The notes beneath the pieces are model-generated. The model worked only from the letters and a program-made list of their open reading frames with translations. It did not search any database and was not told the origin of the DNA. A DNA stretch of 32,000 nt from Megasphaera elsdenii DSM 20460. GTDB lineage: Bacteria > Bacillota > Negativicutes > Veillonellales > Megasphaeraceae. The DNA lies in NCBI RefSeq assembly GCF_003010495.1, contig NZ_CP027570.1, positions 1,470,001 through 1,502,000 of the forward strand. Reading direction: 5' to 3'. The position numbers were made by a program, and so were the translations under genes. The stretch's first letter is position 1; each line of letters begins with the position of its first letter. Shown piece after piece: positions 1 to 32,000 of the stretch.

Positions 1-1
1 G

Positions 2-490
2 GCTCAAGCCTTGGGAATCACGACACAGGTATCGACCAGTATCAGGCCAACTATGATAGGTGATAAAAGGCCAACTTTTCTTAGGGCTGATTTAGAAGAT
101 ATTAAATATGTTATGCAACAAGAAGAAATTAAGCATCCTGAAGATAAAAATGTTTCTATTAATTTGAAACCTCAGACGATTTGCAATGCAGGTTTTAATT
201 CCTTGACGATTAACCCTTACGGAGAAGTTTTTTTATGTATTTCTTTTGGGAAAAGCCTCGGCGATTTGAGAACAGAAAAGTTAGAAAATATATGGCATCA
301 TTCTCCGATATTAAAAAAATGGAGACAATATAGATTTAAGGATATAGAGAAATGTTCTACTTGCGATTTATTGCAATATTGTAATTTCTGTCCTTCACAA
401 GCTTACTTAGAAAATGGTGGGAATTGGCATAAGGCTTATGATGAGGCTTGCAAACTTGCAGCTCTTCAAAAGACAATTCTTAATCATTAA
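2..490 (+). CDS. radical SAM/SPASM-domain peptide maturase, C-terminal fragment (5' end off window)
   Basis: The reading frame is open to the left edge. The Cys pattern is CNAG-x-C, then CSTCDLLQYCNFC (CX2CX5CX2C), then a distal Cys, which matches a SPASM auxiliary Fe-S domain. Two small peptide ORFs follow immediately. Confidence 0.75.
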   Translation, partial: AQALGITTQVSTSIRPTMIGDKRPTFLRADLEDIKYVMQQEEIKHPEDKNVSINLKPQTICNAGFNSLTINPYGEVFLCISFGKSLGDLRTEKLENIWHHSPILKKWRQYRFKDIEKCSTCDLLQYCNFCPSQAYLENGGNWHKAYDEACKLAALQKTILNH

Positions 491-516
491 AGAATAATCG
501 AAAGGAGGGAGCGTCA

Positions 517-639
517 ATGAAAGATAAAAAGAAATTTGTAAATCCTAAGATTATGAGTAAAACTAAATATCGTACTGCACAAAGCAGACCTTGTGCTCAT
601 AATTTCAGCAATTGTACGTATAATCTGTATGTTAATTGA
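517..639 (+). CDS. putative RiPP precursor peptide A (40 aa, MKDKKKFVNPKIMSKTKYRTAQSRPCAHNFSNCTYNLYVN)
   Basis: ATG lies 7 nt after a strong SD (AAAGGAGGGA, 501-510). It aligns without gaps to the next small ORF (K4 K5 F7 P10 K11 K17 Y18 C26 A27 H28 C33). It sits directly after the SPASM gene. Confidence 0.55.
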   Translation: MKDKKKFVNPKIMSKTKYRTAQSRPCAHNFSNCTYNLYVN

Positions 640-656
640 TGTAAGGAGAGATTATT

Positions 657-776
657 ATGGAACAGAAGAAACAATTTTGTTTACCCAAAGCTTCTGCAGC
701 GCAAAAATATGATATTGTTGTTGGAGCACGGTGTGCTCATTATATGACACATTGTAGTCACGCTAATACCAACTGA
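657..776 (+). CDS. putative RiPP precursor peptide B (39 aa, MEQKKQFCLPKASAAQKYDIVVGARCAHYMTHCSHANTN)
   Basis: ATG follows the SD GTAAGGAGAG (641-650). It is a paralogue of peptide A with the same C-A-H-x4-C core at identical positions. Confidence 0.55.
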   Translation: MEQKKQFCLPKASAAQKYDIVVGARCAHYMTHCSHANTN

Positions 777-802
777 TATATGTACTAATCATAGAAATAA
801 TG

Positions 803-846
803 ACCATGAGCTTACGATTTTTTGTTATAAGCTCATGGTTTTTTAT
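803..846 (+). terminator. rho-independent terminator after the peptide genes
   Basis: Perfect 12-bp stem ACCATGAGCTTA / TAAGCTCATGGT (803-814 / 828-839) followed by a T-run. Confidence 0.6.
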
Positions 847-879
847 CATATATTTTTGAAAAAGAGAAGGGAGAATAAT

Positions 880-1188
880 ATGGATCCGTATATTGTTACT
901 GAGCAAGTAATAGACCTTATTATCGAACAATTGGCCCCAAGTGCCGATGAAATAGACAATATTCGGTTAGATACATGTTTGGTGGGTGATTTAGGCGCCG
1001 ATTCATTAGATATAGTAGAACTTACGGGAGCATTTATGGAAACTTTTGATATTTTCATTTCAGATGAAGAAGTTCGATCACTTGTATATAAAGATTACAT
1101 GGGTTCAGATATAGAAATACAGAGTTTTTTAGGTCTTATTATGTATAAAATAGAAGAAAGGGAAAGGCTTGAAAAAGAAGAAAAATAA
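880..1188 (+). CDS. acyl carrier protein-like protein
   Basis: LGADSLDIVEL matches the ACP phosphopantetheine-attachment motif (DSL). I place the start at ATG 880, after the SD GAAGGGAGA, because the 835 start in the ORF track overlaps the terminator. Confidence 0.7.
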   Translation: MDPYIVTEQVIDLIIEQLAPSADEIDNIRLDTCLVGDLGADSLDIVELTGAFMETFDIFISDEEVRSLVYKDYMGSDIEIQSFLGLIMYKIEERERLEKEEK

Positions 1189-1237
1189 TTAGGGCTGATG
1201 AAAAAAATGATATAATATAAATAGATGGCATGGTGAA

Positions 1238-1273
1238 GGTATTGGATAATATTGAAAAATATTATCCAATACC
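1238..1273 (+). terminator. perfect 16-bp stem / GAAA loop hairpin downstream of the ACP-like gene
   Basis: GGTATTGGATAATATT-GAAA-AATATTATCCAATACC, followed by TATTTGT. It could be a terminator or a protein-binding palindrome. Confidence 0.45.
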
Positions 1274-1347
1274 TATTTGTGATATTCGAATTTAATAGCG
1301 GGCCTTTATATTTATGATTTAGGTTTTCGAAGATGCTTTGCATGAGA

Positions 1348-1367
1348 TTCACAATAATTATTGTGAA
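1348..1367. promoter_or_regulatory. 20-bp perfect palindrome TTCACAATAATTATTGTGAA (possible operator)
   Basis: Read directly from the sequence. It lies about 75 bp upstream of the EcsC-like gene, at the AT-rich/GC-rich boundary. Confidence 0.35.
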
Positions 1368-1441
1368 TGACAGAATTTGTCGTCATCATCTGCTATGATA
1401 TAGGTAAAGGAAGAATTTAGATGTTAGGGTAAGGTGATATT

Positions 1442-2122
1442 ATGGATGTAACGGCTATGGGAAAAGCTTTGTCAATGTCTTATGATAAGGCCCTCAGCGG
1501 CATTGCCGGTATGAAGGGCGCCGAGGCGTTGGCGGCGGAATATATGGCGACTGGCGATGATTTGGAGAAACAGGTGGATATGTTGATCCGCAATCAGGTC
1601 ATCAAGTGCGGTGCATCTGGCTTTTTGACGAGTTTAGGCGGCGCTATTACGCTGCCCGTGGCTTTGCCGGCCAATGTCCTCAGTGTGCTGTATATGCAGC
1701 TTCAGATGATTGCGGCCATTGCTCATATGGGCGGCTATGATTTGCAGAGCGACCGCGTGCGGACGCTGGTCATCGCCTGTCTTTGCGGCAACCAGCTCAA
1801 GGAAGTCTTGAAACAGGCTGGCATCAAGGTGGGGACGACGTTGACGGCTAAGGCGATTCAACGGTTGTCGGCAGTACTCTTCAACCGCATTAATCGGACG
1901 GTTACGATGCGTTTGTTGTCGCGTTTCGGGACGAAGAGCGCCATTAATTTAGGGAAGGCCATTCCCCTCGTTGGCGGTCTGATTGGCGGCGGCTTCGATG
2001 CATATTCGACGCAGATCATCGGCGATAAGGCCAAAGAGATGTTCATTCTGGAAGCCCGGCATATGGAAAATGGGGAAGTGGCTGTCGAAGTTATCGATGT
2101 ATCACATGATGATGCGGATTAA
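1442..2122 (+). CDS. EcsC family protein
   Basis: The segment GFLTSLGGAITLPVALPANVLSVLYMQLQMIAAIAHMGGYD and the glycine-rich C-terminal part resemble EcsC-family proteins as I remember them. An SD precedes the ATG. Confidence 0.65.
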   Translation: MDVTAMGKALSMSYDKALSGIAGMKGAEALAAEYMATGDDLEKQVDMLIRNQVIKCGASGFLTSLGGAITLPVALPANVLSVLYMQLQMIAAIAHMGGYDLQSDRVRTLVIACLCGNQLKEVLKQAGIKVGTTLTAKAIQRLSAVLFNRINRTVTMRLLSRFGTKSAINLGKAIPLVGGLIGGGFDAYSTQIIGDKAKEMFILEARHMENGEVAVEVIDVSHDDAD

Positions 2123-2136
2123 GGAGGTCAGGTACG

Positions 2137-2343
2137 ATGGAACTCATGAATTTGAATCATCCCGCTTCACATAAGTGTGCTTTTTGTAAACACTGGTATG
2201 ACCCGATGAACCAGGCCATCCGGCCGAAGGCGCCGATTGTCGGTTTTTGGGAGTATGATCCGCTGGCTGAGAATCAGTGCATGGTGCGGAACATGAAGAC
2301 CCGGGGTGTGCAGTCGTGTAATCAGTTTGTCTGTAAGATTTGA
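2137..2343 (+). CDS. small Cys-rich hypothetical protein
   Basis: Strong SD (AAGGAGG) 8 nt upstream. It contains CAFCKHW plus three further Cys. It is tightly linked to the EcsC-like gene. Confidence 0.5.
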   Translation: MELMNLNHPASHKCAFCKHWYDPMNQAIRPKAPIVGFWEYDPLAENQCMVRNMKTRGVQSCNQFVCKI

Positions 2344-2365
2344 GGAAGGCGTGATGAGTTAAACG

Positions 2366-2728
2366 ATGGGGACGGCTACCGCTCATGGTGTTGCGTCGTT
2401 GATTAAAGAAGTTATTCTACGACCTTTATTCTATCTTTTGGGGCAGGCTTTATGGCCGTTTATTTATGGCCTTGGCGTCAATTTTTTGGCTGTCTATGAG
2501 ACGGGGTGGAACAGCGGCGATTGGCTTACGAGAGGCCTGCTGATTTTTATTACCCTTAGCTTTTTTGGGCTGCTCGTCGGTATTTTTGTCCCCAAGAAGG
2601 GGTCCCAGGAAAATCGGCATCGTGTCCGATGTGTGATGGTCAATGTGCTGTTATACGTACTGGTCCTTTATATTATCGCCCGGTGGTATGGATTAGCCCA
2701 GCCAATTACGATGACGATTACGATTTAA
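2366..2728 (+). CDS. hypothetical membrane protein
   Basis: About four hydrophobic helices and host-like codon usage. The SD is weak. Confidence 0.45.
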   Translation: MGTATAHGVASLIKEVILRPLFYLLGQALWPFIYGLGVNFLAVYETGWNSGDWLTRGLLIFITLSFFGLLVGIFVPKKGSQENRHRVRCVMVNVLLYVLVLYIIARWYGLAQPITMTITI

Positions 2729-2753
2729 AGCGGGGTAACCTCTCAGACCGCCG

Positions 2754-3764
2754 TTGGCGGCCAGCTCCCCTATGATGGGAGCCTTCTTGAAAGGATGTGT
2801 TTATTTGAAGGAAGATAAGGTTTCGCGGGTACTGGCGCTGTATTCGCAGCTTTTGGGCGGGCGGACGATTCAGAAGGCGGCGGCAGCCCAGCAGTATGGT
2901 GTGAATGAGCGCAGTATTCAGCGGGATATTGAGGATATCCGGGCTTTCTGCCGCAATGGCATGGCCCTTGGCGATGGAACGCCTTGTGATATTGTCTATG
3001 ATTATGTCGATAAGGGCTACCGCATGGAAGGCGGCCAGGCGCAGAAGTTGTCCAATAGTGAAATCTTGGCGTTGTGCAAGATTTTGCTCGACAGCCGGGC
3101 TTTTGTCAAGACCGGGATGGAAGCGATGTTGCACAAGGTGATTGCCTGCTGTGTACCGGCGTCGAATCAGGCCATGGTGACTCAACTGGTCAACAATGAG
3201 GCGTTCCATTATGTGGAACCGCGGCACCGGACGAGTTTCCTCGATACTATGTGGCACCTCGGTGAGGCCATTCAGCAGCACCGTTATGTCGATGTGGCTT
3301 ATGGTCGGCTGAAGGACCGGAAAATCGTTAAGCGGCGGCTGAAGCCCTTGGCCCTGCTCTTTTCGGAATACTATTTTTATCTCATCGCCTTCATCGACGA
3401 CAAGGATATCGAAAAAATCTATGAAAGCGCCCGGGATATTACGCCGACCATTTACCGCTTGGACCGCATCAAGACCTTGGAAGTGGAACAGGAGACGTTC
3501 CATATCCCTTATAACCGGCGTTTCCAGGAAGGCGAGTTCCGCAAGCGCGTCCAGTTCATGTATGGCGGTCGGCTGCAGCGTATCACGTTCACCTATACGG
3601 GCTACGACATCGACGCTATCCTGGACCGCCTGCCGACGGCGAAGATACTGAGTGAAGATAACGGGACGTACCAGCTGGAAGCAGAAGTCTACGGGAAGGG
3701 CATTGAAATGTGGCTGCGAAGCCAGGGGAAATACGTCAAAGACATTAAGATTGTGGAGTTATGA
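2754..3764 (+). CDS. WYL-domain transcriptional regulator (HTH + WYL + C-terminal extension)
   Basis: The N-terminal HTH (YGVNERSIQRDIEDIRAF) and the WYL-type core (YFYLIAFIDD...YRLDRI) are recognisable. The start is uncertain: ATG 2754 or 2772, or TTG 2805. Confidence 0.75.
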   Translation: MAASSPMMGAFLKGCVYLKEDKVSRVLALYSQLLGGRTIQKAAAAQQYGVNERSIQRDIEDIRAFCRNGMALGDGTPCDIVYDYVDKGYRMEGGQAQKLSNSEILALCKILLDSRAFVKTGMEAMLHKVIACCVPASNQAMVTQLVNNEAFHYVEPRHRTSFLDTMWHLGEAIQQHRYVDVAYGRLKDRKIVKRRLKPLALLFSEYYFYLIAFIDDKDIEKIYESARDITPTIYRLDRIKTLEVEQETFHIPYNRRFQEGEFRKRVQFMYGGRLQRITFTYTGYDIDAILDRLPTAKILSEDNGTYQLEAEVYGKGIEMWLRSQGKYVKDIKIVEL

Positions 3765-3866
3765 GCTCAAGGAGTCATGCATGGGGCAGAAACCCTCATG
3801 GGATGGCTCCTCTTTTTGTTTCCCGTGATTCTTGTTATAATGAAATAAAAGAAAGCAGGTGAGGCT

Positions 3867-5370
3867 ATGAAGTGGCAGATGCCGATCGGTGTCGATAATT
3901 TTTTTGATATACGGAGCAAGCATTATTATTTCGTCGATAAGACGGATTTCATCCGCCAGCTCATCGACGGGCACAGTGCGGTGACGCTGATTACGCGGCC
4001 CCGGCGGTTCGGCAAGACCTTGACGCTGAGTATGCTGGAGTATTTCTTTTCTATTGAAAAAGAGGCACAGAGCCGCCATCTCTTCGACGGCCTGGCTATT
4101 GACCGGGCCGGGGCGGATTACATGGCCCATCGCGGACAGTATCCGGTATTGTTCTTGTCCTTGAAGGATTTGAAGGACCTCACGTGGCCGCAGATGTTGC
4201 AATCCCTGAGTTCCTGGATCAGCTACTGGTTCATTGACCATGATTATTTAGCTGATAGTCCGTCTGTCAATCCGGACTTGCGCAGGCGCTTTCTGGCACT
4301 GAAACAGCAGGCTTCTGGGCAGAATGAAATGCAGCTGGCCCTGGCACTGTTGGTCAAGATGATGCATCAGCATTTTGGCAGGCCGGTCATTTTATTGATT
4401 GATGAATACGATGCGCCCATTCAGCAGGCTTGGGAACACGGCTTTTATACAGAGTGCATTGCTTTTATGAAACAGTTTTTGGGCAGCGTCCTGAAGGGCA
4501 ATCGCGACTTAGATTTTGCCGTACTGACAGGGGTCCTGCGGGTCGCCAAAGAAAGTATTTTCAGTGATCTGAATAATCTCGATGTCTGTTCCGTCATGGA
4601 TGCTGCCTATCGGGAGGTCCTTGGCTTTACGCCGCAGGAAGTGGCACAGATGGCGGAAGACCTGACCATGGCGGAGGCATTGCCCGACTTGAAGAAATGG
4701 TATGACGGCTATCTCTTTGGTGGGGCAGAGATTTATAATCCCTGGTCGATTATCAATTTTTTCCGTCACGGTGAGGTTGGTGACTATTGGGTCAATACGT
4801 CGGGCAATGGTATCATCCGGGAAATGCTGCGCCACGTGACCGCTGATACAGAAGGCGATTTGCTGGCGTTGTTGCAGGGCCGTCAGGTGACAGCCCTGAT
4901 TCGGGAAGGCGTCATTTATGAAGACATTGGCCGCGATACGGATGCGTTGTATACGATGCTGCTGACGACAGGCTATTTGACGGCTGTCAGCCGCAGACGA
5001 GGCATTGGCGGCATACGCTGTGAATTAGTGATTCCCAATCGGGAAGTTCAGGATATTTACCGCTTTGAAATCTTGGATAAGATGCGAGGCCGTTATTCTG
5101 TGTCCCGACTGGAAACCGAACCGGGAAAGCGGGTACGGCCGCTTTGACCTGGCCATTATTCCCAAGGATGTAGAGAAGGCCGGCGTCATCATGGAATTCA
5201 AGGTAGCTGCCAGTGAAGCGGACATGGCCGATAAGGCCAAGGAGGCGTTGCAGCAGATTGAAGAGCGGGAATACGTGACGGAATTTCGCCGGCGGGGAAT
5301 CCAGACGGTATGGAAATACGGAATCGCCTTTTGTGGGAAGAAGGTGGAAGTCGTCCGCGGCCAGTACTGA
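3867..5370 (+). pseudogene. AAA-ATPase-like / PD-(D/E)XK (PDDEXK_9-type) protein, frameshifted
   Basis: The N-terminal frame (3867-5147) has FVDKTDFI...RPRRFGKTL (Walker A-like). The nuclease motif GYGRFDL...IMEFK continues in the +1 frame (5065-5370). The two ORFs overlap by 83 nt. Confidence 0.7.
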
Positions 5371-5465
5371 ACGGTATAGGCGCAAGACTATAAAATTTGA
5401 ATATTCTATGATATAATTAATTGTTATGTGACCTGATGAAATACTTTGATACTGGAGGTATATGA

Positions 5466-6995
5466 ATGGCTACAGTTCAGGAAAAGATTGACCAGCTCCA
5501 TGAAAAGCTCGCGAAAATCGAGATGGGCGGCGGTCAGAAGCGAATTGATTCGCAACATAAAAAAGGTAAGATGACAGCCCGCGAACGGCTGGCTAAATTA
5601 TTTGATGAAGGCAGCTTTACGGAAATGGGGCAGTTCATTCATCATCGCTGCATGAATTTCAACATGCAGGAAAAGGAAATCCCCGGCGATGGCGTCGTTA
5701 CCGGCTACGGTACGGTCCGCGGCCGTCTGGTCTTCGCCTACGCCGAAGATTTTACCGTCGAAGGCGGTTCTCTTGGCGAAATGCATGCCCACAAAATTGC
5801 CCAGATGCAGGAAATGGCCCTGAAGATGGGGGCTCCCGTCATCGGCATCAATGATTCCGGCGGTGCCCGCATCCAGGAAGGCGTCGATGCCCTGTCCGGG
5901 TTTGGCCGCATCTTCATGAATAATACGGCTGCATCCGGCGTCATCCCGCAGATCGCCGTCATCATGGGGCCTTGTGCCGGCGGTGCTGTATACAGCCCGG
6001 CTCTGATGGATTTCGTCTTCATGGTCAAGAATACATCGGACATGTTCCTTACGGGCCCGGCCGTCATCAAGTCGGTCACGGCCGAAGAAGTAACGGCCGA
6101 AGAACTGGGCGGTGCCATGACGCACAGCTCCATTTCCGGCGTCGCTCACTTTGCCTGTGAAAATGAAGATGACTGCATCGAAAAAATCAAGGCCCTCCTC
6201 GATTTCCTGCCCAGCAACAACATGGAAGAAGCGCCGGTCATCGATTCCGATGATGATCCGAACCGTGAAGATGAAAGCCTCAATTCGGTCATTCCCGATA
6301 ACAGCAGCATGCCTTACGATATGCTCGACGTCATCAAATCCTGCGTCGACGACGGCAACGTATTCCAGGTATTGGAAAACTATGCCCTGAACATCATCAC
6401 CTGCTTTGCCCGCTTTGACGGCCAGACTGTCGGCATCATCGCCAACCAACCGAAGTTCCTCGCCGGCTGCCTGGATATCAATGCGTCCGACAAAGCAGCC
6501 CGTTTCATCCGCTTCTGCGACAGCTTTAATATCCCTGTCGTCACCTTCGTCGATGTACCGGGCTTCCTGCCTGGGACGACCCAGGAATACGGTGGTATCA
6601 TCCGCCACGGCGCCAAGATGCTCTATGCCTATTGTGAAGCGACCGTTCCCAAGATTACTGTCGTCACCCGCAAAGCATACGGCGGAGCCTATATCGCCAT
6701 GTGCTGCCGTCAGCTCGGTGCTGACATGGTCATGGCCTGGCCGTCGGCAGAAATCGCCGTCATGGGTCCCGATGGCGCAGCCAATATCATCTTCAAACAC
6801 GATCCGGAAAAGGAAAAGAAGAAACAGGAATATATCAATGAATTTTCGACGCCCTATAAAGCAGCCGAACACGGCCAGATCGATTGCGTCATCGAACCGA
6901 AGGAAACGCGTCCGCGCATCATCAGCGCCCTGGCTATGCTTTACAGCAAACGGGAAGAACGGCCGTCGAAGAAACACGGCAACATGCCGTTATAA
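5466..6995 (+). CDS. mmdA: methylmalonyl-CoA decarboxylase alpha subunit (carboxyltransferase)
   Basis: 509 aa. It matches my memory of V. parvula MmdA along its full length (MATVQEKI...KMTARERL...INDSGGARIQE...PKKHGNxPL). Confidence 0.93.
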   Translation: MATVQEKIDQLHEKLAKIEMGGGQKRIDSQHKKGKMTARERLAKLFDEGSFTEMGQFIHHRCMNFNMQEKEIPGDGVVTGYGTVRGRLVFAYAEDFTVEGGSLGEMHAHKIAQMQEMALKMGAPVIGINDSGGARIQEGVDALSGFGRIFMNNTAASGVIPQIAVIMGPCAGGAVYSPALMDFVFMVKNTSDMFLTGPAVIKSVTAEEVTAEELGGAMTHSSISGVAHFACENEDDCIEKIKALLDFLPSNNMEEAPVIDSDDDPNREDESLNSVIPDNSSMPYDMLDVIKSCVDDGNVFQVLENYALNIITCFARFDGQTVGIIANQPKFLAGCLDINASDKAARFIRFCDSFNIPVVTFVDVPGFLPGTTQEYGGIIRHGAKMLYAYCEATVPKITVVTRKAYGGAYIAMCCRQLGADMVMAWPSAEIAVMGPDGAANIIFKHDPEKEKKKQEYINEFSTPYKAAEHGQIDCVIEPKETRPRIISALAMLYSKREERPSKKHGNMPL

Positions 6996-7007
6996 GGAGG
7001 CTGCCGT

Positions 7008-7493
7008 ATGATAGAAATTCAATTTGCCGTCATCGTCCTGCTGATTGCTATGACCTTGATTTTGAGCCGGTACTATAATACCCGCTTTCGTGCCTTGGAA
7101 GACAAGATGAAGGACGTCGCCGATTTTCAGCAGAGCGTCAAAGACCTGGCAGAAGCCGTCCAGGACTTGAAGGAAGCTGTAAAATCTGAAAAGACGGTCC
7201 AGCCGCAACCGACACAACCGGAAAAACAGGAACTGACCCACCCCGTCGTCCCTGTCGGCCAGCGTCAGCCGGCTGTCGTAGCGGCCCGGCCGATGACCGT
7301 CGTATCAGACGGGAACCAGGCCGTTCCGGAAGGGGAGCTTTCGGATGAAGTCGTCGCCGTCATCATGGCTGCTGTTGCCGCCTATGGCTATTCACCGGCA
7401 GCTATCCGCTCTATCCGTCCGCAGAAGCGCGGTTATAAACGCCATCGGGAAAATTGGGCTATGGCAGCCCGCCTGGGTGGCATGAGTCGTTAA
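7008..7493 (+). CDS. mmdD: OadG-like small membrane subunit (decarboxylase delta/gamma-type)
   Basis: It has an N-terminal TM helix and a C-terminal VVAVIMAAVAAY...IRSIR motif typical of the OadG family. A strong SD is present, and it lies between mmdA and the biotin carrier gene. Confidence 0.65.
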   Translation: MIEIQFAVIVLLIAMTLILSRYYNTRFRALEDKMKDVADFQQSVKDLAEAVQDLKEAVKSEKTVQPQPTQPEKQELTHPVVPVGQRQPAVVAARPMTVVSDGNQAVPEGELSDEVVAVIMAAVAAYGYSPAAIRSIRPQKRGYKRHRENWAMAARLGGMSR

Positions 7494-7528
7494 CTGAAAA
7501 CGTATTTAGATCCAGGAGGACAAGATAT

Positions 7529-7936
7529 ATGAAAAAATTCAAGATTACTGTCAATGGCAAAGCGTATGAAGTAGAAGTCGAAGAAATGGGCGGCACTCCG
7601 GTGGCAGCTCCCGCACCGGCTCCGGCTGCACCGGCACCCGCTCCGGCAGCTCCCGCACCAGCTCCGGCTGCACCGGCATCTACACCGGCTCCCGCTGTAG
7701 GCGGCCCGATTCCTGATGGCGCCATTACGGTCAAAGCCCCCATGCCGGGCAAGATTTCGGCTCTTAAAGCCGAAGCTGGCAAAGCCGTCAAACGAGGCGA
7801 CATCATCCTCGTCTTGGAAGCCATGAAGATGCAGAACGACATCACAGCCACTGCTGACGGCACGCTCCACGAAATCCGCGTCAATCCCGGCGATAACGTA
7901 AAGACCGGCGACGTACTGGCCGTCATCGTGAAATAA
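7529..7936 (+). CDS. mmdC: biotin carboxyl carrier subunit of methylmalonyl-CoA decarboxylase
   Basis: Starts MKKFKITVNGKAYEVEVEE, followed by an Ala/Pro linker and the biotinyl-lysine motif EAMKMQN. ATG 7529 follows the SD AGGAGGA. Confidence 0.9.
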   Translation: MKKFKITVNGKAYEVEVEEMGGTPVAAPAPAPAAPAPAPAAPAPAPAAPASTPAPAVGGPIPDGAITVKAPMPGKISALKAEAGKAVKRGDIILVLEAMKMQNDITATADGTLHEIRVNPGDNVKTGDVLAVIVK

Positions 7937-7963
7937 GATTATATTTTAAACGATAGTGGATAG

Positions 7964-8014
7964 AAAAGCCCGGTAACTTATGCTGTACGTTACGCATAAG
8001 TTACCGGGCTTTTT
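7964..8014 (+). terminator. rho-independent terminator of the mmd operon
   Basis: 20-bp stem AAAAGCCCGGTAACTTATGC / GCATAAGTTACCGGGCTTTT followed by a T-run. Confidence 0.8.
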
Positions 8015-8105
8015 CTGAACAGGTTATACCTGAATCTCGCAGCGGGACGCCTTATCAGGACGTCCTCTACCACTAAAAACTACAAACTGCAAACTTAAAA
8101 CTCAA

Positions 8106-8138
8106 AAGGGCTTGTCGTCGTGCGACAAGCCCTTTTTT
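8106..8138. terminator. bidirectional hairpin terminator next to the tRNA fragment
   Basis: AAGGGCTTGTCG / CGACAAGCCCTT, with a T-run after the stem on both strands. On the minus strand it lies immediately downstream of the tRNA 3' end. Confidence 0.6.
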
Positions 8139-8142
8139 GCTA

Positions 8143-8189
8143 TGGTGGACCATCAGGGGATCGAACCCTGGACACCCTGATTAAGAGTC
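8143..8189 (-). other. 3' fragment of tRNA-Lys(CTT), from anticodon loop to CCA; probable prophage attL core
   Basis: The minus strand reads GACTCTTAATCAGG-GTGTC-CAGGGTTCGATCCCCTG-ATGGTCC-A-CCA: anticodon loop with CTT, variable loop, T-arm, acceptor 3' strand. No matching 5' acceptor strand (GGACCAT) or D-arm is present further upstream. Confidence 0.75.
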
Positions 8190-8311
8190 TTCAATTTTGA
8201 TTGGCAAGAATGGCTTATTTACGCCATTTTCGACCGTGGGGCATAGACAGAAAGACGCGGTAGAGCGCAGTAAAACGGAGTAAAACTGTAGGCGCGGGGT
8301 CAAGACGGGGG

Positions 8312-9388
8312 TCAGATGAGGTCACGGAGTTTGTCGACGACGCTGCTTTCCATAGCCGGCGTGATGTGGCTGTATGTGTCCATAGTCTGGGCAAAGGTGG
8401 CATGTCCCAGGCGGTATTGGATGACTTTGAAGTGGACGCCGGCTTTGACCAGGAGCGTCGCATGGGTATGACGGAGGGTATGGAAAGAGAAAGCTTCCGG
8501 CATCCCTGCCTTGCGGCCGTAAGCTTTCGTGCGGCGGGAAATGTATTTCGGATCATACGGCCGCCCATCGGGCCGGGCAAAGAGCAAGTTATTGTTTTCG
8601 TAGTTTAGGGCCGCCAGGCGCTCTTTGAAGATTATTTTTTCCTGCTTCCGGATGACGGCCAGCGTCTGATCATCAATGGAGATCGTCCGATGAGATGATT
8701 TATTTTTCGTCGTCTGGCTGATTACGACGCTTCCACCGACATTAAGGACCGTTTGATTGACCGTGAGCGTCTTATTTTTTACGTCAATGTCGCTGATGCG
8801 GAGGCCCAGCAGTTCGGACCGGCGCAGGCCTGTATAGAGGGCGACCCAGTACAGGTTGTGGTGCTTTGGATTCGGGACGGACGCCAAAAAGCGGGCCGCT
8901 TCGTCCTTGGTCAATGCCAGCACTTTGTCATGGGTTACAGCCGGAAGCTTGACGCCGCGGAGCGGATACGTCGGGATGATGCCGTCATTGACGGCCTGGC
9001 GCAGTCCGATTCGGACCACGGCTATCGCATATTGTACCGTGCGATTACTGTATCCCTGGGAGAGCAGGGAGGCAATCAGGTCGCGGAACATGTACGGCTG
9101 TAGCTCAATCAATTTTACCTTAGCCAGCATCGGCAGTACGTAGCGGCGCAGCTGAAAGACGTAAGAATCAAATGTATCCTCTGCCAGCGTCGACCTGGCG
9201 CCTCGTAGCCAGATAGATAGCCATTGACCTAAGGTGATATTATAATCGACGTTGGGAGCGGCGTGGAGTGCATTTTTGAATTGGTCGCGACGCTGTTCCG
9301 CTTCCTTGATGGTTCGGCCGTAAAAATAATGACGCTTGCCGTCGATGGTCAGAGAGACTTTGTAGCGGCCATCAGGTCTTTTTTTCAT
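8312..9388 (-). CDS. int: tyrosine recombinase / phage integrase
   Basis: The C-terminal catalytic region has HTLRHTHATLL...LGH...Y. The N-terminal SAM-like domain starts MKKRPDGRYKVSLTIDGKRHYFYG. I chose the start at 9388 (SD AAAGGA) because the longer ORF overlaps the next gene. Confidence 0.9.
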   Translation of the reverse strand: MKKRPDGRYKVSLTIDGKRHYFYGRTIKEAEQRRDQFKNALHAAPNVDYNITLGQWLSIWLRGARSTLAEDTFDSYVFQLRRYVLPMLAKVKLIELQPYMFRDLIASLLSQGYSNRTVQYAIAVVRIGLRQAVNDGIIPTYPLRGVKLPAVTHDKVLALTKDEAARFLASVPNPKHHNLYWVALYTGLRRSELLGLRISDIDVKNKTLTVNQTVLNVGGSVVISQTTKNKSSHRTISIDDQTLAVIRKQEKIIFKERLAALNYENNNLLFARPDGRPYDPKYISRRTKAYGRKAGMPEAFSFHTLRHTHATLLVKAGVHFKVIQYRLGHATFAQTMDTYSHITPAMESSVVDKLRDLI

Positions 9389-9431
9389 GTGGATTAATCC
9401 TTTCAAGTACAGAAGATAATTCAAAGGCTTT

Positions 9432-9647
9432 TCACGGCTTACATACGCCGCAAGGTACATATCCTTCGGCAAGAGCTTCATCACGGGAGTCGATGGGGAC
9501 AAAATTTTCAGGATGCTTGATGGTACGGCAGTCGGTATAGTGGAATTTCATGGAACGGGGATTGCCCAGGTAGTCGGCGGCAAAGGCTGTACCGACTGAG
9601 GACAATACGCAGATCATAGCCAGGACCAGGGGAAGTTTCTTAATCAT
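9432..9647 (-). CDS. small secreted protein with Ada-like zinc-ribbon motif
   Basis: Signal peptide (KKLPLVLAMICVLSSVGTAFA/AD) followed by KFHYTDC...EALAEGYVPCGVCKP (H/C...C..C.P pattern). Confidence 0.6.
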   Translation of the reverse strand: MIKKLPLVLAMICVLSSVGTAFAADYLGNPRSMKFHYTDCRTIKHPENFVPIDSRDEALAEGYVPCGVCKP

Positions 9648-9664
9648 AGGATTCATCCTTTCTT

Positions 9665-10498
9665 TTATTTTTTCTTCAGCTGATTTTTTCTTTCGTGTTC
9701 AATCTGCTTGATGCTTTTATCAGGAGTAGGGAGATCTTCTGGCATGGTTCCGCCTAATTCTTTGATTGTATTCCTAACGGCTTTCCCAACCATATAATGT
9801 GTTTTATTCGCCTTTTCCTTTCCATGGATTTTATCACGGCGAAGCTTTTCATCTGTTTGAGTAGCGCGAAATAAATTGGCAGCTAACTCTGTACTACCCA
9901 TATGATCCAGGATTTTTTGTGACTTTTTTAGTCCTTTACGGGCATGGATTTCTTTTTGACCTAATCCACCATAGAGGCCTTGGTAACCTTTATTTTGGAA
10001 AATAGCAAAATCGCGCGGTGTTTCTACACCTGACTGCTGAGCGGCTTCAACCAATGATTTATTATGTTCAATCAGATCACCGCGGATAGTCAGCCTTTTT
10101 TGATCTTCCGTCATATTGTCAAAGTCGTCCATGATTTCCTGCTGGCGAGTCTTCACAGCAAAATAAGTCTGAGCTAACGCAATGGCTTTTTTTCGTGAAT
10201 CTCCATTCATTGCGATTAAATAACATGCGTATCGGGATAAATGATAATCCTCCAAAGCACGTTGCGCCCCGCTGCCGATATTAACCATTCCGTGCACCTG
10301 CACGAAATGGTCAGAAACCTCATTATTACTAGCTTTGCAAGCGTCTATTGCTTTTAAAATTACTTTTTTAAAAAAGCGATATTCATTATAACCTAACACT
10401 TGAATAAGCTCTCTAGCAATCCAGTATTCCTGACCGTATTCATTGATATGTTTAATATTTTCAAAAAGAGATTCATTAATATTTTCTAGACTATTCAT
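9665..10498 (-). CDS. dinD: DNA damage-inducible protein D homologue
   Basis: Long stretches match my memory of E. coli DinD (LSRYACYL, FAIFQNxGYQGLYGGL, KGLKKxQKILDHMGSTELAANLFRATQT, ELGGTMPExLPTP). Confidence 0.85.
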   Translation of the reverse strand: MNSLENINESLFENIKHINEYGQEYWIARELIQVLGYNEYRFFKKVILKAIDACKASNNEVSDHFVQVHGMVNIGSGAQRALEDYHLSRYACYLIAMNGDSRKKAIALAQTYFAVKTRQQEIMDDFDNMTEDQKRLTIRGDLIEHNKSLVEAAQQSGVETPRDFAIFQNKGYQGLYGGLGQKEIHARKGLKKSQKILDHMGSTELAANLFRATQTDEKLRRDKIHGKEKANKTHYMVGKAVRNTIKELGGTMPEDLPTPDKSIKQIEHERKNQLKKK

Positions 10499-10712
10499 CG
10501 AAAAGACTCCTTTCTAAAACTTCCGCCTTATCTTCATCTCCGTGCCAATGATTTATACTGAAATTAAAATAGTTTGAGTTCGTTCATAAATGTCCTCCAT
10601 GAAAAAAATAAATTTTTAAAATTCCGAATATCTTTTGCATATCTGTTAAAAACGCCATGGATTTCGCAAGATAAATCATTTTCGTCGATATCTTGTGAAT
10701 ATTGATTGTCCT

Positions 10713-11267
10713 TTATTTAAGCAATTTAGCTTTGGCTGCCTGGAACTCTTCGTCTGTAAGCATATTGGCTTTCTTCAAATTAGCCAATCTTTCCAGCTGA
10801 GAGATTAAATCTTCTGAATCTAAAGCTGGACTTGATGCAGGGGCTGAAGTCGGGGACGTTGACATGGATTGTTTTTGTTTAAAGGCGTCCCAGGCGGAAT
10901 GGATGCTTTCATAGAGGGGCGTGATATATTGCTTGACCATCTTTTTGACCACCATTGCAGATCCGGATGTCGTAAAGAGTAATTCACCAAATACTAATCC
11001 AGTTTCATACTCAATGGAACTTAGCTTATCATAACCGATTTCATGCACCTTTAGGCCATAAATTAGCCCCTTATCAACTAATATGACTCGCTGATCAGTA
11101 ACAACCAATAAACAATAACTGGATTCGAGCATTCCGGTAGCCGCATTTTTTATTTGTTCATTTTCGCGCAAAATATGGGGTAATTCTTTTACTTCTTTTC
11201 GCTTAGCCGCCTGACTATCAGTACTGACGTCATTGATGATTTCTTTTAATTCTTCATAGGAATACAT
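10713..11267 (-). CDS. bacterial PH (YokE-like) domain + C-terminal SHOCT domain protein
   Basis: LLVVTDQRVILVDKG...IEY resembles the bPH fold. The C-terminal LISQLERLANLKKANMLTDEEFQAAKAKLL resembles the SHOCT motif. Confidence 0.65.
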   Translation of the reverse strand: MYSYEELKEIINDVSTDSQAAKRKEVKELPHILRENEQIKNAATGMLESSYCLLVVTDQRVILVDKGLIYGLKVHEIGYDKLSSIEYETGLVFGELLFTTSGSAMVVKKMVKQYITPLYESIHSAWDAFKQKQSMSTSPTSAPASSPALDSEDLISQLERLANLKKANMLTDEEFQAAKAKLLK

Positions 11268-11323
11268 ATTACAATAACCTCCTTTGAACGGATTTATTCA
11301 TAATATATCGAGATTAAACGAAT

Positions 11324-11351
11324 CCCGCCTCTATTATGTGTAGAAGGCGGG
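11324..11351. terminator. hairpin between the DUF4041-like and PH/SHOCT genes
   Basis: CCCGCCT...AGGCGGG stem. The T-run is clear on the plus strand and weaker on the minus strand. Confidence 0.4.
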
Positions 11352-11371
11352 TTTTGTTGTTGCGGCTCTTT

Positions 11372-12802
11372 TTAAGATGCCGATTGAGCTATGTTTAGTG
11401 TTTCACGATATTCTTCCGCCTTGGGGACTTCTACGAAGGTTACGGCCTTATCATACTTTTCCTTAACAAGGTTTTCGATTTCTGACAATTTTACTTTGAA
11501 AAACTCTTTTCGATGATTTACTTTATTGACTTCCATGTCCCTGAAATGCTGATGAAGCAAAGATTCCAATGCAGGAGCATCATCAGAAAAGATGAGAGCA
11601 TGAACATCGAATTCAAAAGGAACAGAAGCGCTGCTCAACTCTTTGATACGATCCATTGGTTCCAGCCGACGTGTCATGCCGATTTTATAAACATCTTCAC
11701 CAAATGAACCTATATTTGAAATGATGTATACATAGCCAGCTTTGGCATTGGCTTCGCGTTGCGCAAGACTTTCTTTTTCTTGAGTAAGTTTTTCTAATTT
11801 CTCATTCAATTCCTTAATTTTATCCAGGTATAATTGCTTTTCTGCGTCCATGGAACTTTTTTGTAAATATTTCATAGTGCGTTCGATTTCATGCTTAAAT
11901 TGAGCTTCATCCTTTTCAATCTTCTTTTTAGCCATTTCCATTTCATGACGTACTTTTTCTTCTTCACGAAGTTGTTCTTTTCTGACTTGGAAAAGTTCTT
12001 TTTCTTCTTGTAATTTTTTTTGATATTCGTACAAACAGCTCATCCGTTCAAGTTTTATTTTAAGAAAAGCCTTGGTTAATTGGACGTTATCAATGGAAAA
12101 AAGTTTATTATGAGCTTCAAAAGATCGGATAATTTTCTGACGAATTGAATCAATATTACGAACGGTTACATTACCAATAAGATTATCTGTTTCCGTATTG
12201 AAACTGCGCAATAATTGATTTTTTTGTTTTCTCAGGTATGATTTAGTGTGTTCATTGGCGCTGCCAGTAAAAATGATGGCCCCATCATTTTTTTGCAAAT
12301 CTTTTTCCTCAGCTGAAAATAAAGATAATTTATTTTTTATTTCATCAGAAGATATTTGATCATAAAGAGTAGAATCTATTTCAGAAGTAACCAATGCGTT
12401 ATCCACTGCATTACAGACCGCATCAAGAGCTTGTTGTTCTTTTTTTGATTCAGCAGCAAGGCGATGAGATAAGTCTTCATATCTTTTTTTCAAAGAAAAT
12501 TCTTTCTTTTTATAATCATTTTCCAATTCCTTATACTGGTTGTTATAATCAGCGACACGTTGAGAATATTCTTCTTGAAGGTCTATTAAATGTTGTTGTT
12601 CAGATGATATTTTTTCCCGTATATCACCTAATTGAATTAATTCAGTCATTTCAATACTACGATATTTTTTATGACGCAAATAAACAAGAACCAATGCAAT
12701 AATTAAAGGAATTCCATATGCGAGTGAAAAAGCGCTTAGAATAACCATAAATAAAGGACTGAAATAAAGAGGCGCTTCTTTAAAATTGGTAGGTAATTTC
12801 AT
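11372..12802 (-). CDS. membrane-anchored coiled-coil protein with DUF4041-like region and C-terminal T5orf172/MUG113 (GIY-YIG-like) domain
   Basis: N-terminal TM helix, about 300 aa of K/E-rich heptad-like sequence, and a C-terminal GYVYIISN...VYKIGMTRR...EFF motif. It starts 36 bp after the cI stop on the same strand and has its own SD. Confidence 0.7.
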   Translation of the reverse strand: MKLPTNFKEAPLYFSPLFMVILSAFSLAYGIPLIIALVLVYLRHKKYRSIEMTELIQLGDIREKISSEQQHLIDLQEEYSQRVADYNNQYKELENDYKKKEFSLKKRYEDLSHRLAAESKKEQQALDAVCNAVDNALVTSEIDSTLYDQISSDEIKNKLSLFSAEEKDLQKNDGAIIFTGSANEHTKSYLRKQKNQLLRSFNTETDNLIGNVTVRNIDSIRQKIIRSFEAHNKLFSIDNVQLTKAFLKIKLERMSCLYEYQKKLQEEKELFQVRKEQLREEEKVRHEMEMAKKKIEKDEAQFKHEIERTMKYLQKSSMDAEKQLYLDKIKELNEKLEKLTQEKESLAQREANAKAGYVYIISNIGSFGEDVYKIGMTRRLEPMDRIKELSSASVPFEFDVHALIFSDDAPALESLLHQHFRDMEVNKVNHRKEFFKVKLSEIENLVKEKYDKAVTFVEVPKAEEYRETLNIAQSAS

Positions 12803-12838
12803 TGATTACATCTCCCTTGTGTTTATATTTATTGTATT

Positions 12839-13453
12839 TTAAAACTTACGCCGCATTTCTACCACCTTGCCAATAATCTGAATGGGGAGCGATTCAATGT
12901 CGTGGTTGGAGTAGAAGTGGGGCGTATATACGGCGACATTATGACCGATGAGTGTGATGCCAGCAGGACTTTCTTTTATCTCTTTGACAGTGGCATCATT
13001 TCCATTTATGAGAACAATGGCAATATCTCCAGAATCTACGGTTGGCTGTCTTTTGACGATGACGATGTCGCCGTTGCGCAAAGTGGGTTCCATTGAGTCA
13101 CCCTTAACTTGCAGTGCGAAGAAATCGCCTGTTGCGGCGAGTTCCGGGCTAATTTCTTCGTAGTCTAATATTTCTTCGACAGCATCTATGGGGATGCCAG
13201 CCACGACGCGCCCTAGAACAGGGATTCGGACACCTTTTTTATTTCTAGGTTGAGTAGTAACTCCTTTTAGCAAATAGTCCGTTGTGACATGAAAAAAATC
13301 AGCTAGTGCGACAGCTTCGTCATCCCTCAAAGGCCGTTTACCCAGTTCAATTCTATTAAGGACGATACGATTCATACCTATAGCGGCCGCGACTTCTTTT
13401 TGTTGTAAGTTTTGCTCTTTTCTTAGCTTTGTAATTCTTTGCCCAGATGTCAT
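12839..13453 (-). CDS. cI: CI/LexA-like phage repressor (XRE HTH + S24 peptidase)
   Basis: HTH (LQQKEVAAAIGMNRIVLNRIELGKR), linker, and S24 motifs (VPVLGRVVAG, GDSMEP, K in VKR). ATG 13453 lies 6 nt after AGGTG. Confidence 0.9.
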   Translation of the reverse strand: MTSGQRITKLRKEQNLQQKEVAAAIGMNRIVLNRIELGKRPLRDDEAVALADFFHVTTDYLLKGVTTQPRNKKGVRIPVLGRVVAGIPIDAVEEILDYEEISPELAATGDFFALQVKGDSMEPTLRNGDIVIVKRQPTVDSGDIAIVLINGNDATVKEIKESPAGITLIGHNVAVYTPHFYSNHDIESLPIQIIGKVVEMRRKF

Positions 13454-13494
13454 ATTTATCACCTCTCAATATTTACAATTTGTAACTTAGTTCA

Positions 13495-13523
13495 ATTATA
13501 GTAGTTACAAATTGTAAAATCAA
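13495..13523 (-). promoter_or_regulatory. leftward (repressor) promoter: -35 TTGATT, 17 nt, -10 TATAAT
   Basis: Read on the minus strand. Operator O2 fills the spacer. Confidence 0.6.
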
Positions 13524-13551
13524 TTAAAGTTATAATTTATAACTAAACATA

Positions 13552-13580
13552 TTGACAAGTTACATTTTGTAAATTATAAT
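13552..13580 (+). promoter_or_regulatory. rightward early promoter: consensus -35 TTGACA, 17 nt, -10 TATAAT
   Basis: Both hexamers are perfect consensus. Operator O3 occupies the spacer. Confidence 0.75.
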
Positions 13581-13628
13581 GACGATATAGGAAGTTACAA
13601 AACGTAACTATCATAAGGAGGTGATACA

Positions 13629-13829
13629 ATGCCAAAGGTTAATCTAAAGTTTATCAAAAAGAGAAGATTAGAACTTCATATTACACAAGCTCAAATGGCT
13701 AAAGCATTAGGACTCAGTTCATCTTCTGGGTATAATCATTACGAAAATGGCAATCGCCGCTTTACTGCTGATTTTATGCCAATAATGGCAAAAATACTTA
13801 AGTGTAGCATAGAAGAATTATATACTTAA
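13629..13829 (+). CDS. cro: Cro-like XRE-family HTH protein
   Basis: 66 aa with HTH (ITQAQMAKALGLSSSSGYNHYENG), divergent from cI. SD AAGGAGGTG. Confidence 0.8.
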   Translation: MPKVNLKFIKKRRLELHITQAQMAKALGLSSSSGYNHYENGNRRFTADFMPIMAKILKCSIEELYT

Positions 13830-13883
13830 TTTTTTTATTTTGAAAAGTTATGAAATGTAACTAAAAATTGTAAAAAAGAAAAA

Positions 13884-14198
13884 ATGGGGGAAATGATGAA
13901 GCTAAATATGAGGCCAGATAAGGGAAAACATACAAGGATTGATGAAGTTAAGGGAGATGAGAAAATGAAACATTACAACGAATACGTAGACAGCCGTGGC
14001 TGGCATTATCGAGCTATGCCGCTTATCGGCGGTCAACCATACGCAATTTGCTATCAGCGTACACCCGGTGGCGGTTGGCATCGGATGAAACAGATGATGT
14101 TGCGCATGACATTGGCCGAAGCCAAACAAGATCTTGATGAATATGCGGCCAAGAAAGGCTGGACGGGATTAACGAATTATATGGGAGGAAACCCATAA
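13884..14198 (+). CDS. hypothetical phage protein (start uncertain; ATG 13965 is also plausible)
   Basis: An ORF in the early operon. I recognise no motif. Confidence 0.45.
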   Translation: MGEMMKLNMRPDKGKHTRIDEVKGDEKMKHYNEYVDSRGWHYRAMPLIGGQPYAICYQRTPGGGWHRMKQMMLRMTLAEAKQDLDEYAAKKGWTGLTNYMGGNP

Positions 14199-14452
14199 TG
14201 GACAGCATGACAACAATTAAGGTACTTCGACAAGAAGTATATGACGCGGCGTACAGGTATTACATGGACCTTCGACTCAATCCCTCTAAAACGCCAAATA
14301 CGTACTTCATATATGCCGGAGTAGAAAGACTAGCCAAAAGCATACTTAGAGGGGGGAGCCGCCATACCTATCCGGATATGGCTGATGACTGGCTGGACCA
14401 TATCGAACAAAAGGCCAAGCAAGACGTATACTGTTTGAATTGGCCGCATTAA
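14198..14452 (+). CDS. hypothetical phage protein
   Basis: Translationally coupled (its ATG overlaps the preceding stop). SD GGGAGGA. Confidence 0.5.
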   Translation: MDSMTTIKVLRQEVYDAAYRYYMDLRLNPSKTPNTYFIYAGVERLAKSILRGGSRHTYPDMADDWLDHIEQKAKQDVYCLNWPH

Positions 14453-14466
14453 GGGCTGGTGATATT

Positions 14467-14697
14467 ATGAGAAAACTAATAATGGAAAATACTCGGGACT
14501 GCACGGGAACCATGGTAACGCAGTTCAAGAGCCCGAAAGGTGGAAACCTGACCTTCGTGGACATTCATAATTACCTGGTCCGTACATTTGGTGGCGGTGT
14601 ATATTTGGCCGTCATAAACGCAAACGACGGAGAGATTGTAGATAAAATCGACGTCATAGACGCGTATGATGCCAGCGACATGGAACGTTTCCTTTGA
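14467..14697 (+). CDS. hypothetical phage protein
   Basis: An ORF in the early operon. The start is placed at the internal ATG (MRKLIMEN). Confidence 0.45.
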   Translation: MRKLIMENTRDCTGTMVTQFKSPKGGNLTFVDIHNYLVRTFGGGVYLAVINANDGEIVDKIDVIDAYDASDMERFL

Positions 14698-14729
14698 TGT
14701 TCAGTTTCATTATAGCGGAAAGGGGATGG

Positions 14730-15233
14730 ATGAACATGAGTAAAAGGTTCGGGATTGAAATCAAAAAAGCCCGCAAAGATGCGGGAATGACGCAGGAGCA
14801 GGCAGCGGAAGCGCTGAACGTGTCCGTAAGGACGTACGCAAAGTATGAAAGCGGGGAAATCCTGCCAGGCGACGACATGGTTGCCGGCATGATGCAGGTC
14901 TTTGAAAATCCGTGCCTCGGCTATGCGTATTTGTCGAAAGAATCGGCAGTAGGCAGGCTGATCCTGCCGAAAATCGGAAAACTGCCGGGCGTCGCGGCCG
15001 GGGCCATGCAGTATCATGTAGCCCTGGCTGATGCGAACAGCGACTGCATCCGGCTCGAACGTATCTGCTGTGATGACAAAATCACCATGGCCGAAGAAAG
15101 GGATCTGAGTCCCATTGTAGAGAAAATCTTTGATTTAGCCGGAAAAGGATTGACGCTCTATCTGACCTGTCCGAAACGGACACAAAAAAAGAACCGCTCG
15201 GCGGCAACCGAACGGCTCTTATGCGGGAAGTGA
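14730..15233 (+). CDS. XRE-family HTH protein (second early regulator / possible antirepressor)
   Basis: IKKARKDAGMTQEQAAEALNVSVRTYAKYESGE is a classic XRE HTH. ATG follows the SD AAAGGGGA. Confidence 0.7.
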   Translation: MNMSKRFGIEIKKARKDAGMTQEQAAEALNVSVRTYAKYESGEILPGDDMVAGMMQVFENPCLGYAYLSKESAVGRLILPKIGKLPGVAAGAMQYHVALADANSDCIRLERICCDDKITMAEERDLSPIVEKIFDLAGKGLTLYLTCPKRTQKKNRSAATERLLCGK

Positions 15234-15299
15234 ACACAAAAATAAGTCTACAGATATTGTAGCACGAAGCGAAGAAAGCCGCAATAGAGAGGAAACCAC

Positions 15300-15470
15300 A
15301 TGGGAAATCAAATAAATGACGGGCCATGGGCCGAAATGAAGCAAATCAATGAAAAAGCGGAGCAAATCAATAAAAAAGCGGAGCGAATCAATAAAAAAGC
15401 GGAGCGAATCACCGCGATTAACGTCTTAATCCTCGTTTTGAATATCGCAATATTCATGATGGGGAAGTAA
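15300..15470 (+). CDS. 56-aa tail-anchored protein with heptad repeats (not in ORF track)
   Basis: MGNQINDGPWAEMKQINEKAEQINKKAERINKKAERITAINVLILVLNIAIFMMGK. SD GAGAGGAAA, and a C-terminal TM helix. Confidence 0.45.
   Translation: MGNQINDGPWAEMKQINEKAEQINKKAERINKKAERITAINVLILVLNIAIFMMGK
15347..15409. repeat. 3 x 21-bp tandem direct repeat (CAATRAAAAAGCGGAGCRAAT)
   Basis: Read directly from the sequence. Copies 2 and 3 are identical, and copy 1 differs at 2 positions. Confidence 0.9.
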
Positions 15471-15484
15471 AAAGGGGCGATAGT

Positions 15485-15745
15485 ATGGAAAAGAAGCTGG
15501 AGCCGATGAAATTGAGCGACCAACTGACGTGGAACCGCAAGGAATTGGCGGAAGTCACGGGGCGCAGTAAAGAAATCATAGATCAATGGATCTATGAAGG
15601 GGCGCCATGTTGCCGGGAAGGGCATACGTACGTCTTTGAGCGTACGAGCATGATTGCCTGGCTTCGCGAACGGGCTATTAATCGTATCGGTATGACCAGG
15701 AAGAACGTCTATGACGACGTATTTCCGGGCATTGAATTAGCGTGA
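15485..15745 (+). CDS. small DNA-binding protein (excisionase/MerR-like HTH)
   Basis: LTWNRKELAEVTGRSKEIIDQWIYEG resembles an HTH_17-type motif. The assignment is tentative. Confidence 0.45.
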   Translation: MEKKLEPMKLSDQLTWNRKELAEVTGRSKEIIDQWIYEGAPCCREGHTYVFERTSMIAWLRERAINRIGMTRKNVYDDVFPGIELA

Positions 15746-15760
15746 ACAGGAGGGAAATCG

Positions 15761-16042
15761 ATGAAACGAGAAAGGCATATTGGACGTTTTTTACTTGCCC
15801 TGGCGGTGGCTTGCAGTGTCGGGCTGTATGCAGGACATTCACTGGGAGAAACCGTGAAAGCCCAGGAAGATGCCCAAGTTCACATTGTGGACCAGGGGGA
15901 AACACTGTGGGAAATCGCCAGGCCCATCGCGGATGAACGCGGTATGGATATCCGTGAAGTCATCTATGAAATCAGCGTGAATAACGATATCAATAGTAAT
16001 GACGACATCCGCCCAGGGCAGCGGTTAGTCATTAATTTTTGA
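15761..16042 (+). CDS. membrane-anchored LysM-domain protein (YneA-like architecture)
   Basis: N-terminal hydrophobic anchor, then HIVDQGETLWEIA...IRPGQRLVI, which matches the LysM motif. Confidence 0.75.
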   Translation: MKRERHIGRFLLALAVACSVGLYAGHSLGETVKAQEDAQVHIVDQGETLWEIARPIADERGMDIREVIYEISVNNDINSNDDIRPGQRLVINF

Positions 16043-16058
16043 AAGGCAGGCGAAAATC

Positions 16059-16265
16059 ATGAAATGGGTAGACACACGCTACGAATTACCGGCCCCGCAT
16101 CGCAGGGTACTTGTCGCAATGAACGTAGGCACAGACTGGGAATTTGTTGCAATAGGAACGTTCTGTATGGATCATTGGATTGTAGACGGGGAAATCCGCC
16201 TTGTCACAATGCAAGAGGTTCAGTATTGGGCGCCGATAGCTTCGACGCCAAGGAGGGGAAAATAA
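16059..16265 (+). CDS. hypothetical phage protein (DUF551-like)
   Basis: MKWVDTRYELPAPHRRVLV resembles DUF551 N-termini. The resemblance is weak. Confidence 0.45.
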   Translation: MKWVDTRYELPAPHRRVLVAMNVGTDWEFVAIGTFCMDHWIVDGEIRLVTMQEVQYWAPIASTPRRGK

Positions 16266-16266
16266 C

Positions 16267-16542
16267 GTGAATATTATGCCGGTTGACGAAGCCTATGAAA
16301 AAATACTCTGCTGTGCTATGCGCTATGCCCTGGGGCGGCAGACACACATCGTCTATGAAGTCGCCGACTATATCAAGAAGGTGTTGCCGGCACTGAGCCT
16401 GGACACGTTGATGATCATGCAGCAGGATATCGAAAACCAACACGGATTCGGCGATGAACTGGATGAAAAACGTTGGATGATGTTATACGTCGATATCCTC
16501 AACGAAATCAAAAAGAAATACGCCTGTGAAATGAGGGAATAG
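16267..16542 (+). CDS. hypothetical phage protein
   Basis: GTG start 8 nt after GGAGGGG, tightly packed in the operon. Confidence 0.5.
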   Translation: MNIMPVDEAYEKILCCAMRYALGRQTHIVYEVADYIKKVLPALSLDTLMIMQQDIENQHGFGDELDEKRWMMLYVDILNEIKKKYACEMRE

Positions 16543-16544
16543 CC

Positions 16545-16766
16545 ATGAAAAAACAGGATGAAAGCAAGTGGTTCCGGCGGATGCAGAACCGTAACGTCCA
16601 TCAAGACATTGCCCAGGCGGCCATCAAGCTGGCGACTAAAGAAATCCATGCCGGACACTGGCACGGGTACGCCGAGGAAATGTATTACAAAGATGGCTTT
16701 CCCTGCATCCGCTGGCAAGACGGTCATTGCGCTCATTACAACATCGTCAAAGGGACGGTATACTAA
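16545..16766 (+). CDS. hypothetical phage protein
   Basis: An ORF with an SD, packed in the early operon. Confidence 0.5.
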   Translation: MKKQDESKWFRRMQNRNVHQDIAQAAIKLATKEIHAGHWHGYAEEMYYKDGFPCIRWQDGHCAHYNIVKGTVY

Positions 16767-16960
16767 TGGACCCGTGTCCGCTATGCGGCCAGCCGACGCA
16801 CAGTTGGATCTATTGCCGCAAATATAAAAGGGACATCTGCCAGGACCACTGCGAAGATTGCCCGTGGTTCATGGGGAAGATGTTATGGAGTTGCCGCTAT
16901 TCAGAGAGGAAGAAACCACATGAAAATCGCTATTTACAACCTAAAGGGGGGCGTCGGTAA
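16766..16960 (+). CDS. small Cys-rich (zinc-finger-like) protein
   Basis: MDPCPLCGQPTH...CQDHCEDCPW. Its ATG overlaps the preceding stop, and its 3' end overlaps parA by 41 nt. Confidence 0.4.
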   Translation: MDPCPLCGQPTHSWIYCRKYKRDICQDHCEDCPWFMGKMLWSCRYSERKKPHENRYLQPKGGRR

Positions 16961-17663
16961 GACGGTAACGACGGCGAACCTGGCCCACCTTTATGCCACA
17001 CAACGAACGCGTCACGTGCCTGGCAGTCATCGCGGCCAGGCACCGCAAGTACTCATGATTGACTGCGACCCGCAAGGAAATCTGACACAGTTCTACAAAC
17101 GGTACGACCAGTCAGCTCCGTGCGGGATGCGGGAAAAAGAAATCATCGGCACGGACTGGCCGTTTCTGTCGCTCATGCCGGGAAATATGGATTTGTATGA
17201 ATTGGAACGCAGTTATTACGAAAGCAAGACCGTCGATGCTCTGGCCGACATCGGCAGCGGATATGATATTGTCCTTATCGACTGCCCGCCAGCACTGAAC
17301 ATGCTGACCATTAACGCGCTGAGCATTGCGGACTTTATCGTCATCCCAGTGCGGCTGGACGCCTTTTCCAGCCAGGGGCTGGTGGAACTCGACACACAGC
17401 TTCAGGACGTCCTGCAAATCAATCCGGCTCTCCAACTGTTGGGCGTGCTCATCACGCATGACGAACGGACGACGCTGAGCGATGAAGCGGAAGGACTGCT
17501 AAGAGCCAGCTTCCCTGTCTTCGATACGAAAATCAGCCGGAGCCGCTGGATCATCGACAGTACATTGATGTGCAAGCCGCTGGCCGAACTCGGTATGACA
17601 CTCAAACCAGCATGGCAATATAGAAAATTAGCCAATGAAATCATAAAGAAGGTGAAAGAATGA
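16920..17663 (+). CDS. parA: ParA/Soj-family partition ATPase
   Basis: Deviant Walker A IAIYNLKGGVGKT, followed by IDCDPQGN and VLIDCPP. Confidence 0.9.
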   Translation: MKIAIYNLKGGVGKTVTTANLAHLYATQRTRHVPGSHRGQAPQVLMIDCDPQGNLTQFYKRYDQSAPCGMREKEIIGTDWPFLSLMPGNMDLYELERSYYESKTVDALADIGSGYDIVLIDCPPALNMLTINALSIADFIVIPVRLDAFSSQGLVELDTQLQDVLQINPALQLLGVLITHDERTTLSDEAEGLLRASFPVFDTKISRSRWIIDSTLMCKPLAELGMTLKPAWQYRKLANEIIKKVKE

Positions 17664-18754
17664 GCTTAATGGAAAACATGGGCCTCGTCAACAAGGACAA
17701 GGACCGAACTATTAAACAGATTCCGGTCAATCTGCTCGTAGAGAATCCAGATAACTTCTATATCGTCGGCGATGTAGAAGAATTAAAGAACTCGATTATC
17801 GCCGCCGGCGGCGTCCGTCAGAATTTGATTGTCGAACCGATGAAAGACGGACGGTACCTGATTGTATCCGGGCATCGCCGGTGCAAGGCCGTCAAAGAGC
17901 TGCTGAAAGAGCAGACTGTGGGGATTCCCGATACCGTACCTTGCGAAATCTCTACGGACCATTACGGAAATCAACTGCTGCTTATCGATACGAACAGTAC
18001 GTCCCGGGACTTGACTGCCTGGGAACGGGTCGAGCAGTATAAACAGCTCAACAGCCTGTTCAAATACGGCGTCATGACGAATCAAATCAACGGCCGAAAG
18101 CGCGACGCGATTGCCAAAACACTGCATGAGAGCACGACCAATATTGCAAGATATTCAGCCATTTCCAACAACCTGAGGAAATATTACGCAGATTGGATGA
18201 AATCGGGAAAACTTGGCATTTCGGCGGCCTATGAATTATCTAAATTAACGCCGGACCGGCAGAAAGATTTCTATGAACAGCACCTGGATGACGATGAAAT
18301 TACCCTGAAATCTATCGAGGACTTCCTCCATCCGGCATCAAAAGAAACGCCGATTCAGGAAGCGGCTGTACAAGAAGAAGCCATGCAGGCAGAAAGACCG
18401 GAAACAGACGAAGAAGATCCGGAAGCTATTTCCACCGATGATGAAGCGGAAGACATCGAAGAAGTCCCAGAAGAAGCGCCAACAAAAAATGAACCCACCA
18501 CACGGGTAGAAGACATGGAACTGCCAAAAGAATACAAGAAGCTACAAAAAGAATACAAAAAGGCCATGAGCAATATTATGGTTAAACATCGGTGTATAAA
18601 AGACTATGCAGAGCTGGCAAAGAACGGTACGTACACCCAGATGCAGATGATAACCAACATGCAGCGGGCCGCCAGCGGTATGTGTAAGCAGTTGGACTAC
18701 CTGCTGGAGCTGGTTGATAAGATGAAGGTGGTGAGAGGACATGCAGAAAAGTAA
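17660..18754 (+). CDS. parB: ParB N-terminal-domain protein with acidic linker
   Basis: ParB/Srx-type box LIVSGHRRCKAV. It is translationally coupled to parA. Confidence 0.8.
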   Translation: MSLMENMGLVNKDKDRTIKQIPVNLLVENPDNFYIVGDVEELKNSIIAAGGVRQNLIVEPMKDGRYLIVSGHRRCKAVKELLKEQTVGIPDTVPCEISTDHYGNQLLLIDTNSTSRDLTAWERVEQYKQLNSLFKYGVMTNQINGRKRDAIAKTLHESTTNIARYSAISNNLRKYYADWMKSGKLGISAAYELSKLTPDRQKDFYEQHLDDDEITLKSIEDFLHPASKETPIQEAAVQEEAMQAERPETDEEDPEAISTDDEAEDIEEVPEEAPTKNEPTTRVEDMELPKEYKKLQKEYKKAMSNIMVKHRCIKDYAELAKNGTYTQMQMITNMQRAASGMCKQLDYLLELVDKMKVVRGHAEK

Positions 18755-19292
18755 GAAGAGAAACTTAGAAATCGGAAGCAATGCCGGTGAAACGACAACG
18801 GCAACACTCGTATTCATGGCCCTTCATGATGACTATGGCTTCGGCCAGAAACGGCTGGAACGAATCAAAATGAAGTGCAATGAATACAACAGGCAGGAAA
18901 TAAAAAATGATCCTACATTCCAGGGGACGGCCTTCATTGCGATGAGGCAGAAAATGGAAAAATTAGGGGTCAGCGAACGGCTGGAACGGGACTTCATCAA
19001 CTGGATCATATCCGGAGTGGGCTTGAATGGGCGCTATCAGCGGACGTCGGCTATGGCCAGCGTCGAAGCATCGTACATTCACCTGTTCCTGGCGATTCAT
19101 GAATTATTTGGCTTCGGGGCGCAGCGGCTCAAAACGATTCAGCATAAAATTAAATTCTATGCCGGCTGTATACGCGATGGAGAGCCGGGGATTGAAGAAT
19201 TTATGAAATGTATGGCCGTTGAATGTGGGCAGGTATATCCGGGACTGATTGCCTGCGAAGAAAAGTACGGAGAAGTAAAGATTTATGGATAA
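18741..19292 (+). CDS. hypothetical phage protein with internal two-fold repeat
   Basis: ALHDDYGFGQKRLERIKMKCNEY and AIHELFGFGAQRLKTIQHKIKFY are repeats within one protein. Confidence 0.55.
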   Translation: MQKSKKRNLEIGSNAGETTTATLVFMALHDDYGFGQKRLERIKMKCNEYNRQEIKNDPTFQGTAFIAMRQKMEKLGVSERLERDFINWIISGVGLNGRYQRTSAMASVEASYIHLFLAIHELFGFGAQRLKTIQHKIKFYAGCIRDGEPGIEEFMKCMAVECGQVYPGLIACEEKYGEVKIYG

Positions 19293-19304
19293 GGGGGCGG
19301 AACT

Positions 19305-19742
19305 ATGATTTGTCCTTGCTGTGGCCGGGAATTCCAGGCCAAGGGAAATGGGAAGTATTGCGAATCATGCCGGCATCGCATCTTAGATGAATATACCAAG
19401 TGGCGGCGCATGAAGACGAGAAAGAAACTAAAGAAGTGTATCGTATGTGGACGGCCGCTGGAGCATTACACATCGCCATATGTGTGCAGCCATGAATGTG
19501 GGAATATTGCAAGGAATATCTTGCATACAGAAAAGCAGCGGCTGTCACGACAGGCAAATAAGCAATGGAAAGAAAAGATGTGCTATGGGAATGGGAAGGA
19601 ACAGCCCGCACCCCGGCGCAAACTCAAGAAGCCATTATCGCCGCTGGGCCTCGATATTGAACAGGCGAAACTTCACCACATGGACTATCCGACATGGATG
19701 AACAGCAAAGAACGAAAGGAATGGAAAGCACAATGCACGTAA
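19305..19742 (+). CDS. zinc-ribbon protein
   Basis: Two CxxC...CxxC-type clusters (CPCCG..CESC; CIVCG..CSHEC) and a basic linker. Confidence 0.55.
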   Translation: MICPCCGREFQAKGNGKYCESCRHRILDEYTKWRRMKTRKKLKKCIVCGRPLEHYTSPYVCSHECGNIARNILHTEKQRLSRQANKQWKEKMCYGNGKEQPAPRRKLKKPLSPLGLDIEQAKLHHMDYPTWMNSKERKEWKAQCT

Positions 19743-19843
19743 CAGATCATGAACTCAGGGCCATGGTATGGCGGGGCATGATTATCATCAGTATTTTATT
19801 TTGGGGCGGATTTATTTATATTCTGGCCCACATCTTAAACTGA
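19733..19843 (+). CDS. possible 36-aa membrane peptide (not in ORF track)
   Basis: MHVTDHELRAMVWRGMIIISILFWGGFIYILAHILN. Its ATG overlaps the preceding stop. There is no independent support. Confidence 0.3.
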   Translation: MHVTDHELRAMVWRGMIIISILFWGGFIYILAHILN

Positions 19844-19911
19844 AGAGGGACAATGGAAACGTTCATTTCGAGCGTCTCCATTTTTCCATATATATGTATA
19901 TAAAGAAAGTG

Positions 19912-19928
19912 ATGGGCCACAGGCCCAT
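19912..19928. promoter_or_regulatory. 7-bp inverted repeat ATGGGCC-ACA-GGCCCAT next to an AT-rich tract, upstream of rep
   Basis: Read directly from the sequence. It is a candidate nick-site hairpin or origin element. Confidence 0.3.
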
Positions 19929-19981
19929 TGGGGCTTGTAGTAGGCGTTATATTTAGTGCCACCTGGAAAGGAAGTGAGACC

Positions 19982-20824
19982 ATGGGGTTTGTTCGTAATG
20001 TGAAATATTTCTGCGGAAAAAGATATTTTGAAACGGATTTGTTTGAAGTTCCCGATATGGGGAAACGTGGAAAGAAGATGAGAGAAAAGAAAGTCAACCT
20101 GTCTTCGCCGGATCAAGTACGCCGAAATAAAAAGAAGGCATTGCGGACATTCTGCCAGAAAGTAAAAACGAATTTCACGGGAGACGATGTTTATTTGACA
20201 TTGACCTATGACACGCTTCACCGTCGGGACAACGTGAAGGATGCCAAGAAAGACTTCCACAATTTCATCAAGCGCGTGAATCGTCGGCGTAAAAAAGCGG
20301 GGCTTCCCTCGGCAAAGTATATGGGGGCCATCGAACGAAAGGGAACGAATATTCATTTTCACATGATCATCAGCGGGGGCCTGGACCGCAATGAGCTGGA
20401 AGATGTTTGGGGCAATGGCCTGAGCAATGCCAGCCGGTTGCGGATAGACGATGAAGAGTTGATGCAGCGGCTCTGTCAATACATCATGAAGGAAGCCCGC
20501 GATAAGGAGAAGTTCGAAAACGCATATATTTGTTCACGGAATCTGGAAAATCCGAAAGTCACGAAAACAGACTGGGCTTTTACGCACCGCAAGCTGGAAG
20601 AACTGGCCGGGCAGACCGACTGCCGTGACGTATGGGAGAAATTATATCCTGGCTATGAATTCATCGAAGCCAGCAGTACGTTCAATGAATTGACGGGCTG
20701 GCATATCACGGTAAAAATGACGAGGAGGGATAGCGACGTATATTGCAAAAACAAAAAGAGTACGCCTCCGGGGAGTCAAACTAAAACGGCTCAACGACAG
20801 CGTACACGAAAGAGACGGGTATAA
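19982..20824 (+). CDS. rep: HUH-superfamily rolling-circle replication initiator
   Basis: HUH motif NIHFHMII and a downstream Tyr motif LCQYIMKE (YxxK). The N-terminal YFCGKRYFE...LTLTY is typical of a Firmicutes RCR Rep family as I recall it. Confidence 0.8.
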   Translation: MGFVRNVKYFCGKRYFETDLFEVPDMGKRGKKMREKKVNLSSPDQVRRNKKKALRTFCQKVKTNFTGDDVYLTLTYDTLHRRDNVKDAKKDFHNFIKRVNRRRKKAGLPSAKYMGAIERKGTNIHFHMIISGGLDRNELEDVWGNGLSNASRLRIDDEELMQRLCQYIMKEARDKEKFENAYICSRNLENPKVTKTDWAFTHRKLEELAGQTDCRDVWEKLYPGYEFIEASSTFNELTGWHITVKMTRRDSDVYCKNKKSTPPGSQTKTAQRQRTRKRRV

Positions 20825-21038
20825 GTGCATCGTCTGCGGGAGCTACATCGACGACGGGGAAAAGATGCACCATGAGCCGTGCGGGATTTATAAATCGGAT
20901 GAAATCAATAAAACCGTCACGCTTTGTGAGCGCTGCCATTACGAGCGCCATCACGGGGCCAGGGCGGCAGAAATACGAACGAAGTGCGTTGCCTACTTAC
21001 GAACCCTTTACGGGGATGCAGGCGCGCGCAAGGAATAG
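20742..21038 (+). CDS. HNH endonuclease ORF lacking ATG/GTG/TTG start (ATT 20742 proposed)
   Basis: (I)AKTKRVRLRGVKLKRLNDSVHERDGYKCIVCG...MHHEP...TLCERCHYERHHG carries HNH-type Cys/His boxes. The frame opens at 20721, and the SD AGGAGGG lies at 20723-29. Confidence 0.55.
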   Translation: MAKTKRVRLRGVKLKRLNDSVHERDGYKCIVCGSYIDDGEKMHHEPCGIYKSDEINKTVTLCERCHYERHHGARAAEIRTKCVAYLRTLYGDAGARKE

Positions 21039-21050
21039 GAGGTGAGACGA

Positions 21051-21241
21051 TGGAAGTGCATATCAGCATTACCGGGGACGACGAATCCGTGAAAAAAGTT
21101 CTGGACATTTTGACGGGCGGCCGCATCGTGGACAATCTGGAAACGACAGTGAAGCCCAAGAAGCATGCAGGACGACCGAAGAAGCATATAGAGAAAGATA
21201 TTGACATGAACGAAGTGTCGGAAAAGATTTTCGGAAAGTAG
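21051..21241 (+). CDS. hypothetical phage protein
   Basis: ATG follows the SD AGGAGGTG. 63 aa. Confidence 0.5.
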
Positions 21242-21250
21242 GCGAGGCGA

Positions 21251-21445
21251 ATGAACAGTGAACACTACCAAGACCCGACAGCGGAAAAAGCAATCAGCCG
21301 GGTTGAGAAGAAGCGGCAGGAGAAGCGGAAGAACCGTAGGTATCGTATACGCCGGATGCTGTTGAAGCGGGCGCTGGAAGAAATTGCGACTATCTGCGGA
21401 TTCAAGGTGCACATTACGTTCATCGAAAGCAAGGTGAAATTATGA
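21251..21445 (+). CDS. hypothetical basic phage protein
   Basis: An ORF with an SD and an Arg/Lys-rich centre. Confidence 0.5.
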   Translation: MNSEHYQDPTAEKAISRVEKKRQEKRKNRRYRIRRMLLKRALEEIATICGFKVHITFIESKVKL

Positions 21446-21897
21446 TCATCCACAAGATTTGCGTGCGCAGTAATGTTGTCCGAATCGGATACATCGAAAA
21501 CGAAAAAGAAGCGCCGCGGGAATATGTACTGAAAAGCAAAGAACTGGCCCGGCCAGAGCTGTATAAAGCCATGGAAAATATTTTTCAAGTTATGGCCAAT
21601 GCGGACACCTGCTTTGCCGCGGTATGCGACGGGGAGATTGAAGACATCGTAATTAAATACAACCGGGACAACAGCGTCGATAATTACGTATTAGCCGGAG
21701 CGATGCACGGCGATGACGGATTAGTCGCTACATTCAAGACGGAAAAGATTTATGCTAGAGCTTGGATGGAGCTGGACAATGCCGTGCGAAGCGCTATGAA
21801 GGAAGCGGAATTATTCATCAAGGGAAAGCGGGCGCAGATGACGCTGGACATTGAAGCGGAAACGCCGGCACAGAAATTAAAGGGAGGGGTAGCGTGA
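21442..21897 (+). CDS. hypothetical phage protein
   Basis: Translationally coupled ORF. Confidence 0.55.
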   Translation: MIIHKICVRSNVVRIGYIENEKEAPREYVLKSKELARPELYKAMENIFQVMANADTCFAAVCDGEIEDIVIKYNRDNSVDNYVLAGAMHGDDGLVATFKTEKIYARAWMELDNAVRSAMKEAELFIKGKRAQMTLDIEAETPAQKLKGGVA

Positions 21898-22337
21898 CAA
21901 GCACAGAGTATCTCAAACTGGTCTATGAGTCGGAAGAAAAAGCCAACATGCTGCTGAAAGAAATCAGTCAGATCCAACACGACTTGCTGGCATTGAATGC
22001 CATTGATTATGAAAAGCCGCGAGTCAGCGGCGGGAACGGGCGGAACGCAATGGAAGACCGGATTATCGGATTTCTGGACAAACGCGACCAAATGTTACGT
22101 GAATACCTTCAGACCGTAAACCGCCCATGGGAATTCAAGAAGCTCGTCGAATGTATGGATGACGAACGGATGCAGGCGATAATGAAGCGGCATTATTTGT
22201 GGCACGAAACCTGGGAAAAAGCCTGCGAAGGAATCTGCTCAGACAGCTGGCTTCGGCGCAAGGAAAACGGACTGCGTGCCCAGGCGCTGGAAGAATTCGA
22301 CAAAATCTTCAAAAAAAATAAAATTAGTTCATGCTAG
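21894..22337 (+). CDS. late-gene transcriptional activator, sigma-70 region-4-like (DUF1492/RinA/ArpU-type)
   Basis: YEKPRVSGG...ED motif, then ERMQAIMKRHYLWHETWEKACEGI...RRKENGLRAQALEEF, which resembles a sigma r4-like HTH. It is the last gene before the packaging module. Confidence 0.55.
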   Translation: MTSTEYLKLVYESEEKANMLLKEISQIQHDLLALNAIDYEKPRVSGGNGRNAMEDRIIGFLDKRDQMLREYLQTVNRPWEFKKLVECMDDERMQAIMKRHYLWHETWEKACEGICSDSWLRRKENGLRAQALEEFDKIFKKNKISSC

Positions 22338-22354
22338 TTCATGGTAGTTCAGGT
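22325..22354. repeat. 3 x 10-bp tandem repeat TAGTTCATGC/TAGTTCATGG/TAGTTCAGGT
   Basis: Read directly from the sequence. It overlaps the activator stop codon and sits just upstream of TGgTATAGT (22363-71), an extended -10. Confidence 0.6.
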
Positions 22355-22631
22355 TGGACCTGTGGTATAGTGTATATGTGAAGCAATGGGAATGGCATAG
22401 AGCACATGATTGTTTTCACCCCTCAAGAATAGATAGACACGCAAGGAGCAGCACCCCGTCCACATAGACGGGGTGTTGTACTACCCGGACAGCAGTCATG
22501 CGCCACGGGTCAATGCACAGGATGTACCTTGCCTGTATGCTGTGCGCATTGGAGACGCTGGATACAAAACAGAAAGGTTTTGCGAAGGTTTCTGGTCAAC
22601 TTGAGGAAAATAAGATTTTTGATTCGATGAG

Positions 22632-22661
22632 TCCGGAAATTTTTATTTCTGGATTTTTTTT
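22632..22661 (+). terminator. intrinsic terminator about 200 bp upstream of terS
   Basis: Stem TCCGGAAAT / ATTTCTGGA (one G-U pair), TTTT loop, then T8. Confidence 0.55.
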
Positions 22662-22857
22662 GACTAGGTTCTTCTGGGTTAACAAAAGCCTTGCGCTCAC
22701 CGAGGCGAGCCCAAAAAAAATCTAGATTTTAGTAAAATTCAGCCCTTAATTTATATTTTCAAATGGTTTTATGTGAAGCGGGGTATGATTTATTTATATA
22801 GCCCATGCGTTCGCAGAAACCAACCAAAATGTTAAGTCAGAGAGGAGGGAGGACATC

Positions 22858-23376
22858 ATGAAAGTACGTGGGAAAGCCCGTGAAATCACGGTTACTCAGC
22901 GTTCGCTGGCCGACGCAATCGGCTTAACCCCTCCTAGAATCTCTCAGTTAATCCAGGAAGGCGTCGTCATTCGCGATGAAAAAGACAAGAGTGGCGGCGT
23001 CTTTTTGGTACAATCCATCCTCAATTACAAAGACGCCACCAAAGGAAGCGGTGGTGATGAAGACATCGACTATATGACCGAAAAAGCCCGGCATGAAAAG
23101 ACGAAGCGGGAAATCGCTGAATTACGCCTGGCCAAGATGGAACACCGTGTATACAGTGCCAAAACGGTTGAATTAGTCATAACGGAAATGTTGTCTAACT
23201 TGAGGACGCAGCTGTTGGGACTGCCGACAAAGTTGGCACCACAGCTGGAAGGAAAAAATAAAGAAGAAATTTACGCCAGATTGACAAAAGAATTGGAAGA
23301 AAAGCTATCGGAGCTGAGTGAATACAATCCAGATCTCTTCACCAATGAAGAAGTAGAAGAGGAGGATGAACCATGA
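22858..23376 (+). CDS. terS: terminase small subunit, Nu1-like
   Basis: N-terminal winged-HTH (TQRSLADAIGLTPPRISQLIQEG) and a coiled, acidic C-terminus. It overlaps the terL start. Strong SD. Confidence 0.75.
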   Translation: MKVRGKAREITVTQRSLADAIGLTPPRISQLIQEGVVIRDEKDKSGGVFLVQSILNYKDATKGSGGDEDIDYMTEKARHEKTKREIAELRLAKMEHRVYSAKTVELVITEMLSNLRTQLLGLPTKLAPQLEGKNKEEIYARLTKELEEKLSELSEYNPDLFTNEEVEEEDEP

Positions 23377-25283
23377 AGTCAGCGAAAGAATTGTGGCAAT
23401 ATATTTCCCGCCACGGCTTGAAACCGCTGCCGAAGACGTCTGTCAGCGAATGGGCGGATACATACCGCTATTTGTCGGCCGGCGTTTCGTCAGAGCCGGG
23501 CAAATGGCGGACGGAACGGGCCGAGTATCAACGGGCCATCATGGATGCCTTCACAGAACCCGGCGTACATCGCGTCGTCGTCAAGTCGGCGGCGCAGATT
23601 GGCAAATCAGACATCATGAACAACGTCATCGGGCGCTTTGCCCACTTGGACCCGGCATCCATTATGATGATACAGCCTACAGTAGACATGGCCCAGGATT
23701 ATTCCAAATCACGTATTGCTCCCATGATCCGCGACACGCCCGTATTGAGTTCGTTGTTCTACGATGTGAAGCGGGCCGGGGATAAGACGGCTAAAACCAG
23801 GGATGGAAACAACACGATTCTGTCGAAATTCTTCCCAGGCGGCCGACTGGTCATGTGTGGAGCTAACAGCCCGGCCGGACTGGCCAGCCGGCCGGTACGG
23901 ATTCTGTTGGCTGATGAAGTAGACCGTTTTCCTGAATCAGCTGGAAATGAAGGCGATCCGGTGGATCTTGCTAGTAAGCGTATGACGACATTCTGGAATT
24001 ATGTCATGGGTTTGTTTAGTACACCAACTATAGAGGGCGATAGCCGGATTGAAATTGAATACAATGCAGGCACGCAAGAAGAATGGCAGCATCAATGCCC
24101 TAATTGTGGCGAATGGCACTTGATTCGTTATTTGGATATGATAACAGATGCGGAGGAACATCGTGATAAAAGCGGGCGCCGTCAGGTAATTGTTCATGGC
24201 GTAAAATGGCGATGCCCTGATTGTGGATTTGAGTTTACAGAACAACAAATGAGAAATGCGAAACAGATGTATGTGGCCCGAAATCCCAAAGCATTGTTTA
24301 ATGGGATACGCTCATTTTTTATTAATGCCTTTACCTCTCCTTGGATTGGCTGGAATGATATTATGCGGGAGTGGATGGAAGCCAAGGGAAATCCAGAGCG
24401 AGAAATGGTTGTTGTTAATACCCGTTTTGGAGAAAGTTATCATGAACAAGGCGCTTTCGAGGATGAAACAATCTTTCTTAGACGCCGGGAAGCATATGGA
24501 GCAGAATTGCCCGATGGCGTGCTGTTATTGACGGCAGCCGTCGACACCCAGGACAATCGACTGGAATATGAAGTATGCGGCTGGGGAGCCGGTGAAGAGT
24601 CGTGGGGAATCCGCAAGGGAATTATCTTAGGGCAACCAGATTGGGAATCAACATGGAGTGAACTAGATAAAATACTTGAACATGTATACCGGTTTAAAAA
24701 CGGGACCGGGTTGAAAATCGTCCGGACTTTCATCGACTCTGGCGGTCATTATACCGGTCATGTTTATCGCTATTGCGAAAAAAATTTCATTAAACAGCGA
24801 TTTGCCATCAAAGGATATAGCAATCGCCCAGGAATTCCGCTGAACTACAAAATCGGGAAGGCATCGGGGACGACGATACCACTGGTCATCCTCGGTGTCG
24901 ACGATGGCAAACAGCAGGTCATGAACCGCCTGGCCATTAAATCACCAGGAGCACAATATATGCATTTTCCATTGGATGAAGACCAAGAAGGCTTGCAAAA
25001 TAGGGGATATGATGAAATCTACTTCAAAGGAATTATGTCTGAACGAAAGGTAAAGATAAGACGATATGGCAGCATTCGAGAGATATGGCAGCCAACAAAA
25101 GGTGTCCGAAACGAACCTCTGGATCTTCGAGTCTACAACCTGGGATGCATGTTGTCGGTCAATCCGCAATGGGATGAACTGCAAACTATCATGAAACAGC
25201 CGGCGCAGGAAGCGGTTGTCAGAAAAGAACCACCTAAGCCCGCAAGGAAACGACGGGTCAGCAAACAGACGAACATTTGGTAG
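23373..25283 (+). CDS. terL: terminase large subunit, lambda GpA family
   Basis: VVVKSAAQIGKSD (Walker A), LLADEVD (Walker B), zinc-ribbon CPNCG...CPDCG, and a size of 636 aa. Confidence 0.93.
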   Translation: MKSAKELWQYISRHGLKPLPKTSVSEWADTYRYLSAGVSSEPGKWRTERAEYQRAIMDAFTEPGVHRVVVKSAAQIGKSDIMNNVIGRFAHLDPASIMMIQPTVDMAQDYSKSRIAPMIRDTPVLSSLFYDVKRAGDKTAKTRDGNNTILSKFFPGGRLVMCGANSPAGLASRPVRILLADEVDRFPESAGNEGDPVDLASKRMTTFWNYVMGLFSTPTIEGDSRIEIEYNAGTQEEWQHQCPNCGEWHLIRYLDMITDAEEHRDKSGRRQVIVHGVKWRCPDCGFEFTEQQMRNAKQMYVARNPKALFNGIRSFFINAFTSPWIGWNDIMREWMEAKGNPEREMVVVNTRFGESYHEQGAFEDETIFLRRREAYGAELPDGVLLLTAAVDTQDNRLEYEVCGWGAGEESWGIRKGIILGQPDWESTWSELDKILEHVYRFKNGTGLKIVRTFIDSGGHYTGHVYRYCEKNFIKQRFAIKGYSNRPGIPLNYKIGKASGTTIPLVILGVDDGKQQVMNRLAIKSPGAQYMHFPLDEDQEGLQNRGYDEIYFKGIMSERKVKIRRYGSIREIWQPTKGVRNEPLDLRVYNLGCMLSVNPQWDELQTIMKQPAQEAVVRKEPPKPARKRRVSKQTNIW

Positions 25284-25291
25284 GAGGAACC

Positions 25292-25510
25292 ATGAGTAAA
25301 CTGCAAAATGAACGACTGGCCCGGTATGTAGAAGCCGAGAAGGCCGTTTTGATGGGACAGTCATATACTATCGGCAACCGGACTCTGACAAGGGCAGACT
25401 TATCCAGCATCCGTGTTGCCATCGACAACCTGATCGCCAGCGGGGCGACGCTGGACGACAGCGAAACGCCGGGGAAAGGGCGCGGGAAACGCATTGTATT
25501 TTTCGATTAA
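25292..25510 (+). CDS. gpW-like head-tail joining protein
   Basis: About 72 aa, placed between terL and the portal gene as in lambda. Pattern AEKAVLMGQSYTIGNRTLTRADL. Confidence 0.6.
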   Translation: MSKLQNERLARYVEAEKAVLMGQSYTIGNRTLTRADLSSIRVAIDNLIASGATLDDSETPGKGRGKRIVFFD

Positions 25511-25522
25511 GGAGGGCCGACC

Positions 25523-27115
25523 ATGGCAAAACGAAATAAACGGTCACGACAAAAGGCGCGGACGCCGACAATCCAGAACAGCGGTTATTCAAACGGCGGG
25601 GCTTCGCACGAAAGCAATATTCTAAAAGCCTACAATCCGCGAAAATATTCCGCAAAATCAGACGTAAACGCCAATCTGTATACGTTGCGCAACCGCAGTG
25701 CCGACCAGTCTATCAATACGCCCATTGGGGCAGCGGCTATCATGACCAGTTCACTGCATACGATTGGGGCGGGGTTGCATCTGTTTCCGCGCCCCAAGTA
25801 CAAGCTGTTAGGTATGACAGCCGACGAGTCCCGGGAATGGTCACGCCATGTAGCCCAGGAATTCGACCTGTGGGCCAGCTCGACACAGTGCGATTTGACG
25901 AGGCGCAATAATTTTTACGACATGCAGGACATCAACTACACGGGTTATCTCGTGGATGGCGATGCCTTTTGCCTGTTCAAGCGCCGGCCACCGACAGCGG
26001 ATATGCCGTACAGCTTGCGCCTGCAACTCTTGGAAGGCAACCGGGTAAGCAATCCCTATGGCCGGGACTACTATGGCATTACCGGGCCGTATGCCGTAGA
26101 AATGACGGCGCCCACACCGGGGAACAAAATCATATCCGGTGTAGAAATCGACCCGGATGGAGCCGTCGCCGCCTATTGGGTATCGAACAAAGTACCCGGC
26201 GACCCGGTAGACATAGGGACGATTGCCACCTGGACCCGCGTCAAAGCATGGGGCGACATTTGCGGCATGCCAAACATTATACAGACCAGCAACGACCAGC
26301 GGCCGGAACAATATCGGGGAGCGCCGTATTTATCCCCTGTCATTGAAACGCTGAAACAAGTCAGCCGTTACACGACAGCCGAGCTGACAGCTGCCATTGT
26401 AAAGTCTTTTTTCTCGCTGTTTTTCACAGAGTCCCAGACATCTGGCGGCACGCTGAATGATTTCATCGGCAAAACCATTGACCCCCAGGGCGGTCCTGTC
26501 ATTGACCCGGACGAATACGCATTAGGGCCTGGGACCATCAATGCCCTGCCCCGCGGTGTCGATGTCAAAAGCATTGATGCATCGCGCAGCATGTCGACAT
26601 TCGACGCCTTCACGACGAAGCTGTTGGAAATGGTCGGCAGCGCCATCGGCCAGCCTTACGAAGTCCTGATGAAGCATTTCACGTCATCCTATTCGGCCTC
26701 CCGTGCCGCCATGTTGCAAGCCTGGGAAGAATATAAGCGCCGGCGCATTTGGTTCGCCCGCGATTTTTGCCAGCCTGTCTATGAAATGTGGCTGGCCGAA
26801 GCCATTGCCATCGGGCGCGTCAAAGCCCCGGGATTCTTCACGGATCCATTGATTCGGAAATGTTGGTGCAACGCCGATTGGTACGGACCGACCATGACGA
26901 TACTTGACCCGGTAAAAGATGTCAACGGCAGCGCCTTGCGGACGACATACGGCCTGAGCACACGAGAACGAGAAGCGGCTGAGCTGACAGGCACGGACTT
27001 GGAAGAAAATCTGGAACAGCTGGCGTACGAACAGAAGATGATTGAAAAATACGGTCTGACTATCGGAAGCCCGGAAGTGCTGGCCGACAAAGGAGAGACA
27101 ACCAATGAAGAGTAA
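25523..27115 (+). CDS. portal protein, lambda family
   Basis: 530 aa, in the position after gpW. Its sequence character is that of lambda-type portals. Confidence 0.88.
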   Translation: MAKRNKRSRQKARTPTIQNSGYSNGGASHESNILKAYNPRKYSAKSDVNANLYTLRNRSADQSINTPIGAAAIMTSSLHTIGAGLHLFPRPKYKLLGMTADESREWSRHVAQEFDLWASSTQCDLTRRNNFYDMQDINYTGYLVDGDAFCLFKRRPPTADMPYSLRLQLLEGNRVSNPYGRDYYGITGPYAVEMTAPTPGNKIISGVEIDPDGAVAAYWVSNKVPGDPVDIGTIATWTRVKAWGDICGMPNIIQTSNDQRPEQYRGAPYLSPVIETLKQVSRYTTAELTAAIVKSFFSLFFTESQTSGGTLNDFIGKTIDPQGGPVIDPDEYALGPGTINALPRGVDVKSIDASRSMSTFDAFTTKLLEMVGSAIGQPYEVLMKHFTSSYSASRAAMLQAWEEYKRRRIWFARDFCQPVYEMWLAEAIAIGRVKAPGFFTDPLIRKCWCNADWYGPTMTILDPVKDVNGSALRTTYGLSTREREAAELTGTDLEENLEQLAYEQKMIEKYGLTIGSPEVLADKGETTNEE

Positions 27116-28175
27116 AAGATTTTGGCGTTTCGTCAATGAAGCGGGCGACGACAACGCAGAACTGCTGCTGTATGGCGCCATCGCGTCGCAGTCATGGTAC
27201 GACGATGACGTTACGCCGCGCCAGTTCAACGACGATTTAAAAGAATGTGGCGGCAAGAATCTGACTGTACGCATCAACAGTCCCGGTGGCGACGTGTTCG
27301 CGGCCCAGGCCATTTATACGATGCTCAAAGGCTACAGCGGCAAGAAGACCATGCACATCGACGGGATGTGTGCCAGTGCGGCCACTATCATCGCTTGTGC
27401 GGGCGACAGCGTCGAAATGCCGCGGAATGCACTGTACATGATTCACAACCCGGCATCCTTTCTCATCGGTGGTTATGATGAACAGGGCCTGGCCAAATTA
27501 CAGAAAGCGCTGGCATCGACGAAAGAAACGATTTTGAACGTCTATGCGGAACGATGCCATAAGACAACGGATGAATTGGCACAGATGATGGACGATGAAA
27601 CGTGGATGACGGCCGACCAGGCCCTGGAAAATGGTTTCATCGACGCCATCGACGAAGACTATCAGGTCACGGCCAGCCTGAATGACAATATGCTGATTGT
27701 CAATAATATTTCCTGCCCGTGTCACATGAAGAACCGGGCACAGCTTGAAAAGATCATCAACAAAGGAGAAAAAAATATGGATGATAAAACCTTAGCCAGC
27801 AAACTGGCAGCCTTATTGGGTTTGAACCCGCAGAACGCGAACAAGGATGCGGATGAATTGAAGCGAATTGCTGAATTGAAGGCACTGAAAAACGGGAACG
27901 TATACACCGATGCCATGATTGACCGGGCTATCAGCGATGGTCGGACAGCGGATGATGTAGCTCCCTATATCGAAGCCGTCGCCGGCGTACAGTCGCCGAG
28001 TGACCAGGCACTAGCAAGCGTACGCACCATGATTATGGAACAGATGCAGTCCGGATCTGAACAGGTAACGCCAGTACCGAAAACAGGAATGCCGCAGAAC
28101 CAGGCAGCCGTAAAGAAAGCTCAGGACATTGAAGATGTAGTCAATGCAGCGAATAGATTGAGAGGTGCAAAATAA
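27105..28175 (+). CDS. ClpP/S49-like prohead protease fused to scaffold-like C-terminus
   Basis: INSPGGDVFAAQAIY...GMCASAATIIACAG...MIHNP are serine protease motifs. The C-terminal half is helical. Confidence 0.85.
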   Translation: MKSKRFWRFVNEAGDDNAELLLYGAIASQSWYDDDVTPRQFNDDLKECGGKNLTVRINSPGGDVFAAQAIYTMLKGYSGKKTMHIDGMCASAATIIACAGDSVEMPRNALYMIHNPASFLIGGYDEQGLAKLQKALASTKETILNVYAERCHKTTDELAQMMDDETWMTADQALENGFIDAIDEDYQVTASLNDNMLIVNNISCPCHMKNRAQLEKIINKGEKNMDDKTLASKLAALLGLNPQNANKDADELKRIAELKALKNGNVYTDAMIDRAISDGRTADDVAPYIEAVAGVQSPSDQALASVRTMIMEQMQSGSEQVTPVPKTGMPQNQAAVKKAQDIEDVVNAANRLRGAK

Positions 28176-28510
28176 TGGCAATCAGAGAAGTCATCGACAT
28201 TAAACACGACCAGCTTATCGGCGGGCCGGAAATTCCGATTTTGCTCAAGAACGTCACATTAACGGCGGGGACAGCTATGAAACGCGGCACGCTGATGACC
28301 GTTACCGGGACAGCCGCTGTGGCTACGGCTAAAGCCGCTGTTGCCAATGCTATTTTGAGTTGCGACGTGGATGATAAAGCCACCGTTGCGACGGTCTATG
28401 TTTCTGGCCGATTCCATCGCGAATACCTCATTGCCGCCAGCGAAGATACGGTTGACGCCCATGAAGAAGAATTGCGAAATGCCGGTATTTTCTTGACATC
28501 TGTACACTAG
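28175..28510 (+). CDS. head decoration protein (gpD-like)
   Basis: 111 aa, placed between the protease and the capsid gene. Ala/Thr/Val-rich. Confidence 0.65.
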   Translation: MAIREVIDIKHDQLIGGPEIPILLKNVTLTAGTAMKRGTLMTVTGTAAVATAKAAVANAILSCDVDDKATVATVYVSGRFHREYLIAASEDTVDAHEEELRNAGIFLTSVH

Positions 28511-28522
28511 GAGGAACTGAAC

Positions 28523-29575
28523 ATGGCTATTGAATTGAGAGATACTGTATCTTTGATGCAGGCAATGGAACGGATTACGCCGCCGGCATCTTTTTTGCTT
28601 GATACCTTTTTCCCGCTTGTACCGGCGACAGCCGTTACGACCAAAATTGCCGTAGAATACCGCAAGCGTGGCCGTCAGCTGGCCCCCTTTGTCGTTCGTG
28701 GCGCAAAAGGAGCGAGCCTGAAAGACACGGGCTCTAAAATCGCTATCTACCAGCCGCCGATGATGGGGCCGAGTAAGGTAGTAGACCCAGAAGAATTATC
28801 GGAACGTGGCTTTGGCGAAAACATCTACAGCACGACGACACCGGCCCAGCGCGCAGCCATCAAGCAGGCTGAAGATATGGTGGATTTGCAGAACGCAATC
28901 ATCAACCGCAAAGCGAAGATGGCGGCGGATATCTTGCAGACTGGTAAATGCGACATCGAAGGTTATGCCGATGACGGCAAGACAGTGTTGATTGACACCA
29001 TTGCGTTTGACTTTGACCATAAAGTCACGCCGACGACCACCTGGGATAAAGCCGGCGCGACGATTTACAGCGACATCAAGAACGCTTCGGAACTCATCCA
29101 GGAAGACGCCGGTATCGTCCCGACCATGATGATTTGTGGGAAAAATATCGCAGATTATTTGCTGAGCAATGACCAGATCATGAAATGGATGATGGTTCCG
29201 ACGGCGGACAATCTGTCCCTCATGGGCTTCCAGCCGCAGATTATCAGCCCGCAGATTACTCACGTCGGGCGCATCAAATCGCTGAACCTCGACGTCTATA
29301 CCTATGCAGAAACGTACACCGACGATGCCGGGAAATCGCAGTATTTCATCGACCCCGATACGGCCATCATCGCCATTCCGGGCCGCGGCAGTCAGCTCCA
29401 CGGCGCCTGCACCCTGCTCAATGATGCCGGCACGGCCTACGAAACCTTCGTTGCACCGTATGTGCCGTACTATAACGGCAACAAGGATACGCAGGTATTG
29501 AGTTTCTACATGTACTGCCGTTGTGTCCTGGCTCCGCAGTTTGTCGACGATTGGGCCGTCATCAAAGCGAAATAG
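28523..29575 (+). CDS. major capsid protein, lambda gpE family
   Basis: The N-terminus ...LMQAMERITPPASFLLDTFFP is typical of the capsid E family. 350 aa. Confidence 0.88.
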   Translation: MAIELRDTVSLMQAMERITPPASFLLDTFFPLVPATAVTTKIAVEYRKRGRQLAPFVVRGAKGASLKDTGSKIAIYQPPMMGPSKVVDPEELSERGFGENIYSTTTPAQRAAIKQAEDMVDLQNAIINRKAKMAADILQTGKCDIEGYADDGKTVLIDTIAFDFDHKVTPTTTWDKAGATIYSDIKNASELIQEDAGIVPTMMICGKNIADYLLSNDQIMKWMMVPTADNLSLMGFQPQIISPQITHVGRIKSLNLDVYTYAETYTDDAGKSQYFIDPDTAIIAIPGRGSQLHGACTLLNDAGTAYETFVAPYVPYYNGNKDTQVLSFYMYCRCVLAPQFVDDWAVIKAK

Positions 29576-29586
29576 GAGGGATGACC

Positions 29587-29829
29587 ATGAAGTTAGTCGT
29601 TACATACGGCTGCGTTTCCATGGGCAAGCACTTATATCGGACTGGCGACTCGTTCGAGTTGCCGGACGATGAAGCGGAAAAACTCATGGAACGGGCCGAT
29701 GAACAAGTTGTTGCCTTGGTTGGGGACAAAGTGGACCAGGCTAATGAGCCAGAGACGGAAGAATCGCCGGCAGACGAACCAGGGATGGAACTGCCCCAGG
29801 CCGATGCCGCCGCAGCCGTCCAAAAATGA
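29587..29829 (+). CDS. hypothetical small acidic structural-module protein
   Basis: ATG lies 7 nt after AGGAGGG. Confidence 0.45.
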   Translation: MKLVVTYGCVSMGKHLYRTGDSFELPDDEAEKLMERADEQVVALVGDKVDQANEPETEESPADEPGMELPQADAAAAVQK

Positions 29830-30152
29830 GCACGTTCAAAGAAATGGTAGCTTCGGACATTCCGGCTTTTCTCAATGCTGATGAATTTGCCGAAACACAT
29901 GAGCTGAATGGCAAGAAGTATACATGCATCGTGCAGAGTCCCAAAGAAGACGCTATGTTCCAGACACAGGAAATCTATTCCGGCTTCGAGAGCACCCATG
30001 GCCAGGTCATCATCATTCATATCGCTAAAGACGATTACGGAGAAGTCCCAGCGGAAGGAGAAAGTTTTACTGTCGATGGCGATTACTGCCTGGTAGATAA
30101 CGTCATCGACGACATGGGTATCTTGACGATGACCCTGCATAAGAATCACTAG
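29826..30152 (+). CDS. hypothetical head-completion/connector-region protein
   Basis: A coupled ORF in the morphogenesis operon. Confidence 0.45.
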   Translation: MSTFKEMVASDIPAFLNADEFAETHELNGKKYTCIVQSPKEDAMFQTQEIYSGFESTHGQVIIIHIAKDDYGEVPAEGESFTVDGDYCLVDNVIDDMGILTMTLHKNH

Positions 30153-30160
30153 GAGGGCCT

Positions 30161-30676
30161 ATGAGCGTAGAAATCGACATTCAAGGTGACAAAAAGCTTA
30201 TGGACGCCTTGTCCTCTCTGAGCGATAAAGAAATCGCCAGGGCGGCTGTAGCTGCCGGAAAGCGGGCGGCCACAGCCGCCAGGACGGCAGGGACAAAGGA
30301 AATCCGAAGCATTTATACCATGAAGGCCGGGGACTTGAAAGCGAAGGCGCAGATCCGGGCCGATGAAGACGGCGCTACCATCCTTGTCAAAGGGGCGCCC
30401 GAGGCAATCCATAAATATCAGGCCAAGAAGCGGCGGGACGGCGTCTTCGTATCCGTAAAGCGCGGGAAAATGACGCATGTCCCCCGCGGCTTTAGCCTGG
30501 GCGGGGCATTCGTCGCCCGTAAGGGAAAGGAAAGATACCCGCTGAAAGGTATCTATGGGCCGGCCGTGCCGCAGTTATTCGGCAATCCCGATGTCCTGAG
30601 CGTCATGATGGATCGTGGCAGTGACGTCTTTGAAGAACGATTGGAACATGAAATCGAATACAGATTAGGGAAGTGA
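30161..30676 (+). CDS. hypothetical neck/tail-completion-region protein
   Basis: An ORF with the SD AGGAGGG. The assignment rests on position only. Confidence 0.45.
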   Translation: MSVEIDIQGDKKLMDALSSLSDKEIARAAVAAGKRAATAARTAGTKEIRSIYTMKAGDLKAKAQIRADEDGATILVKGAPEAIHKYQAKKRRDGVFVSVKRGKMTHVPRGFSLGGAFVARKGKERYPLKGIYGPAVPQLFGNPDVLSVMMDRGSDVFEERLEHEIEYRLGK

Positions 30677-30680
30677 TGCG

Positions 30681-31190
30681 ATGACCCCATTGGAATGCGC
30701 GGAAGGTATCGCGGAATTCTTGAAAGAAAAATTCACGGCTTACCAGGAATATTGTGAAGGCCGGCCAGAAAATATCTTTTCGAGTGTCGATACGGATGTA
30801 AATGTATATGCCGGATTCCTGCCCCGGGCGAATAACCGGGCAGACCAAAAGAAACTTTGTCCGGCCGTCGTGGTACGGCCAGAAGCTACGACAGACGACC
30901 GGGATAAGTCCGTTACGTCTATCGTCATCTACGCGACTATTTACGATGAAGATATGACCTATGGAGCTCATATGTTGTTCCATTTCCTCGAATTCATCCG
31001 CTATCACCTGCTGGCCAACAATCCCATTGCCAAGAAATGGTTCATTGATATAGATGACGGGAATATCAAGACGACGATTCCCGATGACCAGCCGTTCCCA
31101 CAATGGGTAGGTGTCATTGAGTTCGACGTATTCATTCCGCAGCCACGTCAAACTCATTGGGAGGTTTTAGGAGGCAGATACGATGAGTGA
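30681..31190 (+). CDS. hypothetical morphogenesis protein
   Basis: An ORF in the operon. I recognise no motif. Confidence 0.45.
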   Translation: MTPLECAEGIAEFLKEKFTAYQEYCEGRPENIFSSVDTDVNVYAGFLPRANNRADQKKLCPAVVVRPEATTDDRDKSVTSIVIYATIYDEDMTYGAHMLFHFLEFIRYHLLANNPIAKKWFIDIDDGNIKTTIPDDQPFPQWVGVIEFDVFIPQPRQTHWEVLGGRYDE

Positions 31191-31419
31191 AAACAGCGGG
31201 CCGGTCATCTACGTCGGCCCAGCCTATAAAGACACGGAAATCCACACGAATCAGATTTTCGCAGACGGGATTCCTGCAAAATATAAGGACGACCCGGTAT
31301 ATAAGCATCTGTTCGTCACAGCGGGCGAATTGGATGCGGCACAAAAAGAAGTTAAATCTACAGGCTCGTTGAGAAACATCATGTATAAACGGGCCATGGC
31401 ATTACACGGAGGTAAATAA
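31183..31419 (+). CDS. hypothetical small protein preceding the sheath gene
   Basis: SD AGGAGG, and it overlaps the previous gene. Confidence 0.45.
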   Translation: MSENSGPVIYVGPAYKDTEIHTNQIFADGIPAKYKDDPVYKHLFVTAGELDAAQKEVKSTGSLRNIMYKRAMALHGGK

Positions 31420-31420
31420 A

Positions 31421-32000
31421 ATGGCATTTTTCCACGGCGTAAAAGCAAGCGAAGTCCCGACATCGATTGTGGCGACTGTCGCCACTGATTCCGGCTTGCC
31501 GGTTGTCTTCGGGACGGCGCCTGTCCATCTGACAGAAGACCCGACAGCCTATGTCAATAAACCCGTCATCTGCTACAGCTGGAAGGAAGCGACGCAGAAT
31601 TTGGGGTATCATCCCGACTGGGATAAGTACACGCTCTGCGAAGCGATGTATACCGAATTCAAACTGTACAATGTAAAACCCATTGTATTTGTCAATGTAT
31701 TGGACCCGGCCAAACATAAAGTGTCCGTTTCGGACACAGCCAAAACTGTTACGAAGAAACAGGTCATCCTTACAGACCCGGTTTTATTGCATACGCTGAC
31801 CGTCAAGGGTAGTGCAGACGGGTCCGCAGCCACCTTGGATAAGGACTATACGGCGGCATACGACGATGATGGTCAGCTCATCATTACCCTCTTGGATGAT
31901 GGTGCCCTAGCCTCCGTATCGAGCATCCATGTTGCTTATGACAAATTAGATCCTACGGCTGTCAAAGATGACGATATCATCGGCGGCATGTCCACGGATG
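31421..32000 (+). CDS. contractile tail sheath protein (P2 FI-like), N-terminal part, open at the window end
   Basis: MAFFHGVKASEVPTSIVATV...LPVVFGTAP...NKPVI parallels the N-terminus of P2 FI-type sheaths. There is no stop before 32000. Confidence 0.75.
   Translation, partial: MAFFHGVKASEVPTSIVATVATDSGLPVVFGTAPVHLTEDPTAYVNKPVICYSWKEATQNLGYHPDWDKYTLCEAMYTEFKLYNVKPIVFVNVLDPAKHKVSVSDTAKTVTKKQVILTDPVLLHTLTVKGSADGSAATLDKDYTAAYDDDGQLIITLLDDGALASVSSIHVAYDKLDPTAVKDDDIIGGMSTD

Follow-up and report, generated by a model that had tools for sequence, protein, structure and literature searches.

Organization of the locus

The window (the whole stretch of 32 000 nucleotides that was analysed) comes from the chromosome of Megasphaera elsdenii DSM 20460. 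This species is a key lactate-utilising bacterium of the rumen and gut and is in probiotic use. The left end of the window carries the 3′ part of a radical SAM/SPASM maturase gene, two small open reading frames (ORFs) designated pepA and pepB, a hairpin and a stand-alone ACP-like gene, as listed below.

2–490, forward strand: 3′ part of the maturase gene (residues 275–436 of 436 amino acids), matching PF13186 and TIGR04085; the 5′ part lies to the left of the window
503–508, forward strand: Shine–Dalgarno sequence AGGAGG for pepA, 8 nt upstream of the ATG
517–639, forward strand: pepA, candidate precursor peptide of 40 amino acids, MKDKKKFVNPKIMSKTKYRTAQSRPCAHNFSNCTYNLYVN, from the family alignment and codon comparison
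643–648, forward strand: Shine–Dalgarno sequence AAGGAG for pepB, 8 nt upstream of the ATG
657–776, forward strand: pepB, candidate paralogous precursor peptide of 39 amino acids, MEQKKQFCLPKASAAQKYDIVVGARCAHYMTHCSHANTN, from the family alignment and codon comparison
803–845, forward strand: predicted intrinsic terminator closing the maturase–pepA–pepB operon (perfect stem of 12–13 bp, 13-nt loop, T6 run)
880–1188, forward strand: stand-alone AcpP-derived ACP-like gene, 102 amino acids; serine motif GADSLD, C-terminal extension of about 25 amino acids
1237–1274, forward strand: second hairpin (perfect 17-bp stem, 4-nt loop), 3′ of the ACP-like gene and near the right edge of the AT-rich island

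The window corresponds to locus L003 from position 9122 of the latter on, with 100% identity where both overlap. Its GC content is 0.31–0.34 over positions 1–1500, compared with 0.47–0.56 over positions 1501–9500; in L003 it is 0.27–0.35 between positions 6300 and 10500, with flanks at about 0.5. An AT-rich island of about 4.3 kb in M. elsdenii DSM 20460 extends into the window from the left, its right-hand portion forming the left end of the window. The right edge of this island lies at about 1190–1440, and its left edge cuts off a GTPase gene. The same module is found in L009, an unrelated genomic context, the two copies being 93.8% identical, and the Sel1–EcsC site carries different cargo in other strains. 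The low GC content relative to the flanks, the second context, the truncated GTPase gene and the variable cargo all support the horizontal acquisition of the block that the preliminary description had suggested; the cassette is strain-variable and lies within mobile AT-rich DNA. No tRNA turned up when the window and L003 were searched, so the island has no tRNA association, and the 4.4-kb module gave no match by megablast against plasmid and phage collections.

PADLOC labels the upstream GTPase as LeoA/LeoBC-like. A known defence system was also considered for the locus and rejected, the PADLOC matches for the maturase being only of the generic viperin-type radical SAM kind.

The arms of the hairpin that follows pepB (803–814 and 828–839) are 12 nt long and 100% complementary, and they are followed by TTTTTT. 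The predicted folding energy, about −20 kcal/mol, corresponds to z = −5.2 versus shuffled sequences. The perfect 12-bp hairpin reported earlier after the small ORFs is thus found again, and it is a predicted intrinsic (Rho-independent) terminator. Its 13-nt loop is unusually long, and a simple terminator scan missed it because the loop limit of the scan was 8. In L009 the hairpin and the T-run are kept, with a loop longer by one T. A crude hairpin scan 3′ of the last precursor in relatives returned a terminator-like site at 13 of 28 loci; such a site is common, but not universal. The earlier idea that the terminator sets the stoichiometry finds no support: pepA and pepB are the last genes of the operon, with only the ACP-like gene beyond, so the hairpin simply ends the operon.

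The maturase

The frame at 2–490 stops 26 nt upstream of pepA and encodes a SPASM domain (PF13186, 47 bits; TIGR04085, 46 bits), both scores being above the cutoffs for the window fragment alone; the SPASM maturase gene is therefore placed directly upstream of the small ORFs, as first noted. Its seven-cysteine motif (C335, encoded at 182–184; G348-x4-C353; C392-x2-C395-x5-C401-x2-C404; C424) was identified with the pattern C-x9–15-G-x4-C, gap, C-x2-C-x5-C-x2/3-C, gap, C, and in 21 homologues its cysteines are either invariant or conserved to at least 90%. The radical SAM motif CxxxCxxC (C125-x3-C129-x2-C132), which lies to the left of the window and was taken from L003, is invariant in the 21 homologues. 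In Pfam, the full-length protein matches Radical_SAM (PF04055, 85.5 bits), Fer4_12 and SPASM.

In the AF2 model of the maturase (pLDDT 89.5), residues 1–89 form an N-terminal β-sheet and three helices (pLDDT 85–94). A Foldseek search with this model gave SuiB (top, E = 1e-18) and CteB, two RRE-bearing RiPP maturases, as the best full-length matches. The family profile, compared with solved structures, matches SkfB best (1e-29, residues 111–378), and its best full-length match is CteB (1e-18, residues 18–430); it also aligns with TvgB (8vpo) over residues 13–430. The alignments with CteB, SuiB and TvgB take in the N-terminal domains of those enzymes. A PqqD domain (PF05402) is found in three of the 21 family members, the M. 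elsdenii protein itself giving no significant match. Judged from these comparisons and from the model, the architecture of the maturase is predicted to be a fused N-terminal RRE followed by radical SAM and SPASM domains, which points to a peptide maturase and not to a sulfatase-type enzyme.

On the other hand, no named family claims this protein. Its best NCBIfam score is 133 bits, compared with equivalog cutoffs of 265–850, none of which is reached. The top models are the heme and cofactor enzymes AhbD, NirJ2 and MftC, all far below their family cutoffs; MftC and PqqE are among the higher-scoring models. AlbA gives 94.5 bits for a cutoff of 850 and StsB 89.6 bits for a cutoff of 625. The models for SkfB (cutoff 300) and for the SCIFF maturase (cutoff 425) are outside the best 25 of 70 matches, so each is below 67 bits. 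The scan of four maturases against NCBIfam likewise reached no family-specific (equivalog) cutoff, and only generic domain models scored above theirs.

Candidate precursor peptides

The leader of pepA would span approximately residues 1–18 (K-K-F-x-x-P-K-I…K-Y), followed by a core with C26-A-H-x4-C33; the leader motif and the core of pepB are as in pepA. The two peptides align without gaps, with 12 identities over 39 positions (M1, K4, K5, F7, P10, K11, K17, Y18, C26, A27, H28 and C33). At least 12 identities were obtained in none of 200 000 composition-preserving shuffles, with offsets of ±3 permitted (p < 5e-6). The preliminary description of two paralogous ORFs with strong Shine–Dalgarno sequences and a CAHxxxxC core is confirmed on each point, including the 8-nt spacing and the exact list of identities. 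Neither peptide has a Pfam match, nor does any NCBIfam family match them at E ≤ 1, and pepB is left uncalled by standard gene callers in L002–L008, L011 and L015.

The two copies of the module allow a codon comparison. Between L003 and L009, pepA shows four synonymous and no nonsynonymous changes and pepB one and none, and the 17-nt spacer between them is unchanged. In synonymous/nonsynonymous counts, pepA and pepB together stand at 5/0, the maturase at 26/18 and the ACP-like gene at 7/31. Since only synonymous changes separate the two copies, pepA and pepB appear to be under purifying selection. Strain variants of pepA (K15E and R19H) are both confined to the leader. At the level of sequence, pepA and pepB can be regarded as genuine paralogous precursor peptides of the adjoining radical SAM/SPASM enzyme.

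A family of maturase–precursor pairs

Conservation of the small ORFs beside homologous maturases, on which a precursor role hangs, was found at every assessable locus: an ORF of 32–50 amino acids adjoins the maturase at 27 of 27 genome loci, counting the assessable ones with a full-length maturase homologue, and in all three metagenome contexts (L097, L098/L099 and L100), the enzymes of both sets being 30–47% identical to the maturase. Nearly all of these ORFs have a strong Shine–Dalgarno sequence; the ORF lies upstream of the maturase at three loci, and several loci have two copies. The ORFs were picked by position, not by motif, and they align as one family; no member has fewer than two cysteines, and the second cysteine is invariant. 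In the 47-sequence peptide set, both cysteines are invariant.

The family leader motif is F/Y-x-x-P-x-h-h…Y (h, hydrophobic), the tyrosine lying about 7–8 residues upstream of the first cysteine. The cores are highly variable between relatives, and only the two cysteines, 4–9 residues apart, and the following glycine are conserved across subfamilies. This glycine after the second cysteine, conserved to at least 90% across the family, is missing from pepA and pepB. Aromatic and histidine residues are conserved around the cysteines in the Negativicutes subfamily (C-A/K/L-H…C-x-H-T-Y-N-N), and some relatives have only G-H after the second cysteine. The peptide clusters of the family number about 50 at 90% identity, or 28 at 50%, and come from rumen and gut Firmicutes. 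With 28 clusters among 1.84 billion representatives, the cassette is rare.

Clustering of the neighbourhood genes leaves the maturase as the sole universal gene. Relatives commonly have an XRE-type regulator nearby, and a Pfam scan of the recurrent neighbours in one subgroup gave no domain. The protein p92 was considered as kin of the XRE regulator encoded ahead of the maturase in L098 and was rejected, BLASTP showing no similarity. When p92, the GTPase and Sel1 were used as phmmer queries against every ORF of 80 related loci, no counterpart was found near distant homologues, with the exception of one Sel1 match. No protease, exporter or immunity gene was found in the M. elsdenii island, nor in most relatives, an unusual situation for a secreted bacteriocin. 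Five related peptides have no NCBIfam family match apart from one at chance level, to a family other than the CLI_3235 precursor. The literature on Megasphaera sactipeptides and ranthipeptides, on rumen radical SAM RiPPs, on CLI_3235 and on dynamins with radical SAM enzymes does not describe this cassette. The maturase–precursor family is new and named by no curated database, but of a known kind.

The ACP-like gene

The presence of a stand-alone ACP-like gene 3′ of the hairpin, also reported earlier, stands. Its likely start is the ATG at 880, not 835, with GAAGGGAG 6 nt upstream, and it ends at 1188. The protein scores 22.5 bits against PF00550, for a cutoff of 20.8, and a search with its profile gave dozens of solved AcpP structures (1e-11 to 1e-12, residues 6–79). 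A Foldseek search with its model, which is of low confidence (pLDDT 66), returned only ACPs, with TM scores of 0.7–0.8 on the target. Against the NCBIfam AcpP model it scores 47 bits for a cutoff of 71, and all 14 of its NCBIfam matches are generic AcpP/ACP models.

Its assignment as a functional part of the system fares less well. The carrier-serine motif is G-A-D-S-L-D in the window copy, with F-Y instead (Ser to Tyr) in the P0049/L009 variant; the N-terminal helices are deleted in P0051–P0054, and truncated forms of 63–78 amino acids occur. Between L003 and L009, 31 codons of the gene show nonsynonymous and 7 show synonymous differences, the ORF being intact at 102 codons in both. The gene persists at sites from which the cassette has been deleted or where other DNA has replaced it, being kept in L001 and left as a remnant in L101–L103, and is seen only in Megasphaera-lineage relatives: a phmmer search around distant maturase homologues (80 related loci, flanks of up to 6–8 kb a side) found no ACP-like ORF. 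Nor was a PPTase, ligase, synthase or acyltransferase found in the island or flanks of L003 and L009. Judged by its distribution and codon changes, the gene appears to be lineage-restricted and fast-evolving (at a near-neutral rate); it lies behind the terminator and probably does not belong to the conserved peptide system. It looks like a passenger or a decaying gene, although it may have a function, possibly under diversifying selection, given the intact ORF in both modules.

Proposed maturation and alternative readings

The data strongly support an uncharacterised but conventional RiPP (peptide natural-product) cassette on imported DNA. The best explanation, and one that we consider probable, is a minimal cassette made of the enzyme, two precursors and a terminator, with thioether chemistry likeliest and the ACP-like gene as a passenger. 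The N-terminal RRE would bind the conserved leader (F/Y-x-x-P-x-hydrophobic-hydrophobic, then Tyr), the radical SAM core (CxxxCxxC) would make the 5′-deoxyadenosyl radical and the seven-cysteine SPASM domain would hold two auxiliary Fe–S clusters. In the short core of each peptide, the maturase would join the sulfur of each cysteine to a carbon of a nearby residue, and the product would contain one or two small macrocycles closed by thioethers, of the sactipeptide/ranthipeptide type. The ACP-like gene would be a diverged AcpP copy carried along with the module. Thioether crosslinks derived from cysteine are our best guess by analogy, because the two cysteines are the only invariant residues of the core and because the best profile match is the sactisynthase SkfB and the best full-length match the thioether-forming CteB.

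The structural relatives differ, however, in what they make (a Lys–Trp C–C bond for SuiB, a Glu–Tyr C–C bond for PqqE, cyclopropylglycine for TvgB), so homology does not fix the reaction; and a classical sactipeptide hairpin, with acceptors C-terminal to the donors, fits poorly with relatives that have only G-H after the second cysteine. We may wonder at this stage whether the cassette performs a different chemistry, such as a C–C or C–O crosslink, epimerisation, a cyclopropane or another radical change, the cysteine pair then serving as a disulfide, for metal binding or as an anchor of the substrate to an auxiliary cluster. SuiB is among the top structural matches and PqqE and TvgB among the profile matches, and the conserved aromatic and histidine residues of the Negativicutes subfamily, like the short tail of some members, would suit such a product. 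Yet a donor/acceptor pair is hard to name when no core residue beyond the two cysteines and the glycine is conserved across subfamilies, and both the best and the best full-length profile matches in the PDB are thioether synthases; we hold this reading to be unlikely, if well worth keeping in mind. A more speculative one starts from the L009-type contigs, in which the same maturase, peptides and ACP-like gene are co-directional with a second SPASM enzyme, a B12-dependent radical SAM enzyme and several LeoA/LeoBC-like dynamin GTPases. The enzyme could carry out a new radical SAM/SPASM chemistry, for example a crosslink involving the histidine adjacent to each cysteine in the Negativicutes subfamily, and the island could be a reduced fragment of a larger L009-type system in which peptide modification is coupled to membrane-remodelling GTPases. 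We give this little weight; if true, self-protection, delivery and phage defence are examples of what the coupling could serve.

The other readings concern the role of the genes. The product could be a peptide-derived cofactor or an intracellular regulator (like PQQ, mycofactocin or the SCIFF type) and not a secreted bioactive peptide, as the lack of a protease, exporter or immunity gene in the island and in most relatives, the MftC and PqqE scores in NCBIfam and the XRE-type regulator that often adjoins in relatives would allow. A strain-variable cassette in mobile AT-rich DNA speaks against it, as do the variable cores and the two divergent side-by-side paralogues, which are typical of competition peptides, and no cofactor-tailoring or cofactor-using enzyme is linked; it seems to us improbable. 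Still less probable is the proposal of the preliminary description that the locus belongs to the CLI_3235 system of TIGRFAMs, in which an ACP-related protein would act with the radical SAM/SPASM enzyme on small cysteine peptides. The trio is indeed present and co-linear, and the ACP-like gene, with an intact ORF, accompanies the maturase and the peptides in both L003 and L009. But the searches for peptide-maturase and ACP-related families returned no match to this system: the CLI_3235 bacteriocin precursor model matches neither pepA, pepB nor the five related peptides (NCBIfam release 20, assuming that it includes the model), the peptide-maturation ACP-related model is absent from all 14 NCBIfam matches of the ACP-like protein, with no match at E ≤ 1 for either part, and the CLI_3235-specific radical SAM/SPASM model is outside the best 25 of 70 maturase matches, lower ranks being below 67 bits, while the maturase stays under every equivalog cutoff. 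The absence of an ACP-like ORF within 6–8 kb a side of any distant homologue, the loss of the attachment serine in the L009/P0049 variant, the truncated forms, the excess of nonsynonymous codons, the intervening terminator and the persistence of the gene without the cassette (with its remnants elsewhere) also argue against a role for the ACP. The claim of membership is largely refuted, and the lesson is that adjacency alone is insufficient for reading an ACP-like neighbour into a RiPP pathway. Finally, the small ORFs could be chance ORFs or decayed remnants beside an enzyme with a non-peptide substrate, in line with the skipping of pepB by gene callers in several assemblies and with the lack of Pfam or NCBIfam matches for both. 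Against this stand the ideally spaced Shine–Dalgarno sequences of both ORFs, their paralogy (p < 5e-6), the purely synonymous differences between diverged copies, the homologous ORFs adjoining every assessable homologous enzyme and the predicted RRE domain of the enzyme; it is scarcely credible, and already refuted as far as sequence analysis allows.

For the favoured reading, a minimal RiPP cassette, the interest is twofold. A strain-variable modified peptide could alter competition or signalling in the rumen/gut niche, and a clear leader motif with a core of few residues offers a compact target for learning the fate of the two-cysteine core.

Comparison with known systems

On paper, CLI_3235 (TIGR04065 precursor, TIGR04068 radical SAM/SPASM enzyme and TIGR04069 ACP-related protein) has the same trio and is likewise from an anaerobic Firmicute. 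None of the three parts found here matches its models, however, and the ACP-like protein is AcpP-derived, occurs in the Megasphaera lineage only and lacks conservation alongside the maturase.

The RaS-RiPP enzymes SuiB (streptide), WgkB and TvgB resemble the present maturase in having a leader-binding RRE fused to a radical SAM–SPASM enzyme with a short precursor alongside, and of the named peptide maturases in NCBIfam, WgkB scores highest (119 bits, far below the cutoff). These enzymes form C–C links or cyclopropanes on Lys/Trp, Trp/Lys and Val motifs, whereas such motifs are not conserved here.

SkfB, which acts on SkfA (sporulation killing factor), is the best profile match in the PDB, but over residues 111–378 only, a stretch that comprises the core and ends halfway through the C-terminal domain. 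It forms one Cys-to-Cα thioether in a peptide that also retains a disulfide, so a peptide with two to three cysteines can be the substrate of a sactisynthase. In place of a full SPASM domain, SkfB has a twitch domain with a single cluster, and the skf operon includes export, immunity and protease genes, which are missing here. With the SkfB model TIGR04403 (cutoff 300), the M. elsdenii protein scores below 67 bits (outside the best 25 matches) and three relatives score 56–78 bits.

The ranthipeptide system CteB/SCIFF (thermocellin) shares the RRE, radical SAM and SPASM architecture, and both it and this cassette are two-part systems of a maturase and a short cysteine precursor with no dedicated exporter or protease. 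The SCIFF maturase model TIGR03974 (cutoff 425) nevertheless gives only 19 bits on the window fragment and less than 67 on the full protein (outside the best 25 matches). SCIFF precursors have six cysteines and a different, highly conserved sequence, compared with the two-cysteine core of this family, and SCIFF is a core-genome feature of Clostridia, whereas the present cassette is rare, strain-variable and located in acquired DNA. In CteB, a cysteine of the substrate ligates the open site on auxiliary cluster I before the thioether forms. By analogy, such a ligation mechanism would be compatible with the two-cysteine core of pepA and pepB.

Locus layout and the maturase

The window matches the Megasphaera elsdenii DSM 20460 chromosome sequence HE576794.1 with 100% identity over 11,188 bases, and its first position corresponds to position 9122 of L003, the locus that contains its start. 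The features at its left end are as follows.

2–490, 3′ part of the maturase gene, with the SPASM domain (domain scan; full gene at L003 8301–9611, 436 aa, Radical_SAM, Fer4_12 and SPASM domains)
517–639, pepA, 40 aa (ORF listing), AGGAGG Shine–Dalgarno site 8 nt from the ATG
657–776, pepB, 39 aa (ORF listing), AAGGAG Shine–Dalgarno site 8 nt from the ATG
803–839, hairpin with a perfect 12-bp stem, then a T-run
880 (likely start) to 1188, ACP-like gene

We could thus confirm the coordinates, Shine–Dalgarno sites and alignment of the two small paralogous ORFs that the preliminary description had placed after a SPASM gene, the perfect 12-bp hairpin and ACP-like gene that follow, and the AT-richness of the block (GC 0.31–0.34 across positions 1–1500, compared with about 0.5 further on). 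The two peptides align without gaps with 12 identities over 39 positions, C26-A-H-x4-C33 among them, a count reached in none of 200,000 shuffles. The hairpin has an energy of about −20 kcal/mol (z = −5.2 against shuffles); the proposal that it sets stoichiometry does not hold, as it closes the operon and does not tune the precursor:enzyme ratio. A 17-bp perfect hairpin lies downstream of the ACP-like gene (1237–1274), and a 22-nt perfect palindrome, ATTCACAATAATTATTGTGAAT (1347–1368), about 75 nt upstream of the EcsC-family gene (1442–2122), could be an operator.

The maturase reaches no equivalog cutoff in NCBIfam: its top scores are about 120–133 bits (TIGR04053, AhbD, NirJ2, MftC) against cutoffs of 265–500, with 94.5 for AlbA (cutoff 850) and 89.6 for StsB (cutoff 625). 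A database search returned about 25 full-length homologues (28–47% identity), none with an informative name and three with a precomputed PqqD domain; an alignment of these shows little or no variation in the CxxxCxxC motif and the seven SPASM cysteines. The AlphaFold model built from this alignment is confident (pLDDT 89.5), and its residues 1–89 form an N-terminal sheet-plus-three-helix domain. Foldseek places SuiB and CteB on top, with alignments that span the entire protein, and PqqE and SkfB next; the sequence profile matches SkfB (1e-29, core alone aligned), CteB (1e-18, residues 18–430), PqqE and TvgB, a cyclopropylglycine synthase (PDB entry 8vpo). Taken together, the domains, invariant cysteines, model and matches identify a predicted RRE, radical SAM and SPASM peptide maturase. 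The earlier reservation that the enzyme might belong to a non-peptide radical SAM family found no support, the closest structures, SuiB and CteB, being peptide maturases; a sulfatase-type or cofactor-only identity was rejected on domain, model and structure matches.

A family of two-cysteine precursor peptides

Maturase relatives were scanned with one genome per species, and the small ORFs beside each full-length relative were listed by position alone. In 23 loci an ORF of 32–50 aa lies 3′ of the maturase, about 20–190 nt away (mostly under 50 nt) and nearly always with a strong AGGAGG-type site; one of these loci (L032) has two such ORFs. In L026, L042 and L048 the small ORFs are just upstream of the maturase (two in L026), and that of L024 is a divergent family member; L041 was left out, its sequence stopping 56 nt past the enzyme. 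For the closest homologues (44–47% and 39% identity), three metagenome contexts each show a 41-aa ORF directly behind the enzyme. Small ORFs are therefore kept beside homologous maturases in 27 genome loci and three metagenome contexts, as the preliminary description required.

Peptides from all of these loci fall into a single alignable family. The leader contains F/Y-x-x-P-x-hydrophobic-hydrophobic and then a tyrosine about 7–8 residues ahead of the first cysteine; the core has two cysteines separated by 4–9 residues, with a tail of 2–12 residues past the second. Four subfamilies are visible in the alignment.

C-C-x7-C-G-I-T-Y-R-T-N-S
S-A-C-G-[RL]-x4-6-G-C-G-K-L-V
S-[ST]-C-G-K-x-V-N-N-V-N-S-x-C-G-H
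C-[AKL]-H-x4-5-C-x-H-T-Y-N-N, the Negativicutes type, which includes pepA and pepB (nearest: L019, from Selenomonas ruminantium)

A first family profile retrieved 51 clusters among 5.8 billion proteins, with no name beyond ‘hypothetical protein’, and an exhaustive HMMER pass of a second profile over 1.84 billion representatives gave only 28 at E ≤ 0.001. Both cysteines are invariant in a 47-sequence alignment, and the glycine after the second is at least 90% conserved; pepA and pepB carry Thr and Ser in its place. The L003 module and its second copy in L009 share 93.8% nucleotide identity in different contexts, and they differ by four synonymous changes in pepA and one in pepB, with no nonsynonymous change in either; this selection independently proves that both are coding. 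The strain variants known for pepA, K15E and R19H, both fall in the leader. On sequence grounds, pepA and pepB are genuine members of one putative precursor family.

Seven loci of relatives (L026, L034, L042, L043, L045, L047 and L048) have in their maturase flanks three paralogous proteins of 264–512 aa without any Pfam domain; in this subgroup, an AAA+ ATPase occurs in L043, L045 and L047 and a second RRE–radical SAM–SPASM enzyme in L026 and L048. Around the closest homologues, L098 and L100, AAA ATPase and Sel1/TPR genes are again found.

The AT-rich island and its surroundings

The AT-rich stretch occupies about 6300–10500 of L003 and encodes a LeoA/LeoBC-like dynamin GTPase (539 aa), a 92-aa protein, the maturase, pepA, pepB and the ACP-like protein. 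The block common to L003 and L009 (L003 6202–10312) ends on the right exactly at the ACP stop codon, and its left edge interrupts the GTPase (539 aa, compared with 594 aa in L009). This cut argues that the island is a piece of the larger element seen in L009-type contigs, where a GTPase, a 386-aa SPASM enzyme, a 580-aa B12-binding radical SAM enzyme, the 594-aa GTPase and the module follow one another on the same strand, with additional LeoBC-like GTPases past an IS. This co-directional cluster (L009 1–20123; also L010, L012 and L016) is the parent context of the module. Its dynamin-like GTPases measure 306, 599, 594, 538 and 760 aa, the last matching LeoBC at 4e-74; the 386-aa enzyme has no RRE and its gene overlaps the 580-aa enzyme gene by 11 nt. 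Besides pepA and pepB, no small precursor-like ORF was seen in the L009 cluster, and we found no literature description of dynamins and radical SAM enzymes together in one system.

The island is flanked by a Sel1-repeat gene and an EcsC-family gene, and this site has other contents in other strains. In some Megasphaera strains (L001 type) it holds TPR, metallo-β-lactamase-fold and two HSP70-like genes, and homology to L003 restarts only 46 bp ahead of the ACP start; this DNA (L001 1–10000: a 915-aa TPR protein, the metallo-β-lactamase-fold protein, a 364-aa protein and two HSP70-like proteins of about 914–942 aa) appears to be a further island of variable or defence-like type. In L101–L103, from other Megasphaera genomes (locus positions about 4800–6200), the interval lacks the RiPP island, and an IS3-family transposase gene (HTH_Tnp_1 and rve) adjoins what is left of the ACP-like gene, a 63-aa 3′ remnant. 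The common block, the cut GTPase and the alternative states of the site make the horizontal acquisition proposed initially well supported at the sequence level. The module had no match in plasmid and phage collections, and no tRNA was found near the island.

Further along, the window contains a prophage spanning at least 8150–32000.

8312–9502, integrase, minus strand
12839–13462, CI-like repressor, minus strand
16920–18754, ParA/ParB
23373–25283, large terminase
25523–27115, portal
27105–28175, head protease
28523–29575, major head protein

Its early region (9500–14000) is AT-rich, and in other strains its position is taken by peptidase M17 and PHP genes. Positions 8144–8190 or so resemble a tRNA 3′ end in reverse complement, where ARAGORN calls no tRNA. 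A terminator-like element of 49–75 bp (aaaagggcttgtcg...cgacaagccctttttt; window 8071–8142, L003 3389–3461 and 5418–5466) recurs between genes at several places in this part of the chromosome, its copies being 87–92% identical. Directly 3′ of the EcsC-family gene, a 68-aa Cys-rich ORF (2137–2343; C14, C17, C48, C61, C66) without a Pfam match is a gene call in most related strains and is missing from the L005 calls. The AAA-ATPase_like/PDDEXK_9 gene (3867–5147 and downstream) is split here into 426 + 101 aa and is elsewhere a single 556-aa ORF or 234 + 183 + 59 aa, which suggests frameshifts or decay.

The ACP-like gene

The ACP-like protein matches solved ACPs at about 1e-12 (residues 6–79), and all of its Foldseek matches are ACPs; the window copy retains G-A-D-S-L-D and is extended at the C-terminus by about 25 residues. 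Profile and model thus clearly point to derivation from AcpP. Its relatives in databases are only Megasphaera-type variants, truncated forms of 63–78 aa and one ordinary 81-aa ACP (44% identity), and none was found in the flanks of any distant maturase homologue. The L009 variant (P0049) has lost the carrier serine (D-S to F-Y). Between L003 and L009 the gene differs by 14.9% of nucleotides, compared with 1–8% for its neighbours, and the split of 31 nonsynonymous to 7 synonymous codons is near what neutrality predicts. It lies beyond the terminator from the peptide genes, its surroundings contain no PPTase, ligase or synthase, and NCBIfam gives no match to the peptide-maturation ACP-related model. 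For all of these reasons we file it as a probable passenger or decaying gene. Both versions of the module keep its ORF whole, so the gene may instead be under diversifying selection for some function. Of the RiPP cluster as originally drawn, the maturase/precursor pair stands through conserved adjacency and selection; the ACP-like gene, lineage-restricted and with its serine lost in one variant, does not.

Possible chemistry and relation to known systems

An RRE-bearing radical SAM/SPASM enzyme, two-cysteine precursors with a leader motif and an operon closed by a predicted terminator very probably constitute a RiPP cassette. The RRE would bind the precursor leader, and the enzyme would take a hydrogen from a core residue, which would then be joined to a cysteine sulfur to give small thioether rings. 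The two invariant cysteines, and SkfB and CteB, both thioether synthases, as the nearest solved relatives by sequence, give limited support to such rings, to which we give an even chance. In two subfamilies nearly every member has E, Q, D or N three positions before the second cysteine, reminiscent of the Asn-x-x-Cys and Cys-x3-Asp β-thioether systems; by analogy this is a lead towards the β-thioether type there, and pepA and pepB do not have the feature. Another chemistry would fit the related SuiB, PqqE and TvgB, which carry out other reactions, and the family members with just G-H past the second cysteine. In M. elsdenii and in most relatives, no protease, exporter or immunity gene is linked to the cassette, which counts against certainty.

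Membership of the CLI_3235 system, suggested in the preliminary description, fails for all three parts: pepA and pepB do not match its precursor model, nor the ACP-like protein its ACP-related model, and the maturase stays under every equivalog cutoff. We found no description of the cassette in the literature. It is compact and a good candidate for heterologous expression, and would not surprise a specialist. In its working it resembles SCIFF/CteB and other RaS-RiPP systems, whereas no curated family includes it: it is a small, new, uncurated family inside a well-known kind of system.

Follow-up and report, generated by a model that had tools for sequence, protein, structure and literature searches.

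The RexAB proteins of phage lambda are a two-protein abortive-infection system. Experiments in E. coli established PD-lambda-1 as a single-gene defence (Vassallo et al. 2022, PMC9519451), and the protein, now called SNIPE, has been shown to be a nuclease that is anchored in the membrane and cleaves phage DNA as it is injected (Saxton et al. 2026, PMC13190303). Defence by E. coli SNIPE is direct and non-abortive, and loss of its membrane helix is toxic (PMC13190303). A membrane anchor lies within the first 70 residues of 66% of the published SNIPE homologues, and some of those without a membrane helix have N-terminal PH or DUF4428 domains (PMC13190303). PD-Lambda-1 is also active as a single gene in a Gram-positive host, S. 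thermophilus; homology is no guarantee of protection, however, because a pair of PD-Lambda-1 proteins from S. thermophilus with 98.5% identity differs completely in activity (bioRxiv 10.1101/2024.10.22.618286). A further described case is orf2/3 of phage TP901-1, which is 100% identical to the lactococcal superinfection-exclusion pair SieF7/2AB and gives phage resistance when cloned (McGrath et al. 2002, cited in Ruiz-Cruz et al. 2020, PMC7693887); ORF2 was tested only jointly with the M78-like ORF3.

Here, we analysed a stretch of 32,000 nucleotides from Megasphaera elsdenii DSM 20460 (the window), which holds an integrated prophage whose integrase has host genes on its left and phage structural genes on its right. 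The gene order of the lysogeny module is cI, SNIPE, PH-SHOCT, DinD, 74-aa ORF, int, and its features are as follows.

8312-9502, minus strand: tyrosine integrase at the prophage end (Pfam Phage_integrase, E 2e-28).
9665-10498, minus strand: DinD-like (Bro-N) protein, 277 aa (NCBIfam DinD equivalog, E 2.5e-126; PADLOC candidate PDC-S13, E 2e-120).
10685-11276, minus strand: PH-SHOCT cassette of ~590 bp, a clean indel relative to sibling prophages (DNA alignments A1 and A6).
10713-11267, minus strand: bPH_3 plus SHOCT protein, 184 aa, WP_014016025.1 (Pfam bPH_3, E 9e-16; SHOCT, E 9e-7).
10719-10799, minus strand: SHOCT of the same protein, aa 157-183.
10902-11171, minus strand: PH domain of the same protein, aa 33-122.
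About 11324-11351, minus strand: hairpin after the SNIPE stop, CCCGCCU...AGGCGGG (fold of 11268-11385).
11372-12802, minus strand: SNIPE/PD-lambda-1 homologue, 476 aa, WP_014016026.1, annotated as 'DUF4041 domain-containing protein' (PADLOC, phrog).
11462-11737, minus strand: T5orf172/MUG113 GIY-YIG-type nuclease domain of SNIPE, aa 356-447 (Pfam matches at aa 356-448, E 4e-19 and 1e-19).
12053-12217, minus strand: DUF4041 domain of SNIPE (PF13250, labelled 'SNIPE'), aa 196-250 (Pfam, E 4.7e-19).
12677-12754, minus strand: N-terminal transmembrane segment of SNIPE, aa 17-42, followed by RHKKYR (Kyte-Doolittle, AlphaFold2).
12803-12838, minus strand: 36-bp gap from the cI stop to the SNIPE ATG (12802), with a AAGGGAGA Shine-Dalgarno (sequence).
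12839-13462, minus strand: cI-type repressor, 207 aa (Pfam HTH_3, E 1e-12; Peptidase_S24, E 7e-26).
13473-13607, no strand assigned: cI-cro intergenic control region with divergent promoter-like sites (sequence scan).

From its listed TTG start, the integrase ORF overlaps the 74-aa ORF at 9432-9656, so the true start probably lies further downstream. As originally predicted, the SNIPE and PH-SHOCT genes are AT-rich: their GC contents are 0.33 and 0.40, whereas the remaining prophage has 0.50 and the host flank 0.52. The DinD-like gene is additional AT-rich cargo within the lysogeny module; a literature search for PDC-S13 found no papers. A megablast comparison of the region with a phage collection returned nothing beyond one weak 144-bp match.

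By its sequence, the 476-aa protein is a member of the SNIPE/PD-lambda-1 family with a conserved catalytic residue. The PADLOC profile PD-Lambda-1 (PDLC03976) matched it over its full length at E 9e-117 (aa 51-474 against profile positions 49-475 of 491), phrog_1847 matched at E 1e-131, and among at least 7,998 homologues DUF4041 was present in 120 of the 120 matches listed, most of which had T5orf172 too. The original prediction, to which this pair was not known as an experimentally validated defence system, overlooked earlier work on both families: PD-lambda-1/SNIPE is validated (PMC9519451, PMC13190303, bioRxiv 10.1101/2024.10.22.618286), and the PH-SHOCT protein is homologous to TP901-1 ORF2, half of SieF7/2AB (PMC7693887). 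The predicted N-terminal transmembrane helix, charged long-helix region and C-terminal T5orf172/MUG113 domain were recovered by hydropathy, AlphaFold2 and Pfam, together with DUF4041, and the suggested membrane-tethered nuclease architecture is the one published for the SNIPE family. Specifically, hydropathy peaks at aa 17-42 (Kyte-Doolittle 19-residue maximum of 2.36), the AlphaFold2 model has helices at aa 16-28 and 31-46, and aa 51-350 contain ~38% charged residues and are modelled as long helices. A Foldseek comparison of the full-length model with the PDB gave mostly coiled-coil noise, its top GIY-YIG match, Slx1, being too weak to use (E 1.3), and a profile of 41 SNIPE homologues had no significant match among PDB sequences; it is therefore from the Pfam families and the published analysis that the GIY-YIG assignment is drawn. 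NCBIfam contained no model matching either SNIPE or the PH-SHOCT protein.

For residue numbering we used the annotated PD-lambda-1 protein of the E. coli phage PhiR26_1, because it has every published SNIPE mutant residue (E223, N250, L253, W257, E264, K305, I308, T319 and E414). Its catalytic E414 aligns with E413 of the window protein (codon 11564-11566), which is invariant across 41 homologues (alignments A2 and A7). The window protein shares with E. coli SNIPE the order of parts (N-terminal membrane helix, long helices, DUF4041, helix, GIY-YIG/T5orf172 nuclease), the full-length profile match, the catalytic glutamate and the single-gene organization. In contrast, its overall identity to the PhiR26_1 protein is 34%, with an N-terminal third unrelated in sequence; W257 is replaced by S255, and E223 by R221, the same charge change as in the defence-enhancing E223K. 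The hosts differ as well, that of the window being a diderm Firmicute (class Negativicutes), and so does gene position: the PhiR26_1 gene lies several genes past cro, beyond the O/P replication genes and ren, whereas the window gene directly follows the repressor. We infer that SNIPE has anti-phage activity in Megasphaera. The available supplement files of the SNIPE paper did not contain Megasphaera, WP_014016026 or KEA32402.

The original prediction placed the 476-aa gene 36 bp after the cI stop, on the same strand, with its own Shine-Dalgarno and a terminator-free gap; the sequence and a site scan agree, and the scan of the 36-bp gap also found no minus-strand promoter-like site. The cI-cro region carries four TTACAAWWTGTAA palindromes (7 strand-wise matches at 4 sites versus 0.19 expected), which are likely to be operators, as well as a perfect TTGACA-17-TATAAT on the plus strand (13552-13580) and TTGATT-17-TATAAT on the minus strand (13523-13495). 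From the sequence and the conserved adjacency, SNIPE is most likely co-transcribed with cI. The window SNIPE gene resembles lambda rexAB in that it directly follows cI in the same orientation, a position that hints at a role in the lysogen, with other phages being excluded; this rex-like position, in a lysogeny module downstream of cI and on its strand, recurs widely for both families. In sequence, rexAB has no relationship to the window genes, and neither protein had a Rex match in PADLOC or Pfam scans. The abortive-infection assays proposed in the original prediction would suit rexAB, whereas SNIPE defence is direct.

We surveyed 80 SNIPE loci on one-genome-per-species contigs, with 69 upstream and 73 downstream ORFs. 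The upstream ORF encoded HTH_3 in 21/69, S24 in 12/69 and M78 in 12/69 cases, and the downstream ORF a tyrosine integrase in 15/73 and a serine recombinase in 5/73; except for integrases, no partner family recurred in the 73 loci. In the four closest homologue groups that were looked up (98, 72, 66 and 60% identity), SNIPE begins 17-62 bp after an HTH/S24 repressor, and the cargo downstream of it differs among these groups (Bro-N, Fic, RhuM, Abi_2). The same arrangement is found in Streptococcus pneumoniae prophage EJ-1 (cI, ORF3 with DUF4041, ORF2, int): ORF3 and its homologues in S. pyogenes Javan prophages are 41-43% identical to the window protein over 96-98% of the length, and the order cI, SNIPE, int matches the window. 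The Streptococcus homologues differ in being annotated as hypothetical or DUF4041 proteins only, and the small ORF2 downstream of the EJ-1 gene is a different one. In sibling Megasphaera prophages, the slot is filled by SNIPE or by a lipoprotein (of ~190 aa in L010 and L014), and this alternation suggests that the Megasphaera slot is specialized for phage-entry blocks. A term search of the main text of PMC9519451 and PMC13190303 found no statement that SNIPE follows prophage repressors in Firmicutes.

The second gene encodes a PH-SHOCT protein, as predicted; both domains were found by Pfam, the PH domain being bPH_3 rather than the suggested bPH_2. Its AlphaFold2 model (pLDDT 85) matches the solved bacterial PH domains 3dcx and 3hsa in Foldseek. 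BLASTP aligned it with TP901-1 ORF2 at 29% identity (aa 23-184, 162 aa, E 2e-22). The two are alike in combining bPH_3 with SHOCT, in length (184 aa in the window, 181 aa in TP901-1, aligned full-length) and in lying between repressor and integrase, the TP901-1 order being cI, ORF3, ORF2, int. They differ in partner: ORF3 is an M78-like metalloprotease, whereas the upstream neighbour in the window is SNIPE, and Pfam found no Peptidase_M78 in the seven lysogeny-module proteins scanned from integrase to cro. The Sie component of SieF7/2AB is called membrane-associated (PMC7693887), whereas ORF2 and the window protein have no predicted membrane helix. The phages phiMR25 and Montmirail also have relatives in their lysogeny modules. 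The PH-SHOCT protein, which is of the TP901-1 ORF2 type, most likely acts as a separate, membrane-proximal superinfection-exclusion factor.

Between the two genes, the predicted hairpin is present: the 118-nt intergenic region 11268-11385 folds at -29.2 kcal/mol (z = -3.8 versus shuffles), and two sibling loci, L001 and L004, keep the stem except that one G-C pair is G-U there. It could be a transcription terminator, at best a weak intrinsic one, because its tail is U-poor (AUUCGUUU). A promoter of its own for PH-SHOCT was ruled out, as no minus-strand promoter-like site lies within 11267-11372. Most likely, the maintenance promoter drives SNIPE together with cI, and PH-SHOCT is expressed through read-through of the weak hairpin; both proteins would thereby be present in the lysogen. 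SNIPE would then cut the DNA of superinfecting tailed phages upon injection, while the resident prophage and the chromosome would escape cutting.

The original prediction treated the two genes as a pair, and such a two-gene system, in which PH-SHOCT would regulate the nuclease or serve it as an adaptor for the membrane or for phage sensing, has some points in its favour. SNIPE and PH-SHOCT adjoin on the same strand in the window, and they do so too in L018 and three IMG/VR contigs (an apparent split of the L018 SNIPE gene into a pseudogene proved to be a run of N in the scaffold). In L100, the gene ahead of a SNIPE that lacks a membrane helix encodes a 319-aa PH-like plus SHOCT protein; a zinc-ribbon (DUF4428-like) plus SHOCT protein begins 5 nt after SNIPE in both L067 and L068; and the published homologues without a membrane helix bear PH or DUF4428 domains at their N-termini. 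Nevertheless, we consider a two-gene system quite unlikely. SNIPE copies 98% identical to that of the window occur without PH-SHOCT, the missing cassette of ~590 bp being a clean indel: alignment A1 shows it absent from L001 and L004 between near-identical flanks, and in alignment A6 the homology of L010 begins at the PH-SHOCT ribosome-binding site. Likewise, the gene ahead of the PH-SHOCT copies with 98% and 81% identity encodes a lipoprotein rather than SNIPE. In the neighbourhood counts, a bPH domain was found in 0/73 immediate downstream neighbours of diverse SNIPE genes, and SNIPE in only 3/79 viral (IMG/VR) PH-SHOCT loci, all three of the same Megasphaera lineage. A search of 79 SNIPE ORFs for a fused PH domain with a custom PH-SHOCT HMM gave coiled-coil noise only. 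Moreover, the hairpin stands between the two genes, SNIPE is active as a single gene in both E. coli and S. thermophilus, and the window SNIPE needs no membrane adaptor because it has a membrane helix of its own. SNIPE and PH-SHOCT are thus modularly independent, and do not form a new two-gene defence system.

Two further alternatives concern the single genes. PH-SHOCT might be a lysogeny accessory, serving repressor or integrase function or prophage maintenance, rather than an exclusion factor. A P2/186-type CI lies directly upstream and an integrase directly downstream of PH-SHOCT in 50/79 IMG/VR loci, in the tabulated loci PH-SHOCT is usually separated by 7-16 nt from the gene before it and by 2-3 nt from the one after it (an arrangement that resembles an operon and may involve translational coupling), and between two Megasphaera prophage groups PH-SHOCT is 81% conserved versus 25% for the neighbouring lipoprotein. 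We regard this role as unlikely, given that TP901-1 orf2/3 cloned outside its prophage confers resistance to heterologous phages (PMC7693887), that the gene is entirely missing from sibling prophages and that distant homologues are also found in non-prophage contexts. As for the 476-aa protein, some phage records name its homologues 'chromosome segregation ATPase' or 'helicase', and T5orf172 was first described as a DNA-binding domain. That the protein serves the phage life cycle, for example in DNA binding or segregation, instead of being a defence nuclease is very improbable all the same: it matches the validated PD-lambda-1 family over its full length and keeps the catalytic glutamate, Pfam found no ATPase or helicase domain in it, and its gene is AT-rich cargo whose presence or absence varies among sibling prophages.

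Collectively, the stretch from cI to the integrase is a cargo slot that holds three separately exchangeable, AT-rich genes (SNIPE, PH-SHOCT and DinD-like). The account as a whole, in which a prophage cargo slot carries a SNIPE injection nuclease, a separate PH-SHOCT exclusion factor and a DinD-like gene, is in our view probably correct. A broader idea is that PH-SHOCT proteins are a general, unrecognized class of lysogen-expressed, membrane-proximal proteins at the phage DNA-entry site that in some lineages act as SNIPE adaptors. This is speculative and we hold it to be rather improbable. Observations that lean towards it are the occurrence of separate genes of this type beside SNIPE in Megasphaera, L100, L067 and L068, the fused N-terminal PH or DUF4428 domains of published SNIPE homologues without a membrane helix, and the CI-integrase position in P2/186-like, TP901-1, staphylococcal phiMR25-like and Megasphaera prophages. 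If it were true, the window would encode a two-layer entry block whose layers physically interact.

Our analysis mainly corrects the record: the genes that appeared to be a new two-gene module are separate ones, and both of their families have experimental support. For one of the two families, SNIPE, the mechanism was solved in 2026. The bPH_3-SHOCT proteins are a widespread lysogeny-module family, ranging from P2/186-like to TP901-1 phages, that has no known mechanism and deserves direct study. The SNIPE homologues of Firmicutes very often lie directly after a prophage repressor and often before an integrase, and therefore SNIPE may often serve as a prophage superinfection-exclusion gene in nature.

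The window, from Megasphaera elsdenii DSM 20460 (Negativicutes), spans an integrated prophage and, at 1-8200, the host genes on its border; among these are genes for a subunit of methylmalonyl-CoA carboxyltransferase and for a biotin carrier. Its lysogeny module is arranged as follows:

8312-9502, minus strand, integrase
9432-9656, minus strand, 74-aa ORF with a signal-peptide-like N-terminus, a C-terminal cysteine motif and a weak Ada_Zn_binding match; overlaps the listed integrase start
9665-10498, minus strand, DinD-like protein, 277 aa
10713-11267, minus strand, PH-SHOCT gene, 184 aa
11372-12802, minus strand, SNIPE gene, 476 aa
12839-13462, minus strand, HTH_3 + S24 repressor (cI)
13629-13829, divergent from cI, cro-like gene

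To the right of the cro-like gene lie ParA/ParB, a Rep protein, the large terminase, a lambda-type portal, a ClpP-type protease and the major capsid protein. Four window proteins match NCBI records of M. elsdenii exactly, among them the SNIPE (CCC73292/WP_014016026.1) and PH-SHOCT (CCC73291/WP_014016025.1) products. The cI-cro intergenic region (13473-13607) contains four TTACAAWWTGTAA palindromes versus 0.19 expected by chance; these overlap the hexamers of divergent promoter-like sites and are likely to be operators. The ParA/ParB pair and the replication protein, which is of rolling-circle type (REP_ORF2-G2P), are encoded at 16920-18754 and 19928-20824 (plus strand) and hint at a plasmid-like maintenance option. 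The host flank begins AT-rich (1-1500, GC 0.33) with a strong GC skew at 1001-1500, and encodes a WYL-domain protein beside an AAA-ATPase_like protein (2754-5147, plus strand).

The original prediction had proposed the SNIPE and PH-SHOCT genes as a candidate defence module in the position of lambda rexAB, a pair not known to have been validated experimentally; all of its sequence statements hold. The 476-aa gene starts (ATG at 12802) 36 bp after the cI stop; the gap contains AAGGGAGA, and no terminator-like site was found in it. Strong hydrophobicity is confined to a single segment of the protein (aa 17-42, with RHKKYR after it); an AlphaFold2 model (pLDDT 79) shows long helices beyond this segment, and Pfam matched DUF4041 (aa 196-250) and T5orf172/MUG113 (aa 356-448). 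A hairpin follows its stop codon ahead of the PH-SHOCT gene (about 11324-11351, z = -3.8), but is a weak terminator at best, given its U-poor tail. Both genes are AT-rich (GC 0.33 for SNIPE and 0.40 for PH-SHOCT, versus about 0.50 in the surrounding prophage).

The proposed defence role of the 476-aa protein is supported by homology to an experimentally supported family: PADLOC matched it over nearly its entire length to PD-Lambda-1 (E 9e-117), which identifies it, at the sequence level, as a SNIPE/PD-lambda-1 homologue. The family comprises at least 7,998 proteins at E ≤ 1e-10; among the matches listed, DUF4041 was present in 120 of 120 SNIPE-family proteins, and T5orf172 too in most. PD-lambda-1 was identified by functional selection in E. 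coli (PMC9519451); it now bears the name SNIPE, and its mechanism has been elucidated. SNIPE crosses the inner membrane once, its N-terminus facing the periplasm; its DUF4041 favours binding to DNA and probably touches the tape measure protein of the phage, and its GIY-YIG nuclease (catalytic residue E414) cleaves phage DNA as this is injected. The defence is direct rather than abortive and leaves prophage induction unaffected (PMC13190303). Without the membrane helix the nuclease attacks the chromosome, and some homologues lacking this helix have N-terminal PH or DUF4428 domains (PMC13190303). In S. thermophilus, PD-Lambda-1 is active as a single gene, and two such proteins of 98.5% identity differ completely in activity (bioRxiv 10.1101/2024.10.22.618286). 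Residues were mapped via the annotated PD-lambda-1 of E. coli phage PhiR26_1, which has all residues of the published mutants (E223, N250, L253, W257, E264, K305, I308, T319, E414), and whose numbering is therefore that of the paper (PMC13190303). Window E413 aligns to the catalytic E414 and does not vary across sets of 9 and of 41 homologues.

SNIPE does occupy a rex-like position, and does so repeatedly. Among homologues, the four closest groups looked up (98, 72, 66 and 60% identity) have SNIPE 17-62 bp after an HTH/S24 repressor, and the gene that comes after SNIPE is variable (Bro-N, Fic, RhuM or DUF3862/BLIP, with an Abi_2 protein further on). Among deposited phages, the order in S. pneumoniae EJ-1, cI, ORF3 (DUF4041), ORF2, int, resembles that of the window, and S. 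pyogenes Javan prophages are arranged similarly to EJ-1. Across 80 loci sampled at one genome per species, the ORF immediately upstream of SNIPE (n = 69) matched HTH_3 in 21 cases, Peptidase_S24 in 12 and Peptidase_M78 in 12 (counted per family, overlap possible); immediately downstream stood a tyrosine integrase in 15/73 and a serine recombinase in 5/73. Because the position after the repressor recurs, co-transcription of SNIPE with cI can reasonably be inferred.

The original prediction holds for the position next to the repressor, but not for the pairing of the two genes, each of which occurs without the other at 98% identity. SNIPE copies at this identity sit behind the same repressor without PH-SHOCT, and DNA alignment revealed near-identical flanks around a cleanly bounded indel of some 590 bp (~10685-11276), with PH-SHOCT as its sole gene. 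PH-SHOCT copies at 98% and 81% identity occur in sibling prophages behind cI and a ~190-aa lipoprotein in the SNIPE slot; homology between the window and such a sibling begins at the PH-SHOCT ribosome-binding site. Searched with a custom PH-SHOCT HMM, 80 diverse SNIPE loci yielded no full relative, and SNIPE lay ≤ 4 kb from PH-SHOCT in only 3 of 79 IMG/VR loci with PH-SHOCT relatives, those three being 91-100% identical to the window protein. Judged by these comparisons, the two genes are modularly independent and not a unit. A SHOCT-tailed neighbour of another kind was present in 3/80 SNIPE loci. In locus L100, a 319-aa PH-like + SHOCT protein (3672-4628) lies upstream of a SNIPE (4710-6002) without membrane helix, and in two others 210-aa zinc-ribbon (weak DUF4428) + SHOCT proteins (L067:1474-2103, L068:5966-6595) start 5 nt downstream of SNIPE. 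No fused PH domain was found in 79 SNIPE ORFs. The three loci hint at a looser association, although we consider a real functional link between SNIPE and SHOCT-tailed proteins improbable.

The 184-aa protein consists of a bPH_3 domain and a SHOCT tail (Pfam), modelled (pLDDT 85) as a PH sandwich of seven strands capped by a helix, then a disordered linker and a pair of SHOCT helices; the structures that the model matches best are those of the bacterial PH domains 3dcx and 3hsa. Among deposited phages, tblastn retrieved relatives in 44 records (Staphylococcus 28, Lactococcus 6, Streptococcus 4; Blautia, Lactobacillus, Moraxella and Salmonella one each), located in the lysogeny module in 3/3 records inspected: TP901-1 (cI, M78-like ORF3, ORF2, int), phiMR25 (regulator, metalloprotease, orf3, orf2, int) and Blautia phage Montmirail (next to the integrase). 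TP901-1 ORF2 shares the bPH_3 + SHOCT architecture and aligns over aa 23-184 with 29% identity (E 2e-22). TP901-1 orf2/3 share 100% identity with SieF7/2AB, an exclusion system of two components; with the cloned genes, two skunaviruses plaque less and phages P087 and WRP3 are blocked (PMC7693887). SHOCT is predicted to anchor proteins to the membrane inner leaflet (PMC11237479). By homology, the 184-aa protein belongs to this known exclusion-associated family (TP901-1 ORF2 type); since Pfam found no M78-like partner among the lysogeny-module proteins of the window, we treat it as an ORF2-component homologue rather than as a SieF7/2AB system.

For how PH-SHOCT acts, our best guess is exclusion at DNA entry; the main rival is that it is an accessory of lysogeny. 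In 50 of the 79 IMG/VR loci (e.g. L118, L125, L141, L156 and about 46 more within L113-L185), the relative stands between a P2/186-type CI (Phage_CI_repr + Phage_CI_C) and the integrase, and in the loci tabulated it is usually separated by 7-16 nt from the gene upstream and by 2-3 nt from that downstream; by its placement it is there a conserved gene of the lysogenic operon. One IMG/VR relative is 98% identical to a gene of Salmonella phage S.Kent 1-2-1, and distant homologues are not confined to prophages.

A third AT-rich cargo gene of the module (GC 0.38), found in several sibling prophages, encodes the Bro-N protein matching the DinD (DNA damage-inducible protein D) equivalog (E 2.5e-126) and PADLOC defence candidate PDC-S13 (E 2e-120). 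Upstream of it, a seven-codon ORF (MNELKLF-stop, 10564-10587, minus strand) has its own GGAGGA ribosome-binding site; it looks like an N-terminal stub of a Bro-N gene, and its counterpart in L001 has about 20 codons. A 71-aa ORF takes the place of the 74-aa ORF in four comparison loci (L001, L010, L011, L018). The lipoprotein directly after cI in sibling Megasphaera prophages (L010:4398-4964, L014:4364-4951; also L109-L111) has a lipobox (LAVVSIGGC / LTGC) and exists in two versions 25% identical to each other. It matched no family in Pfam, PHROGs or PADLOC, and may be an exclusion lipoprotein.

We propose that SNIPE would be made in the lysogen and located in the inner membrane, where, if active in Megasphaera, it would cut incoming tailed-phage DNA at the entry point; the resident prophage, being in the cell already, would be spared. 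PH-SHOCT, probably also expressed in the lysogen, would provide a second, independent, membrane-proximal factor. Rather than a novel system, both genes are newly found members of already known families, SNIPE/PD-lambda-1 and TP901-1 ORF2.
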